NCBI GenBank assembly: GCA_965223095.1
Contig: OZ244979.1
Span: 1,525,744-1,589,743 of the forward strand
Reading direction: 5' to 3'
From: Gammaproteobacteria bacterium
Lineage (GTDB): Bacteria > Pseudomonadota > Gammaproteobacteria > Steroidobacterales > GCA-2729495
DNA: 64,000 nucleotides
In this document: piece after piece, positions 1-64,000 of the stretch
Numbering within the stretch: position 1 is the stretch's first letter
Layout: each line of letters starts with the position of its first letter
Translations under genes and position numbers: made by a program
The notes under the pieces: model-generated
Database searches by the model: none
What the model saw: the letters and a program-made list of their open reading frames with translations, nothing else
What the model was told of the DNA's origin: nothing

Positions 1-583
1 CACCGAAAATATAGCGGGCGCTGATGCCGGCGAGGAATATAACCGTGGCGCCGGTCAGCGTAATCAAGATTGCCGTGCCAAGATCCGGCTGCAGCGCGAT
101 GAGGGCCACGGGTGCCAAGATCAAGGCCAGGCAACTGGCGATAACGCCCAGCGACGGTGGCAGAGGCCGATCATGGAGCAGCCAGGCCAGCAGCAGCGGC
201 ACACCCAGTTTCATGATTTCGGATGGCTGAAACCGCACGCCCACATCTAACCAGCGCTGCGCGCCTTTGCCCACGTCGCCGGCGATTAGCACCATGATCA
301 ATAGACCCAGACCCAGGCCATAGACGGCCGGTGCGCTGCGCCGTAGCCAGCCGGGCGGGATTTGCGCCATAGCGAATAAGGCACAGAGCGCGACGCCCAT
401 GCGGGTCAGTTGATTGATGACCTGACTATTGCTTTGACCCACGGCGCTGTACAGGGCCAATAAGCCGATGGCCATGACGAACAACAAGGCCGACAGCAGC
501 AAACCGTCAATGTGCAGGCCGCGCAGCACGCGCTGGGTCAAGCTTAAATCCGCGGCGTGGCGGCTGGCGGCGAGTGCACTCAT
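1..583 (-). CDS. rodA: SEDS peptidoglycan glycosyltransferase RodA, N-terminal part (gene runs off the window start)
   Basis: Absent from the ORF track because no stop lies inside the window. The minus-strand ATG at 583-581 overlaps the mrdA stop (ATGA). My translation, MSALAASRHAADLSLTQRVLRGLHIDGLLLLSALLFVMAIGLLALYSAV..., is polytopic and hydrophobic, and the gene sits in the canonical mrdA-rodA position. Confidence 0.85.
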   Translation of the reverse strand, partial: MSALAASRHAADLSLTQRVLRGLHIDGLLLSALLFVMAIGLLALYSAVGQSNSQVINQLTRMGVALCALFAMAQIPPGWLRRSAPAVYGLGLGLLIMVLIAGDVGKGAQRWLDVGVRFQPSEIMKLGVPLLLAWLLHDRPLPPSLGVIASCLALILAPVALIALQPDLGTAILITLTGATVIFLAGISARYIFG

Positions 584-2439
584 AGTTTGTCGGCCAGATA
601 AGTTTCCATCACCCGGCGCGCCACCGGTGCGGCGACCCGGCTGCCGCTTTCGCCGTTTTCAATAACCACGGCCACCGCAATGCGCGGTTTTTCCAGGGGC
701 GCGAAGGCCACGAACAAGGCATGGTCGCGCATCCTCTCCTCGATTTCTTCAGCGTTATATTCTTCGTCTTGGGCCACGCTAAAAACCTGGGCGGTGCCGC
801 TTTTGCCGGCCATGGTGAAGGGCGCAGTACCACCGACGCTGCGTGCGGTGCCCCGGGGGCCCTGCAGCACGGCGTTCATGGCGCCGATGATTCGATCCCA
901 ATGTTCGTCGTTTTCCAATTTCACCGATGGCAGCACAACCGGATCCATCAGTGTTAACTCGCCTGTGTCGAGATCCCGTGTACCGCGTAACAAAGAAGGC
1001 TGGTAGCGTTGGCCGCGCGCGGCAATGGTGGCGGTTGCGTGGGCTAGCTGCAGCGGTGTGGTCAAGAGATAACCCTGGCCGATGCCGGCAATGACGGTTT
1101 CGCCGGGGAACCAAACTTGATCTTCGCGACGGCTGAAGGCGGTTCGCTTCCATGCCTGATTAGGTACCAGACCAGGCTTTTCACCGGCAATATCCAAGCC
1201 GGTGGTGGCGCCCAGGCCGAAACCTTTCAGATAGTCAGCCATGCGCTCAATGCCAAGCTCCGTGGCCAGGCTATAAAAATAAACATCGCAGGATTGTGCA
1301 ATGGCATTGTGTAGATCCACAGGCCCGTGACCCGCGGGCTTCCAGTCACGATAGCGATGAGACTTTCCTGGCAAGCGGTAGTAACCACCGCAATAGTGCG
1401 TTTCGTCGGGGTCACGGATGTCATGCACCAAACCTGCCAGGCCAACAATGGGCTTGATGGTCGAACCTGGCGGATAAGCGCCGCGGAGTGCGCGATTGAA
1501 CAGCGGCCTGTCCGGGTCTTCTTGCAGTAGGCGATAGTCTTTGCGCGACAATCCACTGCTGATTGCATTGGAATCAAAACTTGGCGCGCTGGCAAAGACC
1601 AAGACTTCTCCGTTGTCGGGATCGATGGCAACCACCGCACCGCGTCGGTCTTGCAGCTCTTCTGCGGCCACCAGTTGGGAATTCACATCGAGACTGAGTA
1701 CTAAATCGCTACCGGGCTGGGCTGCGTCGCTGCTGAGCACCTCCATGATGCGACCCCGCGCGTTCACCAGTACCTCGGCATGGCCGACGTCACCGTGCAA
1801 CCGGTCTTCAAAACTGCGTTCCACTGAAATTTTGCCGATCTGCGGTGTGCCGGCGTAGTCCGTAGGGTCCAACTCTTGGGCTTCGGCGGCACTGATACCG
1901 CCCACATAGCCTAAGGCGTGAGATAACGATGCGCCGTAGGGGTAGTGTCGGGCCAGACGGGCACGAATCTCCACGCCCGGAAAGCGGGGTCGTTGTACCG
2001 CAAACCGGGCGACGACATCGTCGGACAATTGCTGGCGGATCGGGATGGCATCAAAGCGACGACGAGCGGCAATGACTTCACGCAACTCGGGCAAATCTTC
2101 AGCGGCAATTAACTCATAGTCCGCCAGGCGTCGCAGGGTATCTTCGATGTCCGGCACCTGCTCAGGCGTTAACTCAAGTTGGTAGCTCGGCAGATTTTCA
2201 GCCAGGACTTTTCCATTGCGATCAAAGACCAGACCGCGCGGCGGGGGCAGTGGCTGAACCCTGATGCGGTTGCCCTGGGACTGGGCCGAAAAATAATCGT
2301 ATTCGGCAATTTGCAGTTGTACGAGCCGGCCGATGACGATCCCCGTGAGTCCCAGCGCCAGGACTGTGGCGATGATCACACGCTGGGTGAACAGCCTTTG
2401 TTCGGACCAATGATCCTTAATGCGTAGGGTGGCGGCCAT
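580..2439 (-). CDS. mrdA: Penicillin-binding protein 2 (elongasome transpeptidase)
   Basis: The ORF is 580..2646, but its first 69 codons overlap mreD. I moved the start to ATG 2439 (MAATLRIKDHWSEQRLF...), 2 nt after the mreD stop. It has an SxxK motif (GSTIKP) and a K[ST]G motif (GKSGTA), and sits between mreD and rodA. Confidence 0.95.
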   Translation of the reverse strand: MAATLRIKDHWSEQRLFTQRVIIATVLALGLTGIVIGRLVQLQIAEYDYFSAQSQGNRIRVQPLPPPRGLVFDRNGKVLAENLPSYQLELTPEQVPDIEDTLRRLADYELIAAEDLPELREVIAARRRFDAIPIRQQLSDDVVARFAVQRPRFPGVEIRARLARHYPYGASLSHALGYVGGISAAEAQELDPTDYAGTPQIGKISVERSFEDRLHGDVGHAEVLVNARGRIMEVLSSDAAQPGSDLVLSLDVNSQLVAAEELQDRRGAVVAIDPDNGEVLVFASAPSFDSNAISSGLSRKDYRLLQEDPDRPLFNRALRGAYPPGSTIKPIVGLAGLVHDIRDPDETHYCGGYYRLPGKSHRYRDWKPAGHGPVDLHNAIAQSCDVYFYSLATELGIERMADYLKGFGLGATTGLDIAGEKPGLVPNQAWKRTAFSRREDQVWFPGETVIAGIGQGYLLTTPLQLAHATATIAARGQRYQPSLLRGTRDLDTGELTLMDPVVLPSVKLENDEHWDRIIGAMNAVLQGPRGTARSVGGTAPFTMAGKSGTAQVFSVAQDEEYNAEEIEERMRDHALFVAFAPLEKPRIAVAVVIENGESGSRVAAPVARRVMETYLADKL

Positions 2440-2441
2440 GA

Positions 2442-2942
2442 TCAATTCAGGGAGCGACGTTTGAATTCGAGGCGCTCGCGCACCCGGTCCATGAAGGCCA
2501 TGACCAATGGCCAGAGCAATCCGCCGACAACGGCTTGCGTCCAGCGCGCCATGCCCACGGGCGGATTGCCCGCCACACCGTCGATCCAAAACAATAAGAA
2601 GGCTTCGATGCTCAGTAAGGCGAACACGGTCGCTGTGAGTTGCCACAGCGGAAAGATACGAATTTGCAAATGAAATCGCAGGGTGATGTAACTCACAATG
2701 CTGAGGGTCATGGCGTGCTGGCCCAGGGTGTCACCTTGTAAGATATCGAGCAATAATCCCAGCAGCCAAGCCGTACCGACGCTGATATGCCGGGGCCACA
2801 TCATGGTCCAATAGATCACGGCCAGGGTGGCAAAGGCCGGTCGATAGGGCGTTAGGCCATCGCCGAGGGGCAGGCTCATCAGGCCCGCGCAGCCGATCAT
2901 GACCAACCACACCGGCCAGCGTTTCGCCGGGCGGCGGCTCAT
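2442..2942 (-). CDS. mreD: Rod shape-determining protein MreD
   Basis: A 166-aa multi-TM protein immediately downstream of mreC, with a 4-nt overlap. This is the conserved mreBCD order. Confidence 0.85.
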   Translation of the reverse strand: MSRRPAKRWPVWLVMIGCAGLMSLPLGDGLTPYRPAFATLAVIYWTMMWPRHISVGTAWLLGLLLDILQGDTLGQHAMTLSIVSYITLRFHLQIRIFPLWQLTATVFALLSIEAFLLFWIDGVAGNPPVGMARWTQAVVGGLLWPLVMAFMDRVRERLEFKRRSLN

Positions 2943-3877
2943 GGGCTTGCCTCGCTCTGTGGCGTTTCCACGTCACGTTCTGGTTCGATGCCGGTATCGC
3001 TTGCAGTTTCTGCCATGGGCGGTTCTTCGGGTACGGGGTTGCCCGGCCAGATCAATAGCACTTCACGAATTCGGCTGAGGGCCGCGGCCGGTTCAGCTTC
3101 GACACTGAGAAATTCATCGCCGGGTTGGCTGCTGATATTGCTGATATAACCCACGGGGTAGCCTGCGGGAAAACTTCCACCCAAGCCTGAAGTCACTAGC
3201 AGGTCGCCCACCCGAACATCGGTATTGCGGGGCATGAAGGGTAGGGACAATTGATCGAGGCGGCCGGTGCCCACGGCAATGGTCCGTTGTCGATTGCGCA
3301 GCAATTCAACCGGCAGGGCATGATCCACATCGGTAATGAGAATGGCTTCGGCGGAAAAAATATGGTCGCGCGTCACCTGGCCCACGACACCATTCGCATC
3401 AATCATGGCTTGGCCCACAAAGACTTCGTCGCGGCTGCCTTTATTGACGACGATGCGATGGCGAAACGGGTTCATGTCTACGGACATGATTTCAGCGATG
3501 AGTACCCGATCGCCCACCTTGGCGGTGGAATCCAATAGACTGCGCAAGCGCGCATTTTCAGTTTCCAGTGAGGCCAAACGTTGCAGACGCGCGCTTTGTT
3601 CGAGCAAGCGTTGCTCGAGCTCGAACTTCTCATCCCGCAAGCTGCCGCGCGTGGCAAAACTATCGGCTAACCAATGCCCCATGGCTGACGGGGCGTTGAC
3701 CACCAAGTGAATGGGGTAGGCCGCGGCGGCCATGACACGTCGTAAATCGCGGATTAGATTGCTGCGCCCATCAGCGATCATGAGCACGACGGAAATCACG
3801 CAGATTACCGCTAGGCGAAGTCCCGGGCTCGTTTCACGAAACCCGCGCTGTTCACTATTAGCTGCGCTGAGGGCCAT
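2939..3877 (-). CDS. mreC: Rod shape-determining protein MreC
   Basis: 312 aa with an N-terminal TM segment, a coiled coil (LEQRLLEQSARLQRLASLETENARLRSLL) and beta-rich C-terminal domains. It lies between mreB and mreD. Confidence 0.9.
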   Translation of the reverse strand: MALSAANSEQRGFRETSPGLRLAVICVISVVLMIADGRSNLIRDLRRVMAAAAYPIHLVVNAPSAMGHWLADSFATRGSLRDEKFELEQRLLEQSARLQRLASLETENARLRSLLDSTAKVGDRVLIAEIMSVDMNPFRHRIVVNKGSRDEVFVGQAMIDANGVVGQVTRDHIFSAEAILITDVDHALPVELLRNRQRTIAVGTGRLDQLSLPFMPRNTDVRVGDLLVTSGLGGSFPAGYPVGYISNISSQPGDEFLSVEAEPAAALSRIREVLLIWPGNPVPEEPPMAETASDTGIEPERDVETPQSEASP

Positions 3878-3944
3878 CTACCACGCCTGCTATGAACGCA
3901 TACCCACTAAGCACCTGGGCACCCATGGTGTTGCTGCTGCGGGG

Positions 3945-5027
<1,083 letters not shown>

Positions 5028-5111
5028 CTACTCTAGCAACGGGGGGGCGTTTGCACAACTGCGGGTGTATGATGACGCGCTTTTCACGGAACGCGGAATA
5101 GGGTTGAGCAG

Positions 5112-5399
5112 GTGTCTTTAACGGCCAAAGAGATTCAGGATATCGCGCAATTGTCCCGCCTTAAGGTCGCGGCGGACGAAGTGGACGACTATGTGGCTAA
5201 GTTGTCCAACATCCTCGATCTCGTCGCGCAGCTAGACCAGGTGGATACCAGCGGTGTTGAGCCCATGGCTCACCCGCTAAACATGGCGCAGCGCCTGCGG
5301 CCGGATGAAGTCACAGCCACCGATCGCCGGGATCTCTATCAGCAAAATGCCAGCGATGTGGCCCAGGGTTTATACCGGGTGCCGCGTGTCATCGAATAG
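5112..5399 (+). CDS. gatC: Asp/Glu-tRNA(Asn/Gln) amidotransferase subunit C
   Basis: A 95-aa protein with a GTG start, first gene of the gatCAB order. The sequence is GatC-like (IAQLSRLKV...VEPMAHPL). Confidence 0.9.
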   Translation: MSLTAKEIQDIAQLSRLKVAADEVDDYVAKLSNILDLVAQLDQVDTSGVEPMAHPLNMAQRLRPDEVTATDRRDLYQQNASDVAQGLYRVPRVIE

Positions 5400-5420
5400 T
5401 CGCCCGGGTTTCGGATTCTC

Positions 5421-6878
5421 GTGACCGCCAGCCGCCAGACCGTGACTGAAATGAGCCTTGCCCTTGACGCCGGGCAGGTTTCTAGCCGTGAATTGACACA
5501 GGCTTGTTTAGCCAGAATCGAGCAGCAGGACAGTCAACTTCGCTCGTTTATAACGGTGATGCCCGAGCAGGCTTTGGCGGCGGCTGATGCGGCGGACCAG
5601 CGTCGTGCCGCTGGCGATGCCGGACCGCTGACCGGCGTACCCATTGGCCACAAAGACATCTTTTGTACCCAGGGTGTGCGCACCAGTTGTGGTTCGCGCA
5701 TGCTGGAGAATTTCACACCCCCTTACAACGCCACGGTGGTGGCGCGGCTGGCAGAAGCCGGTGCGGTCTGCGTGGGCAAGACCAATATGGATGAGTTCGC
5801 CATGGGTTCATCCACCGAGACCAGCTACTACGGCGTCGTCAGCAATCCTTGGGACCTGGCGCGTTCCGCCGGGGGGTCGTCGGGCGGTTCCGCGGCCGCC
5901 GTGGCCGCGGGCTTGGTGCCGGCCGCCACGGGCACCGACACGGGGGGATCCATTCGCCAGCCCGCCGCCTTGACCGGAATTACCGGCTTCAAGCCGACTT
6001 ATGGCCGCGTGTCCCGCTATGGAATGATCGCTTTTGCCTCCAGCCTGGACCAGGCCGGGGTATTAGGCCTCTGCGCCGAGGACGTGGCCCTGCTGATGCA
6101 AGCGATGGCGGGTTTCGACCCGCGGGACTCCACCTGTGCCGACGTGGCGGTGCCTAATTATCGCGAGGCTTTGAGCGGTTCGGTGCGGGGCAAACGCATT
6201 GGTGTGCCTAAGCAGTTTTTTGACGCAGGACTAGATGCTGACTGTGCGGCTCATATCAGAGCGGCTTTGCAGGTCTTTGAGTCCCTCGGTGCGGTGATTG
6301 AAGAAATCGAGTTGCCGCATCTCAGCCTGTCCGTGCCGACCTACTACATCGTTGCTCCCGCCGAAGCCTCGTCAAATTTATCGCGCTTTGACGGTGTGCG
6401 ATTTGGCTATCGAGATCCAGACGCTCAAGATCTCGACGCGCTCTATATCGAAACCCGAAAAACGGGTTTCGGCCCTGAGGTGAAGCGCCGCATCATGACG
6501 GGCACCTATGTGTTGTCGGCCGGTTACTACGATGCCTATTACTTGCAAGCCCAAAAAGCCCGGCAGCTCATCGCCGAGGATTTTCGGCAATGTTTCGAGC
6601 GCGTTGACCTGATCGCCGGCCCAACAACACCGACACCGGCGTTTCGCCTGGGTGACAAGCTGGACGATCCGGTGCAGATGTATCTAAATGATATCTACAC
6701 CATTGCGGTAAACCTGGCGGGATTGCCAGGCGCTTCCATCCCTTGTGGATTCGTCGATGGTTTGCCCGTGGGCTTGCAGCTCATTGGGCCCGCTTTCGGC
6801 GATTCGCGGGTATTGAATTTCGCGCACCAATTTCAGCAGGCGACCGACTGGCATCGCGCGGCACCGGAGCTGGCCTAA
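5421..6878 (+). CDS. gatA: Asp/Glu-tRNA(Asn/Gln) amidotransferase subunit A
   Basis: 485 aa with the amidase signature [14 protein letters not shown]. Its stop overlaps the gatB start (TAATG). Confidence 0.97.
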
Positions 6879-8311
6879 TGGCTTGGGAAACCGTCATCGG
6901 CCTAGAGATCCACGCGCAACTGGCCACGCGCAGCAAAATTTTTTCGGGCTCGCCGACGACTTACGGGGCTGAACCCAATACGCAAGCCGATCTGGTGGAT
7001 TTAGGCTACCCGGGCGTGTTGCCGGTACTCAATGCCGAAGCCCTGCGATTGGCGGTGAAATTTGGCCTGGCCATCGGTGCCACCATCTCCAAACGATCCG
7101 TTTTTGCCCGCAAGAATTATTTTTATCCGGATCTGCCCAAGGGTTATCAAATCAGCCAGTATGAGCTGCCCATTGTGCAAACCGGCCAGCTCGTTCTGCG
7201 CTTACCCGCGGGAGAAAAAACCGTTGGCATCACGCGAGCCCATCTTGAAGAGGATGCGGGCAAGTCATTGCACGACCGGTTTGAGGATGCCAGCGGTATT
7301 GATTTGAATCGCGCGGGCACGCCCTTGCTGGAAATCGTTTCCGAGCCTGATATGCGCAGCTCGGCCGAGGCCGTGCTCTACATGCGCAGCATTCATCAGT
7401 TGGTGCGTTATCTAGATATCTGCGACGGCAATATGCAGGAAGGCTCATTTCGTTGTGACGCCAACGTGTCGATTCGGCGCGCGGGTGATGACGCCTTGGG
7501 CACGCGTACGGAAATCAAAAACTTAAATTCCTTCCGCTTCATTGAAAAAGCCATCGACTACGAAGTGGAACGGCAGATCGATGTGATTGAGGGCGGTGGC
7601 GAAGTCGTACAAGAAACGCGTCTTTACGATTCAGACCGCGACGAGACGCGGCCCATGCGCAGCAAAGAAGAGGCCAACGACTACCGTTATTTTCCGGACC
7701 CCGACCTGCTGCCGGTTGTGCTGGATGACGCTTACATTCAAGCGGTCGCCGCCGAGTTACCCGAGCTACCGGGTGCGAAGCAGGCGCGCTTCATCAATGA
7801 CTACGGTTTGCGCGCCGATGATGTGGAAATTCTCGCGGGCAGCCGAGCGCTGGCCGATTATTTTGAAGCGGTCGTAAAAGTTCTGGGCGACGATTCTAAA
7901 ATGGCCGCCAATTGGGTCGTCGGTGAACTGGCCGGCGCCCTGAACCGGGATGGCCTCGACATCGACGCGAGCCGGGTGTCCGCCGATGCTTTGGGCAGCC
8001 TGCTACAGCGCATCAAGGATGGGACCATCTCCGGCAAGATCGCCAAGGAAGTATTTGAGGCGATGTGGGCGGGCGAAGGTGATGCCGACACCATTATCGA
8101 ACAGCGGGGCTTAAAACAAATCACCGACGCCGGGGCCATCGAAAGAATAGTGGATGAAACCCTCGCGGCCAACGTGGCGCAAGTTCAGCAGTACCGCGAC
8201 GGTAACACCAAGGTGCTCGGCTTTTTCGTTGGCAAGATCATGCAGGCCACGCAGGGCAAAGCCAATCCCAAGCAGGTTAATGAAGTTCTCCGGCAGAAAT
8301 TGGCGGAGTGA
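6878..8311 (+). CDS. gatB: Asp/Glu-tRNA(Asn/Gln) amidotransferase subunit B
   Basis: The ORF opens at 6743, inside gatA. The conserved GatB N-terminus [15 protein letters not shown] begins at ATG 6878. Confidence 0.97.
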
Positions 8312-8494
8312 TTTTACGGCGCGACAAAATGAGCCACGGTGTGGCAAGACAGAGAGATTGCTAGATTCCCATGGCCTTGATGATGCCTTCCAGCTAAGTC
8401 AGCAAGTTACCGGCTACGCGTTGATGGTATGGCCAAGGCGGTTCCCAGTAGCGTCGAGTCTTAGATCAAGCGTGGCGGAGAAGGACACCGGGCA

Positions 8495-8881
8495 ATGAGC
8501 GAAAAATTGGCGGCAAATAAGCGCAATGCGCAGGCTTTTTACGATTTGATGTTTAATCAATGCAAGCCGCGCGAGGCGATCAGTCAATATGCGGGCGATG
8601 AATATATTCAGCACAACCCGCATGTGGCCGATGGTAAAGAAGCCTTCATCGACTATTTTGACCGGATGGCTGCCGAATATCCTGGTAAGAAAGTACACTT
8701 CAAAAGAGCCATTGCCGAAGATGACTACGTGGTGTTGCACTGCCACCAGCAATGGCCGGGCGACGAAGACTATGCCGGAATCGATATTTTTCGCTTCGAT
8801 GCGCAGGGAAAAATAGTGGAGCATTGGGATGTGCTACAGATCGTGAGCCCCGAGTCGAAAAACGACAACGGCTTGTTCTAG
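8495..8881 (+). CDS. SnoaL-like / NTF2-fold protein of unknown function
   Basis: 128 aa. The pattern (AFYDLMFN...YIQHNP...DDYVVLHC...GIDIFRF...GKIVEHWDVLQ) is typical of SnoaL-like polyketide-cyclase-fold proteins. Confidence 0.7.
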   Translation: MSEKLAANKRNAQAFYDLMFNQCKPREAISQYAGDEYIQHNPHVADGKEAFIDYFDRMAAEYPGKKVHFKRAIAEDDYVVLHCHQQWPGDEDYAGIDIFRFDAQGKIVEHWDVLQIVSPESKNDNGLF

Positions 8882-9110
8882 CCATTCGCCGCTATCTCCG
8901 TTCCAGCTCGTTATTGCCACCGACGTTTGCGGGGCGAGCGCCTTAGTCTAGGAATCGCCGCTAGCTTCCAGGCGACCAGGCCGTTATCCGTTGAGCCTGT
9001 TTGACGAATATACGGATATTTCACGTCATTTATCCACTTGATCGAGTGATATATCGTTATTTAGCGGTCGGCTGACTACGGATCGAGAGTCTACGGGTGG
9101 CACTGGCAAT

Positions 9111-9132
9111 AATATAAAGATATCTTTATATT
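9111..9132. promoter_or_regulatory. Perfect 22-bp palindrome, candidate SahR/ArsR-type operator
   Basis: The sequence AATATAAAGAT|ATCTTTATATT is a perfect inverted repeat ending 8 nt before the regulator's ATG (9141). Further short AT-rich palindromes lie upstream (AATAT-ACGG-ATATT at 9007-9020 and GATATATC at 9048-9055). Confidence 0.55.
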
Positions 9133-9140
9133 TACGCGCC

Positions 9141-14661
<5,521 letters not shown>

Positions 14662-14738
14662 ACCGCTGGTTTTTCCGGCACAATGAAACCGCGCAGTTTT
14701 TACCCGTCGTTGCCGGGTGGTGAAGGAGTCGATCAAGT

Positions 14739-15860
14739 ATGCAGTCAATGCTCAGTGCTATTTTTCGCGCCGCGGTGATCATCGGCCTGCTGTTGCAGGC
14801 CAATCTCGTCTTCAGCGGCGATTCGCAAGTTTCCGCTTTGCGACGCGTGAGCTTCCCCGTCGCCGACCCGCAACCGGCATTGATCTTCTACCGGGATTTA
14901 CTGGGCTTTCGCGTGGCCTATGACAAAACGGTCACGGATCCCGAGCAACTCGGTTTGCTGGGCCCGGCTTTCACCCGCGCACGCGTCATACACCTTGAAG
15001 CACCTGGCTTGGGAGCTGTCGAGGGCGGTAGCATGAGCCTGGTCCAGGCGTGGACCGAGCAAGGCTTGCAGCAGCCCAAAGCCAGCGGCGGCGTTGCGCT
15101 GCTGTTTCGCATCGCCGATGTTCGGCATCTTTACAACAAGTTAGTGGCGGCCGAGGTACCGGTGGTTTCCGCACCTGCGCAGTACGCCGAATCGAAAGGC
15201 GCGACGCAAGCCATAACCGTGCGTGACCCCCTGGGGAATCGGGTCAGTTTCGCGCAAATTCCAGGTGATGCAACGGCCGGCGGTCTCCCGGTCTTGATGC
15301 GCTGGATGACCGGGGATTTTGACAACCGGCGTCAATTTGCGAACCAGGAACGCCGCGAACCCCAGGTGTTTTCACGACTCGGCTTACAACGACGGCAAGT
15401 GGCGGTTCCTGCCCTGGGTGATCACGTGATCTACGCACAAATGAATCATGACGCGGATCCAGCCAAGATCTACCGGCAAAGTTTTGTCGTTTTCCACGTG
15501 GATGAGACCAGCGCTGTGATTCGTTCCGAGAATTGGTCCTTCGCAGATCCTCAAGGCCAGCAGAACATTCTGTCTAGACTCGATGACTTGAAGAAAATGT
15601 CGCGGGAGGACTTCAAGCGATCCTTGGCTGACAATTGTGTTGCCACCTGGGAAGCTCGCGGCGAAGAATTCTATACACAAATTTCGGCCCAGGACTGCGT
15701 GATTACCGGCCGCCGTACGGGCGAACCCTTAGGTATACAGGCCACCGAGTTCGTGGGCGCCGACGGCATACGCAATGAGGAATCTGGTTATAAGGCCGAT
15801 GGCGTGATGACCTTTGGTTTGGCGCCCAATCAGTATTATGAGTTCGATCGAACTCGCTAA
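14739..15860 (+). CDS. Secreted fusion protein: VOC/glyoxalase-like N-domain plus CpcT/CpeT-like (DUF1001-type) C-domain
   Basis: It has a signal-peptide-like N-terminus (AAVIIGLLLQANLVFSG) and a VOC-like segment (FPVADPQPALIFYRDLLGFRV...VRDPLGNRVSF). The C-terminal half begins with the CpcT-type motif WMTGDFDNRRQ. Confidence 0.7.
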   Translation: MQSMLSAIFRAAVIIGLLLQANLVFSGDSQVSALRRVSFPVADPQPALIFYRDLLGFRVAYDKTVTDPEQLGLLGPAFTRARVIHLEAPGLGAVEGGSMSLVQAWTEQGLQQPKASGGVALLFRIADVRHLYNKLVAAEVPVVSAPAQYAESKGATQAITVRDPLGNRVSFAQIPGDATAGGLPVLMRWMTGDFDNRRQFANQERREPQVFSRLGLQRRQVAVPALGDHVIYAQMNHDADPAKIYRQSFVVFHVDETSAVIRSENWSFADPQGQQNILSRLDDLKKMSREDFKRSLADNCVATWEARGEEFYTQISAQDCVITGRRTGEPLGIQATEFVGADGIRNEESGYKADGVMTFGLAPNQYYEFDRTR

Positions 15861-15958
15861 TTTAGCGACTTTCAGTTCACCGTTTCGCAATGAATCGCAT
15901 GCGAAATTACAGTCGGCTGGCAATAAGACAATGATCCGGGCGTGCGTAAGTAGGACCG

Positions 15959-17755
15959 TTACACGGTGTATCCGTAGTCGTCAATGAAGCGCTTAACGAG
16001 AGGGATGAATGGCTCAATCTCTGATCGATAAGATACCCAGCGATTGCTCGATGAAGTGTATATCTCCCTAGTGACTTGACCGCTCGAGGGTGTATCGATA
16101 ATTCGGTTCTTATTAAATTCGTAGAACCGCAGAAAGTCGTCGTTTTCTTTGTACGCTAAGGCTCGGAATATTTTGCGTCCCTCAGACTCAAAGTCGCTGA
16201 CAAGCGATTCGTACTTCACTGTGTGTATGTCCAGTTCTAATTCCGCGCGGAATCTCTCAAACAGACCCATCACTGCTGCGTATCTCTCGAAGCAACGACG
16301 AAGCTCGGTGAAATGTATCATTTCCTCATTGAGCGCAAAGGGCTGTTGATAACAGCTAATACAGACGTCTAAAGGGTGCCGAAGGGAAAGAATGAACTTC
16401 GCTCTCGGAAACAAAGTGCTGATCAAAGGAATGTGAATAATATTCAGCGGTAACTTGTCGATGACAATATCGAAATCTTGATCTTCCGGTAGGTATCTTC
16501 GGTTCTGACTGAAATATGCTTTGCGCATTCTAATTATGTCTTCGCTAGACGCAGACGATAGTCCTTGTGGATAATGCCGCCCGGTCTTTCGCAATCTGCC
16601 AATCGCGAAACCCACGCCATTCTTCTCGCTTAGCGTTGCGATACCCGGTTGGCTAACGAGCACGGTGTCGAGCAGCGTCGTCCCCGACCTGGGGAACCCA
16701 ACCATAAACACGGGTTCGTAGGGTAAATCCTCATTCACGGTAACCTGTCGTAGTTTCGTTAAATCTAGCGCCAGATAAGCGGGTACATAGTCGTGATCAC
16801 GACTCTCGTTATATAAAGAGCGGGACAAAGTATTCATTGCCGCAAAACTGCGTTGTGCCTCTTGGTGCCGACCCAGCGCCCGCAATGACTGTCCTCGGAA
16901 GGCATGCAGACGAACGGTTTCGACTCCGGCGCCCTGCTCTCGAATAAATGATTCGGTTAGCAGCATCAGGGCCTGCTCATGACGATCTGCCAAACAATGG
17001 ATTTCCGCTTGCAGCCTACTGATGGGAAGGTCTGTGCCCTGCTGATACGAAATTTCATCAAGGATCGTTTGGGCTTCCGCCAACATCCCGAACTTTATCA
17101 GCCAACTTAGAAGGCCCTTAGGATTATTATTCGAAACGGCCCTTTTGTTACGAAGCAAAGCCGTTAACAAGGTTTTGCCACTGTCTTTCTCATCGAGTGC
17201 GTAATAGGCGCTCAGCAACCATTCAATGACCTGCGGTTCCATCGTGTGTCTCTCGAAGTCATTGGCATGGCGGACGAGTTCCCGAAAGTTTTGATTGGCG
17301 AGGCATACTGCACAAAGTTTTCGGCGAATATGTTCCTGAGCCTTGCCCGTGCATAGTGCGAGCGATGCCTCCAGGTATTTTCTTATCCGGTCGAGCACCT
17401 CCCTGGTGCGATTACCGGAGAGGTAGAGTAAATCGGCCACACGGCTGAGAATTGCGGCTCGCTCGTTTGCGTCTTCGGCAAAGTCAAGATGAGAATCATA
17501 GGCGTCGGCTGCCCCAAGATAATTCTTCTGCGACTCTAAAGCCCTGCCGAGTAAAAGGGTGCTGCGCCTGGTATATCCCGCGTGAGATTCGTGCAACTTG
17601 CGCAGGATTGTCTCAGCTTGTTGAAACTGTTGTTTGGCGAATGCCTCAGCTGCTTGAGCAAGTTGTGTTTCGGCAAAGGTATCTGCTGCTGGTTCTGAAC
17701 CGTTTGGGCTGCGCATCCAGGGATTATGCGATAAATAATCGGTGATTCGGTTCAT
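15959..17755 (-). CDS. TPR-repeat protein fused to a PAPS-dependent sulfotransferase domain
   Basis: 598 aa. The N-terminal two thirds are helical and TPR-like. The C-terminal domain carries the sulfotransferase 5'-PSB loop (FMVGFPRSGTTLLDTVL) and a later RHPLD segment. The DNA is visibly AT-richer than the flanks. Confidence 0.8.
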   Translation of the reverse strand: MNRITDYLSHNPWMRSPNGSEPAADTFAETQLAQAAEAFAKQQFQQAETILRKLHESHAGYTRRSTLLLGRALESQKNYLGAADAYDSHLDFAEDANERAAILSRVADLLYLSGNRTREVLDRIRKYLEASLALCTGKAQEHIRRKLCAVCLANQNFRELVRHANDFERHTMEPQVIEWLLSAYYALDEKDSGKTLLTALLRNKRAVSNNNPKGLLSWLIKFGMLAEAQTILDEISYQQGTDLPISRLQAEIHCLADRHEQALMLLTESFIREQGAGVETVRLHAFRGQSLRALGRHQEAQRSFAAMNTLSRSLYNESRDHDYVPAYLALDLTKLRQVTVNEDLPYEPVFMVGFPRSGTTLLDTVLVSQPGIATLSEKNGVGFAIGRLRKTGRHYPQGLSSASSEDIIRMRKAYFSQNRRYLPEDQDFDIVIDKLPLNIIHIPLISTLFPRAKFILSLRHPLDVCISCYQQPFALNEEMIHFTELRRCFERYAAVMGLFERFRAELELDIHTVKYESLVSDFESEGRKIFRALAYKENDDFLRFYEFNKNRIIDTPSSGQVTREIYTSSSNRWVSYRSEIEPFIPLVKRFIDDYGYTV

Positions 17756-17910
17756 ATTTTACCAAGGCGCCGATGCCCGCTTTGGGTCGCTTGCTTGCGC
17801 TCGCCCGGGGGGTTAGGAACACACTCGGTACCGTGAGGCCCGCCTTCGGTAACATCGCCGCACGGCATTCTGCCTGTAGGCGAATCATGATCGGCTGGCG
17901 CTTTGGTGCG

Positions 17911-18660
17911 TTAAGCCTTGCTGCCGCAGACTGGGCAATCTGGGCGTGGTCCGATTTTTATACTGCGCGAACTGCCCGCCAGACCGTCGTATATCCACAG
18001 ATGATTGTTGAGTTTGGAATCTAGCCCCAAAATTAGCTTGATGGCCTCGGTAGCCATCATACAGCCGATAGTCCCCGCAACCGGACCCAAGATACCTTGG
18101 CCGGCGCAGTTCTCCAGCGTTTCATCCGCGTCGCTATACAGACATTGATAACAGGGTCCACCGCCCAGGTCATGGCGGAACACGGCTAACTGACCTTCAA
18201 AGCGGATCGCCGCGCCACTAACCAGCGGGGTATGGGTTTGGGCGCAGGCCGCGTTGATGGCGGTGCGCGTTGCAAAGTTATCACTGCAATCCAAGGCTAG
18301 GTCGCAGGCCGCCAGGGTTTCGCCGAGGCTTACCGAATCTAGGCGAGTGTTGAGGGTGGAGAGTTTCACGCCGGGTGCAAATTGGGCTAGCCGTGTTTTC
18401 GCCGCCTCGGCCTTATAAACGCCGATATCCTCGGGCTGAAACAGAATCTGTCTTGGCAAGTTGCTGGCATCCACGCGATCGAAGTCGTTGAGTAACAAAT
18501 ATCCAGTGCCCGCGTTGGCCAAGTACAAGGATGCGGGAGCGCCCAGTCCGCCGAGGCCGACAATTAAGACTTTGCTTTCTGCCAGTCGTGTTTGTCCCGC
18601 CGCGCCGATTTGCGGTAAGGCGAGCTGGCGGCTGTAGCGCAGCGGGTCTGGATCACTCAA
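17911..18660 (-). CDS. moeB: ThiF/MoeB-family adenylyltransferase (molybdopterin-synthase adenylyltransferase type)
   Basis: 249 aa with an RYSRQ N-terminus, the Rossmann motif GLGGLGAP and two CxxC pairs (CYQC, CPVC). It follows prmC, as in the Pseudomonas prfA-prmC-moeB order. Confidence 0.85.
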   Translation of the reverse strand: MSDPDPLRYSRQLALPQIGAAGQTRLAESKVLIVGLGGLGAPASLYLANAGTGYLLLNDFDRVDASNLPRQILFQPEDIGVYKAEAAKTRLAQFAPGVKLSTLNTRLDSVSLGETLAACDLALDCSDNFATRTAINAACAQTHTPLVSGAAIRFEGQLAVFRHDLGGGPCYQCLYSDADETLENCAGQGILGPVAGTIGCMMATEAIKLILGLDSKLNNHLWIYDGLAGSSRSIKIGPRPDCPVCGSKA

Positions 18661-19537
18661 GGCCGGCGTCGTCCTCTGGCCTTTGGCCTTCGGTGACGCG
18701 AGGCCGGCCGGGTAGATCTCGGTAGGTCACGATAGCGGTAAAGCCGGCTTCTTGAAAGAGTCGTACCACCGCCGGACCTTGCCGGAAACCATGTTCCACC
18801 ATCAGCCAAGCGCCGGGCTTTAGGTGTTTTGGGGCTTGCGCAATTATCTTCCTGAGCGCCATGAGTCCATCTTTACCGGCCCGCAGGGCTAGGCTGGGTT
18901 CATAGCCGAGTTCATACTTGCGCAGCATCCATTCTTGGTCAGCGACGTAGGGTGGGTTGCTCACCACCAGATCAAATTGCTGATCACTCACCGGCCCGAA
19001 CCAGTCACCAAATCGAAAGTCGATGCGGCCGAGTCGGTAGCTACGTGCGTTGTACTCGGCGACGGCCAGGGCTGCTTCACTGAAATCGGTGGCGACGATA
19101 CTGGCCGACTTACGCTCCTTGGCTAAGGCCAGGGCGATGGCGCCGGTACCCGTGCCGAGATCCAAGATCGTATGCGACTCATCTTCAGGCAGTTTCTTCA
19201 GCGCGCATTCAACGAGTAGCTCAGTTTCCGGTCGTGGTATTAGCGTGTCTTTGGTGACGCTCAGTTTCATGGACCAAAATTCGCGCGAGCCAAGGATTTG
19301 TGCCACCGGACGGCCAGAGCGGCGTTCCTTCAAGAGTCCTAAAAATCGTTCCGCAACTTGCGTGCGCACCAAGATATCCGAGTCGCTGATCAAGCGCGGG
19401 CGCTTCCAGCCCAGACAGTGGGCCAGCATCAATTCTGCATCCAGGCGCGCGGAGGTGCTGCTGCCTTTAAGCATCTGGGTACTTTTGCGCAACAAATCCG
19501 CTACGCTCAATTCGCCGCTGGCTAGATCTGCGTCCAT
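18653..19537 (-). CDS. prmC: Release-factor glutamine N5-methyltransferase
   Basis: The ORF runs to 19744, but that extension overlaps the divergent gene. ATG 19537 (MDADLASGELSVADLL...) gives a standard 294-aa HemK with the GTGTGAIALAL SAM motif and the NPPY catalytic motif. Confidence 0.9.
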   Translation of the reverse strand: MDADLASGELSVADLLRKSTQMLKGSSTSARLDAELMLAHCLGWKRPRLISDSDILVRTQVAERFLGLLKERRSGRPVAQILGSREFWSMKLSVTKDTLIPRPETELLVECALKKLPEDESHTILDLGTGTGAIALALAKERKSASIVATDFSEAALAVAEYNARSYRLGRIDFRFGDWFGPVSDQQFDLVVSNPPYVADQEWMLRKYELGYEPSLALRAGKDGLMALRKIIAQAPKHLKPGAWLMVEHGFRQGPAVVRLFQEAGFTAIVTYRDLPGRPRVTEGQRPEDDAGLE

Positions 19538-19653
19538 GCCTATTCGTGTGTTAGCCTGCAAAAATCCATCGTCCCTTTTACCACAGCCTGGGGCCGACAA
19601 AGTTGATCTATTCGTCAATAGACGAAACTCCATTGCATGCTTAGGCAACATCC

Positions 19654-20814
19654 ATGAGTAAGCGAGCCAAGTCCGAGCAATTCGCCACCGCCTGTATTCA
19701 TGCGGGTGACACCATCGATGCCGCCACGGGTGCGGTGATGCCACCGATCTATACGGCCAGCACTTACCGCCAGGCGGATTTCGGCGAGCCCCAAGAACAC
19801 GCTTATTCGCGGGCCACGAATCCCACGCGCGATGCCCTGGAGCGCTGCGTTGCGGAACTGGAATCCGGCACCCGCGGCATCGCCTATGGATCGGGTATGG
19901 CGGCCACGGCGGGCGTGTTGGATTTGCTCGATGCGGGCGATCATGTGGTGGCGCCCACGGATCTTTATGGCGGAACGCTGCGCTTGTTGACGCAGGTGCG
20001 TGCCCGCAACGCGGGCCTTCAATTTAGCCTGGTTGATTTCACCGATCTAGATGCCGTTGCCGATGCCCTGCGCCCCGAAACGCGGCTGATTTGGGTCGAG
20101 ACGCCCACCAATCCCCTGCTAAAGCTCATCGATTTGCAAGCCGTTGCCGCCCTAGGTCGTGAGCAGGGTGCCTTGGTGGCCGTTGATAACACCTTCGCCA
20201 CGCCTTGTTTGCAACGCCCCTTGGAGCTGGGCTGCGACATCACCATGCATTCCACGACCAAGTATTTGGGCGGTCATTCGGATGTCATCGGTGGCATTAA
20301 TATTGTTAAGGATGAAAACCTGGCGCGTGAGCTGAAGTCCTTGCGCAGCGCGGTGGGTTCGGTACCCAGTCCCTTCGATGCCTATCTGGTATTGCGGGGC
20401 GTTAAGACTTTGGCCTTGCGGATGGAATGCCATAATCGAAACGCCTTAGCCATTGCCGAGTGGCTACATGCTGAAAGCGCAGCAGCCGGCGTTTGCTATC
20501 CGGGTTTGCCGGATCATCCGCAACACGAGTTAGCGCGTTCACAAATGAGCGGCTTTGGCGGCATGTTGGTGTTCAGCTTGCAAGGTGATGTCCGGCGGTT
20601 TATGAACGCCTTGCAAGTGTTCACCGTGGCCGAAAGCTTGGGCGGTGTAGAAAGTTTGGCGGGTCATCCGGCCAGCATGAGTCATTCCAATGTGCCGCCG
20701 CCGCAGCGCCGGGCCATGGGAATACCCGATAATTTGCTGCGTTTGTCCGTGGGCATCGAAGCGCTCGATGACTTGCGTGAGGATCTGGCCCAGGCTTTCT
20801 CCGCGGCGGTCTAG
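19654..20814 (+). CDS. Cys/Met-metabolism PLP enzyme (cystathionine gamma-lyase / gamma-synthase / beta-lyase family)
   Basis: 386 aa with a conserved N-terminus (TACIHAG...PPIYTASTY) and the PLP-lysine motif STTKYLGGHSD. Substrate specificity cannot be told from the sequence alone. Confidence 0.9.
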   Translation: MSKRAKSEQFATACIHAGDTIDAATGAVMPPIYTASTYRQADFGEPQEHAYSRATNPTRDALERCVAELESGTRGIAYGSGMAATAGVLDLLDAGDHVVAPTDLYGGTLRLLTQVRARNAGLQFSLVDFTDLDAVADALRPETRLIWVETPTNPLLKLIDLQAVAALGREQGALVAVDNTFATPCLQRPLELGCDITMHSTTKYLGGHSDVIGGINIVKDENLARELKSLRSAVGSVPSPFDAYLVLRGVKTLALRMECHNRNALAIAEWLHAESAAAGVCYPGLPDHPQHELARSQMSGFGGMLVFSLQGDVRRFMNALQVFTVAESLGGVESLAGHPASMSHSNVPPPQRRAMGIPDNLLRLSVGIEALDDLREDLAQAFSAAV

Positions 20815-20875
20815 GCCGCGGATCGGGCTTTACGCATTTGCCGCGCGATTTTCGCTGATTTGGTGCTCGTCTCGC

Positions 20876-22171
20876 TCAGAAGTTATAGCGAAGCCTGAGA
20901 TAAGCATTGCTGGCATCGTCAAACTGGCCAAAGAAAGTCTGCGGTTTTCGTCCGCCGAAAAAATTCAGCCCGGCGCTGAAGCGCCAGTTGTCGTCGTACC
21001 GAAAATCCAGCACCGGCCGCAGGTAGAAATCATGGTCGCTGGGCGAAATAAAGGCGAACAAAGACCAAGTCAGCCTTTCCTGATGCGTTCGGTAGCTCAG
21101 CCGTGTGGTGAACAGATGCCGATATTCGTCAACCTCTAGTTCGGGATTGCTGGATCCGGCAAGCAAGCGCTGGTGATCTTGGGTCCACTCCAGATAGTAC
21201 TGGAGCCCCACGGTAAAGTTGCTGAGCCATTCCCGCTCGAAGCCAGTCAGGAAGCGCAACTGATCATTCGGTACGTTTGGGTTGTTACCTTGGCGGTCGT
21301 TGCGGGAGGCATGGTAGGCGATTTCGATATTCCAGATGCCCGATAAGGCCGGCCGGCGGAGGCTGCCGCCCAGGCTGGTCAATGGCGCAAAGCGACTCTG
21401 TGATGAGTTCGAGAAGTCGCTGGGCGCCTTGAAAAAACCCCGATGGGCGTACAAGGCATATTCAACCCCGCGCCAAGTGCTAAACAGGCGTAGTGAGAAT
21501 TCTCCGTTACGAAAATTTCGGGCCGGGCGCTGGGCGCCGAACGGTGGCTTAGGTGACACCAAGCGCTCCGCAAGAGGCGAATAAAACGAGAATCTTTGGC
21601 CGGTGATGTAATCGTCCGATGTAAAGCCCGGTGTCCAGGCAAAGTCTAAGTTCACCAGACTCGCGTATTGGGTCAATCTGATACTCGTGGATGGTGCTTT
21701 TAAGTATTCGTCGTCGCGGCCGGCGAAAAAACTGACCCAATCCTTCGGAAAAAAATCGTTCAGGAAGAGTAGATCGCCCGTTCCCCAGGTTAAGACTTGC
21801 CGGCCGGCTTTGACATCCAGCTCCTTGAATGGGCTGCCCGCAATGACCAGTTCACGAAATTCACCGTCGATTTCTTGATCGATGCCGTCGAGAATGCCGT
21901 CGACTTTCAGGCTGAGGAGAAATTTCTCAGCTTGCCAACTGGTTTCCAAGCGCAAACGACTATCGGCGAGGGTCCCGCGTCTGCCGACTAGGCGATCTTC
22001 GCGCCAGCGGCTACCGCCGGCGGCTTCGACGAAACCGGACCAAGCTAAGCTTGTGTTGGCTTCGTCGGCCCAAGGGTCGTCATCCCAATCGTCAGTCTGG
22101 GCGAAAGCCCCTGCGTAAATACAACTGATACCCAGCAACAGGCCCAAGCACTGCCCGATCAGTCGAGGCAT
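20876..22171 (-). CDS. Predicted beta-barrel outer-membrane protein, last gene of the RND/LolA-like operon
   Basis: The start is set at MPRLIGQCLGLLLGISCIYAGAFAQ (a signal peptide), 2 nt after the upstream stop. The protein has alternating beta-strand-like sequence and a C-terminal aromatic residue (LRLRYNF). Confidence 0.7.
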   Translation of the reverse strand: MPRLIGQCLGLLLGISCIYAGAFAQTDDWDDDPWADEANTSLAWSGFVEAAGGSRWREDRLVGRRGTLADSRLRLETSWQAEKFLLSLKVDGILDGIDQEIDGEFRELVIAGSPFKELDVKAGRQVLTWGTGDLLFLNDFFPKDWVSFFAGRDDEYLKAPSTSIRLTQYASLVNLDFAWTPGFTSDDYITGQRFSFYSPLAERLVSPKPPFGAQRPARNFRNGEFSLRLFSTWRGVEYALYAHRGFFKAPSDFSNSSQSRFAPLTSLGGSLRRPALSGIWNIEIAYHASRNDRQGNNPNVPNDQLRFLTGFEREWLSNFTVGLQYYLEWTQDHQRLLAGSSNPELEVDEYRHLFTTRLSYRTHQERLTWSLFAFISPSDHDFYLRPVLDFRYDDNWRFSAGLNFFGGRKPQTFFGQFDDASNAYLRLRYNF

Positions 22172-22173
22172 GT

Positions 22174-22986
22174 TTAGCCTGGTGTTCGCCGCAGCCATTC
22201 CCGCGGCGGACTACGCAGGGAACGTTCGGAAAATATTTCCGCCGGTATTCCCAAGTCATAAGCAATATGGCGGAATTGCAAATCGGTATACGCTCCGGAA
22301 TCAATATCGCTGACTCGGCTCTTGGTCACCGTTGGGTAGGCGCCAATGGTTTGTGTCTCCATGACTTCCACACGGCGAAAAACTTTGCCTTGAGCATCGA
22401 GATACTCGATCTTCATGGGCAAAAAGTTTTCGCGGTCAATCCAACTTCGATAGCGATTAAATTCAACCAGCGATGGGTCCTTGGGAACGTGCTCCAAGCG
22501 ATAATACTCGTCGTCGGTGGCCAACAACTTGTGCCGGTCATCCTCGGGGCTGCGGCCCGAGACATCCTCATAGTAGTAGTGGGCGCCTACGAAACTGGTG
22601 CGCTTATCTCCGGCAACCACGCGTTTGATTAAATCCAGCCCCGGTAAATAGATCCAGCGGTCGTCATCGCGTCCCACATGCTTGTTGACCAAATAAACCG
22701 TGCCGCGAACATCGCTGGGCTGGCTAAACACGACCAAGAAATCTTGATCGCCTCCAGGGGCTAGCTTGCGTCTTAGGATCGTAAACTGTCGCCGTTGTTT
22801 TCGGCCCTGGGCATCGTGAATGACCATACGGGCTTCGCTGCGGCCATCCGCGCCCGCATAGTAGGCCGCCAAATTGGCGCGGGCGACAATCTCATTCGCA
22901 TCGCTCAAGCTTGCGCCCGTATCCGCCCGGACGCTGGAACAGATAATAAGGACAAGGATGCTTGGCCAGTCGTGCAGCTTTATCAT
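22174..22986 (-). CDS. LolA-like outer-membrane lipoprotein-sorting-type protein
   Basis: 270 aa with a signal peptide. The sequence resembles the LolA_like family (RMVIHDAQGRKQRRQFTILRR...DRWIYLPGLDLIKRV...YYYEDVSG). It has an ATGA overlap with the RND gene. Confidence 0.75.
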   Translation of the reverse strand: MIKLHDWPSILVLIICSSVRADTGASLSDANEIVARANLAAYYAGADGRSEARMVIHDAQGRKQRRQFTILRRKLAPGGDQDFLVVFSQPSDVRGTVYLVNKHVGRDDDRWIYLPGLDLIKRVVAGDKRTSFVGAHYYYEDVSGRSPEDDRHKLLATDDEYYRLEHVPKDPSLVEFNRYRSWIDRENFLPMKIEYLDAQGKVFRRVEVMETQTIGAYPTVTKSRVSDIDSGAYTDLQFRHIAYDLGIPAEIFSERSLRSPPREWLRRTPG

Positions 22987-25532
22987 TGTTTTGCCCTGTT
23001 TAGCCTCGGCGATGGCAAGACCGCGCTTACCGCGGGCAGCAGCAATAAAGTCGCGATGCCTGAAATCGCCATAATCGCCGCCATGAATGCGCCTACCGTG
23101 ACATAGGGTATCAAGGGGGCAAGAAACAACGGTGTGAACCCCAAGGCGATCACCAGGGCGTTACGGGAGATTGCCCGTGCCGGCTCTTCGAATAGTAGCT
23201 TTGCGGACTCACCGAACGATCCGGTGCTCGCGTAGAAACTGCGCTGGCGTTGAATGAAGTGAATGGCGAAATCCACGGACAAGCCCAAGGTCAAAGCCGA
23301 TAAGACTGCAATCGGCATGTCATAGTCCTTACCCAGCCAGCCGATCAAGCCATAAACGAATAGGATGGTGACGCTCAGCGGGAGCATGGCCATCAGGCCA
23401 AGGCGAAGTGACCGAAACAGCAGGCTCATCATCACAAAAACCGCCGCGAAAGCACCCAGTAGGCTTTTTAGCATGCCGGCCACCATGGCTTGTTGCCACA
23501 CCACATTGATATAGGATTTGCCCGCCCATTGCGCGGTGACCCCGGGCGGTAGTGGATTGTTTTGCAGGAAGTCATCCGTGGCCTCGATCACTGCGCTCAT
23601 GTCTTTATTATCGCCGCTGCGTAACTGCAACCAGATGGCGGTATGGCGTAAGTCCGGCGTGACCAGATGCCAAAGATCTTGGGGCCGATGCGACGATTGA
23701 TACTGCAATAGCGTTTGCGCCACGCCCTGGCTACTGTCGGGTATTTGGTATTCCTGCGGATTGCCACCCCGCAATTCGCGCGCAACGACTTTAACCACGT
23801 CGGGCAGCGCATTCGTTTTGCCTACAAATCCTGTCGCCACTAGGTGTTTCTGTAAGTTTTCGATGATAGCTAAGGCTGCCGGTTGCTGAAAATACTTCGA
23901 TTGGCTTTGGTGTCTTTCCGCTAGGTCCAACAATTCTTCTAGCGGCCCCAGCGCTGCATCGTCAGCGGCAAATAGGGCATCGTCCACCATTGCCACGAAG
24001 GCGCCAAAATCCTCGCTAGCCACCAAGCTAGATAGCCCATCGCTGAGCTCGTCGACATCCGCACCCTCAGCTGCGGCTTCAGCCAGCAGCACTTTTGCCT
24101 TATTCATAAATTCCGTCGACGCGCGGTCATCCGCGTGGCTCAGTACCAGGAAGGCGTCATAGGTTCCCGCGAAATGTTCGTTGAGTAGCGCATCGGCGAC
24201 CCGTATTCGATGATCAGCTTTAAACCAACGCACCGGGTTATCGTTGATTTCAATCCGGGGTAGTCCAGCGAAGCTGATGCCGGCGAGCAATACCGATGCC
24301 GCGACGATGGGCCAGGGGTTCGCGAAGGCGAAACGACCCAGCCGTCGTAAGATTTTTGCCAAGGTCGAGTCCGCATGATCCGAATTGTCGCCATGACTTG
24401 CTAGCACAGCCAATTCACGCGGCGTCATGCGCACTAAGTAAGCGGGTACAAAGACGATGGTCAAAATAAAGGCCAGCAATATGCCGATGGCGACGAAGGC
24501 ACCGAAAATTTGCACCGGGGGAATCGGCGTGAGCATTAAGGAGAGAAAGCCGGCGGCCGAGGTAAGGGAGGTAAATAGCATGGGCTTAAAGAGCCGGCCC
24601 GTGACCGCGCGGATGGTGTTTTGTGCGCCCGCTTCTTCACGGTAGCGGTCAGCGAATTCCGACAGAATATGCACCGAGTCCACGACGGCAATTGGCATCA
24701 AAAAGATCGGGATCATGGAGCTCATGATATGCACGGTATAGCCGAGGCCGATCAGTAGTCCCATGGTGATGATCACCGTGGCCAGGGCGACGATCATGGG
24801 CGCGATGACCAGGCGCCAGCTGGCGAAAAAATAGGCCATGAGCAAGAAAATCATCAGCCCCGCTAGCGGCGCGCTAATCCCCATTTGCACGAACATTTCT
24901 GTGCCGAAGGTGTCCTCAGCCACGGGCAACCCAGTGATGTGAAACTCCGTGGGGCCCTCGATCGTATCCGCCAGCGTTTGGATTTCGCGGGCGATGGGAT
25001 AACTTAAATCCTTGCTGACAATGGGCACGTAGATGGCGGCAGCCTGGCCGTCCGCGGACACCAGGGTGTTGTTGAGCAGTGGTAAGCGCTGCACCTGCTC
25101 GCGAATTTTACCGGCGCCGGCGAGGGTCGTCGGCGCGGCTTTCATCATCCATTCGAAGCGGATGGCGCCGCCTTCGCCCTGTGAAATATTGTCCGCGGTG
25201 GCCAAGGACATCAGATCAGCAGTGATGACCCCATCCAATTGCAGAATCGCTTCGCTGAGGGTTTGCAAGGCGGCCAGGGATTCGGGGTTGTATATACCAC
25301 TCGGGCTGTCGGTATTTACTAAGCCTACGACGATGGCGTCATGCAACATGAAACGCGCTTCGACCTCGTTGTGAAAAACGCGGTCGACCTGATCGGCGGG
25401 CAGCATGTTCTCCGGATCGGTATCGATACGAATCTTTAGCAGTTGCGCGCCCAGTAACAGGCAGAGGGCGGCGACTAGTCCGTAAACCAGTCGTGGTTTT
25501 TGTGTGGCAAGGTTCAGAAGTTGTCTCTGCAT
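22983..25532 (-). CDS. RND-superfamily / MMPL-type exporter (two 6-TM bundles)
   Basis: 849 aa with two hydrophobic blocks separated by a large soluble loop, the typical MMPL/HpnN-like architecture. Confidence 0.9.
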   Translation of the reverse strand: MQRQLLNLATQKPRLVYGLVAALCLLLGAQLLKIRIDTDPENMLPADQVDRVFHNEVEARFMLHDAIVVGLVNTDSPSGIYNPESLAALQTLSEAILQLDGVITADLMSLATADNISQGEGGAIRFEWMMKAAPTTLAGAGKIREQVQRLPLLNNTLVSADGQAAAIYVPIVSKDLSYPIAREIQTLADTIEGPTEFHITGLPVAEDTFGTEMFVQMGISAPLAGLMIFLLMAYFFASWRLVIAPMIVALATVIITMGLLIGLGYTVHIMSSMIPIFLMPIAVVDSVHILSEFADRYREEAGAQNTIRAVTGRLFKPMLFTSLTSAAGFLSLMLTPIPPVQIFGAFVAIGILLAFILTIVFVPAYLVRMTPRELAVLASHGDNSDHADSTLAKILRRLGRFAFANPWPIVAASVLLAGISFAGLPRIEINDNPVRWFKADHRIRVADALLNEHFAGTYDAFLVLSHADDRASTEFMNKAKVLLAEAAAEGADVDELSDGLSSLVASEDFGAFVAMVDDALFAADDAALGPLEELLDLAERHQSQSKYFQQPAALAIIENLQKHLVATGFVGKTNALPDVVKVVARELRGGNPQEYQIPDSSQGVAQTLLQYQSSHRPQDLWHLVTPDLRHTAIWLQLRSGDNKDMSAVIEATDDFLQNNPLPPGVTAQWAGKSYINVVWQQAMVAGMLKSLLGAFAAVFVMMSLLFRSLRLGLMAMLPLSVTILFVYGLIGWLGKDYDMPIAVLSALTLGLSVDFAIHFIQRQRSFYASTGSFGESAKLLFEEPARAISRNALVIALGFTPLFLAPLIPYVTVGAFMAAIMAISGIATLLLLPAVSAVLPSPRLNRAKQ

Positions 25533-25566
25533 GTCTTAGGGCTTGATGCGTGCTGGCTGTCCCGGA

Positions 25567-26577
25567 TCAACCCTCCAAGTCCAGCCACTGGGGTAATTCC
25601 AAGCCCTTGGAAGCCAGAAATTCCCGATTAAACAAGCGCGCCCGGTAGCGCATGGCGCCATCGCAGAGAATGGTGACAATGGTATGTCCCGGGCCGAGTT
25701 CTCTGGCTAGGCGAATAGCCCCGGCGACGTTGACACCCGTGGATCCGCCCAGTGACAAGCCTTCATGCTTGATCATTTCATAAACCAGCGGAATCGATTC
25801 GGTATCGGGAATTTGATAGGGGGCATCAATCAGGGTGTCAGCCAGGTTGTCGGTGATACGAGAATTGCCGATGCCCTCGGAAATTGAACCGCCCTCGGCT
25901 TTCAGTTCTCCGTGCCGGTAATAATTATAAAGTGCCGAGCCCGTTGGGTCGGCGAGGCCAATGGCAATATCAGTGTCGTGATCTTTTAGCGCGCGGGCAA
26001 TCCCGGCCAGGGTGCCACCGGTGCCCACGGAGCAAATAAACCCCTGCAGCTCACCGTCGGTTTGCGCCCAAATTTCTTGGCCGGTGGTTGCTTGATGGAT
26101 ATCACGATTGGCCGTGTTGTTGAACTGATTGGCCCAAATCGCGCTGCCGGGGTCTTTGTCATTGAGTTCGGCGGCAATGCGCTCCGAAACCTTCGTGAAG
26201 TGATTGGGATCTTTCAGCGGTACCGCCGGCACCAGGCGCACATCGGGGCCATAGGATTTCAGCGTGTCGATCTTGTCCCGGCTTTGATTATCCGGCATCA
26301 CGATGATGCTGCGGTAACCGAGGCAATTGCCCACAACGGCTAAGCCAATGCCGGTATTGCCCGCGGTGCCTTCGACGATGGTCCCGCCAGGTCGCAGCAG
26401 GCCCCGTGCCTCGGCATCTCGTACTATCCCCAGCGCCGCGCGGTCTTTAACCGAACCGCCGGGGTTCATGAATTCCGCTTTGCCGAGAATCTCGCAGCCG
26501 GTGGCATCCGAGGCCTGGTTCAAACGAATCAGCGGTGTGTTACCGATGCGTGCAATGGTGTCGGGATAAGTCTTCAT
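25567..26577 (-). CDS. Cysteine synthase / cystathionine beta-synthase-like PLP enzyme (CysK/CBS family, no CBS pair)
   Basis: 336 aa with IGNTPLIRL, the PLP-lysine motif GGSVKDR, the GNTGIGLA loop and GTGGT. Confidence 0.9.
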   Translation of the reverse strand: MKTYPDTIARIGNTPLIRLNQASDATGCEILGKAEFMNPGGSVKDRAALGIVRDAEARGLLRPGGTIVEGTAGNTGIGLAVVGNCLGYRSIIVMPDNQSRDKIDTLKSYGPDVRLVPAVPLKDPNHFTKVSERIAAELNDKDPGSAIWANQFNNTANRDIHQATTGQEIWAQTDGELQGFICSVGTGGTLAGIARALKDHDTDIAIGLADPTGSALYNYYRHGELKAEGGSISEGIGNSRITDNLADTLIDAPYQIPDTESIPLVYEMIKHEGLSLGGSTGVNVAGAIRLARELGPGHTIVTILCDGAMRYRARLFNREFLASKGLELPQWLDLEG

Positions 26578-26591
26578 GTTTTTCTAAGGGC

Positions 26592-27671
26592 TTAGTCCAG
26601 AGCCGCTAATTGCGCCGCTTGGTTTTCATGAATCAGCGGCTCAATGACGTGATCCAGGTTGCCTTCTAAAATCTCGTCCAGCTTGTAAAGCGTTAAATTA
26701 ATGCGGTGATCGGTGACGCGTCCTTGGGGAAAGTTGTAAGTGCGTATGCGTTCGGATCGATCACCCGAACCGACTAAACTCTTGCGCTCGGCGGCCTGTT
26801 CTTGTTGCGCTTTTTGCTCTTGGGCGTCCAATAGTCTGGCTTGCAGTAAAGACATCGCGCGGGCGCGGTTCTTGTGTTGCGAGCGTTCGTCTTGGCACTC
26901 CACCACGATGCCGGTGGGCAGATGCGTCAGGCGCACGGCCGAGTCGGTCTTGTTGACATGTTGACCGCCGGCACCTGATGCGCGATAGGTATCCACGCGC
27001 AGATCCGCCGTATTGACTTCGATGTCCGCACCGGCCGCAGCCTCGGCCAGAACGGCTACGGTACAGGCCGAGGTGTGAATGCGGCCCTGGGCTTCCGTGG
27101 CAGGCACCCGTTGCACCCGATGCGCCCCAGATTCGAATTTGAGCTGCGAGTAGGCGCCGCGGCCGTCGATGCGGCTCACAATTTCTTTGTACCCGCCGTG
27201 CTCGCCTTCGCTGCTATTCAATATTTCCAGCGACCAGCCGCGTCCTTCCGCATATTTGCTGTACATGCGGAACAGGTCGCCGGCGAACAGAGCAGCTTCA
27301 TCGCCGCCCGTACCGGCGCGAATCTCCAGATAGATGTTGGCGTCATCCCGCGGATCCTTCGGTAACAAGAAAACTTGCAGTTGGCTTTCTAAGTCCGCCA
27401 GACGCTCATTCAATAGGGTTATTTCATCTTCGCCCAGGGCGCGAATTTCGGCATCGTCATCCTTGAGCATCTCTTCAGCCGCGGCGTGGTCGGCCCGGGC
27501 CGCTTCGAAGGTCTGTACCAGCGATACCACAGGTTCGAGTTGCGCGTATTCAACGGACAAATCGCGGAATCGGTTTTGGTCGCCAATGACCTCCGGGTCA
27601 GACAGGAGCTGCCCCAGTTCTTCCGACCGATTAACCAGCCGGTGCAATTTGTCCACGATGCCCTGTTTCAC
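26592..27671 (-). CDS. prfA: Peptide chain release factor 1
   Basis: 359 aa with a GTG start, the RF1 PxT tripeptide (VPATE) and the GGQ motif (SGAGGQHVN). It is collinear with E. coli RF1 from the first residues. Confidence 0.97.
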
Positions 27672-27689
27672 AGCGGCTATTATCCTGTA
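27668..27689 (+). repeat. 22-bp direct repeat, copy 1 (TCACAGCGGCTATTATCCTGTA)
   Basis: Identical to 30494-30515. This copy contains the complement of the prfA GTG start codon. Confidence 0.9.
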
Positions 27690-27709
27690 TTGGTATCGAC
27701 GGGGATGTT

Positions 27710-27783
27710 TGGGGTCAAAGTCAAGACCGTCAACGATTGCTTGTCGACAAAAATATTCCGGTCGGGTTTTTACTCTGGCCCCA
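27710..27783. mobile_element. 74-bp mini-element consisting of two degenerate copies of the MITE terminal repeat
   Basis: It starts TGGGGTCAAAGTCAAGAC and ends GTTTTTACTCTGGCCCCA. Compare the MITE termini TGGGGTCAGAGTAAAAAC and GTTTTTACTCTGACCCCA. Confidence 0.45.
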
Positions 27784-27838
27784 ACTAATCATAGCAAAGC
27801 CAAAAATAATGAGGATTCGCACTTCGATGATTGCATAG

Positions 27839-28126
27839 CGTTCTGCTAAGCAACCGATCAGCGACCTCTCTATTGAGACCAGCAGCCCAAACACAACTTC
27901 TAGCCAAGCAATTTCCTCCTTCCGGCTATCGGGTAAGCCGACACAGAATGCGTACGTTGAACGCAATAACCGAACCGTGCGCCATGAGTGGCTGGATTTG
28001 CACGTGTTCGATACTGTCGAGCGGGTACAGCAGCTTGCGACAGAATGGCTGTGGATATATAACAACGAACGCGCCAACTCAGCCATCGGTGGTGTTCCCC
28101 CAAGAAGCTTGTTGACGGCAGCCTGA
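27839..28126 (+). pseudogene. Decayed C-terminal remnant of an IS3-family transposase (OrfB, rve tail)
   Basis: My translation of this frame gives ...SGKPTQNAYVERNNRTVRHEWLDLHVFDTVERVQQLATEWLWIYNNERANSAIGGVPPRSLLTAA*. This is the conserved GKPxxNAxxExFNxxxRxE...YNxxRPHSxLG tail of DDE(rve) transposases. There is no start codon or catalytic core, and a stop lies at 27836-27838. Confidence 0.65.
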
Positions 28127-28176
28127 TTTTCTATGAATGATCGCTGTGGGAAATGGGGGGTTACTGGTAAGGAAAA

Positions 28177-28227
28177 GGGTTCGAACCGATTTTTCAGCCG
28201 GCTAGCCAATAAAATCGGTTCGGCCCC
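28177..28227. repeat. Inverted pair of the recurrent AAAATCGGTTCGACCC-type motif (copies 1 and 2), forming a potential hairpin
   Basis: GGGTTCGAACCGATTTTT (28177-28194) faces AAAATCGGTTCGGCCCC (28211-28227) across a 16-nt spacer. Confidence 0.5.
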
Positions 28228-28257
28228 ATAAATAAATTGCTTTCGGCCGAGGGCTTG

Positions 28258-28875
28258 TTATTCCAGTCCAAATTCCTGCTTCTTTGGTTTGCGGTTGAAA
28301 CGCTGGCGAAATTCCGGCGAGGCCATCGCTTCGTAAAGGTCTTCTATGTAGGCCATGGCGGAAATGGGCGATTCCGCGTAGTAAACCATTTTCCAGCCAT
28401 CACCCGTTTTCCGCATAATGCCGGTGGCACGCAGATGTTCGCCCACCGGGGGGCGAGTGCCGATTTTAAATTCAGCCCAGACAAACCAGGTCGCTACGGC
28501 AAGATCGTCGGAAAGTGACTTCACGCGGATATTGGATGGCGTGTAATCCATGGCCTGAACTAATTTCGCACGAATCGGCGCATGAAAATACCAATCGAAG
28601 CTATCCCAGCCGATCACCCAATCTGCCATTTCTTCTGCCAGATACATCGGTGCCGGATCATTCTTGTCGAATAGCTCGTCTGGCTGTGGGTCATTCAGGT
28701 CGGTAAAATAAGCACCAAATTTCTCTACGACTTCCGCTACTGCTGCATGTACCTCAGGAGAGCTAAGCGATTTTTCGATGTCTGACGCATTGCGGGGCAT
28801 ATCATGGCCCCCTGCCAACCCAGTGTTGGAAAACAACAATAGGGATAATCCCGCGATAAATCCGATCGTTTTCAT
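28258..28875 (-). CDS. Secreted NTF2/SnoaL-like-fold protein of unknown function
   Basis: 205 aa with a signal peptide (MKTIGFIAGLSLLLFSNTGLAGG). The C-terminal part is NTF2-like (ATWFVWAEFKIG...LRATGIMRKTGDGWKMVYYAESP). Confidence 0.7.
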   Translation of the reverse strand: MKTIGFIAGLSLLLFSNTGLAGGHDMPRNASDIEKSLSSPEVHAAVAEVVEKFGAYFTDLNDPQPDELFDKNDPAPMYLAEEMADWVIGWDSFDWYFHAPIRAKLVQAMDYTPSNIRVKSLSDDLAVATWFVWAEFKIGTRPPVGEHLRATGIMRKTGDGWKMVYYAESPISAMAYIEDLYEAMASPEFRQRFNRKPKKQEFGLE

Positions 28876-28916
28876 AGCTGTCTCCTTGGTAAGTTGTTTT
28901 CTGCCGACCAGATTAA

Positions 28917-29264
28917 TGGGGTCAGAGTAAAAACTCTAGAGAGTGGGGTGAATTGCGGCTAGTCGACGGGTAGGGCATCGGTCAAACTGACAGATGTTTA
29001 GGCTTTGCTCGTGGGCTGGTGCCTAGAAAACGTCGTGTCTGTCCAGCGGGTTTGCCGGTCCACGTGGTTCAAGGTGGAAATAACCGCCAAGTCTGTCTTA
29101 CCTGTGATGCCGATCTTAAGGCGTGCGCCAACCGATTAAAGGAAGCGGCAGAGAAGTACTCTGTTGAGTGCATGCTTGGATCTTCATGACGAGCTGACCG
29201 GACAGCGACAGCAGCCACTCAAGCGCGGCCCCAGTCGTCGTAAATAGTTTTTACTCTGACCCCA
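28917..29264 (+). mobile_element. 348-bp MITE, copy A (IS3-type TG...CA termini, 18-bp terminal inverted repeats)
   Basis: The left end is TGGGGTCAGAGTAAAAACT and the right end is AGTTTTTACTCTGACCCCA. It is flanked by TAA (28914-16) and TAA (29265-67), a 3-bp duplication. By eye it is about 90% identical to copy B, and it has no long ORF. Confidence 0.8.
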
Positions 29265-30084
29265 TAATTTTTTTTTGCAAATTTTCATCGCGCACTTCTC
29301 GAAGCTTCCTTCCGATACTGACACCGATTTGACGCGTCAAAAAAGGAAAGTAACGGTGCGTCCACGACACAGCACTGGCGGCGCCCGGTAAGATCAAGTC
29401 ACGATTCTTTTCCATGCCTTTCAAAATTATTCGGGCGCACTTGCTAGCCTGCATCGGCTTGCCGGGACGTGACTTGAGAAAATGGTCGCGATCGACGTTA
29501 ATCCACTTGGCATTGCGGTCGATCTCGGTCTCGACTGCCGCTGGGCAGACACAGCTCACCTTGATCCCAAGCGGCTCGGCTTCGAGCCGCAACGACAAGC
29601 TCAACCCGACAACACCAAACTTGGCCGCCGCGTAGGAGGCGCCCGCGGGTAGCGGCACCAGGCCACCCAATGACGCGGTGTTGACGATATGACCGAACCC
29701 CTGTTTGACCATGCGCGGATAGGCTGCAGCGACGCCGTGCACCACGCCGTACAGGTTGACATCGATCACCCGTTTCCAATCGTCAAGCGAAAGATCGCGA
29801 ACCTCTCCGATCACGCCCATACCAGCGTTGTTAAAAAGTAGATCGATGCGGCCGTGTTCGGAGGCGACGCCCTCAATCCATGCTTCGACCTGATTCGCAT
29901 CACTGACGTCGACGACAGCCGTTTCCACATCGCCGATTTCACGCGCCGCGCTGCCTAGTGTATCGGCATCAATATCCGACATGACCACATGAGCGCCGAA
30001 GCGATGCAATCGCTGCGCGATGGCCTTGCCTATGCCAGACCCGGCACCGGTAACAACCGCAATCTTGCCGTCAAATGTGGTCAT
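29251..30084 (-). CDS. Classical short-chain dehydrogenase/reductase
   Basis: 277 aa with the TGxxxGIG motif (VVTGAGSGIGKAI), NNAG and a YxxxK motif (YAAAK). The last four codons and the stop (..MGSE*) are encoded by the terminal repeat of MITE copy A. Confidence 0.9.
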   Translation of the reverse strand: MTTFDGKIAVVTGAGSGIGKAIAQRLHRFGAHVVMSDIDADTLGSAAREIGDVETAVVDVSDANQVEAWIEGVASEHGRIDLLFNNAGMGVIGEVRDLSLDDWKRVIDVNLYGVVHGVAAAYPRMVKQGFGHIVNTASLGGLVPLPAGASYAAAKFGVVGLSLSLRLEAEPLGIKVSCVCPAAVETEIDRNAKWINVDRDHFLKSRPGKPMQASKCARIILKGMEKNRDLILPGAASAVSWTHRYFPFLTRQIGVSIGRKLREVRDENLQKKIMGSE

Positions 30085-30138
30085 TTGTCTCTCCCTGCGG
30101 TTCGGTACAGCGCACCGATCTTACTCTCATCTAATTAA

Positions 30139-30486
30139 TGGGGTCAGAGTAAAAACTCTAGAGAGTGGGGTGAATTGCGGCTAGTTGACGGGTAGGGCGT
30201 CGGTCAAACTGGCAAATGTCTAGGATTTGCTTGTGGGCTGGTGCCTCAAAAAAGTCGTCTCTGTCCTGCGGGTTCGCCGGTCCACGTGGTTCAACGGGGA
30301 AGTAACCGCCAAGTCTGTTTTACCTGTGATGCCGATCTTAAGTGTGCGCTAACTGGTTAACGGAGGCGGCAGAGAAGTACTCTGTTGTAGTTCAAACTTG
30401 GGCCTTCATGACGAGCTTACCGGACAGCCGCAGCAGCCACTCAAGCGCGGCCCCAGTCGTCGTAAATAGTTTTTACTCTGACCCCA
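30139..30486 (+). mobile_element. 348-bp MITE, copy B (same orientation as copy A)
   Basis: It has the same 18-bp termini as copy A and lies 54 bp upstream of the SDR start codon. The flanks are TAA and TGA, an imperfect duplication. A partial extra right-end-like sequence (CTTACTCTCATCTAATTAA) abuts its left end. Confidence 0.8.
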
Positions 30487-30493
30487 TGAATCG

Positions 30494-30515
30494 TCACAGC
30501 GGCTATTATCCTGTA
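30494..30515 (+). repeat. 22-bp direct repeat, copy 2 (TCACAGCGGCTATTATCCTGTA)
   Basis: Identical to 27668-27689. It ends 1 nt before the ATG of the TPR lipoprotein gene. Confidence 0.9.
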
Positions 30516-30516
30516 C

Positions 30517-32220
30517 ATGGGCGACGCGACGCACAGCTATCTGGCCGCTGTTCTGAAAAGAGGCTTGCTGCTCGCGCTGCTGGCCATTCTGGCTAGCTGC
30601 GGGCGCGCCATGCGCGAGGTCACCGCGCCGGTCAATTACGTACCGAATTCCGGCTATCACTTGTTAATGGCCGAAATCGCGCTGCAGCGCGGGGCCTACG
30701 CGGTAGCCGCCCAGGAATATTTAACGGCCGCCGAACGCAGCGAGGATGTCGCCACGGCCCGGCGCGCCACCGAGTTTAATTTTGACTATGGCTTCGATGC
30801 GTATGCGCTGCGCAGCGCCCAGCGATGGTTGTTCCTGGAAGCCGACAGCACCACGGCGCGGGAATACCTGGGGCGTTTGTATTTGCGCCGGCACGATGTG
30901 GATCAGGCCCAGGAGAATTTTGCGGTCGTCTTGGGCCCGCCCGCGCAACGCAGCGGCAGCGACTATCGCCTGCTAGCGGATGACTTGGCGAACGAGGCCA
31001 ACGTGGATGCGGTGTTGCGCCTGCTATTGGTCTTGGAGCACAAACAGCAAGCGCCGTTGAGTTCGGGTTACCGATTGGCTGTGGCCGAGGCGGCGTTGCG
31101 GGCGGGTGCTGTTCCATTGGCGGTCTACTCGGCCGGGCAAGCCGCCGGCAGCGGGGAATTGGGCGCAGCGGCGCAATTGGCGCTAAGTCGCGCCTTGCTG
31201 ATGGACGGCCGGTCCACTGAAGCCTTGGAGCGCATGGCTGCCTTGCTGGCGGATGAGCCCACGGCGGAGATCGAGTTGGAGTTCGTGAGTTTGGCGGCGG
31301 CGGCAGGCGAGACGGAATTGGCTGAACGCGCATTGCAAAGTTTGATCACCGCGCGCGGTGCCGGTGGCGAGCGATTACGCCTGCGGGCGCTGATGGCCTT
31401 ATCAGCCGGTGAACTGGATCAGGCGGATCAGCTGTTTAATGATTTAGCCGCTAGCGGCTACAAAATTTATGAAGCTTTTTACTATCTCGGCCAAATCGCT
31501 GCCGAGCAGAAGCAATTCGATGCCGCGATCCGCTACCTGCAGCGCATCAGTGCGGGTCGTTTTCTATTGCCCGCGCAATTTCAGATCGCCGCGGTGCAGG
31601 TGCAGGCCGGCGATGGCGAGGCGGCTCTGGCGCACCTGGATAAATTTGCCGCTGCCTATCCGCGCTATCGCTTCGACATGTTTCGCCATCGTGCCAGCCT
31701 ACTATCGCAGTTGCAGCGCTACGACGAGGCCCTAGCGTCGCTCAACGAAGCCATGGCTTATAAGCCTGAAAATTTAGACTTGTTGCTCGCGCGCGGCAGC
31801 TTGTTAGACCTACTCGGGCGCCTTGAACCCGCGCTGGAGGATTTCTATCGCGCATTACGCCTAGCACCTCAGCGCGCCGTGGTCTTAAATTCCTTGGGTT
31901 ATACCTTGGCCAATCGCACGCGCCGGTATGCCGAAGCCGAAAGCTATATTCGCCAAGCACTGCAGCTGGAACCACAAAGTTCCGCCATCATGGATAGCTT
32001 GGGGTGGGTGCTGTTCCGGCAGGGCCGGCTTGCCGAGGCGCGGAGCTATCTAGAAATCGCTTATCAGCGCCTGCCAGACCCCGAGGTGGCGGCACACTTG
32101 GGTGAAGTTTTGTGGGCCTTAGAGGACACCGCAGCCGCGCAAGAAATTTGGACGGCGGCTCGCGAATCATTTCCGGATAGCAAGCCCTTGCAAGAAACCT
32201 TGGAAAGATTATTGCCATGA
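30517..32220 (+). CDS. TPR-repeat lipoprotein, first gene of the lolB operon
   Basis: 567 aa with a lipobox (LAILASCG) and multiple TPR-like repeats. It is in the same position as the TPR gene upstream of lolB in Pseudomonas. It has a 4-nt overlap with lolB. Confidence 0.8.
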   Translation: MGDATHSYLAAVLKRGLLLALLAILASCGRAMREVTAPVNYVPNSGYHLLMAEIALQRGAYAVAAQEYLTAAERSEDVATARRATEFNFDYGFDAYALRSAQRWLFLEADSTTAREYLGRLYLRRHDVDQAQENFAVVLGPPAQRSGSDYRLLADDLANEANVDAVLRLLLVLEHKQQAPLSSGYRLAVAEAALRAGAVPLAVYSAGQAAGSGELGAAAQLALSRALLMDGRSTEALERMAALLADEPTAEIELEFVSLAAAAGETELAERALQSLITARGAGGERLRLRALMALSAGELDQADQLFNDLAASGYKIYEAFYYLGQIAAEQKQFDAAIRYLQRISAGRFLLPAQFQIAAVQVQAGDGEAALAHLDKFAAAYPRYRFDMFRHRASLLSQLQRYDEALASLNEAMAYKPENLDLLLARGSLLDLLGRLEPALEDFYRALRLAPQRAVVLNSLGYTLANRTRRYAEAESYIRQALQLEPQSSAIMDSLGWVLFRQGRLAEARSYLEIAYQRLPDPEVAAHLGEVLWALEDTAAAQEIWTAARESFPDSKPLQETLERLLP

Positions 32221-32831
32221 ATTATCGGTTGCTCAGCTTGTTGGGCTTACTCGTCAGCTTGTCGGCTTGCAGCCTGCAGCGCTCAGCACCGGGGGGGCCA
32301 TTTGATTGGGATGATCGGCGTTCGGTGCTCAGCAGCGTATCGGCTTGGGAGCTTCGGGGCCGGGTGGCCATCAAGTCGGATCAGGGCGGCGGCCAAGGCA
32401 AACTAGCCTGGACCCAACGCGACGATGAAGCCCAGGTAAGTATTGCCGGGCCCTTCGGCGCCGGGGCGGTGGAAATTCGCTGGACCCAGGATGAAATTCT
32501 GATCACCAACGGCCGAGGGGAGGTGACGGCGGGACTGGCCGGGCCCGACGCGGCATCGAGATTTCTGCAAGCGCAGCTGGGCTGGAGTTTTCCTGTTCTC
32601 AGCACGCCTTATTGGCTCCTGGGCGTGCCGAATCCGGCCGCAGCTTACCGCGAAAGCTTTGATGCGCAGGGCTGGTTGCAGACCATCGAGCAACAAGATT
32701 GGACCATTCGCTATGACGGTTTTGTCGAGCGGGCAGGGCAATGGTTGCCGCGCAAACTGAGTCTGCAGAGCACCGAGGGCCGATTGCGCGTGGTCCTTGA
32801 CCACTGGGAACCCGCCACCGGTCGTCCCTGA
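32217..32831 (+). CDS. lolB: Outer-membrane lipoprotein receptor LolB
   Basis: 204 aa with a lipobox (LVSLSACS) and a LolB-like body (WELRGRVAIKSDQGGGQGKLAWTQ...). It is in the conserved position upstream of tRNA-Gln and prs. Confidence 0.8.
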   Translation: MNYRLLSLLGLLVSLSACSLQRSAPGGPFDWDDRRSVLSSVSAWELRGRVAIKSDQGGGQGKLAWTQRDDEAQVSIAGPFGAGAVEIRWTQDEILITNGRGEVTAGLAGPDAASRFLQAQLGWSFPVLSTPYWLLGVPNPAAAYRESFDAQGWLQTIEQQDWTIRYDGFVERAGQWLPRKLSLQSTEGRLRVVLDHWEPATGRP

Positions 32832-32940
32832 GATCTCCTCGCGACCGGAGGCCCCGCGCTAAGTCCGCGGCTTAGCCGCGCAAGGGACCTTGGGGTCTGC
32901 AACCGTTCAGGGCCTCGGCCGCAATTCACGCCGACAACAA

Positions 32941-32969
32941 TTGCAGTGCCCTCGCCAGAATTGCACAAT
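32941..32969 (+). promoter_or_regulatory. Possible sigma70 promoter for tRNA-Gln
   Basis: TTGCAG-N17-CACAAT lies about 50 nt upstream of the tRNA. This is a weak call based on pattern only. Confidence 0.3.
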
Positions 32970-33019
32970 ACTGCTCCGCACCGGAGCCCACCCCCGTCGC
33001 GGTGTCCGGGGCAAGCGGT

Positions 33020-33094
33020 TGGGGTGTAGCCAAGTGGTAAGGCAACGGGTTTTGATCCCGTCATGCGCAGGTTCGAATCCTGCCACCCCAGCCA
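33020..33094 (+). tRNA. tRNA-Gln (anticodon TTG)
   Basis: I folded the cloverleaf by hand. The acceptor is TGGGGTG/CACCCCA, the anticodon stem is ACGGG/CCCGT with loop TTTTGAT, the T-arm contains GGTTCGAATCC, and the 3' CCA is encoded. Confidence 0.95.
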
Positions 33095-33155
33095 TTTCTT
33101 CCAGCAACAGCGCGAGCAAGCCGTGAACAACAAGAAAGAGCTGGTTATCCCCAAC

Positions 33156-34094
33156 ATGGCGGTCTTTTCGGGGAACGCAAATCCCGCGCTGGCGCAAAAA
33201 GTTGCTCGGCACCTGACCTTGCCCTTGGGCAAAATCCAGGTGGGCCGTTTTAGCGATGGCGAGATTGCCGTTGAGATTTTCGAGAACGTGCGCGGTAAAG
33301 AGGTTTTTATCGTTCAGTCCACCTGCCCGCCCGTCAACGACAATTTGATGGAAATGCTGGTCATGGCCGATGCGCTGCGCCGTGCATCGGTGGCCCGGAT
33401 CACGGCGGTGGTCCCCTATTTTGGCTATGCCCGGCAAGACCGGCGCCCGCGCGCCGCCCGGGTGCCTATTACGGCTCGACTGGCCGCGGGCATGATTGCC
33501 ACCGCCGGCGTGGACCGGGTGCTCACAGTTGATTTGCATGCCGATCAAATCCAGGGCTTCTTTTCTATACCGGTGGACAATGTCTACGCCTCGCCCGTGT
33601 TATTGGGCGATTTGTGGCGGCGCAAGTACGCGGACATGGTGGTCGTATCCCCGGACATCGGCGGTGTTGTGCGCGCCCGGGCCATTGCCAAGCGCATGGA
33701 TGACGCGGATCTGGCCATCATCGATAAGCGCCGTCCGCGCCCCAATGAATCCGAAGTCATGAATATCATCGGCGAGGTTGAGGGTAAGACCTGCGTGCTC
33801 ATTGACGACATGGTGGATACTGCCGGGACCTTATGCCTTGCGGCCGCGGCGCTCAAAGAGCACGGGGCCAAACGGGTGGTCGCCTATATCACCCACCCGA
33901 TCTTGTCGGGTCCTGCCGTGGAACGTTTGCGCGAGTCGGTTTTGGATGAATTGGTGGTCACGGACACCGTGCCCCTGTCCAAGGAAGCGGTAGATATTGG
34001 CAAGATTCGCCAGCTCAGCGTGGCCGAGCTCTTGGCTGAGACCATGCGCCGCATGAGTGTGGACGAGTCGGTCAGTTCGCTTTACGTGGACTAG
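33156..34094 (+). CDS. prs: Ribose-phosphate pyrophosphokinase
   Basis: The start is set at [16 protein letters not shown] (a GTG at 33123 is an alternative); the ORF opening at 33063 lies inside the tRNA. It has the conserved PRPP synthetase motifs ([30 protein letters not shown]). Confidence 0.95.
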
Positions 34095-34233
34095 CCGCGG
34101 ACATAATCCGCCGATCCCGATTTGACCTGGCCGAAATCTTGGCCATGCGCTATGATCCGCGCCCCCTTTGGGGAACCCAGCCGCGGCCGGTCGCAGGCCG
34201 TAGCACCGATTAGAACGATCCCAGGAGGTCATC

Positions 34234-34917
34234 ATGTCCAAGGGTTTTGAACTGATCGCGGATTTCCGGGAGGACGCGGGGAAAGGTGCGAGCCGCCGCC
34301 TGCGTCGTGAAGGAAAGGTGCCCGCGATAATGTATGGCGGTGGTAAACCGCCGCGCTCGCTGTCCTTCGACAGCAATACTTTGCTCAATCACATGGCGCA
34401 GGAAGCCTTTTTTTCCAGCGTACTCACGGTCAAAGTCGGTGATAAAGAGCAACCGTCGGTTTTGAAAGATGTGCAAATGCATCCGGCCAAGCGGCAGATC
34501 GTGCATATCGATTTACAGCGCATTGTTGCGACGGAGAAAATTCGCATGTCGGTGCCCTTCCATTTTCTCAATGAGGAAACTGCCCAGGCGGTCAAGCTGG
34601 GCGGGGGTACAGTTTCGCATTTGATGTCGGAAATCGAAGTTTCTTGTTTGCCAAAAGACTTGCCGGAGTATATTGAGGTTGACGTTCAAGACTTAGAACT
34701 CGATCAAATTTTGCATCTGTCGGAAATTTCCATACCCGAGGGCGTTGAAATACCCGATTTGATCAACGACAACGATCAACCTGTCGTCACTATTCATATC
34801 TTGAAAGTGGCGGTTGAGCCGGAGCCCGAAGAGGAAGAGGTCGCTGAAGGCGAGGCCGCAGAGGCAAGCGAAGAGGGTGAAGCCAAGGAAGAGGGCGAAA
34901 AGTCCGAGGATTCTTGA
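34234..34917 (+). CDS. rplY: 50S ribosomal protein L25 / general stress protein Ctc (long form)
   Basis: 227 aa with an L25 N-domain (GKGASRRLRREGKVPAIMYGG) and an acidic E-rich C-terminal tail. It lies between prs and pth. Confidence 0.93.
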   Translation: MSKGFELIADFREDAGKGASRRLRREGKVPAIMYGGGKPPRSLSFDSNTLLNHMAQEAFFSSVLTVKVGDKEQPSVLKDVQMHPAKRQIVHIDLQRIVATEKIRMSVPFHFLNEETAQAVKLGGGTVSHLMSEIEVSCLPKDLPEYIEVDVQDLELDQILHLSEISIPEGVEIPDLINDNDQPVVTIHILKVAVEPEPEEEEVAEGEAAEASEEGEAKEEGEKSEDS

Positions 34918-34940
34918 TTCATCTTTGTTGCCTGATACGG

Positions 34941-34972
34941 AAAAAGCCGCGATTTACGCGGCTTTTTCTTTT
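34941..34972 (+). terminator. Rho-independent terminator after rplY
   Basis: AAAAAGCCGCG-ATTTA-CGCGGCTTTTTCTTTT is a perfect GC-rich stem followed by a T-tract. Confidence 0.8.
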
Positions 34973-35052
34973 GCAGGCGTTCTTTCAATGTGCTGGAAGT
35001 AGATTCAAGTGAGCTGCTAGACTTTTCCAGATATTTGTTTGGACGGATAACG

Positions 35053-35382
35053 GTGGCTTATCTCTATTTAGGCGTCGCGATCATTGCCGAAGTCATCGCG
35101 ACCAGCGCATTGAAGGCGTCCGGTGAGTTTACCAAGCTACTACCGAGCCTAGTGGTTGTAGCGGGCTACGGGGCGGCGTTCTATTTCATGACGCTGGCGC
35201 TAAGAAGCATACCGTTAGGCGTTACCTATGCGGTTTGGTCTGGCGTCGGTATGGTATTGATCGCCGTCGCGGGAATTTTTCTGTACAAAGAAATACCCGA
35301 CCTGCCGGCAGTTATAGGCATGGCTTTGATAATTTCGGGCGTTGTGGTTATGCATATGTTTTCGAAGACCGTTAGCGTCTAG
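35053..35382 (+). CDS. SMR-family small multidrug/quaternary-ammonium efflux protein
   Basis: The start is set at GTG 35053 (VAYLYLGVAIIAEVIATSALKAS...), giving the standard roughly 109-aa four-TM EmrE/SugE-like protein. The upstream part of the ORF lies immediately downstream of the rplY terminator and is not SMR-like. Confidence 0.85.
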   Translation: MAYLYLGVAIIAEVIATSALKASGEFTKLLPSLVVVAGYGAAFYFMTLALRSIPLGVTYAVWSGVGMVLIAVAGIFLYKEIPDLPAVIGMALIISGVVVMHMFSKTVSV

Positions 35383-35392
35383 ATTTGGGTTT

Positions 35393-36010
35393 ATGAGCGA
35401 CATCCCGGCACTAATCGTTGGCCTGGGTAACCCGGGTAACGAACACAGCCGCGACCGGCACAATGCTGGCTATTGGCTGGTGGATGCGCTGGCCCAATCC
35501 AGCGGCGTGAATTTTCGTTCCGAGCGCAAGTTGCAAGGCGAAGCTTGCCAGATGACCGGGCCATCGGGCGCTATTCGCTTGCTTAAACCGACGACCTACA
35601 TGAATCGCAGTGGCGAATCCGTGCGGCGGGCGTTGGATTATTTCAAGCTGTCCACCGACCAGATACTCATTGCCCACGATGATCTTGACTTACCGCCGGG
35701 TGTCGCCCGCTTTAAGAAAGGCGGCGGACACGGTGGCAACAACGGCTTACGCGATCTGATTGCCCACTGTGGGAAGGATTTTTTGCGCCTGCGCATCGGC
35801 ATCGGTCATCCCGGTAGTAAGCAAAAAGTCGTTGGCTACGTATTGCGGCCCCCGGCGGCTGCGGATCTGGCGCAAATTGAATCGGCCTTGCACGAGGCGC
35901 AGCGCTCGATAGACACCTTGCTGAAAGATGGCCTTGAGCGGGCCATGACCCAGTTGCATACGGCCACCGCGCGCGTTGACGATACCTTGAATATGGGGCC
36001 CGCGGGTTAG
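35393..36010 (+). CDS. pth: Peptidyl-tRNA hydrolase
   Basis: The start is set at MSDIPALIVGLGNPG (ATG 35393). It has the conserved Pth motifs (RHNAGYW, TYMNRSG). Confidence 0.95.
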   Translation: MSDIPALIVGLGNPGNEHSRDRHNAGYWLVDALAQSSGVNFRSERKLQGEACQMTGPSGAIRLLKPTTYMNRSGESVRRALDYFKLSTDQILIAHDDLDLPPGVARFKKGGGHGGNNGLRDLIAHCGKDFLRLRIGIGHPGSKQKVVGYVLRPPAAADLAQIESALHEAQRSIDTLLKDGLERAMTQLHTATARVDDTLNMGPAG

Positions 36011-36077
36011 TTTGGGTGTTTAGGGATGGGGGTTTAGTCTGTAAGGCTTGACCGTCGCTTCTCTACCTTCGATCACA

Positions 36078-36500
36078 ATGACGATTGAATTCAAGCTTAT
36101 CGAGAACTCTCAAATGGCATGTATTGTGCCACTGCTGATGGAACTGGATGCCAGCATTCCTCGTGAAACGATTGAAGCCCGGTTGCCGATGATGCTCGAG
36201 CGGGGCTATGAGTGTGTCGGTATTTATGACGGTGAGTCTTTGATTGGGATTTGCGGTATTTGGACCTTGGTCAAATACTATGTGGGTAAGCATTTAGAGC
36301 CGGATAATGTTTTTCTAAGGCCGGCGTACCAGGGCAAAGGCATCGGCCAAGCCCTGCAATCCTGGCTGGAAGAACTTGCCCAGTCCCGCGGCTGTGAGGC
36401 GATGGAGCTTAACTGTTACCTGGAAAATCGCGTGGGTCGTCTTTTTTGGGAATCGGTCGGTTATACGCAGCTTGGTATCCATTACCGCAAGCGCTGGTAG
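36078..36500 (+). CDS. GNAT-family N-acetyltransferase
   Basis: It has the acetyl-CoA-binding motif region (RPAYQGKGIGQALQSWLEELA). The start is ambiguous between ATG 36078 and TTG 36048. Confidence 0.75.
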   Translation: MTIEFKLIENSQMACIVPLLMELDASIPRETIEARLPMMLERGYECVGIYDGESLIGICGIWTLVKYYVGKHLEPDNVFLRPAYQGKGIGQALQSWLEELAQSRGCEAMELNCYLENRVGRLFWESVGYTQLGIHYRKRW

Positions 36501-36508
36501 GCCACTTA

Positions 36509-37525
36509 TTACAAAGACGCACGTACCAGTTCAGCCCCTGTCGCCAAGCTGCGAATCTTGCCGAGCGCCACATCGTAAGCAATGGGCGTCATACCGCAAT
36601 TAGTACAGGGCCGAATACGTTCAGCATCCACATACTGCAAAGCTGAGCGCAGGGTTTCGGCGACTTCTTCCGGCGTTTCAATCTTGTCTTGCGTCACCGC
36701 TACGGCGCCGACCATGATCACCTTGTCCGGCAACAGGCTCATGACTGAGTGAGGCACGTGGGAATCCGCGCACTCTAGAGATACTTGATCAATGCTGCTG
36801 CGATTGAGGGCCGGGAAAATCTTTTCATATTGGCGCCATTCATCGCCGAGGGTTTCTTTCCAGCGAATATTTTCTTCGATGCCATAGCCATAGCAAATAT
36901 GCACCGCGCGCGTACAGTCCAGTCCCGCGGCCGCGGCTTCCAAGGCTTCTACGCCCCATTCATTCACATCGTCAAAAAATACGTTAAAGGCGGGTTCATC
37001 AAACTGAATGACATCCGCGCCAGCGGCAACCAGCTCACGCGCCTCGTCGTTGAGCAGCTTAGCAAAGGCCATGGCCATCTTAGGCCGACTGCCATAGTGT
37101 TTATCGGCAATGGTGTCGCAGATTGTCATGGGTCCCGGTAGGGTGAATTTCAATTTTCGTCGAGTCAGTCCGCGGACGTATTTGAATTCTTCAACATGAA
37201 TAGATTTCGGTCGGCCGAGTTCACTGGTTACGGTGGGAACCTCTAGCTTATAGCGATCGTCCCGTATACCCATCAGGGTTTTCTTGTTTTGATCAATACC
37301 CTCGATGCCTTCGAGAAAAGTGTGTACGAAATGCCGGCGAAATACTTCGCCGTCTGTTAACACATCGATACCCGCGGCTTCTTGATGACGAATCCACTCG
37401 GCCGCCGCTCGTTTCTTGCCTGCTGCTAATTCGTCCCCAGATAATTTCCAGCCACCCTTGAGTTTTTCGGGCTCCGCTAACCAGTCGGGGCGGGGGAGGC
37501 TGCCGGCAATGGTGGTTTCTAACAT
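36509..37525 (-). CDS. Cobalamin-independent methionine synthase-like protein (MetE C-terminal-domain-only, 'methionine synthase II' type)
   Basis: 338 aa with the N-terminus TIAGSLPRPDWL, Zn-ligand-type residues in HICYG and CTNCG, and the Meth_synt_2-like pattern throughout. Confidence 0.85.
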   Translation of the reverse strand: MLETTIAGSLPRPDWLAEPEKLKGGWKLSGDELAAGKKRAAAEWIRHQEAAGIDVLTDGEVFRRHFVHTFLEGIEGIDQNKKTLMGIRDDRYKLEVPTVTSELGRPKSIHVEEFKYVRGLTRRKLKFTLPGPMTICDTIADKHYGSRPKMAMAFAKLLNDEARELVAAGADVIQFDEPAFNVFFDDVNEWGVEALEAAAAGLDCTRAVHICYGYGIEENIRWKETLGDEWRQYEKIFPALNRSSIDQVSLECADSHVPHSVMSLLPDKVIMVGAVAVTQDKIETPEEVAETLRSALQYVDAERIRPCTNCGMTPIAYDVALGKIRSLATGAELVRASL

Positions 37526-37990
37526 CAGTTTATTACTCTTACTTATAGCTGGTCGTCAGGGACGGGATTGGATGGCTAGGGATGCTAGCAGACAAGTTAT
37601 GCAAGTCAGGTCTTTTCGAGCTTACGCCCGAAGTACGAACTCAAGCTCGCCCATATTGGGTGTGTGCAGCGGATGCGGTAGCTGGGTCGGCATCGAATGC
37701 GGGGCTCATTGCACTGATCTTCACGAGATCACCAGGCGTACGTGGATGCGGTAGCGGGCGGGTGATTGGCCGTGAACTAGCCGTCAGCCAAAAAAATGTG
37801 CGGCGGTGAGAATCAGAGCCGGCATGGGTCGCTTTCCAGCATTGTGAGCTAAGTTCATGTTTCCGCCATCCTTGTTGTTTGCGGATCGCTGCCACCTCGG
37901 TACTGGCCGAGATTGGCGCCGGGTCGTGGGCTGTTCGTTTTGCCGCCCGCCATTCCCCCGGGGCGCCATCTTCCTTAGAATCGCCGGCCA

Positions 37991-39085
37991 ATGGCTATTC
38001 GATCAGGCATCGTGGGCTTACCGAACGTCGGTAAATCCACGCTATTCAACGCGTTGACCTCGGCGGAAATCGCTGCTGAAAACTATCCCTTCTGTACCAT
38101 CGACCCCAATGTGGGAATCGTGCCGGTGCCAGATTCTCGGCTCCAACAATTGGCGACCATTGTTAAGCCGCAGAAAGTCATTCCCACGACGGTGGAGTTT
38201 GTGGATATTGCCGGCTTGGTTGAAGGTGCTTCTAAGGGTGAAGGTCTGGGCAATCAGTTCTTAGCGAACATCCGTGAGACCCACGCCATTACCCACGTGG
38301 TGCGCTGCTTTGATGACGACGACGTGACCCACGTGGCCGGTGGCGTGGATCCGCTGCGTGATATCGGTGTTATCAATACAGAATTGTTGCTGGCTGACTT
38401 GGATACCGTTGAGCGGGCACTGGAAAAAGCGCAGCGGCGGGCCAAAACCGGCCAAAAGGAAGAGATCGCACGGCACGACTTTTTTCGCCGATTGAGCAAA
38501 CACCTCAATGCCGAAATGCCGGCCCGCAGCTTTGAGCCCGCCAATGAAAACGAGCTCGCTGAATTCCGCGAACTCTTCTTGTTGACCGCGAAGCCGGTGA
38601 TGTATGTGGCCAACGTGGACGAGGACGGGCTCGCCGGCAATCAGTGGGTTAAACAAGTTGCCAGCCTGGCTGCCAGTGAAGGCGCCGGAGTGGTCACGGT
38701 TTGTGCCGCCATTGAAGCTGAAATCGCTTTGTTGGATGCTGACGATAAGCAAGTGTTTTTGGCCGATTTAGGGCTGGCCGAGGCTGGCTTGGACCGGGTG
38801 ATTCGGGCCGCCTACGAGCTGCTTGGCCTGCAGACTTTCTTCACCGCGGGCGAAAAGGAAGTCAGGGCGTGGACCACCCGCATTGGTGCCACGGCACCCC
38901 AAGCCGCGGGAGAAATCCACACGGATTTTGAGCATGGATTTATTCGCGCCGAGGTGGTTGGCTTTGACGACTACATCGCGGGCAATGGTGAGCAGGGCGC
39001 GAAGGAAGCCGGGCGTCTGCGTCTGGAAGGTAAGGACTATCAAGTATGCGATGGAGACGTCATGCACTTTAGGTTCAATGTATGA
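37991..39085 (+). CDS. ychF: Ribosome-binding ATPase YchF
   Basis: 364 aa with the P-loop [12 protein letters not shown] and a conserved C-terminal TGS-like end ([11 protein letters not shown]). Confidence 0.97.
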
Positions 39086-40509
39086 ATAGCTGTAAGGGTG
39101 AGAGTGTGAAGATCCTGCGAAGATTGTTACCGAGTCTGTGCCTATTGGCCTTGGGCGCTGTCGCCGGCGAGATTCCAGGCTTGCCGACCCCGACCCTGCC
39201 GAATATTCCGCGTGAGGCCATTGTTACCCTGGGCAATGATTTACTTGCTGGCGGTAGCACGATTCTGGATGATTCTCGTACCCAGCAATTAATGCTAGAA
39301 ACCAAACTGGGTGATCGGTGGGAGTTGGCCCTGGATCACAGCATTTTGACCTATGAAGCTGAAGGCTTTGAGTTGGATTGGGGGCGCTTGGATCAACTCA
39401 GTGGATCTTTGGGCTACCGCCTCTTGCAAGCTGACGAATCCAGCGGTGGTTTGAATTTCATGGTCGGTGCCGGATTTCGCAGTTACGGCAAGTATGGTGG
39501 CGCGGAGATCCAAAATGGTTTTCATCGCTTAATCGGCGATCGAATATTTGATTTGCCTTACGTCGAGACCAATCGCGAAGATTTGACACTGTGGTTACGT
39601 GGCGAGATTCATGGTGACATGCCTTGGGATTCCCTGCGCAATCTTTTCGGTGAAAAAGGCCAAGTAGGCTACTGGGCCCATGCCACGGCCTTGGCAACCC
39701 ATGATGGGCAATGGGATGTCACCACGGCTGCACATCTGACATTTTCGCGTGCGTGGTTTAACGCTTGGTTGGGTCTACGAGCCGATTGGCGCGAAGGCTA
39801 CGATCGCGATCTGGTCCAAATCGCCACCGCCGATAGCGAAGAAACCACCTATGGTGTTTTCGGCATGCGTATCGGGCCGTTGTTATTAGAGACGCAGCAA
39901 AGTTTCGAAAGCGACAAAGGCTTTGGCCGTGTGAGCTTGATTGCCGATATCAATCCCGCGTCAAAGCATCGCCAGCCCGGCGTGGAATACAGTCTTAGTG
40001 CCGGCGTCAGCGTTCCCGAAGTATATGCGGTACTGCAGGGCCGGCGAGAATTTTGTGGCTGGCTGCGCTGCGATGACCGCCGCCGTTGGCGATTAGTGGG
40101 AGAACTGCGCTACGGCGAGCCCAGTATTAATGAGCTGACAGATCGTTATATAGAAGTGTCGCAGCTAGGCGCGGGACTAGAACTAGAACAGTCTTTTAAC
40201 GCTTTACCGGATTGGCTGTCGACCTATGCGTGGTTAGGCGCGGGCTGGCGCGAAGAGCAAGTGCGCGGCGACGAATTTCGCAGCGGGCAAGATTCCGTCA
40301 GCGAAGACGCGGCCGTGCTGTTGGGCGAAATTGGTTTTCGCGCCACGACAGTCGCGGTGAGCGAACGATGGGCGCTGCGATTGCAGGCGGGTCTGTCGGG
40401 ATGGCTGCCGGCCGGGGACGAGCTGGTCGCTTTTGCGGGCGGCACCGAAGAATTACTGTCGCCCGGACTGGGCGTATTGTTTTCTGGTGTTATTGAGTTT
40501 CGTCCCTGA
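39082..40509 (+). CDS. Hypothetical exported protein, possibly outer-membrane associated
   Basis: 475 aa with a signal-peptide-like N-terminus ([15 protein letters not shown]) and aromatic/glycine-rich, beta-like sequence. Its ATG overlaps the ychF stop. I do not recognise a family. Confidence 0.6.
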
Positions 40510-40611
40510 TTCTCATACAGGCCCGGATTTTTAGGCGCTCCTAAACTACTGGTGCTGCAGTTTCGGCGGCTTGCTGCACGTCGGCCCCGGCTGGGGTGAT
40601 AGCATGGATGC

Positions 40612-41289
40612 ATGCAGACAGCGCCGCAACCACCCGTCATTATTTTTTGCGCTGATACCGATACCGGTTACCGCCTAGCGCAATTGCTACGCCGCGAGCA
40701 GCGGCAGGTCATTGCGGTCATGCGCCCGCGAGCCGACACCAGCCTGATAGAAAAAATGGGCTGCCAAATAGTGCGCGCAGATCCTTCGGAGCGTAAAACT
40801 GTTGAGTCAATATTCGCGCAGCAGGTAACGCCCGACTGTGAAGTTGTGAGTATGCTCGGCGGCTCGCCTCAGCTCAATAGCCAAGGCAACATCAACGTGA
40901 TTGACGCCACGGCAGCCAGTGGCACACGGCGGCTAGTTTTACTGACGTCCATTGGCTGCGGTGACAGTTTGGCTGCCGTTGATCCCTTCGTAAAAGCGTT
41001 TATCGGCAAATCCCTGCGCGCAAAAAATTGGGCTGAACAACAGTTGCTCGCCACCGATTTAGACTGGACCATTATTCGTCCCGGAGGACTGGTGCGGCGC
41101 GCGACCCGTGGCGAAGCCATGTTGATTGAGGATTCGAAAGTCAGCGGCCATATCAATACCTTTGATTTAGGCGATCTTATTTATCAGGCCCTACTGAGTC
41201 CGGCCACCATTGGCCGCGTTCTCGCCGCCGTGGATAGTGACCGGGCATTTCACCTCGACGGAGAGCCATTAACCCCCGCCCGGCTCTAA
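40612..41289 (+). CDS. NAD(P)H-binding (atypical SDR / NmrA-like) protein
   Basis: 225 aa. The pattern (LLTSIGCGDS...WTIIRPGGL) matches NAD(P)-binding Rossmann proteins of the flavin-reductase/NmrA-like type. The N-terminal glycine motif is degenerate. Confidence 0.7.
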   Translation: MQTAPQPPVIIFCADTDTGYRLAQLLRREQRQVIAVMRPRADTSLIEKMGCQIVRADPSERKTVESIFAQQVTPDCEVVSMLGGSPQLNSQGNINVIDATAASGTRRLVLLTSIGCGDSLAAVDPFVKAFIGKSLRAKNWAEQQLLATDLDWTIIRPGGLVRRATRGEAMLIEDSKVSGHINTFDLGDLIYQALLSPATIGRVLAAVDSDRAFHLDGEPLTPARL

Positions 41290-41344
41290 AGTCGCGGGGT
41301 CAATAGCTTCTGGAAACATTGGGATCAGCTTGCAAACTAAGAAC

Positions 41345-41373
41345 TTGACAGTCGTGAAGCGGATGCAGACAAT
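41345..41373 (+). promoter_or_regulatory. Likely sigma70 promoter of tRNA-Met
   Basis: A perfect -35 TTGACA, a 17-nt spacer and a -10 GACAAT are followed by a GC-rich discriminator (CCGCCG). The promoter lies about 18 nt upstream of the tRNA 5' end. Confidence 0.5.
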
Positions 41374-41390
41374 CCGCCGTCCTTAGGCGC

Positions 41391-41467
41391 GGTGATGTAG
41401 CTCAGCTGGTTAGAGCACGGCACTCATAATGCCGGGGTCGGTGGTTCAAGTCCACCCATCACCACCA
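41391..41467 (+). tRNA. tRNA-Met (anticodon CAT, elongator type)
   Basis: I folded the cloverleaf by hand. The acceptor is GGTGATG/CATCACC, the anticodon stem is CGGCA/TGCCG with loop CTCATAA, the T-arm is GGTGG-TTCAAGT-CCACC, and the CCA is encoded. The D-arm and variable loop match the E. coli elongator tRNA-Met as I recall it. A lysidine-modified tRNA-Ile2 cannot be excluded from sequence alone. Confidence 0.93.
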
Positions 41468-41570
41468 TCTTCTCTCGAAATTTTTTCGTGACCCAGGGTG
41501 ATCTTTTCGGAAGTGCGAGGGCGCGAGTCATGTCGTTATTGATCCGCAAACTGCTTTCGGCTTAAAGCAA

Positions 41571-41587
41571 AAAATTGGTTCGACCCC
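41571..41587 (+). repeat. Recurrent motif, copy 3 (AAAATTGGTTCGACCCC)
   Basis: It lies 104 nt downstream of tRNA-Met, just outside the 3' end of the HNH gene. Confidence 0.5.
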
Positions 41588-41610
41588 GAAAGCTCACGCC
41601 CCATACAGAG

Positions 41611-42972
41611 TCAAGTTCCCCGCTGCTCCATCAACCCGTCTATCGCCCAGTCATAGTCCATCCTCTCCCCCTGCCAGCCGGTAACCGCGGTATCAGCATC
41701 AATCTGCAATTTCCTTTTCACATGCCGACGCATTAAGGCAGCAACGCCCACCCCGTCGACCATACGGCTAGAACGACTGTCCCCGCAATTGGCAATCATC
41801 TCGCCCCACGGATCGCGAAATACAATTTGCGCCGCCTCCCGACGCACACTAAAACCACCTTCATGAATCAAGCGATGATGCCGCCAGCATAGCAGTAGCA
41901 AATTACTCAGCTTCGTTTCCCCGCCCTGCGACCAGTGTTGAATATGGTGTCCATCGACATAGCGGGTGTGGGTGCAACCGGGAAAGCGGCAGCCGCGATC
42001 CCGCGCCACCAAGGCGCGGCGCATGGCGGTGGGAATACTGCGAGTCTTGCGGCCCACATCGAGCGCCTCAGCGTTGGAATTCTTAAACAAACCCACCAAG
42101 CTGGCATCGCAGGCCAAACGCCGAACGGTTTCTGGCGGCAGGCCCGGGCCATGTTCTAGCTCACAACAATCTTCGCCCTCGGCCGCAGCAACATCATCGC
42201 GCAGCGTTTCCGCGGAAACGTGCACCACCACCTGATGCGTGTCACCACTCTTTATTGAGCTCGGTTCACTGGCCAAAAAAGCTTCCGCCAACAATGCCAG
42301 CGCGTCCGCATTGCGATTGGCGGACAAACGCGTTGGGTCGCTTCTATCCAATCGTTCTAAGCTTGACGTTTCCGCGGAAACGTCGGCCGGCGAGGGCAAA
42401 GTCTCTTTCGCCGCTTTCAATGCCTCTACCATCACTGCTCCAAGCTCGGGCGGCAAACAGGCGTGCAGTTGCAATTGACCCGCATCATCGAAAAACCAAC
42501 GCGCCGAGCGCTGGGTATCGCGTTCATTGGCATCGGATAATTGCGCGGCGCGTTCGCAAAACCGCATCCGCCGAACCAAAGTTTCCATATGATGAGCCGT
42601 GCCATGCAGAGCAATGTTCAATAAGTTCTTTTCATTCGCAGCCGTCGCAATGCGCGTCATCGCCCGCACTTTTGAATAGCTAATACGCCCCGCCTCAAAC
42701 GCCTTCGAGATTTGCGGCAAGTCAGGCAACGCCCGCGCCACGCGAACCTTCTCGCGCGCCGCTCCCATAGCCAAACCAATCTTCCAATTCAACCAATGCG
42801 CACAAGAATTAATACCCTGGTGCGCCCAGCCACCCCGTCGATCGAACTCACCAATCAAAGTAATCAACTCATAAGCCCCGGCATTCAAATGCCCCGCTAG
42901 CTCGGTGATATTTTTTTCTAGGGTCGCAAGAATTGCTTCCTTGGGGTGCCGGGGCGGTAGTTCGGAGGGCAT
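41611..42972 (-). CDS. DUF222-type HNH endonuclease
   Basis: 453 aa. The N-terminal region is DUF222-like (LITLIGEFDRRGGWAHQGINSCAHWLNWKIGL...RISYSKVRAMTRIA). The C-terminal HNH motif is CTHTRYVDGHHIQHWSQGGETKLSNLLLLCWRHHRLIHEG. Confidence 0.85.
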   Translation of the reverse strand: MPSELPPRHPKEAILATLEKNITELAGHLNAGAYELITLIGEFDRRGGWAHQGINSCAHWLNWKIGLAMGAAREKVRVARALPDLPQISKAFEAGRISYSKVRAMTRIATAANEKNLLNIALHGTAHHMETLVRRMRFCERAAQLSDANERDTQRSARWFFDDAGQLQLHACLPPELGAVMVEALKAAKETLPSPADVSAETSSLERLDRSDPTRLSANRNADALALLAEAFLASEPSSIKSGDTHQVVVHVSAETLRDDVAAAEGEDCCELEHGPGLPPETVRRLACDASLVGLFKNSNAEALDVGRKTRSIPTAMRRALVARDRGCRFPGCTHTRYVDGHHIQHWSQGGETKLSNLLLLCWRHHRLIHEGGFSVRREAAQIVFRDPWGEMIANCGDSRSSRMVDGVGVAALMRRHVKRKLQIDADTAVTGWQGERMDYDWAIDGLMEQRGT

Positions 42973-43097
42973 GGGAGGGGCCTTGATGATATGTGTATAG
43001 ATATACAGTAGTATACGGGAAAGGGAAGTGAAATCAAGTGGTTAAAGCCGGCGAGAATCAGGAATTAGAAAAAAATAGGGTTTGGGCTGCGATTTCT

Positions 43098-43115
43098 GAA
43101 ATTGCGGTTCGACCC
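43098..43115 (+). repeat. Recurrent motif, copy 4 (GAAATTGCGGTTCGACCC)
   Basis: It lies 126 nt beyond the HNH start codon, in the same orientation as copy 3, so the two copies bracket the HNH gene. Confidence 0.45.
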
Positions 43116-43213
43116 TATTTGTCTCGAAAAACTACATATTTCCGACCGTCACGGGTTAATTAAGGTAGCCGTTAATATGCGGCATGCCTTCTGCCTTATT
43201 AACGCTTAGGTTT

Positions 43214-43240
43214 AATATAGCGCCAAATCTTTGCTATATT
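43214..43240. promoter_or_regulatory. Inverted repeat upstream of fic (AATATAGC-N11-GCTATATT)
   Basis: It has 8-bp perfect arms, and a third related half-site (AAATATAG) lies 14 nt downstream. It sits about 40 nt upstream of the fic start. Confidence 0.3.
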
Positions 43241-43281
43241 AGCGGCTACCGCAAATATAGAGTCATCATAGGAATACGGTC

Positions 43282-44418
43282 TTGAGATCCGGAAGCTACC
43301 AAAATCAGCCGACCGGGTACCGCGCGTTTATACCAGCGCCCTTACCACCCGACCCGGCAATACATCTGGATAACGAGCTTCAAACGCTGTTATCCAATGC
43401 AGATCGAGCACTGGGTCGCCTGGATGGTTCGATCCAAACGCTGCCCGATCCAAATTTGTTCGTTTTGATGTACGTCCGAAAAGAAGCGGTCCTGTCTAGC
43501 CAAATCGAAGGAACACAAAGTTCATTAAACGATCTATTGCGTGCCGAGGCTCGCATCTACGATCCCAATCGCCCGGTCGATGTCAATGAAGTGTCTAACT
43601 ATGTTGCGGCGATGAACTACGGCCTAGAACGTCTCAACGAGTTACCACTTTCAACTCGCTTGATCCGCGAAATTCACGCGCACCTATTGAAGGGTGTACG
43701 CGGTGGCCACATGCAGCCCGGTGAACTCAGGGAGTCGCAGAATTGGATCGGGCCGGGCAATGCGAATTTGAATGAAGCGACTTTCATTCCACCGCCAGCG
43801 CACGAGGTGCCTCAAGCGCTTGGTGATTTGGAGCGGTTTATCCATTCCGAAGACTCCATGCCGTCCCTCATTCGCATTGGGCTAACCCATGCCCAGTTCG
43901 AAACTATTCATCCGTTCCTAGATGGAAACGGTCGTGTGGGTCGTTTGCTCATCACTTTTCTGCTCTGCCAGCAAGGCACTTTGCAGTCTCCGGTGCTTTA
44001 TCTATCCCATTATCTGAAAGAACATAGAGCAGAGTATTACGAGCGCCTTCAGAACATTCGAGACGAAGGCAGTTGGGAATCCTGGCTAAAGTTCTTCCTT
44101 CGTGGGGTTGCGGAAGTTTCAAAAGAGGCAACGGAAACGGCGCGTGGCATCGTGAACTTACGCGAAGCACACCGGCAGAAGATAGTCGATCAGCTCGGTC
44201 GTATTGCGGGCAATGCCCTGCGGGTTCACGAGTTGCTGTTTCGATTTCCGCTAGTAACGGTAAACGATGTTGTAGATTTACTTGAACTGAGCTTTACCTC
44301 CGCGAATCGACTAATAGATCGTTTGGTGGAGATTGACCTTCTCGTCGAAGCTACTGGCAATACCAGAAATAGAGTTTTTCAGTATCAAGATTACATTGAC
44401 ATTTTTTCGGAGAGCTAA
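43282..44418 (+). CDS. Fic-family protein (AMPylase type, with intramolecular inhibitory helix)
   Basis: 378 aa with a TTG start, the Fic motif HPFLDGNGRVGRLL and an N-terminal inhibitory motif [ST]xxxE[GN] (SSQIEG). The C-terminus is winged-helix-like. Confidence 0.9.
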   Translation: MRSGSYQNQPTGYRAFIPAPLPPDPAIHLDNELQTLLSNADRALGRLDGSIQTLPDPNLFVLMYVRKEAVLSSQIEGTQSSLNDLLRAEARIYDPNRPVDVNEVSNYVAAMNYGLERLNELPLSTRLIREIHAHLLKGVRGGHMQPGELRESQNWIGPGNANLNEATFIPPPAHEVPQALGDLERFIHSEDSMPSLIRIGLTHAQFETIHPFLDGNGRVGRLLITFLLCQQGTLQSPVLYLSHYLKEHRAEYYERLQNIRDEGSWESWLKFFLRGVAEVSKEATETARGIVNLREAHRQKIVDQLGRIAGNALRVHELLFRFPLVTVNDVVDLLELSFTSANRLIDRLVEIDLLVEATGNTRNRVFQYQDYIDIFSES

Positions 44419-44471
44419 ATAGTAGGCAGCCGACACTATTTTCCGCATACTAAAGTTATCGTGAAGATTAA

Positions 44472-47225
44472 ATGACACCACCCACCCCAGAAGCAAAAGC
44501 CCGCGAAGAAATTGACCGCCTACTAACAGCAGCAGGTTGGCATGTATGCGACATCGCTGATGCAAACATTTCAGCACATCAGGGGATCGCAATTCGCGAG
44601 TTTCCGCTGAAATCTGGTAGCGGTCACGCCGACTATCTGCTGTATTTGTCGGGAAAAGCCGTTGGTGTAGTCGAGGCGAAGAAGCTGGGTCACTCACTAA
44701 AGGGTGTCGAAATCCAGTCCGAGAAGTACACCACCGGATTGCCGGACACACTGCCAGCCTGGCGGCGACCGTTGCCCTTCGCTTACGAGTCCACCGGTGT
44801 GGAAACACAGTTCACGAGTCGACTTGATCCCGAACCGCGCTCACGAAGAATCTTCGCCTTTCACCGACCCGACGGTCTCGCCAATCTTTTAGACCTTGCC
44901 GAAACTGATAAGGCCGCAGAGGCCTCACCGGAATACATAGCACGCGGGCCAAGTTTCCTGGCACGTATGCAAAACATGCCTGCCCTCATTGATGACGGTT
45001 TATGGGGCAAGCAGGCCGAAGCCATCAAAAACATCGAAGCCTCCCTAAAAGACAACCGCCCCCGCGCCCTGGTCCAAATGGCTACTGGCTCCGGTAAAAC
45101 CTTCACTGCCATCACCCAAATCTACCGCCTAATTAAGTTCGGCGGGGCACGCCGCGTGCTGTTCCTTGTCGATCGCGGCAACCTGGCGGAACAAACAGAA
45201 AAAGAATTCCAGCAGTACAAATCACCCTACAACAACTATAAGTTCACCGAAGAATTCATTGTCCAGCGACTGCAGGGCAACACCATCGACACCACGGCCC
45301 GTGTCTGCATTTGCACCATCCAGCGCATGTACTCCATGCTTAGCAACAAGGAGCTGCCCGAGGCGGGTGACGAGGCCTCCATCGCCGGCCTGGAGTCGCT
45401 GTTCAAGCAGCAGCCGCCCGTTGAATACAATCCGCACATCCCCATCGAATCCTTCGACATCATCATCACCGATGAATGTCACCGCTCCATCTACAACCTC
45501 TGGGCCCAGGTGCTGGAGTACTTCGACGCCTATCTAATCGGCCTCACCGCTACGCCCGGCAAGCAGACCTTCGGCTTTTTCAACCAGAACCTGGTGCTGG
45601 AGTACGGCCACGAGCAGGCCGTGGCCGACGGGGTGAACGTGAACTACGACGTGTTCCGCATCCGCACGGCCATCTCGGAGCAGGGCGCCACCATCGAGGC
45701 AGGCTTCGAGGTGGAAAAGCAGGACCGCGAGACCCGCGAGAAGCGCTGGGAAAAGCTGGACGACGATTTCGACTACGACCCCAACAAGCTCGACCGCGAT
45801 GTCGTCGCCCCCGACCAGATTCGCAGGATCATCCGCACCTTTAAAAACAACCTGCCGGTGATCTACCCGGGCCGCGAGCATGTGCCCAAAACTTTAATCT
45901 TCGCCAAGGACGACAACCACGCAGAAAACATCGTCGCCCTGCTGCGCGAGGAGTTTGCTGCGGGCAATGATTTTGCGCAGAAGATCACCTACCGCACCAC
46001 CGGCGACACCCCGAAAAATTTAATTAAGGCCTTTCGCAACAGCTACCACCCGCGCATTGCCGTCACCGTGGACATGATCGCCACCGGCACCGACATCAAG
46101 CCGGTGGAAATTGTCATGTTCATGCGCGCCGTCAAATCCCGCGCTTTCTTCGAGCAGATGAAGGGCCGCGGTGTGCGGGTGTGTAAGCCAGACGATCTCA
46201 AAGCCGTCACCCCGGATGCCGAGACCAAGGATCATTTCGTGATTGTCGACGCCGTCGGCGTCTGCGAGCAAGACATGACCGACTCCAAACCCATGGAGAA
46301 AAAGCCCACGGTCTCCTTCGAGAAGCTGCTGCAGGCCGTGTCACTGGGCAACACTGAAGAGGACGTGCTCAGTTCGATTGCCGGCCGGCTGGCCCGCATG
46401 GAGCATCGTGCCAGCGAAGAAGATGTGCAACGCATCCGTGAACAAACCCACGGCTTCGGCCTCAAAGACCTCAGCAAGAACCTGGTGGATGCGCTCAATC
46501 CCGATCTCGCCCCCGATGCCCGCCAGGCCAGCATCGAGATGGCCACCCAGCCGTTTCACGATCCCAAGCTGCGGGAATTGCTGGACGTGGTTCGGCAGAA
46601 AAACGAAATCACCATCGACATCATCACCGAAGACGAAGTCCTCGAGGCCGGCTTCAGCCAGAGCGCCGAAGACAAGGCCGCCGAGGTGGTCGACAAGTTC
46701 AAGCAGTTCATTGACGAGAACAAAGACGAGATCACCGCGCTGCAGATTCTCTACAACCGCCCTTATAAGGAGCGCCTGAACTTCGAGCACCTCAAAGAAC
46801 TGTCGTCTGCCATCAGGGCGCCCAAGTACTTAATGAATCGCACGCAGATTTGGGAAGCCTACGCCGCACTAGAAAAGAGCAAGGTCAAAGGCGCGGGCGG
46901 TAAGCGCCTCCTGACCGATCTGGTTTCACTCGTGCGTTTCGCCATGGAAGAAGACAACGAGTTGGTGCCGTTCCCGGAACGGGTCAGCGCCAACTACAAA
47001 GCCTGGCTGGCCAGCCAGGAGAATGCCGGCAATAGCTTTGATGAAGAGCAGCAGAAGTGGTTGGGGATGATTCGGGATCACATTGCCGCCAACTTGAGCA
47101 TCGACACCGAAGACTTCGACTACGCGCCATTCTCGGGTGAGGGCGGCCTTGGCAAAGTACATCAATTGTTTGGTAAGCAGCTGCCGGTGATTCTGGATGA
47201 GCTCAATGAAGGGTTGGCTGCATGA
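44472..47225 (+). CDS. hsdR: Type I restriction enzyme R subunit (EcoEI/type IB-like)
   Basis: 917 aa with the N-terminus PEAKAREEIDRLLTAAGW, helicase motif I (ATGSGKT), motif II (TDECH) and a long helical C-terminal extension. Its stop overlaps the hsdS ATG (ATGA). Confidence 0.95.
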   Translation: MTPPTPEAKAREEIDRLLTAAGWHVCDIADANISAHQGIAIREFPLKSGSGHADYLLYLSGKAVGVVEAKKLGHSLKGVEIQSEKYTTGLPDTLPAWRRPLPFAYESTGVETQFTSRLDPEPRSRRIFAFHRPDGLANLLDLAETDKAAEASPEYIARGPSFLARMQNMPALIDDGLWGKQAEAIKNIEASLKDNRPRALVQMATGSGKTFTAITQIYRLIKFGGARRVLFLVDRGNLAEQTEKEFQQYKSPYNNYKFTEEFIVQRLQGNTIDTTARVCICTIQRMYSMLSNKELPEAGDEASIAGLESLFKQQPPVEYNPHIPIESFDIIITDECHRSIYNLWAQVLEYFDAYLIGLTATPGKQTFGFFNQNLVLEYGHEQAVADGVNVNYDVFRIRTAISEQGATIEAGFEVEKQDRETREKRWEKLDDDFDYDPNKLDRDVVAPDQIRRIIRTFKNNLPVIYPGREHVPKTLIFAKDDNHAENIVALLREEFAAGNDFAQKITYRTTGDTPKNLIKAFRNSYHPRIAVTVDMIATGTDIKPVEIVMFMRAVKSRAFFEQMKGRGVRVCKPDDLKAVTPDAETKDHFVIVDAVGVCEQDMTDSKPMEKKPTVSFEKLLQAVSLGNTEEDVLSSIAGRLARMEHRASEEDVQRIREQTHGFGLKDLSKNLVDALNPDLAPDARQASIEMATQPFHDPKLRELLDVVRQKNEITIDIITEDEVLEAGFSQSAEDKAAEVVDKFKQFIDENKDEITALQILYNRPYKERLNFEHLKELSSAIRAPKYLMNRTQIWEAYAALEKSKVKGAGGKRLLTDLVSLVRFAMEEDNELVPFPERVSANYKAWLASQENAGNSFDEEQQKWLGMIRDHIAANLSIDTEDFDYAPFSGEGGLGKVHQLFGKQLPVILDELNEGLAA

Positions 47226-48586
47226 GTGCGACTGCGCCAAGTGTTGCTCCAGGCTCCGCTGATGAATGGACCGAAACTTCTCTCGGCGAAGTGGCTGAGT
47301 TCGTCATGGGGCAGGCGCCACCCGGAAGCGAATGTAACAAGAAGGGCAAAGGCACTTTGTTTGTGAAGGCGGGAGAGTTTGGTGAGCTTTACCCCGTTGA
47401 GAGGGAGTGGACGACCAAGCCGCTTAAGTTTGGCCAAGATGGCGATGTCTTTATATGCGTGGTTGGCGCCACCTCTGGGAAGCTGAATTTAGGCAGAGAC
47501 TGCGCAATTGGGCGAAGTGTTGCGGCAATTAGGCCAAAAGACGGTGTCGATACTAAATTTATCTACTACCAGCTTCAGCCCTGGGTGATGAAGCTTAGAG
47601 CTGCTTCGACAGGCTCGGCTCAAGGCGTGATCAGTAAAGCGAAACTGAAAGACGTCCCAATGAAAATGGTGGATGAAGAGGCGCAGAAACGCATCGTCGC
47701 CGAAATCGAAAAACAGTTATCCCGCCTCGACGAAGCAGTCGCCAGCCTCAAGCGCGTCAAAGCCAACCTCAAGCGCTACAAAGCCGCCGTTCTCAAAGCC
47801 GCCGTCGAAGGAAAACTCACCGAAGATTGGCGCAAGCAAAACCCCGACGTCGAACCCGCCAGCAAACTCCTCGAACGCATCCTCGCCGAACGCCGCACGA
47901 AATGGGAGGAAGCCGAACTCGCCAAGATGAAGGCGAAAGGCAAAGAGCCGAAGAACGATGATTGGAAAGGCAAATACAAAGCACCCATTTCCCTAGAAGA
48001 ACCAGATTCTGTGAGTATTCCTGATGGCTGGTGCTATACGAGCATAGGTGAGGTCGTTGAATGTTTAGACTCCATAAGAAAACCGATTAATAAGAAGGAC
48101 AGGTTAAGCCGAGTTGGCGAGATCCCTTACTACGGCGCAAATGGGCAGGTAGGAGTAATAGATGACTATCTATTTGATGAGCCGCTAGTTCTGCTTGTCG
48201 AGGATGAGACGTTTGTAGGCCGCACGCTGCCGTTTTCCTACAAAATCTCTGGAAAGACTTGGGTGAACAACCATGCCCATGTGCTGCGGCCTACTGGGTG
48301 TGTTGATCTTGATTATCTCAATTACTCATTAATGTTTTATCCCTTCATTCCATTGACCACAGGGACTACAGGCCGAAAGAAATTGACTCAGAGAGCACTG
48401 ATGGCGGCCCCGTATGAATTGCCTCCTATATTGGAGCAAAAGAAAATCATAGAGGCAGTCGAGGAAAAATTATCGATTTTAGACAAGGTAGAGCTGGAAC
48501 TAGACCGGACAGAAGCTCAGCTTTCTATGACACGTCAGTCCGTTCTAGCCCAGGCTTTCGCTGGGATGGCGGATGGCAATGGGTAG
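47222..48586 (+). CDS. hsdS: Type I R-M specificity subunit
   Basis: 454 aa with two target-recognition domains separated by a conserved coiled-coil spacer (IVAEIEKQLSRLDEAVASLKRVKANLKRYKAAVLKAAVEGKLTEDWR) and a C-terminal helix (QSVLAQAF). Confidence 0.9.
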   Translation: MSATAPSVAPGSADEWTETSLGEVAEFVMGQAPPGSECNKKGKGTLFVKAGEFGELYPVEREWTTKPLKFGQDGDVFICVVGATSGKLNLGRDCAIGRSVAAIRPKDGVDTKFIYYQLQPWVMKLRAASTGSAQGVISKAKLKDVPMKMVDEEAQKRIVAEIEKQLSRLDEAVASLKRVKANLKRYKAAVLKAAVEGKLTEDWRKQNPDVEPASKLLERILAERRTKWEEAELAKMKAKGKEPKNDDWKGKYKAPISLEEPDSVSIPDGWCYTSIGEVVECLDSIRKPINKKDRLSRVGEIPYYGANGQVGVIDDYLFDEPLVLLVEDETFVGRTLPFSYKISGKTWVNNHAHVLRPTGCVDLDYLNYSLMFYPFIPLTTGTTGRKKLTQRALMAAPYELPPILEQKKIIEAVEEKLSILDKVELELDRTEAQLSMTRQSVLAQAFAGMADGNG

Positions 48587-49784
48587 AGTCAAAGACGAGT
48601 GGATTGAGGCAGAAGCGCGGGGTTGGAATGACCCCGAAAAGTTTGTCTGCGCTCAGTGCGTTGATGATCCGATTCTAAAGTCAGAAATTCGGGCTAGTGT
48701 GAGCAACAAGGTCTGTGATTACTGTGGGGCAAAGTCGGCTGATCCTATCGCCGCTCCCACAGAGTCGATAATGACGCATGTTACAGAGGCATTCTTCAGT
48801 GAATACGCCGACCCATCGATGGCGAGTGTGCCTTATGCTGAAGTTGAATACCTGTTTAGCGGATCAATGACGGATACCGAAGATGCCCTAATGGCACTTC
48901 CGCTGGAATGTCACGACGATCTTTTTGCAGACATTGCAGGCGCTTTCTTAAACGACTTATGGTATCCGTGTGCTAATGGCCATTGGGCGGAAGTTAGCGG
49001 TCACCAAGAGCTGCGCTTTGGGTGGGAGCGTTTTGAGGAAACGACTAAGCATGAGAGCCGCTACTTCTTTCCGAGAATTGGCGGCGCGGTTGAGCCCGGA
49101 GAGCGATATTCGCCGGGAGACATATTGGCGGCGATTGGTGCTCTAGTACAAGAGAATAAGCTGACAGCGACCATACAGGCGGAAACAAAAGTCTATAGGG
49201 TGCGGGAAATATCACCTGATAAGACACTTACCGAATACAGCGAAATTGGATCGCCGCCGAATCGTTTGGCTGCAGCAGGTCGCATGAACCCGGCGGGAAT
49301 AAGCTACTTTTATACAGGTCTCGATGAGCCAACCTCACTTGCTGAAGTTCTAGAAAGGCCACCATGCCGAGCCTCAATAGGGGTTTTCGCGCCAAAAAAC
49401 GAATTCTTAGTGCTGGACCTTACGAATCTTCCACCTGTTCCATCGGTGTTTGACTCGTCTAGACGGCTGGAGCGTGATGGGATCTTATTCCTGTATGACT
49501 TCGTCGATGCTGTGGCAAAGCCAATCGCTAAAGATGGCAATGAGCATGTTGACTATGTTCCGACGCAGATCGTTTGCGAGTATTTTGCACAAGTCTTTAC
49601 AGCTGATGAAGGCAAGCGACTATCAGGCATTATTTATCCCAGTGCCGTGAGGCCAAGCGGCAAGAATCTGGTTATTTTTCCTACACGGAATGTTCTTGTT
49701 GACTGGCCGGATTTCATTGCGCTCAAGTCAATTAGTCACCGAGATTTTGATGTCTGGGCGGATATGAAGGATTTGACCAAGTGA
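48573..49784 (+). CDS. Zinc-ribbon N-terminal domain (HEPN/RES-NTD1-like) fused to a RES domain (predicted NAD+-targeting toxin fold)
   Basis: 403 aa with two CxxC pairs (CAQC at residues 26-29, CDYC at 48-51). The RES signature is present: GRMNPAGISYFY (R237), LAEV (E258) and IIYPSAVRPSGKNLVIF (S357). Its start overlaps the hsdS 3' end by 14 nt (an alternative ATG at 48579 overlaps by 8 nt). Confidence 0.85.
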   Translation: MAMGRVKDEWIEAEARGWNDPEKFVCAQCVDDPILKSEIRASVSNKVCDYCGAKSADPIAAPTESIMTHVTEAFFSEYADPSMASVPYAEVEYLFSGSMTDTEDALMALPLECHDDLFADIAGAFLNDLWYPCANGHWAEVSGHQELRFGWERFEETTKHESRYFFPRIGGAVEPGERYSPGDILAAIGALVQENKLTATIQAETKVYRVREISPDKTLTEYSEIGSPPNRLAAAGRMNPAGISYFYTGLDEPTSLAEVLERPPCRASIGVFAPKNEFLVLDLTNLPPVPSVFDSSRRLERDGILFLYDFVDAVAKPIAKDGNEHVDYVPTQIVCEYFAQVFTADEGKRLSGIIYPSAVRPSGKNLVIFPTRNVLVDWPDFIALKSISHRDFDVWADMKDLTK

Positions 49785-49831
49785 CCTTTGCAATTAGCGT
49801 ATATAGGTCTTGGAATTACAGGGGATAGATT

Positions 49832-51043
49832 TTGGGTGAAAAAAAGAAATTCGTGGTAAGTGTAGACCTTGGGGGCGAAGGTCAGGTTTCTCTGAAAACG
49901 CATGAAGCGGTTGAGGAGTGGGTAGCTAGCCAAATTGAGTTTTGGCAATGGGCGCATGGCCAGCGAAACGATAACGCCATTCAGCAGGCCTGGGGGAAGC
50001 TAAACCAGACCTTCACGAATATTAGGAACATAAACAACGAAGCGATTCGGTTTATAGACCAAGATCCCTACGAAGCGAAGCAGCAGGCGCTAGAAAGCGC
50101 AATTCAGCAGCTTGCCGATCCAAAAAACGGAATGCTGTCGGAGAATCCAAAGTCGATCTTCCTGCAGGATTTGAGGGAGTCGCATGGCGATCGCGTTGCT
50201 GCCTACTGTCTCGCGATGTTTATGGAGACGGGTATAACAGCTAACAATCCCCAAGCTATCCAAGGGTCTGTTGAGGCGGTTCTTTACGATCGGGGAATAA
50301 AGAGCAGCGCGAGGCCAGAGAAAAAGGCTCTTGCAACGCTGAAAAAAAATTTTCAGACTGAGTGGCAGGAATATAAGGAGAAGTATGAAGGCCTAGCCGA
50401 CGACTATGCAGAAGTTAAAGGCAATGTTGATGCAACGCTTGATACGTTTAAAACCGAGTTTGCTGAAGATCAGCAGGCTCGCGACGTGGAGCATCAGGAA
50501 TTCAAAGAGACCGTAAATAACCAATGGGAGGCAATCAAGCAGACATTTACAGACCATATGGCGCTTCAAGCGCCTATCGAGTACTGGCGTGATAAGAAAA
50601 AGTCTCATCGTGTGCGAGCCATTTGGTACTCGATCGCAACAGCGGCAGCGGTGGGAGCGACTTTATTCGGACTATATGAGTTAGGTGAATTGCTTCTCTT
50701 GGGTGAGTCCAGTAAATGGGAAGGGCTCCCAGGTGTTACTTGGTTAGGTGTGCCGCTATGGCATGTTGTATTGCTCACTGTAATGGGCTCTGTTGGTGTC
50801 TGGATCATCAGGATTCTCGTGCGGTTGCTGCTGAGTGAAATTCATCTAATGGCAGATGCTGACGAAAGAGTAGTCATGGCTAAAACCTATTTGGCTCTGC
50901 TCAAAGAGGATAAAGGCCCGGAATCGGGTGACAGAACATTGATCTTGCAAACGCTGTTTAGACCATCATCCAAAGGAATAGTGGGCGATGAGGCGCACCC
51001 CGTGATGCCGTCCGACTGGATTAGTAAGGTGATGGGTAAATAG
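49832..51043 (+). CDS. Orphan coiled-coil protein with two C-terminal transmembrane helices
   Basis: 403 aa with a TTG start preceded by AGGGGA at 6-nt spacing. Residues 160-260 are charged and helical. The TM segments are at about residues 263-285 (AIWYSIATAAAVGATLFGLYELG) and 306-334 (VPLWHVVLLTVMGSVGVWIIRILVRLLL). The DNA is AT-rich. I cannot assign a family with confidence. Confidence 0.75.
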   Translation: MGEKKKFVVSVDLGGEGQVSLKTHEAVEEWVASQIEFWQWAHGQRNDNAIQQAWGKLNQTFTNIRNINNEAIRFIDQDPYEAKQQALESAIQQLADPKNGMLSENPKSIFLQDLRESHGDRVAAYCLAMFMETGITANNPQAIQGSVEAVLYDRGIKSSARPEKKALATLKKNFQTEWQEYKEKYEGLADDYAEVKGNVDATLDTFKTEFAEDQQARDVEHQEFKETVNNQWEAIKQTFTDHMALQAPIEYWRDKKKSHRVRAIWYSIATAAAVGATLFGLYELGELLLLGESSKWEGLPGVTWLGVPLWHVVLLTVMGSVGVWIIRILVRLLLSEIHLMADADERVVMAKTYLALLKEDKGPESGDRTLILQTLFRPSSKGIVGDEAHPVMPSDWISKVMGK

Positions 51044-51108
51044 GGCGACATGGATTCAGTGCGCATCATCCATAATCCTTGGCGCTGCCCTGCACTGCAG
51101 GTAGGAGC

Positions 51109-51918
51109 ATGAAGAAATCGATACCAGCGCCAGTAATAGCGGCTGTGGCAGAGCTTGTTACTGAATGGGAGACGCATGCCACTCTCGATAGTCTGTTTAT
51201 GTATGCGGGCGCCCCGGGTGATCCGCCACTGGAAAGTAAACACGCAAAGGCATTGGCTTGGTTGCGACGCGCTAATCAGGAGGAGGGCGTGGATGCTCTT
51301 GCAGTGTTGGGCGGGATAATTGAAGGATATATGGATGGCGAGTTTGTAACGGAGTTCCCTGACTGGGAAAAGAAACGAACGCAACAAATGAAGCGGTTAA
51401 AGGCCGCCTTGGCAAGAGCTAATCTTCAGTATATACCGGGAGGCAAGATTGCTGGAGCGCACTCGACTCCCAGCATCAGCTTGGAAGAGCAGATCAGAAA
51501 AAGAGATGTTGAGAGCCTTTCCGTTGAGTTCGATCGAGCAGTCCAGAATATAGAGAGTTCACCTCGTGAGTCACTTTCTGCTGCCTGCAATATTTTGGAA
51601 TCAGTATTCAAGGTTTACATTGAAGACGAAGGATTAGATGCGCCAAAAAAGCTTGATTTGAGGCCTACTTGGGCAGTGGTCCGGGAGGATCTCAATTTTG
51701 ATCCCAGCAAATTGGAAGATAGAGACTTGAAGGAAATATTGAGTGGGTTGGCTTCGGTGATTAATGGTGTCGGTGCCTTACGAACTCATGCGAGCACGGC
51801 GCATGGAGCGGGTAAAAAGACGTACAAGATTGAAAGTAGGCATGCGAGGCTGGCGGTGCATGCCGCGCATACGGTAGCGTTGTTTGTTCTAGAGTCGTGG
51901 GATAAGAAATCAAAATGA
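51109..51918 (+). CDS. Abi_C-type abortive-infection family protein (HEPN-like R-x6-H motif)
   Basis: 269 aa from ATG 51109 (alternative TTG at 51079). The C-terminal region GLASVINGVGALRTHASTAHGAG...RHARLAVHAAHTVALFVLE matches the Abi C-terminal domain pattern (LRN..gxAHG...A). Its stop overlaps the hsdM ATG (ATGA). Confidence 0.8.
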   Translation: MKKSIPAPVIAAVAELVTEWETHATLDSLFMYAGAPGDPPLESKHAKALAWLRRANQEEGVDALAVLGGIIEGYMDGEFVTEFPDWEKKRTQQMKRLKAALARANLQYIPGGKIAGAHSTPSISLEEQIRKRDVESLSVEFDRAVQNIESSPRESLSAACNILESVFKVYIEDEGLDAPKKLDLRPTWAVVREDLNFDPSKLEDRDLKEILSGLASVINGVGALRTHASTAHGAGKKTYKIESRHARLAVHAAHTVALFVLESWDKKSK

Positions 51919-53393
51919 CGGATCAAGACATCACCCAAAAACTCTGGAACTACTGCCACGTCCTGCTTGCAGATGGTATGCATTTCAGCGACTACGTCGA
52001 GCAGTTGACCTATCTGCTGTTCCTGAAGATGGTGGACGAGCGCACGCAGGCGCCGTATAACCAGCCCAGTATCGTGCCCGAGAAGTGGGGCTGGCAGACG
52101 CTCCTGAAGAAAGACGGCGATGAGCTGTTTGATCATTATCGGCATACGCTGGAAGCGCTGGGTGATGAGAAGGGCATGCTGGGGCTGATCTTTAACAAGT
52201 CGCAGAGCAAGTTTCAGGATCCGGCGAAGCTGCGGCGGCTGATTGTTGACCTGATTGACAAGGAAAACTGGTCGACGATGTCGGCCGATGTGAAGGGCGA
52301 TGCCTACGAGGGGCTTTTAGAGAAGAACGCCCAGGACACGAAGTCCGGTGCGGGGCAGTATTTCACGCCGCGTGGGTTGATCGCGGCCATGGTAGAGGTG
52401 GTGAACCCGCAGCCGGGCGAGACCATCTGCGATCCGGCCTGCGGCACCGGCGGTTTTCTGCTGGCGGCCCACGAATACCTGATTAAAGACCCCAACCTGA
52501 CCCGGGATCAGAAGAAAAAGCTCAAAGACGGCACCCTTAGCGGTATCGAGTTGGTGCAGTCGGTCGCGCGACTCTGTGCGATGAACCTGCTCCTGCACGG
52601 CATCGGCAGTCAGGAATCCGAACCCGTGCAGGTCACCGATTCGCTGGCCGCGGACCCCGGTGACCGCTTCGACATCGTGCTCGCCAATCCGCCCTTCGGC
52701 AAGAAAGGGGCGTTCACGATCGTGGGCGAGGACGGCAAGGTCTCCAAGGAGAAGGAGAGCTACGAGCGGGACGATTTCTGGGCCACCACCTCCAACAAAC
52801 AGCTCAACTTCGTGCAGCACATCAAGACGCTGCTGAAGATCAACGGCCGCGCCGCCGTGGTGGTGCCCGACAACGTGCTCTTCGAGGGCGGGGCGGGCGA
52901 AACCATCCGCCGCAAGTTATTGCACGAGTGCAATGTGCACACCCTGCTGCGTCTGCCCACGGGGCTCTTCTACGCGCAGGGCGTGAAGGCCAATGTGGTG
53001 TTCTTTGAGAAGAAAGCTGCCTCCGAGACACCGTGGACCAAAAAGCTGTGGATCTACGACCTGCGCACCAACAAACACTTCACCCTCAAGACCAACCCGC
53101 TGCAACGGAAAGACCTGGATGAGTTTGTGAAGTGCTACACGGCCAAAAGGCGCAAGCGGACATGGAGCGAGGATAATCCGCAGGGCCGCTGGCGTGCATA
53201 TGACCACGATGAGTTGGTCGCCCGTGATAAGGCGAGCCTGGATATCTTCTGGCTGAAGGATGAGTCGCTGGAAGATTCAGAGAACCTGCCGGCGCCGGGG
53301 GTGATCGCGGCGGAGATTGTGGAGGACCTGGAATCAGCGCTGGCGCAGATGCGGCTGATTGCGGAGGATTTGGGGGAGGCTAGGCCGGAATGA
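51915..53393 (+). CDS. hsdM: Type I R-M DNA methyltransferase subunit
   Basis: 492 aa with the HsdM N-domain (LWNYCHVLLADGMHFSDYVEQLTYLLFLK), the SAM motif (DPACGTGGFL) and the catalytic NPPF (VLANPPFGKKG). Confidence 0.95.
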   Translation: MTDQDITQKLWNYCHVLLADGMHFSDYVEQLTYLLFLKMVDERTQAPYNQPSIVPEKWGWQTLLKKDGDELFDHYRHTLEALGDEKGMLGLIFNKSQSKFQDPAKLRRLIVDLIDKENWSTMSADVKGDAYEGLLEKNAQDTKSGAGQYFTPRGLIAAMVEVVNPQPGETICDPACGTGGFLLAAHEYLIKDPNLTRDQKKKLKDGTLSGIELVQSVARLCAMNLLLHGIGSQESEPVQVTDSLAADPGDRFDIVLANPPFGKKGAFTIVGEDGKVSKEKESYERDDFWATTSNKQLNFVQHIKTLLKINGRAAVVVPDNVLFEGGAGETIRRKLLHECNVHTLLRLPTGLFYAQGVKANVVFFEKKAASETPWTKKLWIYDLRTNKHFTLKTNPLQRKDLDEFVKCYTAKRRKRTWSEDNPQGRWRAYDHDELVARDKASLDIFWLKDESLEDSENLPAPGVIAAEIVEDLESALAQMRLIAEDLGEARPE

Positions 53394-53433
53394 AGATGTG
53401 GATGGTTCGCGCAGGTAGAAAAGGCGTATTACC

Positions 53434-54498
53434 CTATTTCAAATAGTCGAAAATACCTTTAACTTCGCCATTGCTCAGCATGGGTTCGAAGTATTCAATG
53501 TACCCGGTCAGCTCATCAAGAGCTAAGATTTTCACATGCCTAAACTCTGCCTTAGGCTTCGCGTTCGTCATAGCGATGATGTTACGTATTGAAATCTTTT
53601 TCTTGCCCCAGTGATGATTGTCTAGTTTGACATCGCTAAAGCCAGAGTCGCTGTTGAGCAATACAAATAGGGCATAGCCAGATCTCCTGATCTGCTCGAC
53701 TGGCGACCGAAGATCCAGATCTTGTACAGACTGTTTGCTCCAGTTTTTGGTTTCAATCAGAAATACACCAGATGGGCAAATGAGAAGGTGGTCTATCTGG
53801 ACACTGAAAATTCGGTCGTCTTCTTTGCGGTTGAAAATAGGGGGATCAAATTCAACCGAAAAGTCATTAATCAAATAGTGCTCATCGGAAAGTTTTTCCA
53901 ATGCATTGACGACTGCCGCTTCGCCCACAGCCCCGGCTATTAGCGGATAGAGTTCGTCGATTAGTGATTTTGTGCGGCCTAGTTCGGCTGCCGATTTTTC
54001 GACACGTTCTGCAGTTGTTACGTCTTTATTCTTAATGAATGCGTCTAGCGTATTCTCTGCGTCTTTAGCGGACGCTTCTACATCATTAGTTTGTTTTGCG
54101 ACGAGCTTATCAATACTGTTTTCGAGCTTAGCGGTTTTGCGCTTCAGGCTTGCAAAAGCAGGATAAAGAAAAAGCTTGGCAAGCAGGTTTCTGTTGCGCC
54201 GGGTTTCGACTCTATCTCGTTCTGTTTGCAACTGCGTGAGCTCTTGATTGAGCTCATCTTTTACGCGTAGCTGAAGTTCACTGTGGGCTGTTTGGCTCGC
54301 CGCGAGTGAAGCACGCATATTCTGAACTTCTCGGTCGATCGCGCGTTCGACCTGTGTCGGTATTGCTCGCTTTTCGGCTTCATAGTTTTTAAGAAAAGCA
54401 TTGATGTCGGCGATTGAGTTGAATCGAGTTATCCCGGCCTCGCTCAGCGTTTCTTTCAGTCGCTTCAGGGGCTCAATTTGCCCTTCAACAATCGTCAT
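53434..54498 (-). CDS. Coiled-coil protein with a C-terminal NERD (nuclease-related) domain
   Basis: 354 aa. The N-terminal 190 aa are heptad-rich. The C-terminal core INDFSVEF...SVQIDHLLICPSGVFLIETKNWS is the NERD pattern. It is convergent with hsdM and AT-rich. Confidence 0.8.
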   Translation of the reverse strand: MTIVEGQIEPLKRLKETLSEAGITRFNSIADINAFLKNYEAEKRAIPTQVERAIDREVQNMRASLAASQTAHSELQLRVKDELNQELTQLQTERDRVETRRNRNLLAKLFLYPAFASLKRKTAKLENSIDKLVAKQTNDVEASAKDAENTLDAFIKNKDVTTAERVEKSAAELGRTKSLIDELYPLIAGAVGEAAVVNALEKLSDEHYLINDFSVEFDPPIFNRKEDDRIFSVQIDHLLICPSGVFLIETKNWSKQSVQDLDLRSPVEQIRRSGYALFVLLNSDSGFSDVKLDNHHWGKKKISIRNIIAMTNAKPKAEFRHVKILALDELTGYIEYFEPMLSNGEVKGIFDYLK

Positions 54499-54607
54499 GG
54501 GCCCATATTGTATTGGCTATTTCATGCAAAATCAGGGCCAGAACGGGGCGCTAACAATGTTTGTGAGGCATAGTCAAAGCTTCCTGTGGGCGGAACAAGA
54601 GCAAAAA

Positions 54608-54625
54608 GGAGTCGAACCGATTTTT
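54608..54625 (-). repeat. Recurrent motif, copy 5 (reverse orientation; AAAAATCGGTTCGACTCC on the minus strand)
   Basis: It lies between the NERD gene start and the small HTH ORF. Confidence 0.45.
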
Positions 54626-54633
54626 CGGGGCGG

Positions 54634-54891
54634 TTAGTGAGCCTTTTTGCGTCTACCACATTTGCCAGTGGGGATATCTCGGCCGAGCAAGGTTGAGTAT
54701 TTCGTGCCGGGCGAAACTTTATAAATTATTTCTGTTTTTCTGAGTTGCTCGATGGTGCGCGGTAGTGCCGGTCGGGAACGACCAAAACGGCGCGCAACGC
54801 CGCTGATTGTGACAATGTGATTGTCTGTCGTATCGATGACAATGTTGGCGCGGATGCGTGCTGGGGTACTCGCGCTTGATGTGCTACACAT
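54634..54891 (-). CDS. Possible small excisionase/MerR-like HTH protein (uncertain)
   Basis: The segment VTISGVARRFGRSRPALPRTIEQLRKTEIIYKVSPGTKY has the spacing of HTH_17/excisionase-type domains. The start is unclear (the ORF extends to 55011) and I see no clear RBS. Confidence 0.3.
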   Translation of the reverse strand: MCSTSSASTPARIRANIVIDTTDNHIVTISGVARRFGRSRPALPRTIEQLRKTEIIYKVSPGTKYSTLLGRDIPTGKCGRRKKAH

Positions 54892-54988
54892 AAGTCCTTG
54901 TCGACTTAAACCAAATTGGCACGCACACGGGTTCATGAGTAGATATCGAATCAAGATAGGCAAAATAGGACTAGAGCCAATCAACCAC

Positions 54989-55004
54989 AAAAATCGGTTT
55001 GGAC
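54989..55004 (+). repeat. Recurrent motif, copy 6 (degenerate; AAAAATCGGTTTGGAC)
   Basis: It is inverted relative to copy 5, and together the two bracket the small HTH ORF. Confidence 0.35.
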
Positions 55005-55172
55005 TTCCCACGGTCTAGTAGACATCTCCGGGCTACAGCCAAGAACCGAACAGGATAAGGATCAAGGGTGCATTAGAAATTGCGACGCAAATCAGCATCC
55101 ACAGGTGGTCTTTATTGTTATCTCTTGTGATCGATACAAACAACGACAATGCCAATACCAGCTAGCGCCCCA

Positions 55173-55721
55173 TCATTCTTGAAGGTAATCCACTATTTTT
55201 GGATCGTTAAGCATTTGAATAACGGCTCGTGGTATGGCCCCCTCGCAGGCGAGCTTAGGTAGATACGCGAGACCTGCAGTCGCTCCATTGCTACCTTCGT
55301 AAGTCTGAGAATACCCTCGGGCGGTTTCAACATCCAACGTGACTTTGCAGGTAGAAAGCGCAAAACCGAAATCTAGCGTGGCACTCGTGATGGATAGGCT
55401 AATTGCCTTTGCTTCATTGGCTCCAACTGACACGCCACCATCTCGCAAAGCTCTTTCTGCATGAATGATTGCAACATCTGTCCATTCCCTGCGGTTGCTC
55501 ATCCACTCGAAACGGCCTTTCTTACCCATTAGGACTGGTTCCGTAGATTCTTGACCATTCCTTAGTGAAACCGCTGCCGAGGTATTTATTGTAGGGAAAT
55601 TGCTGGTTTGTATGGGAAATGACTCAGGATTAGGCTGCATGTGCTCAGTTTTTGTTGAGCAGGCAGTTACCAATAGAATGGTGAGAACCGAAAAGACGAC
55701 AAGTATATTTTTCTTACTCAT
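55173..55721 (-). CDS. Orphan lipoprotein
   Basis: The start is set at MSKKNILVVFSVLTILLVTAC (lipobox LVTAC). The protein is 182 aa, the DNA is AT-rich, and I recognise no family. Confidence 0.65.
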   Translation of the reverse strand: MSKKNILVVFSVLTILLVTACSTKTEHMQPNPESFPIQTSNFPTINTSAAVSLRNGQESTEPVLMGKKGRFEWMSNRREWTDVAIIHAERALRDGGVSVGANEAKAISLSITSATLDFGFALSTCKVTLDVETARGYSQTYEGSNGATAGLAYLPKLACEGAIPRAVIQMLNDPKIVDYLQE

Positions 55722-56013
55722 ATTTAATATTCCCAGGGTTCGCATGCAGTAGTACATTGTTTGTTTGCATATATCCTGCGTCAGAAACTGCCTATCGGGA
55801 CACTAAGCACGGCTGCAGATTACGAGAACATTGCGCCAGGTTGTTGCACGGGTATTCTTATACACTGAATTGGTGCCAGCGGGAAGCCGCTTCCGCGTCA
55901 ACTATGCCTGTTTGTGTGCGTAGCAAGGTTTCGGGTGATGAATGCACCGCTGTCAGGCTCGGCCTGATTGTCGCCGGCGGGCGTATTCAGGGCGAGACGG
56001 GGCGCCATCGGAT

Positions 56014-56044
56014 TATTTAGAATTCTTACTCTGACCCTATTAAT
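56014..56044. mobile_element. Solo right-end copy of the MITE/IS terminal repeat
   Basis: ATTTAGAATTCTTACTCTGACCCTATTAAT compares with the MITE right ends AAATAGTTTTTACTCTGACCCCATAAT. It abuts the miaE stop codon and marks the right edge of the island. Confidence 0.5.
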
Positions 56045-56628
56045 CAATGCAGTGCCGGCCGAAATTGCAAGCCTTGAACAATTTCGGCTTCTACCCGCAG
56101 TAACTCCTCAAGCCGCGGATAGATGACCTCATCAGCAAACTCCTTGAGTAACAAATGTACAAACAGGTGACCATGCTTTTGCTCCGCTTTCCAGAGTCGA
56201 TGGTAGAAAGCTCTAAGTTCTTCATCGGGAAATGATTGGGCGAGAATGCCGAAACGCTCGGCCCCGCGGCATTCAATGATTGACGCGATGAGCATGCGAT
56301 CGATAAGCCGCTCGTCGCGTCCGTGCCGCGCAACGGCCAGTAGATCGTTGATATAAGGATCCGGTTCATCTTTTTGTAGCCGTAAGCCGCGCTTCTCCAG
56401 CAGCGCATAGACTTGCTGAAAATGCTCGAGTTCTTCGCGGGCCACTTCAATCAAGCCGGGTATCAGGGCAGGGCGGTCTGGATATTTGGCCACGAAACTC
56501 ATCGCCAGGGCTGATGCTTTGCGCTCACAATTCGCATGGTCCAGTAAAAAGGCGTCAAAATCACCCAGCACGGTTTCCAGCCACGTGGGTGATGTGTTAA
56601 CAAGCACGTCGATGGATTTTTTAGTCAA
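56044..56628 (-). CDS. miaE: tRNA-(ms2io6A37)-hydroxylase, diiron ferritin-like
   Basis: 194 aa with MiaE-like sequence (FLLDHANCERKASALAMSFVAKYPDR...AREELEHFQQV...WKAEQKHGHLF). ExxH-type diiron ligand motifs are present. Confidence 0.85.
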   Translation of the reverse strand: MTKKSIDVLVNTSPTWLETVLGDFDAFLLDHANCERKASALAMSFVAKYPDRPALIPGLIEVAREELEHFQQVYALLEKRGLRLQKDEPDPYINDLLAVARHGRDERLIDRMLIASIIECRGAERFGILAQSFPDEELRAFYHRLWKAEQKHGHLFVHLLLKEFADEVIYPRLEELLRVEAEIVQGLQFRPALH

Positions 56629-56643
56629 AGAAGATTCCCTTTA

Positions 56644-57924
56644 ATGAGTCGTTTTGCCGAGCCGAGCCTTGTACGGCGCCGGGCCGCTATTGCGCGCTAC
56701 TTGGAAAAACGGCAATTCTACCCGCTGAGCCTGGCCGATAAACCACCCAGTGACCTCGGCTTGGTCGTGGTCATTCCCTGTTTCGATGAGCCGAATATCG
56801 AAGCGGTACTCAATTCCCTGGGTTCTTGCGACGCGCCAAGCTGTTCGGTGGAGATTTTAGTTGTTGTTAATGCGCCCCAAGGCGCTGATTCCGGCGTATT
56901 GCGCCGTAATCAGGCAAGCGCGCAAGAAGTTCACGCCTGGCAAGCAAAACAAGGTCAATCACGGCTGCGGGTGCATCTGATCGAGCACAACGAACTGCCG
57001 CGGCGGCGAGCCGGTGTGGGCCTAGCCAGAAAAATTGGTATGGATGAAGCCGTCGCGCGCTTGAGTCGTGGCGCGAACGCCGAGGGTATCGTCGTGTGCT
57101 TAGACGCCGATTGTTTGGTCGCGGAAAACTATTTCCTGGCGATTCAGGCGTTCTTCGCCAGCAATCCGCGGGTCGCGGGGGCATCTATCTATTTTGAACA
57201 CCCCGACATTCTCGACCGGACGACTGAGCTTGCTCGCGCCATGGTCGATTACGAACTGCACCTACGCTGTTATGTTGCCGGTCAGCGGCGTGCGGGCTTT
57301 CCCTATGCTTATCATACCGTTGGTTCGACTCTCACATGCCGCGCGAGTGACTATGTGGCCCAGGGTGGAATGAACTTGCGCCAGGGTGGTGAGGATTTCT
57401 ATTTTGCACAAAAACTGATTGGCGCACGAGCGTATTCCGCACTTAACAACACCGTTGTCTATCCGGGGGTGCGGCGTTCGCGGCGCGTACCTTTCGGCAC
57501 CGGCCCGGCCTTAGAGAGGGTATTGGATTCCACAGATGGCCTGCGCTCGTTTGCGCCGGATGTGTATAGAGACTTACAGGAGTTTTGTATCTGCATTCGC
57601 GACAATAATCCGGCGCAGCTCGCTGCGGCGTTTCTGGCATTGCCAGGCCCGCTGGTGGAATTCCTAATTGCGCAAGGCTTTGCCGAGCGCATTGAAGAAA
57701 TTCGCCTGAATGTGCGCGATGAACACAGCTTTCGCAAGCGCGTCTTTCGCTGGTTCAATGCCTTTCGATTTCTCAAATATGCACAGGCAAGCAGCCGTAC
57801 GAGCTATCCGAAAATTCCCGTGGTTACAGCGGCGGCGGCATTAGCGGATGAGGGTATTGATGCTGATGTTCGCAGCGCCAGTGACTGGTTGCGTCGCTAT
57901 CGGGCGCGAGATCGACAGACCTGA
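56644..57924 (+). CDS. Family 2 glycosyltransferase
   Basis: 426 aa with the GT-A N-terminus (LVVVIPCFDEPN) and a DxD motif (CLDADC). Confidence 0.8.
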   Translation: MSRFAEPSLVRRRAAIARYLEKRQFYPLSLADKPPSDLGLVVVIPCFDEPNIEAVLNSLGSCDAPSCSVEILVVVNAPQGADSGVLRRNQASAQEVHAWQAKQGQSRLRVHLIEHNELPRRRAGVGLARKIGMDEAVARLSRGANAEGIVVCLDADCLVAENYFLAIQAFFASNPRVAGASIYFEHPDILDRTTELARAMVDYELHLRCYVAGQRRAGFPYAYHTVGSTLTCRASDYVAQGGMNLRQGGEDFYFAQKLIGARAYSALNNTVVYPGVRRSRRVPFGTGPALERVLDSTDGLRSFAPDVYRDLQEFCICIRDNNPAQLAAAFLALPGPLVEFLIAQGFAERIEEIRLNVRDEHSFRKRVFRWFNAFRFLKYAQASSRTSYPKIPVVTAAAALADEGIDADVRSASDWLRRYRARDRQT

Positions 57925-58134
57925 CCGATGTTGGTGGGCGGGCTTGCGATGGGGTACAGCCCTATGCCGCCGCGACCGCGCAGTTGCTAAATTGCCACCG
58001 CCGTTTCCACAGGCTGTTGTAGCAGAACGAAAGTCTTGACGAAGGGCGCGAGAAGTCGGCTTGCAAATTGTAGCGCTGAGACCAGCGGGGGACTGAATTT
58101 CTTGGCTGGGCTAGCCGCGAGACTGACAATCTCG

Positions 58135-59043
58135 CTAGGCTTCAATCTTTCTGGTTTTATCCGTCAGGAATTGCTTGATCGTGATGGACCCATAGCCGGG
58201 TGCTCGCATGTCGTTTTCGAGGTAGTAGTAGACGATTTTTACGAATTCGGAGAAAACGCCGACTTTCCTGAAAATTAACCCAATCCATCTGGTGATATAG
58301 ATCACCGCTTTTACCGCCCAGCCGGGCACACTCACTAGCTTCGGTTCCTTGCCCAAAGATTCGAAGACCATCTCGAGTGAATCTTTGTACGTGACCAGAT
58401 TCTCGGGCACTTCTGGGCCACCGATGATAAAGATGCGGTTCATGCGTTCGCTGTTGTCGATACAGTCGACCAAATACTCGGCTAAATCTTCCTTGGCGAT
58501 GGGATTGTGGACAGCTTGATCACCCGAGCCGACAATAAATCCCGGCTTGCCTTTCTCAATCATCCGCGTTTGCGAATCGAAAACCCAGAAGTAGGCTGTG
58601 GGCCTGACGATACTGTAGTTGATACCGGAGCGGATCAGCGCATCCTCCATTTTTAGTTTGGCGAGTTGCAGCGGCAGATCCGGTTTTCTGACACAGATTG
58701 CAGACAAAAGAACAAACTGGCTCGTGCCATTTTCCAGCGCCGCATTGAGAATCTTAAGCGTGGCCTGGTAGTCAATTTCATCAAAGTCCCGGGCCAGCCC
58801 TGATCGGCAGGCTAGGCAAGAAATCACGATGTCGATTTTTCGACTGAAAGCCTTGGCAATGGAGTCTGCATCGGTGACATCCGCCAACATAACTTCCGCG
58901 CCTTCAAACTGGCCGTCTTTTCTTGCCGATCTCGTGACAGCAATGACCTGGTAGCCTTGACGGACTGCTTCGGTAACCACAGCATTGCCGATATAGCCGG
59001 TGGCCCCAACCACCAGAACGGTTTTTTTGCTTTTATCTGTCAT
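58135..59043 (-). CDS. NAD(P)-binding atypical SDR (NmrA/epimerase-like)
   Basis: 302 aa with the Rossmann motif VVGATGYIGNAV. Substrate unknown. Confidence 0.8.
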   Translation of the reverse strand: MTDKSKKTVLVVGATGYIGNAVVTEAVRQGYQVIAVTRSARKDGQFEGAEVMLADVTDADSIAKAFSRKIDIVISCLACRSGLARDFDEIDYQATLKILNAALENGTSQFVLLSAICVRKPDLPLQLAKLKMEDALIRSGINYSIVRPTAYFWVFDSQTRMIEKGKPGFIVGSGDQAVHNPIAKEDLAEYLVDCIDNSERMNRIFIIGGPEVPENLVTYKDSLEMVFESLGKEPKLVSVPGWAVKAVIYITRWIGLIFRKVGVFSEFVKIVYYYLENDMRAPGYGSITIKQFLTDKTRKIEA

Positions 59044-59090
59044 GTCGTTTTCTGTACCTGCTATTTGATAGGCGCGAAGTTTGAATTTAC

Positions 59091-59549
59091 TCAGTCTGAC
59101 AATTGCTTGCGGACCGCCGCTAAGATCGTGTTCGCTATTTTAATGTTTTTGACAGGCAGTTCGCTGGCCACCGTCTGCGCCCACAGCAAGCGTTGCCGAT
59201 CAAGCTGCGCCAATAGTTTGGTCGCTTTCTTCGTGATCGCCACCAGCGGCGCGCGCCGATGATTTGGATTGGCCTGGTAGGTGATCAGCCCATCTTTTTC
59301 CAGTGCGTTGGCAACCTGCTGAACGCTTTGGCGGGCTAGACCCATCCAACGGGCAATGTCTGAGACCGTTGCCGGCCCCGCGGCCTGGGCCACGGCGTTG
59401 AGAACCTGCCAGCGGGTACCCGTAAGGCCGACGTCCCGAGCCATTCGGTCGGCCGTGCTTTGCAGGCGGCTGTTCAGTCGAAAGCTCTGGCTAATCAGCT
59501 CCACGATAGCATCCGCGGCGGGCTTCACAGCTTTTATGGGCGTGCTCAT
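59091..59549 (-). CDS. MarR-family transcriptional regulator
   Basis: 152 aa with a wHTH (GTRWQVLNAVAQAAGPATVSDIARWMGLARQSVQQVANALEKDGLI). Confidence 0.85.
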   Translation of the reverse strand: MSTPIKAVKPAADAIVELISQSFRLNSRLQSTADRMARDVGLTGTRWQVLNAVAQAAGPATVSDIARWMGLARQSVQQVANALEKDGLITYQANPNHRRAPLVAITKKATKLLAQLDRQRLLWAQTVASELPVKNIKIANTILAAVRKQLSD

Positions 59550-59551
59550 AG

Positions 59552-59589
59552 TTGACAGGATACGGTCAAATCTGACAGGATACGGTCAA
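59552..59589. promoter_or_regulatory. Tandem 18-bp pseudo-palindromic boxes, candidate MarR operators
   Basis: TTGACAGGATACGGTCAA (59552-59569) and CTGACAGGATACGGTCAA (59572-59589) repeat with a 20-bp period. Each has TTGAC/GTCAA-type inverted arms. They lie directly upstream of the MarR start in the divergent intergenic region. Confidence 0.55.
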
Positions 59590-59636
59590 TCATAACACGC
59601 TCACCGGCTCGCGGCCGGCTCACAGGAAGTCAGCAG

Positions 59637-60653
59637 ATGAATTTTGATGTGATCCTAGACCCTGATATATCGCCGCAGGAAGTTTGCGAATTGGGCTTGC
59701 TGGCCGAAAGCTATGGCTTCAAGGCCGTTTGGGTGTCGAACTATCCCTCGTCGCGAGATCCCTTTATCAATCTATGCCCCCTGGCGCTGGCCTCGAGCAA
59801 GATCCGGCTCGGTCCCTTGGTCGTCACGCCCTATGAAATGCATCCTTACAAGATCGCCAAGGCATTGGCGAGTCTCAATGAGATCTGCGGCGGACGGGCA
59901 AATCTGTTGACCGGCGGGCCCACGGGTGTGAACGCAGCCATGGGGATGGGTGTCGATCGCATGGTTGGCCGAACGCGCGAGTGTGTAGAAATTCTCAAAG
60001 GCGCGAATCCTGATGTGGCGCTGAACTACAACGGCAAGATCTATCAGACTTGGGGTTATCGGCCACAGTGGGCGACGGATGAACCGCCTGTTGTTTACGT
60101 GGGTGCAAACAAAGCACAAATGACCCATATGGCGACGGCTATTGCCGATGCCATCATGCTGGGCGATACCACCGAAGAGCGCCTGGCATCGAGCTTGCAG
60201 CTCATCGATGAAAATCTCAAAAGCCATGGCCGGCGTCGCGCTGATGTGCCGGTGAGTTGTCTGGTGGCCTGGCATGTAAAACAGAATAAAGACTTATCGG
60301 CCAGCGAAGCAAAGCGTCACCTAGCACTGCGGGGCATGCTCGATATCTGGTTTCTTAAGACCTTTCTCAATGAAGAGGAAATTCGCATTGTCGATCAGAA
60401 CCGGGCGAATATATTTAAAGCCTATAAAGAAGAAACGGACAGCATAGAAGGCGTGCCCGATGACATCGTGGATAAGCTAGTGGATAACTTAAGCATGGCT
60501 GGCAGCCACGATGATGTCGACAAGCACATCGCCACACTACACAGATACCGGGAGCTGGGCCTGGATGAAGTCGCCTTTAAGCTCCACAAAGATCAGGCCG
60601 AGGCGATCAAGCTCATCGGTGAGCGCATATTGCCGGAGTTTCAGGCGACTTGA
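59637..60653 (+). CDS. Luciferase-like (LLM-class) flavin/F420-dependent oxidoreductase
   Basis: 338 aa with the TIM-barrel LLM pattern (GFKAVWVSNY...RLGPLVVTPYEMHP...). Confidence 0.85.
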   Translation: MNFDVILDPDISPQEVCELGLLAESYGFKAVWVSNYPSSRDPFINLCPLALASSKIRLGPLVVTPYEMHPYKIAKALASLNEICGGRANLLTGGPTGVNAAMGMGVDRMVGRTRECVEILKGANPDVALNYNGKIYQTWGYRPQWATDEPPVVYVGANKAQMTHMATAIADAIMLGDTTEERLASSLQLIDENLKSHGRRRADVPVSCLVAWHVKQNKDLSASEAKRHLALRGMLDIWFLKTFLNEEEIRIVDQNRANIFKAYKEETDSIEGVPDDIVDKLVDNLSMAGSHDDVDKHIATLHRYRELGLDEVAFKLHKDQAEAIKLIGERILPEFQAT

Positions 60654-60697
60654 GTTTTGATATTACCGGCTGTGCCGGCTGCGAGAGATAAATTTCC

Positions 60698-61267
60698 ATG
60701 AACAATACTGCTGTCGCAACTGAAATTGACGAAGACCCACAAAAATATCTTTGGTTCGCTGTCTATATATTGATAATGGCGGTTGCGGCTCTGCCTTTGT
60801 TCGGCCTGCGCATCCCGCTGCTATTTCCTTACACGCCCACGCTAGTCGTCCATGAGTTTGCGGCCTTTGCTTTTGTCGGCCATACGTTTTTCAGCAATAT
60901 CTGGTCTCTGCGGATACGCGCCACCCAGCCCAAAGAGTTTGGTGTGTGGGCGCGGGGGCATATGCGCATACTTTGTTTGTCGGTGACCGGACCCATGGCG
61001 GTTATCACGCCCGTTGCCGGGTTGATGGTGGTCGAAAGCTGGGGTGGACTTGAGGCAGCGCCCTGGGCGTGGGATTCTTATCTGGCCTTTTGGATCATGT
61101 GCGCCGTTAGCGTCGTGCCCGATGTCATTCGCTATGCGCGTAATCGACATGCTGAAGAGCCCATGCATGGCATGATCAACGGTGGTATTCGCGCGATGCT
61201 TGCCACCTTACTAACCTTCTACATCATGGTTTGCATGATGGCGAAGGTCTCGGTGATTGCGGGTTAA
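60698..61267 (+). CDS. Four-TM membrane protein of unknown function
   Basis: 189 aa with four hydrophobic helices. I recognise no family with confidence. Confidence 0.65.
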   Translation: MNNTAVATEIDEDPQKYLWFAVYILIMAVAALPLFGLRIPLLFPYTPTLVVHEFAAFAFVGHTFFSNIWSLRIRATQPKEFGVWARGHMRILCLSVTGPMAVITPVAGLMVVESWGGLEAAPWAWDSYLAFWIMCAVSVVPDVIRYARNRHAEEPMHGMINGGIRAMLATLLTFYIMVCMMAKVSVIAG

Positions 61268-61275
61268 TCCATAGC

Positions 61276-62580
61276 TTAGTGATTGCCTTCATTGCTCGGC
61301 GCGCGAAAGCGCACCAGCAGCGCAAACAACAGCACCAATGCTTGGAATGCGCCGAGCATCACAAACGGTGCCGACGGTCCGACGGCATCAAACAGTAGGC
61401 CGCCAACCATCGTGGCAATTAGTATTCCAATCGCGCCGAACCAGGCATTCGTTGCAACAATGGTGCCGCGTTCTGTTGGCGAGGCTTCTTGTCCAATGAG
61501 CGTAATTGACGCGATGATGGCGCTGCCCTGACCAATGGCCAGCAAGACGAAAAATGGCAACATGCTGTTATCCAGCGGGGATGTGATCGTTCCCATGGAA
61601 CCATAACCGGCTGCTGCAAGCGCCATGGCAAGCGCGAGTCCGGTTACGCGATTGAGTCTATCGAGTATGCTGCCGAAGATGGGCATCCACAGCAATGTCA
61701 CGATACCCATGAGTCCCATGAGCTTGCCAGCATGGGCGAAGGCTTGCGGCTGACTGACGCCGGCCTGGCCCGCCACCTGCAATACCCATACCGAAACGAA
61801 CAAGCCCTTAATGGCATTGTCCGAACGTCCCGCAAAAGCCGCTAGGTAGGAGAGAATAATCCTCGGGTTCCTCGCGGCCCGTACGCCGGCCAAGAGCGTG
61901 GTGGTGACGGGTACTTGAGGCGATGCATTGTTTGCCTGTGGCAATCCGGGTTGTAAGCCGACCCTGAAAATCATCGCGGACAGTAAACACAGTCCGGAAG
62001 CGGCCAAAAACATGGTCATACCAGCCGCCGCTGGGGCGACACCACGATCCTCCAAAAGGCCAGGAATTTGTGCCAGACCAGCGCTCATGAAAATAACGCC
62101 GAGGCCATTCATTACGCCGGTGAAGCCGAATAGCCGGCCGCGGGAACGTTCTTGGGTGTAGTCATTGCCAATGGTTGGAATCTGCGCCGACAAGGAAGCA
62201 GCACCGATGGCGAATAGTCCGCGATAGAAGAGAAGTTCCTTGAGCGACGTTGCAAAGGGGAATAAGCCATAGCCCAAACCGCAAAAAAGTATGCCGCCAA
62301 TGATTAGTGGTCGCCGTCCGATTCGGTCGGCCAGCGCGCCGAACGGTACGATCAATAGAATCGCCACGACTTCGGTCACCAGCGCGAGTACACCGGTCGC
62401 GACACCTTGTTCAGCTTTTGGAATACCGAGATTGACATCCAGCAAGTAGGCCTGCAGAAAGTTCATGCCAGCCAACATCGCGATGCAGATAAACGCGGCA
62501 TACATAAAAGTCCAGAAATTGAATTTCTGGACTCCGGCGGCTAGATAGACCGGCCCAACTTTCTGGTTGCTTACTGCCAT
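61276..62580 (-). CDS. MFS transporter
   Basis: 434 aa with 12 predicted TM helices and the MFS loop motif (GALADRIGRRP). Confidence 0.9.
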   Translation of the reverse strand: MAVSNQKVGPVYLAAGVQKFNFWTFMYAAFICIAMLAGMNFLQAYLLDVNLGIPKAEQGVATGVLALVTEVVAILLIVPFGALADRIGRRPLIIGGILFCGLGYGLFPFATSLKELLFYRGLFAIGAASLSAQIPTIGNDYTQERSRGRLFGFTGVMNGLGVIFMSAGLAQIPGLLEDRGVAPAAAGMTMFLAASGLCLLSAMIFRVGLQPGLPQANNASPQVPVTTTLLAGVRAARNPRIILSYLAAFAGRSDNAIKGLFVSVWVLQVAGQAGVSQPQAFAHAGKLMGLMGIVTLLWMPIFGSILDRLNRVTGLALAMALAAAGYGSMGTITSPLDNSMLPFFVLLAIGQGSAIIASITLIGQEASPTERGTIVATNAWFGAIGILIATMVGGLLFDAVGPSAPFVMLGAFQALVLLFALLVRFRAPSNEGNH

Positions 62581-62597
62581 GTTGTTCCAGGCAACGC

Positions 62598-64000
62598 TTA
62601 AGAACGACCCAAGCGACGTTTGAGGCGTTGAGGTACATCCAGATCAGGCAGCTTGGCTATTTCCCAGCTGGCTCTGGCTTTCTCCATATACACCTGGCTT
62701 GGTAGGGAGTTTTGACCCGGGTCGAAGCTGCGTGTCGCATCGATGACCAGCTTACTGCCAATTTTTTTGCCTTGCTTATTGGCTGCGACTGCGTGGTCCA
62801 TGGGCATGGAAAATCCTTCGATGACTTCAGTGTCTCGTTGTGGGTCGTAGTGAGAACTCATGACCCAATCTAGATCTGTTTGGTTGCGGGGGTCGATATC
62901 TTCGTCAACCATTGTGATCCGCTTTAAGCTCGTGTTTTCGGCGATCAGTCTCCCGACTTTTTTTGCGTGACCCGGATAGAGGGATTTCATTGCCAGCACG
63001 ATATGCGCTCCGCCCCCGCCGAACATCAGATCGATATGGGCATCTTGAATGCTCGTTTCACCGAAGGAATCTTGCAGCATGTGTATCACCACGGGCGCAT
63101 TCGTTAAGCTTTGCATGACCGTGCTTTCCGACGGCGGCAGCTGGCTGCTTAAGCCGTAGTAGATTGCTTGGTCGCGGTGGGTAATGGCGGTGATCCGGGC
63201 CACGGGCTTAGGCGTGCCGCCGCTCATGTATCCGGCTGATTCGCCAAAGGGCCCTTCGGTTTGCATCTCACCGGGTATGACCTCGCCTTCGATAATTATT
63301 TCGGCCTGCGCGGGAACGAGCAAATCCGAACTTATCGCGCGAACGGTTTCCACGCCGGATTCCTTGAGGCCGCCAGCAAGGGTGATTTCGTCCATTCCCC
63401 TGGGTAGATTAGCAACCGAAGCTAAATGTACCGCGGGCTCGGCGCCGACAACCCAGGCGATTGGCGCGGGCTGGTCGTTTTGCAGCCAGCTATCCGCATA
63501 GGCATGTCCTTGCCGGCCGGGGTTGAGGTTGACGATCACCGTGTTGGCGTCACGTACCTGGGTCCGGTAGACGCCGATATTCTGCGTGCCGGTGTCCGCA
63601 TGACTGGTTACCGTGCTGGTCGTTATATAGGCACCCGCGTCCTTACCGGGCGTCCAAACCGGAATGGGCAGGCCGGATAGCGTCGCGTCTTTACCCAATA
63701 GGACATTCTCTTGGCAGGGCGCGGCGCTGACTTGCACTGGCTCTATTGGCTTGCTCAATGCGCGCAGCCATTTTTCATTCAGCGAAGGTATTTGGGTTTG
63801 CAAGGCGAAGGCATAGGTCCTCGGCGATGCGCCGAGGGCGCCAATCACCAACGGAAATCTCGCGCCAGTAACATTTTCAAACCACAAGCCGAAACGTTGC
63901 TCCATGGGCAGGGCGTGAAACATCCATTTGGCCATGCTGGCCGGCTCCCAGCTCGGATCCACTGGTTCGGTAACTCGCCGCAGCAAGCCACGCGCTTCGG
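62598..64000 (-). CDS. UbiD-family (prFMN-dependent) decarboxylase; the N-terminus probably lies beyond the window end
   Basis: UbiD-like sequence runs throughout (NIGVYRTQV..., EGPFGESAGYMSG, MVDEDIDP). The listed Met at 63986 corresponds to a position about 20-30 residues into typical UbiD proteins, and the frame stays open to 64000. Confidence 0.9.
   Translation of the reverse strand, partial: EARGLLRRVTEPVDPSWEPASMAKWMFHALPMEQRFGLWFENVTGARFPLVIGALGASPRTYAFALQTQIPSLNEKWLRALSKPIEPVQVSAAPCQENVLLGKDATLSGLPIPVWTPGKDAGAYITTSTVTSHADTGTQNIGVYRTQVRDANTVIVNLNPGRQGHAYADSWLQNDQPAPIAWVVGAEPAVHLASVANLPRGMDEITLAGGLKESGVETVRAISSDLLVPAQAEIIIEGEVIPGEMQTEGPFGESAGYMSGGTPKPVARITAITHRDQAIYYGLSSQLPPSESTVMQSLTNAPVVIHMLQDSFGETSIQDAHIDLMFGGGGAHIVLAMKSLYPGHAKKVGRLIAENTSLKRITMVDEDIDPRNQTDLDWVMSSHYDPQRDTEVIEGFSMPMDHAVAANKQGKKIGSKLVIDATRSFDPGQNSLPSQVYMEKARASWEIAKLPDLDVPQRLKRRLGRS

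Follow-up and report, generated by a model that had tools for sequence, protein, structure and literature searches.

The question raised by this locus is whether three genes lying between hsdS and hsdM of a type I restriction-modification (R-M) operon, designated here X, Y and Z, constitute one defence system or separate modules. The window, i.e., the whole stretch of 64,000 nucleotides analyzed (Gammaproteobacteria bacterium, contig OZ244979.1), contains the genes as six ORFs in the order hsdR-hsdS-X-Y-Z-hsdM, all on the plus strand. According to the Pfam and PADLOC analyses, the R-M system is intact, with hsdR, hsdM and an hsdS with two target-recognition domains (TRDs) in one operon. The hsdR gene (44472..47225) encodes an EcoEI/EcoAI-like restriction endonuclease/helicase subunit of 917 aa (HSDR_N, ResIII, Helicase_C and EcoEI_R_C; NF008521, 1.2e-124; PADLOC REase_I). 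The specificity subunit hsdS (47222..48586, 454 aa) has a conserved central spacer in addition to its two TRDs (Methylase_S in two stretches; Specificity_I, 1e-59), and hsdM (51915..53393) encodes the methyltransferase subunit of 492 aa (HsdM_N; N6_Mtase, 2.3e-72; MTase_I, 4.6e-197).

The gene order, common strand, overlaps and short gaps reported in the first-pass annotation of this DNA were all found as described. An ATGA sequence is shared by hsdR and hsdS at 47222-47225, and another by Z and hsdM at 51915-51918. The start of X was placed at 48579 on the basis of its homologues and of a 401-aa database entry (MGRVKD...), which gives an 8-nt overlap with the end of hsdS; the ORF itself opens at 48573 and, counted from this first ATG, encodes 403 aa. 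X and Y are separated by 47 nt, and the TTG start codon of Y (49832) is preceded by AGGGGA. The gap between Y and Z is 65 nt with the start of Z at ATG 51109, which is backed by every homologue. Neither promoter-like nor terminator-like sites were detected in the X-Y and Y-Z gaps, and the totals of such sites were no higher than in shuffled sequence. The best sigma-70-like match of the region, TTGACA-16-AATAGT (44396..44423, plus strand, 10/12), lies just upstream of hsdR and is a candidate operon promoter by consensus match only, the site total not exceeding that of the shuffles. As judged from the sequence, a single transcript for the whole operon is plausible.

The three genes differ from their flanks in composition. 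The GC content is 0.497, 0.487 and 0.491 in X, Y and Z, respectively, compared with 0.570 in hsdR and 0.592 in hsdM, and GC3 is 0.48-0.52 in the cassette compared with 0.73-0.80 in hsdR and hsdM. The AT-richness of the cassette implies secondary insertion, as the first-pass annotation had proposed.

The X gene (48579..49784, plus strand) encodes a protein of 401 aa in which a four-Cys zinc ribbon (HEPN/RES-NTD1) at the N-terminus is followed by a RES NAD+ phosphorylase domain at the C-terminus. As with all Pfam domain matches of X, Y and Z, both domains scored above the gathering score: PF18870 (HEPN_RES_NTD1) with 2.9e-20 (73.4 bits, cut-off 27.4) and RES, PF08808, with 1.6e-16 (61.2 bits, cut-off 23.2) at residues 224-372. 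The zinc-ribbon residues C24, C27, C46 and C49 are invariant in 32 homologues. The same holds, according to the sequence alignment, for the R235/E256/S355 triad (401-aa numbering; R237/E258/S357 in the first-pass annotation), so that both the domain call and the claim of an intact triad were borne out.

Proteins with this architecture have recently been described as aRES, a stand-alone single-gene anti-phage NAD+ phosphorylase that protects E. coli when cloned alone, without R-M (Osterman et al., January 2026 preprint, bioRxiv 10.64898/2026.01.28.702374). On infection, its members convert NAD+ to nicotinamide and ADP-ribose-1''-phosphate. The family is defined there by the RES Pfam domain together with PF18870, a length of 300–600 aa and the lack of an operonic partner; the RES identifier, PF08808, appears as PF00808 in the methods of the preprint. 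The length of X falls within this window of sizes, its homologues are found in many different gene contexts, and the commonest neighbouring family occurs in only 12 of 80 species-level loci, which indicates that there is no conserved operonic partner or antitoxin. Thus, X fits every sequence criterion of aRES and belongs to an already classified family, its own NAD+-destroying activity being predicted from that of family members; the assignment was made by the published criteria and not by the sequence of the three tested aRES proteins. X shares with aRES the N-terminal domain, the triad and also a defence-island location by R-M and Abi genes. It differs in sharing only ~23-26% identity with full-length homologues from enterobacterial plasmids that carry the annotation "RES family NAD+ phosphorylase", and in overlapping hsdS translationally inside an R-M operon instead of being free-standing. 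The toxins of Xre-RES toxin-antitoxin systems (ParST, MbcTA, NatT) have the RES catalytic domain, the R/E/S residues and NAD+ phosphorolysis chemistry in common with X, but X is about twice as long and carries the additional zinc-ribbon domain. No Xre/DUF2384-type antitoxin gene stands beside X, which has hsdS upstream and Y downstream. A sequence search with the aRES family profile found no RES toxins in the PDB.

The Y gene (49832..51043, plus strand, TTG start) encodes a protein of 403 aa that Pfam places in DUF6161 (8e-20), a family of unknown function. According to the alignment and the predicted structure (pLDDT 79.7), Y begins with a helical domain, continues with a helix of ~130 residues and a membrane hairpin, and ends in a conserved tail. 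Near the C-terminus, where two transmembrane helices had previously been proposed, there are two hydrophobic segments, and the model places a helical hairpin there; on the Kyte-Doolittle scale only the second segment (~305-341) is strongly hydrophobic. No fold match was found in the PDB for the predicted structure. The PADLOC AbiZ model matches Y with 5.2e-13, model positions 192-373 of 398 aligning with residues 163-377 of Y.

AbiZ of Lactococcus lactis was reportedly described by Durmaz and Klaenhammer in 2007. Y resembles it in being a single gene of comparable length (403 aa against the 398-position model) with a membrane-anchored C-terminal region. AbiZ, which resides in the membrane and acts with the phage holin to bring on premature lysis, has likewise been reported to lack a PDB fold match (reviewed in PMC13064643). 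The two differ in that Pfam assigns Y to DUF6161 and that the match covers the C-terminal 46% of the PADLOC model only, the comparison being made through the model and not with the AbiZ sequence itself. Proteobacterial DUF6161 proteins, described as lacking recognizable similarity to proteins of known defence function, have been predicted as defence proteins by a language model (10.1101/2025.01.08.631966). Taken together, this prediction, the half-length AbiZ match and the embedding in the R-M operon point to a putative defence role of Y.

The Z gene (51109..51918, plus strand; ORF from 51079) encodes an AbiJ-family HEPN protein of 269 aa. Its Abi_C domain (PF14355) was detected with 5.1e-20 (71.8 bits, cut-off 24), in agreement with the earlier domain call, and the PADLOC AbiJ model matched with 1.3e-15, covering residues 123-275 only, i.e., the C-terminal half. 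The R-x6-H motif pointed out earlier (RTHASTAH, R225-THASTA-H232) is conserved, with R225, H227 and H232 invariant in 27 homologues. The best PDB matches of the predicted structure (pLDDT 85.7) are HEPN proteins, namely, 1o3u, 2hsb (TM-target 0.72), 3o10 and 7bxo, with probabilities of 0.87–1.0 and E-values of only 0.25–1.3. AbiJ-family HEPN genes are known from R-M operons (Anantharaman et al. 2013, PMC3710099); Z shares with the AbiJ / Abi_C HEPN family (Lactococcus AbiJ) the C-terminal matches, the motif, the R-M operon setting and possibly the four-helix HEPN fold. It differs in its conserved N-terminal domain (residues ~1-120), which lies outside all Pfam families: residues 1-133 gave no Pfam match up to E 10, the AbiJ-NTD models included. 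None of the described AbiJ N-terminal domains (AbiJ-NTD1-5) was thus recognized in Z.

The first-pass annotation had suggested that X, Y and Z together make up a new abortive-infection system of three genes that entered the operon as one unit and is coupled to R-M. Their adjacency on one strand, the short gaps and the similar GC content (0.49) agree with this suggestion, but the neighbourhoods of their homologues do not. Co-occurrence was assessed with both phmmer (single sequence) and profile HMMs, which gave concordant results, in 81 loci of X (64 of them extending 2.5 kb or more downstream), 80 metagenome loci of Z (many on short contigs, 42 reaching 2.5 kb or more to one side) and a small sample of 6 places with Y homologues. 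Relatives of Y or Z were found in 0/81 X loci, relatives of X or Y in 0/80 Z loci and relatives of X or Z at 0/6 Y places; neither the trio nor any pair of its members recurs in these loci. In addition, the closest relative of the operon, L001, keeps X without Y and Z, members of the X family have been shown to act alone, and homologues of Z have no conserved neighbour at all. All three genes match known single-gene families, X being an aRES and Y and Z matching the single-gene PADLOC models AbiZ and AbiJ. Since X, Y and Z never co-occur elsewhere in the loci examined, the reading as one system is contradicted, and we consider it extremely improbable. Hardly more probable is a two-gene unit of Y and Z (a membrane partner and a HEPN RNase) that arrived together, apart from X. 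The two genes coincide exactly with the stretch in which this operon and L001 differ, and they are similar in GC and 65 nt apart; on the other hand, no Z-family gene lies near the 6 Y homologues, neither the 80 Z loci nor three further loci (L166-L168) contain a Y-family gene, and homologues of Z are very common (1597 matches) compared with the rare ones of Y (31).

The cassette was also compared with sister operons. L001, in which X is 82% identical, has the order hsdR-hsdS-X...hsdM and carries 8.8 kb of other defence cargo where Y and Z stand here. DNA homology to L001 breaks off precisely at the stop of X and the start of hsdM, the last matching position being 49766, inside the 3' end of X, and the match returning at 51928-51934; the swapped cargo segment without such homology, which holds Y and Z, spans 49785..51914. 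Within hsdS, 95% identity to L001 is kept in the central region, whereas the TRDs have diverged. The sister loci share the hsd lineage (hsdM 76-89% identical at the nucleotide level) with differing cargo: aRES, PIN-TPR-GreABC proteins and PDC-M21A/B in L001; PDC-M21A/B, Avs3 and aRES in L002, L172 and L173; two unknown genes and aRES in L005; and aRES directly after hsdS in L171. All five of the nearest X relatives (46-82% identity; L001, L171, L002, L172/L173 and L005) reside in operons of this lineage, either right after hsdS or right before hsdM. Remnants of the hsdM 5' end in related loci mark cargo swapping. The interval between hsdS and hsdM is best read as a small defence islet whose content varies by recombination. 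X appears to be its older resident, because it is common to the sister operons and has diverged to a similar degree as hsdR and hsdM, and Y and Z are a later or exchanged insert.

We therefore regard it as quite probable that the locus is a variable defence islet in an intact type I R-M operon, holding three independent single-gene modules of the abortive-infection type; the general idea, put forward in the first-pass annotation, that a type I R-M operon here houses effectors of this type is thereby supported. X, Y and Z would most likely be read through from the hsd promoter. On infection, the RES domain of X may phosphorolyse NAD+ and cause growth arrest, as shown for family members. Y, as an inner-membrane protein, could compromise the membrane or advance the lysis of infected cells, and the N-terminal domain of Z may sense a phage component and release the C-terminal HEPN RNase. 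The three would not be parts of one machine but, together with restriction, would provide layered defence, and through embedding they would be inherited and expressed along with the R-M genes. The close packing of the genes, with the 8-nt overlap, the shared ATGA and the short gaps, is also compatible with a co-evolved operon, and the confinement of the five closest X relatives to this hsd lineage could reflect functional coupling and not mere co-inheritance.

Such coupling is the core of an alternative that we consider unlikely, namely, that at least one embedded protein is held inactive by, or monitors, HsdMS(R) and fires when a phage anti-restriction protein disables the complex, in the manner of PrrC in EcoprrI. 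The likeliest guard would be the aRES subclade formed by X and its relatives of 46-82% identity, which has been kept within this hsd lineage; Z, ATGA-coupled to hsdM, is another candidate, and Y would then be a third, membrane-acting Abi effector. This alternative draws on the PrrC precedent, on the position of the five X relatives next to hsdS or hsdM, on the start/stop overlaps at hsdS/X and Z/hsdM, and on the main text of the aRES preprint (10.64898/2026.01.28.702374), which names no phage trigger. If it were true, aRES would gain a defined trigger, and DUF6161 would be an experimentally new membrane-acting Abi effector. It is countered by the protection that aRES confers without any R-M, by the variable position of X in the operon, and by the absence of hsd relatives of this operon beside X in 75/80 species-level loci and of detectable ones in ~77/80 Z loci; co-inheritance with a recombining operon accounts for the association without coupling. 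It is also very hard to credit that the genes have no anti-phage role and persist solely through their linkage to R-M, as selfish addiction or toxin modules or as passengers in decay. RES and HEPN are indeed classic toxin domains (PMC3710099), but the X, Y and Z ORFs are intact and keep all family-invariant residues, anti-phage activity has been demonstrated for aRES members, and the cargo of the sister operons includes the recognised defence genes Avs3 and PDC-M21.

The islet reading agrees with what is known of other R-M loci. Type I R-M, BREX and DISARM systems often hold embedded stand-alone defence genes (10.1101/2024.01.29.577857). PrrC in EcoprrI, TgvAB in the type I R-M locus of V. cholerae VPI-2 and the HEC/PDC "guilt by embedding" candidates (Payne et al. 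2024; PMC11411939) resemble the present locus in having extra defence genes nested among the hsd genes, co-oriented, probably co-transcribed and contributing to layered immunity. PrrC differs in that it is nearly confined to type I R-M and is under its physical control, whereas most occurrences of the X, Y and Z families lie outside R-M. A near-exclusive R-M embedding of the PrrC kind was ruled out by the above X and Z counts and for Y, where 1/6 of the places adjoins type I R-M; in none of the three proteins did the Pfam analysis find an ATPase domain, which the ABC-ATPase + HEPN anticodon-nuclease architecture of PrrC would include. TgvAB differs in being a type IV restriction system made up of two proteins. 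This exact combination of cargo has not been described before; the embedding of defence genes in an R-M operon is a known phenomenon, and the PDC-M21A/B genes of Payne et al. are themselves carried by sister operons of this locus.

The region 44472–53393 contains six ORFs in one orientation. According to the analysis with Pfam, NCBIfam and PADLOC, three of them constitute a complete type I R-M system, namely hsdR (917 aa; HSDR_N, ResIII, Helicase_C and EcoEI_R_C), hsdS (454 aa; two Methylase_S stretches) and hsdM (492 aa; HsdM_N and N6_Mtase, PADLOC MTase_I 4.6e-197). The other three, X, Y and Z, are located between hsdS and hsdM. The genes and arrangement described in the first-pass annotation were confirmed, including the junctions: an ATGA is common to hsdR and hsdS and also to Z and hsdM, X overlaps hsdS, and the X-Y and Y-Z gaps are short (47 nt and 65 nt, respectively). 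The ATG at 48579 (MGRVKD...), found in all homologues and in a 401-aa database entry, is almost certainly the true start of X, and the hsdS/X overlap is thus 8 nt. Y starts with TTG 49832 and Z with ATG 51109, the latter backed by an alignment of 27 homologues. The compositional contrast reported between the inserted genes and hsdR/hsdM was confirmed and is strong in GC3, with values of 0.48 (X), 0.52 (Y) and 0.48 (Z) versus 0.73 for hsdR and 0.80 for hsdM. In consensus scans, the X-Y and Y-Z gaps lacked promoter-like and terminator-like sites, and the region's best promoter-like site was immediately 5' of hsdR, which makes co-transcription of the operon plausible. In addition, the conserved central spacer of hsdS contains a 21-nt (7-codon) tandem repeat (47741–47785; 2.1 copies, ASLKRVK / ANLKRYK). 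The number of such spacer repeats affects the recognised sequence in some type I systems.

The operon lies inside an island of ~14.5 kb (41391–56628) between tRNA-Met (41391–41467) and miaE (56044–56628). The island also contains an HNH/DUF222 gene (41611–42972, minus strand), a SoFic defence gene (43282–44418; PADLOC 2.8e-126) immediately 5' of hsdR and, convergent with hsdM, a NERD-domain gene (53434–54498, minus strand). Neither an integrase nor an att-like repeat of tRNA-Met was found for this island.

According to Pfam, the X protein contains HEPN_RES_NTD1 (PF18870, 2.9e-20) and RES (PF08808, 1.6e-16) domains. Four zinc-ribbon cysteines and the residues R235, E256 and S355 are invariant in 32 homologues, and a PDB sequence search with the family profile gave chance matches only. 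The fusion of PF18870 with RES was already pointed out in 2013 (PMC3710099), and exactly this architecture was named aRES in a Sorek laboratory preprint of January 2026 (10.64898/2026.01.28.702374). In that work, single aRES genes of E. coli, Klebsiella and Enterobacter origin were cloned and protected against phages via depletion of NAD+, with nicotinamide and ADPR-1''-phosphate as products. Computationally, members were delimited by the RES Pfam domain, PF18870 and a length of 300–600 aa, and the family was found in ~4% of genomes; X agrees with this definition in both domains and in length. The RES accession in the methods of the preprint reads PF00808, presumably a misprint of PF08808.

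As for Z, Pfam assigns it to Abi_C (5e-20), and PADLOC detects AbiJ over its C-terminal half (1.3e-15). The family is very large (1597 matches) and strongly conserved, and R225, H227 and H232 of the RTHASTAH motif are invariant in 27 homologues. The best PDB neighbours of the structural model (pLDDT 85.7) are HEPN proteins, namely 1o3u, 2hsb (TM-target 0.72), the sacsin HEPN domain and a HEPN toxin, with high probabilities and weak E-values. The N-terminal domain (~120 residues) matched no Pfam family at E values up to 10, AbiJ-NTD models included. No Rfam family or tandem repeat was found that might act as an RNA antitoxin of Z. AbiJ-type HEPN genes have previously been described in R-M operons (PMC3710099).

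The Y product is a DUF6161 protein (Pfam, 8e-20), and its C-terminal half matches positions 192–373 of the 398 in the PADLOC AbiZ model (5.2e-13). Its family is rare, with 31 relatives in 5.8 billion clustered proteins. According to the AlphaFold model (pLDDT 79.7), the protein consists of a helical domain at the N-terminus, a ~130-residue helix, a hairpin in the membrane and a tail with the conserved pattern ...TYLALL...LFRPS..G.... A Foldseek search of the PDB with this model returned only long coiled-coil noise and no informative neighbour, and the N-terminal domain gave nothing usable in Pfam at E values up to 10. Lactococcal AbiZ, which like Y has no recognisable fold, is thought to bring about premature lysis in cooperation with the phage holin (PMC13064643). 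In a 2025 preprint, a language model predicted that a proteobacterial DUF6161 family acts in defence, and this family is listed there as lacking homology to known systems.

The first-pass annotation had interpreted X, Y and Z as one undescribed three-gene system coupled to R-M, and proposed their co-occurrence in other genomes as a test. This test did not support the proposal, since the trio was absent from the sampled loci of all three genes. X homologues were examined in 80 species-representative genome loci, of which 64 extend 2.5 kb or more 3' of X, and in the closest metagenomic relative; phmmer and profile HMMs built from the family alignments detected no relative of Y or Z within 10 kb of X. 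No relative of X or Y was found in 80 metagenome loci with Z homologues (53–68% identical; many contigs are short, and in 42 one flank reaches 2.5 kb or more), and neither X nor Z was present at six places with Y homologues. Nothing in these samples suggests that X, Y and Z need one another.

The three families also keep different company. Clustering of neighbours in the 80 X loci revealed no universal partner and no recurrent family related to Y or Z; the largest families were the DrmMI-like/type IIG methylase with an LmuB-like ATPase (12 loci), an HNH protein (7) and a Ymh-family HEPN (4, Psychrobacter), and most of the more distant relatives of X have no recurrent partner. Around Z, every neighbour family was limited to at most 3 of the 80 loci. 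Three longer loci containing the two closest Z homologues examined (70–71% identical) represent integrase-linked or mobile-element islands, in which no RES, DUF6161 or hsd genes were found. Two of the six Y homologue places are alike, with the gene lying 3' of another type I R-M system after an unrelated 366-aa gene; in the other four, it follows an MmeI-like methylase, lies in a phage-like island, stands alone or occurs among small unknown genes.

Several of these loci have features of their own. An aRES homologue is located 3' of a methylase of ~1300–1430 aa (MmeI-like; PADLOC DrmMI 9.7e-230) in 12 species (L007:3625-9984, and L009, L011, L012, L014, L015, L023, L039, L043, L054, L072 and L073), and in 8 of the 12 loci an SMC/LmuB-like ATPase of ~680 aa ends 14 nt before aRES. 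These methylase loci may be a second recurrent host for embedded aRES genes. In Psychrobacter (L062:9092-9913, and L063, L067 and L069), a 274-aa Ymh-family HEPN (PF09509, 7.7e-12), unrelated to Z, is encoded ~5 nt upstream of aRES, and this pair recurs within the one genus. The closest Y homologue (45%) is found 3' of a different type I operon, hsdM-hsdS-DUF6119-hsdR (L082:289-11215), which carries its own embedded DUF6119 gene. The 366-aa gene preceding the Y homologue in this locus and in L083 was considered as a relative of X and rejected; it shows a sub-threshold OGG-like match only. One Z locus (L166:5223-8807) encodes two Abi_C paralogues (238 and 268 aa) within 3 kb, adjoining an integrase and filamentous-phage genes (Zot, Phage_Coat_B).

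Comparison with operons of the same hsd lineage showed what kind of locus this is. The closest relative, L001, has an identical frame, hsdR-hsdS-X...hsdM, with nucleotide identities of 84% for hsdR, 82% for X and 89% for hsdM. DNA homology with the window ends at 49766, just inside the 3' end of X, and resumes at 51928–51934, at the start of hsdM. In place of Y and Z, L001 carries 8.8 kb of cargo encoding a 1286-aa PIN-TPR-GreABC protein, a permuted GreAB-C protein and an AbiEii-like pair corresponding to PADLOC PDC-M21A/B, a candidate found through embedding by Payne et al. (10.1101/2024.01.29.577857). Three loci with 86.5% identical hsdM (L002, L172 and L173) have the order hsdS, PDC-M21A/B, a 125-aa HsdM N-terminal remnant, Avs3 (PADLOC 4.5e-209), aRES and hsdM; L005 (hsdM 76%) has hsdR, hsdS, two unknown genes, aRES and hsdM; and in L171 (X 62%) aRES begins directly after the hsdS stop. 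Stray copies of the hsdM 5' end lie between cargo blocks, as 57 nt at 93% identity in L001 (17485–17541) and as the HsdM_N fragment ORF in L002 (2773–3150; 120 nt at 90% identity), L172 and L173. Because the cargo differs across operons of the same lineage and such copies are present, the hsdS-hsdM interval is a modular, recombining defence islet, which in the window consists of an old, shared aRES gene and a swapped segment, Y and Z. The remnants in the sister loci look like scars and suggest that cargo is exchanged by homologous recombination at the hsdM start; no hsdM 5' remnants or flanking repeats were found between hsdS and hsdM in the window itself.

Judging by the junctions, X, Y and Z would be expressed along with the hsd genes, and a layered defence may thus be proposed, in which restriction acts first and is backed up by three effectors that differ in how they kill or arrest the cell. 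By analogy with published family members, X would respond to infection by NAD+ phosphorolysis leading to growth arrest. The domain content suggests that Z could be a HEPN RNase set free by its N-terminal sensor domain, and that Y may have the membrane as its site of action and perhaps bring lysis forward in the manner of AbiZ. Alternatively, X might guard the Hsd complex in a PrrC-like manner, given that its five closest relatives (46–82% identity) are all encoded in operons of this hsd lineage; however, co-inheritance explains the same pattern, and a guard relationship appears unlikely. The layered arrangement of restriction and independent effectors is preferred here.

The locus neatly illustrates a known phenomenon and reveals no new kind of defence system. 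In one type I R-M lineage, the hsdS-hsdM interval serves as a swap site for stand-alone defence genes, and its cargo across five sister loci includes aRES, Avs3, PDC-M21, PIN-TPR-GreABC proteins, and AbiJ-like and AbiZ-like genes. The position of Y adds support from "guilt by embedding" for DUF6161 as a putative defence family, flagged so far only by a language model. aRES has been described as free-standing, yet one subclade is stably nested in an R-M operon, and this subclade is a natural place to seek the aRES trigger. The Pfam accessions or names of these genes were not found in the incomplete copies of the supplementary tables of Payne et al., which carries little weight. The arrangement matches the published picture, in which type I R-M, BREX, DISARM and Hma operons often nest stand-alone defence genes (10.1101/2024.01.29.577857), TgvAB in Vibrio cholerae being a further embedded example (PMC11411939). 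The present defence islet, nested within a type I R-M operon, is a further case of this known kind, and its predicted members are the recently named aRES, an AbiJ-family HEPN gene and an AbiZ-like DUF6161 gene.
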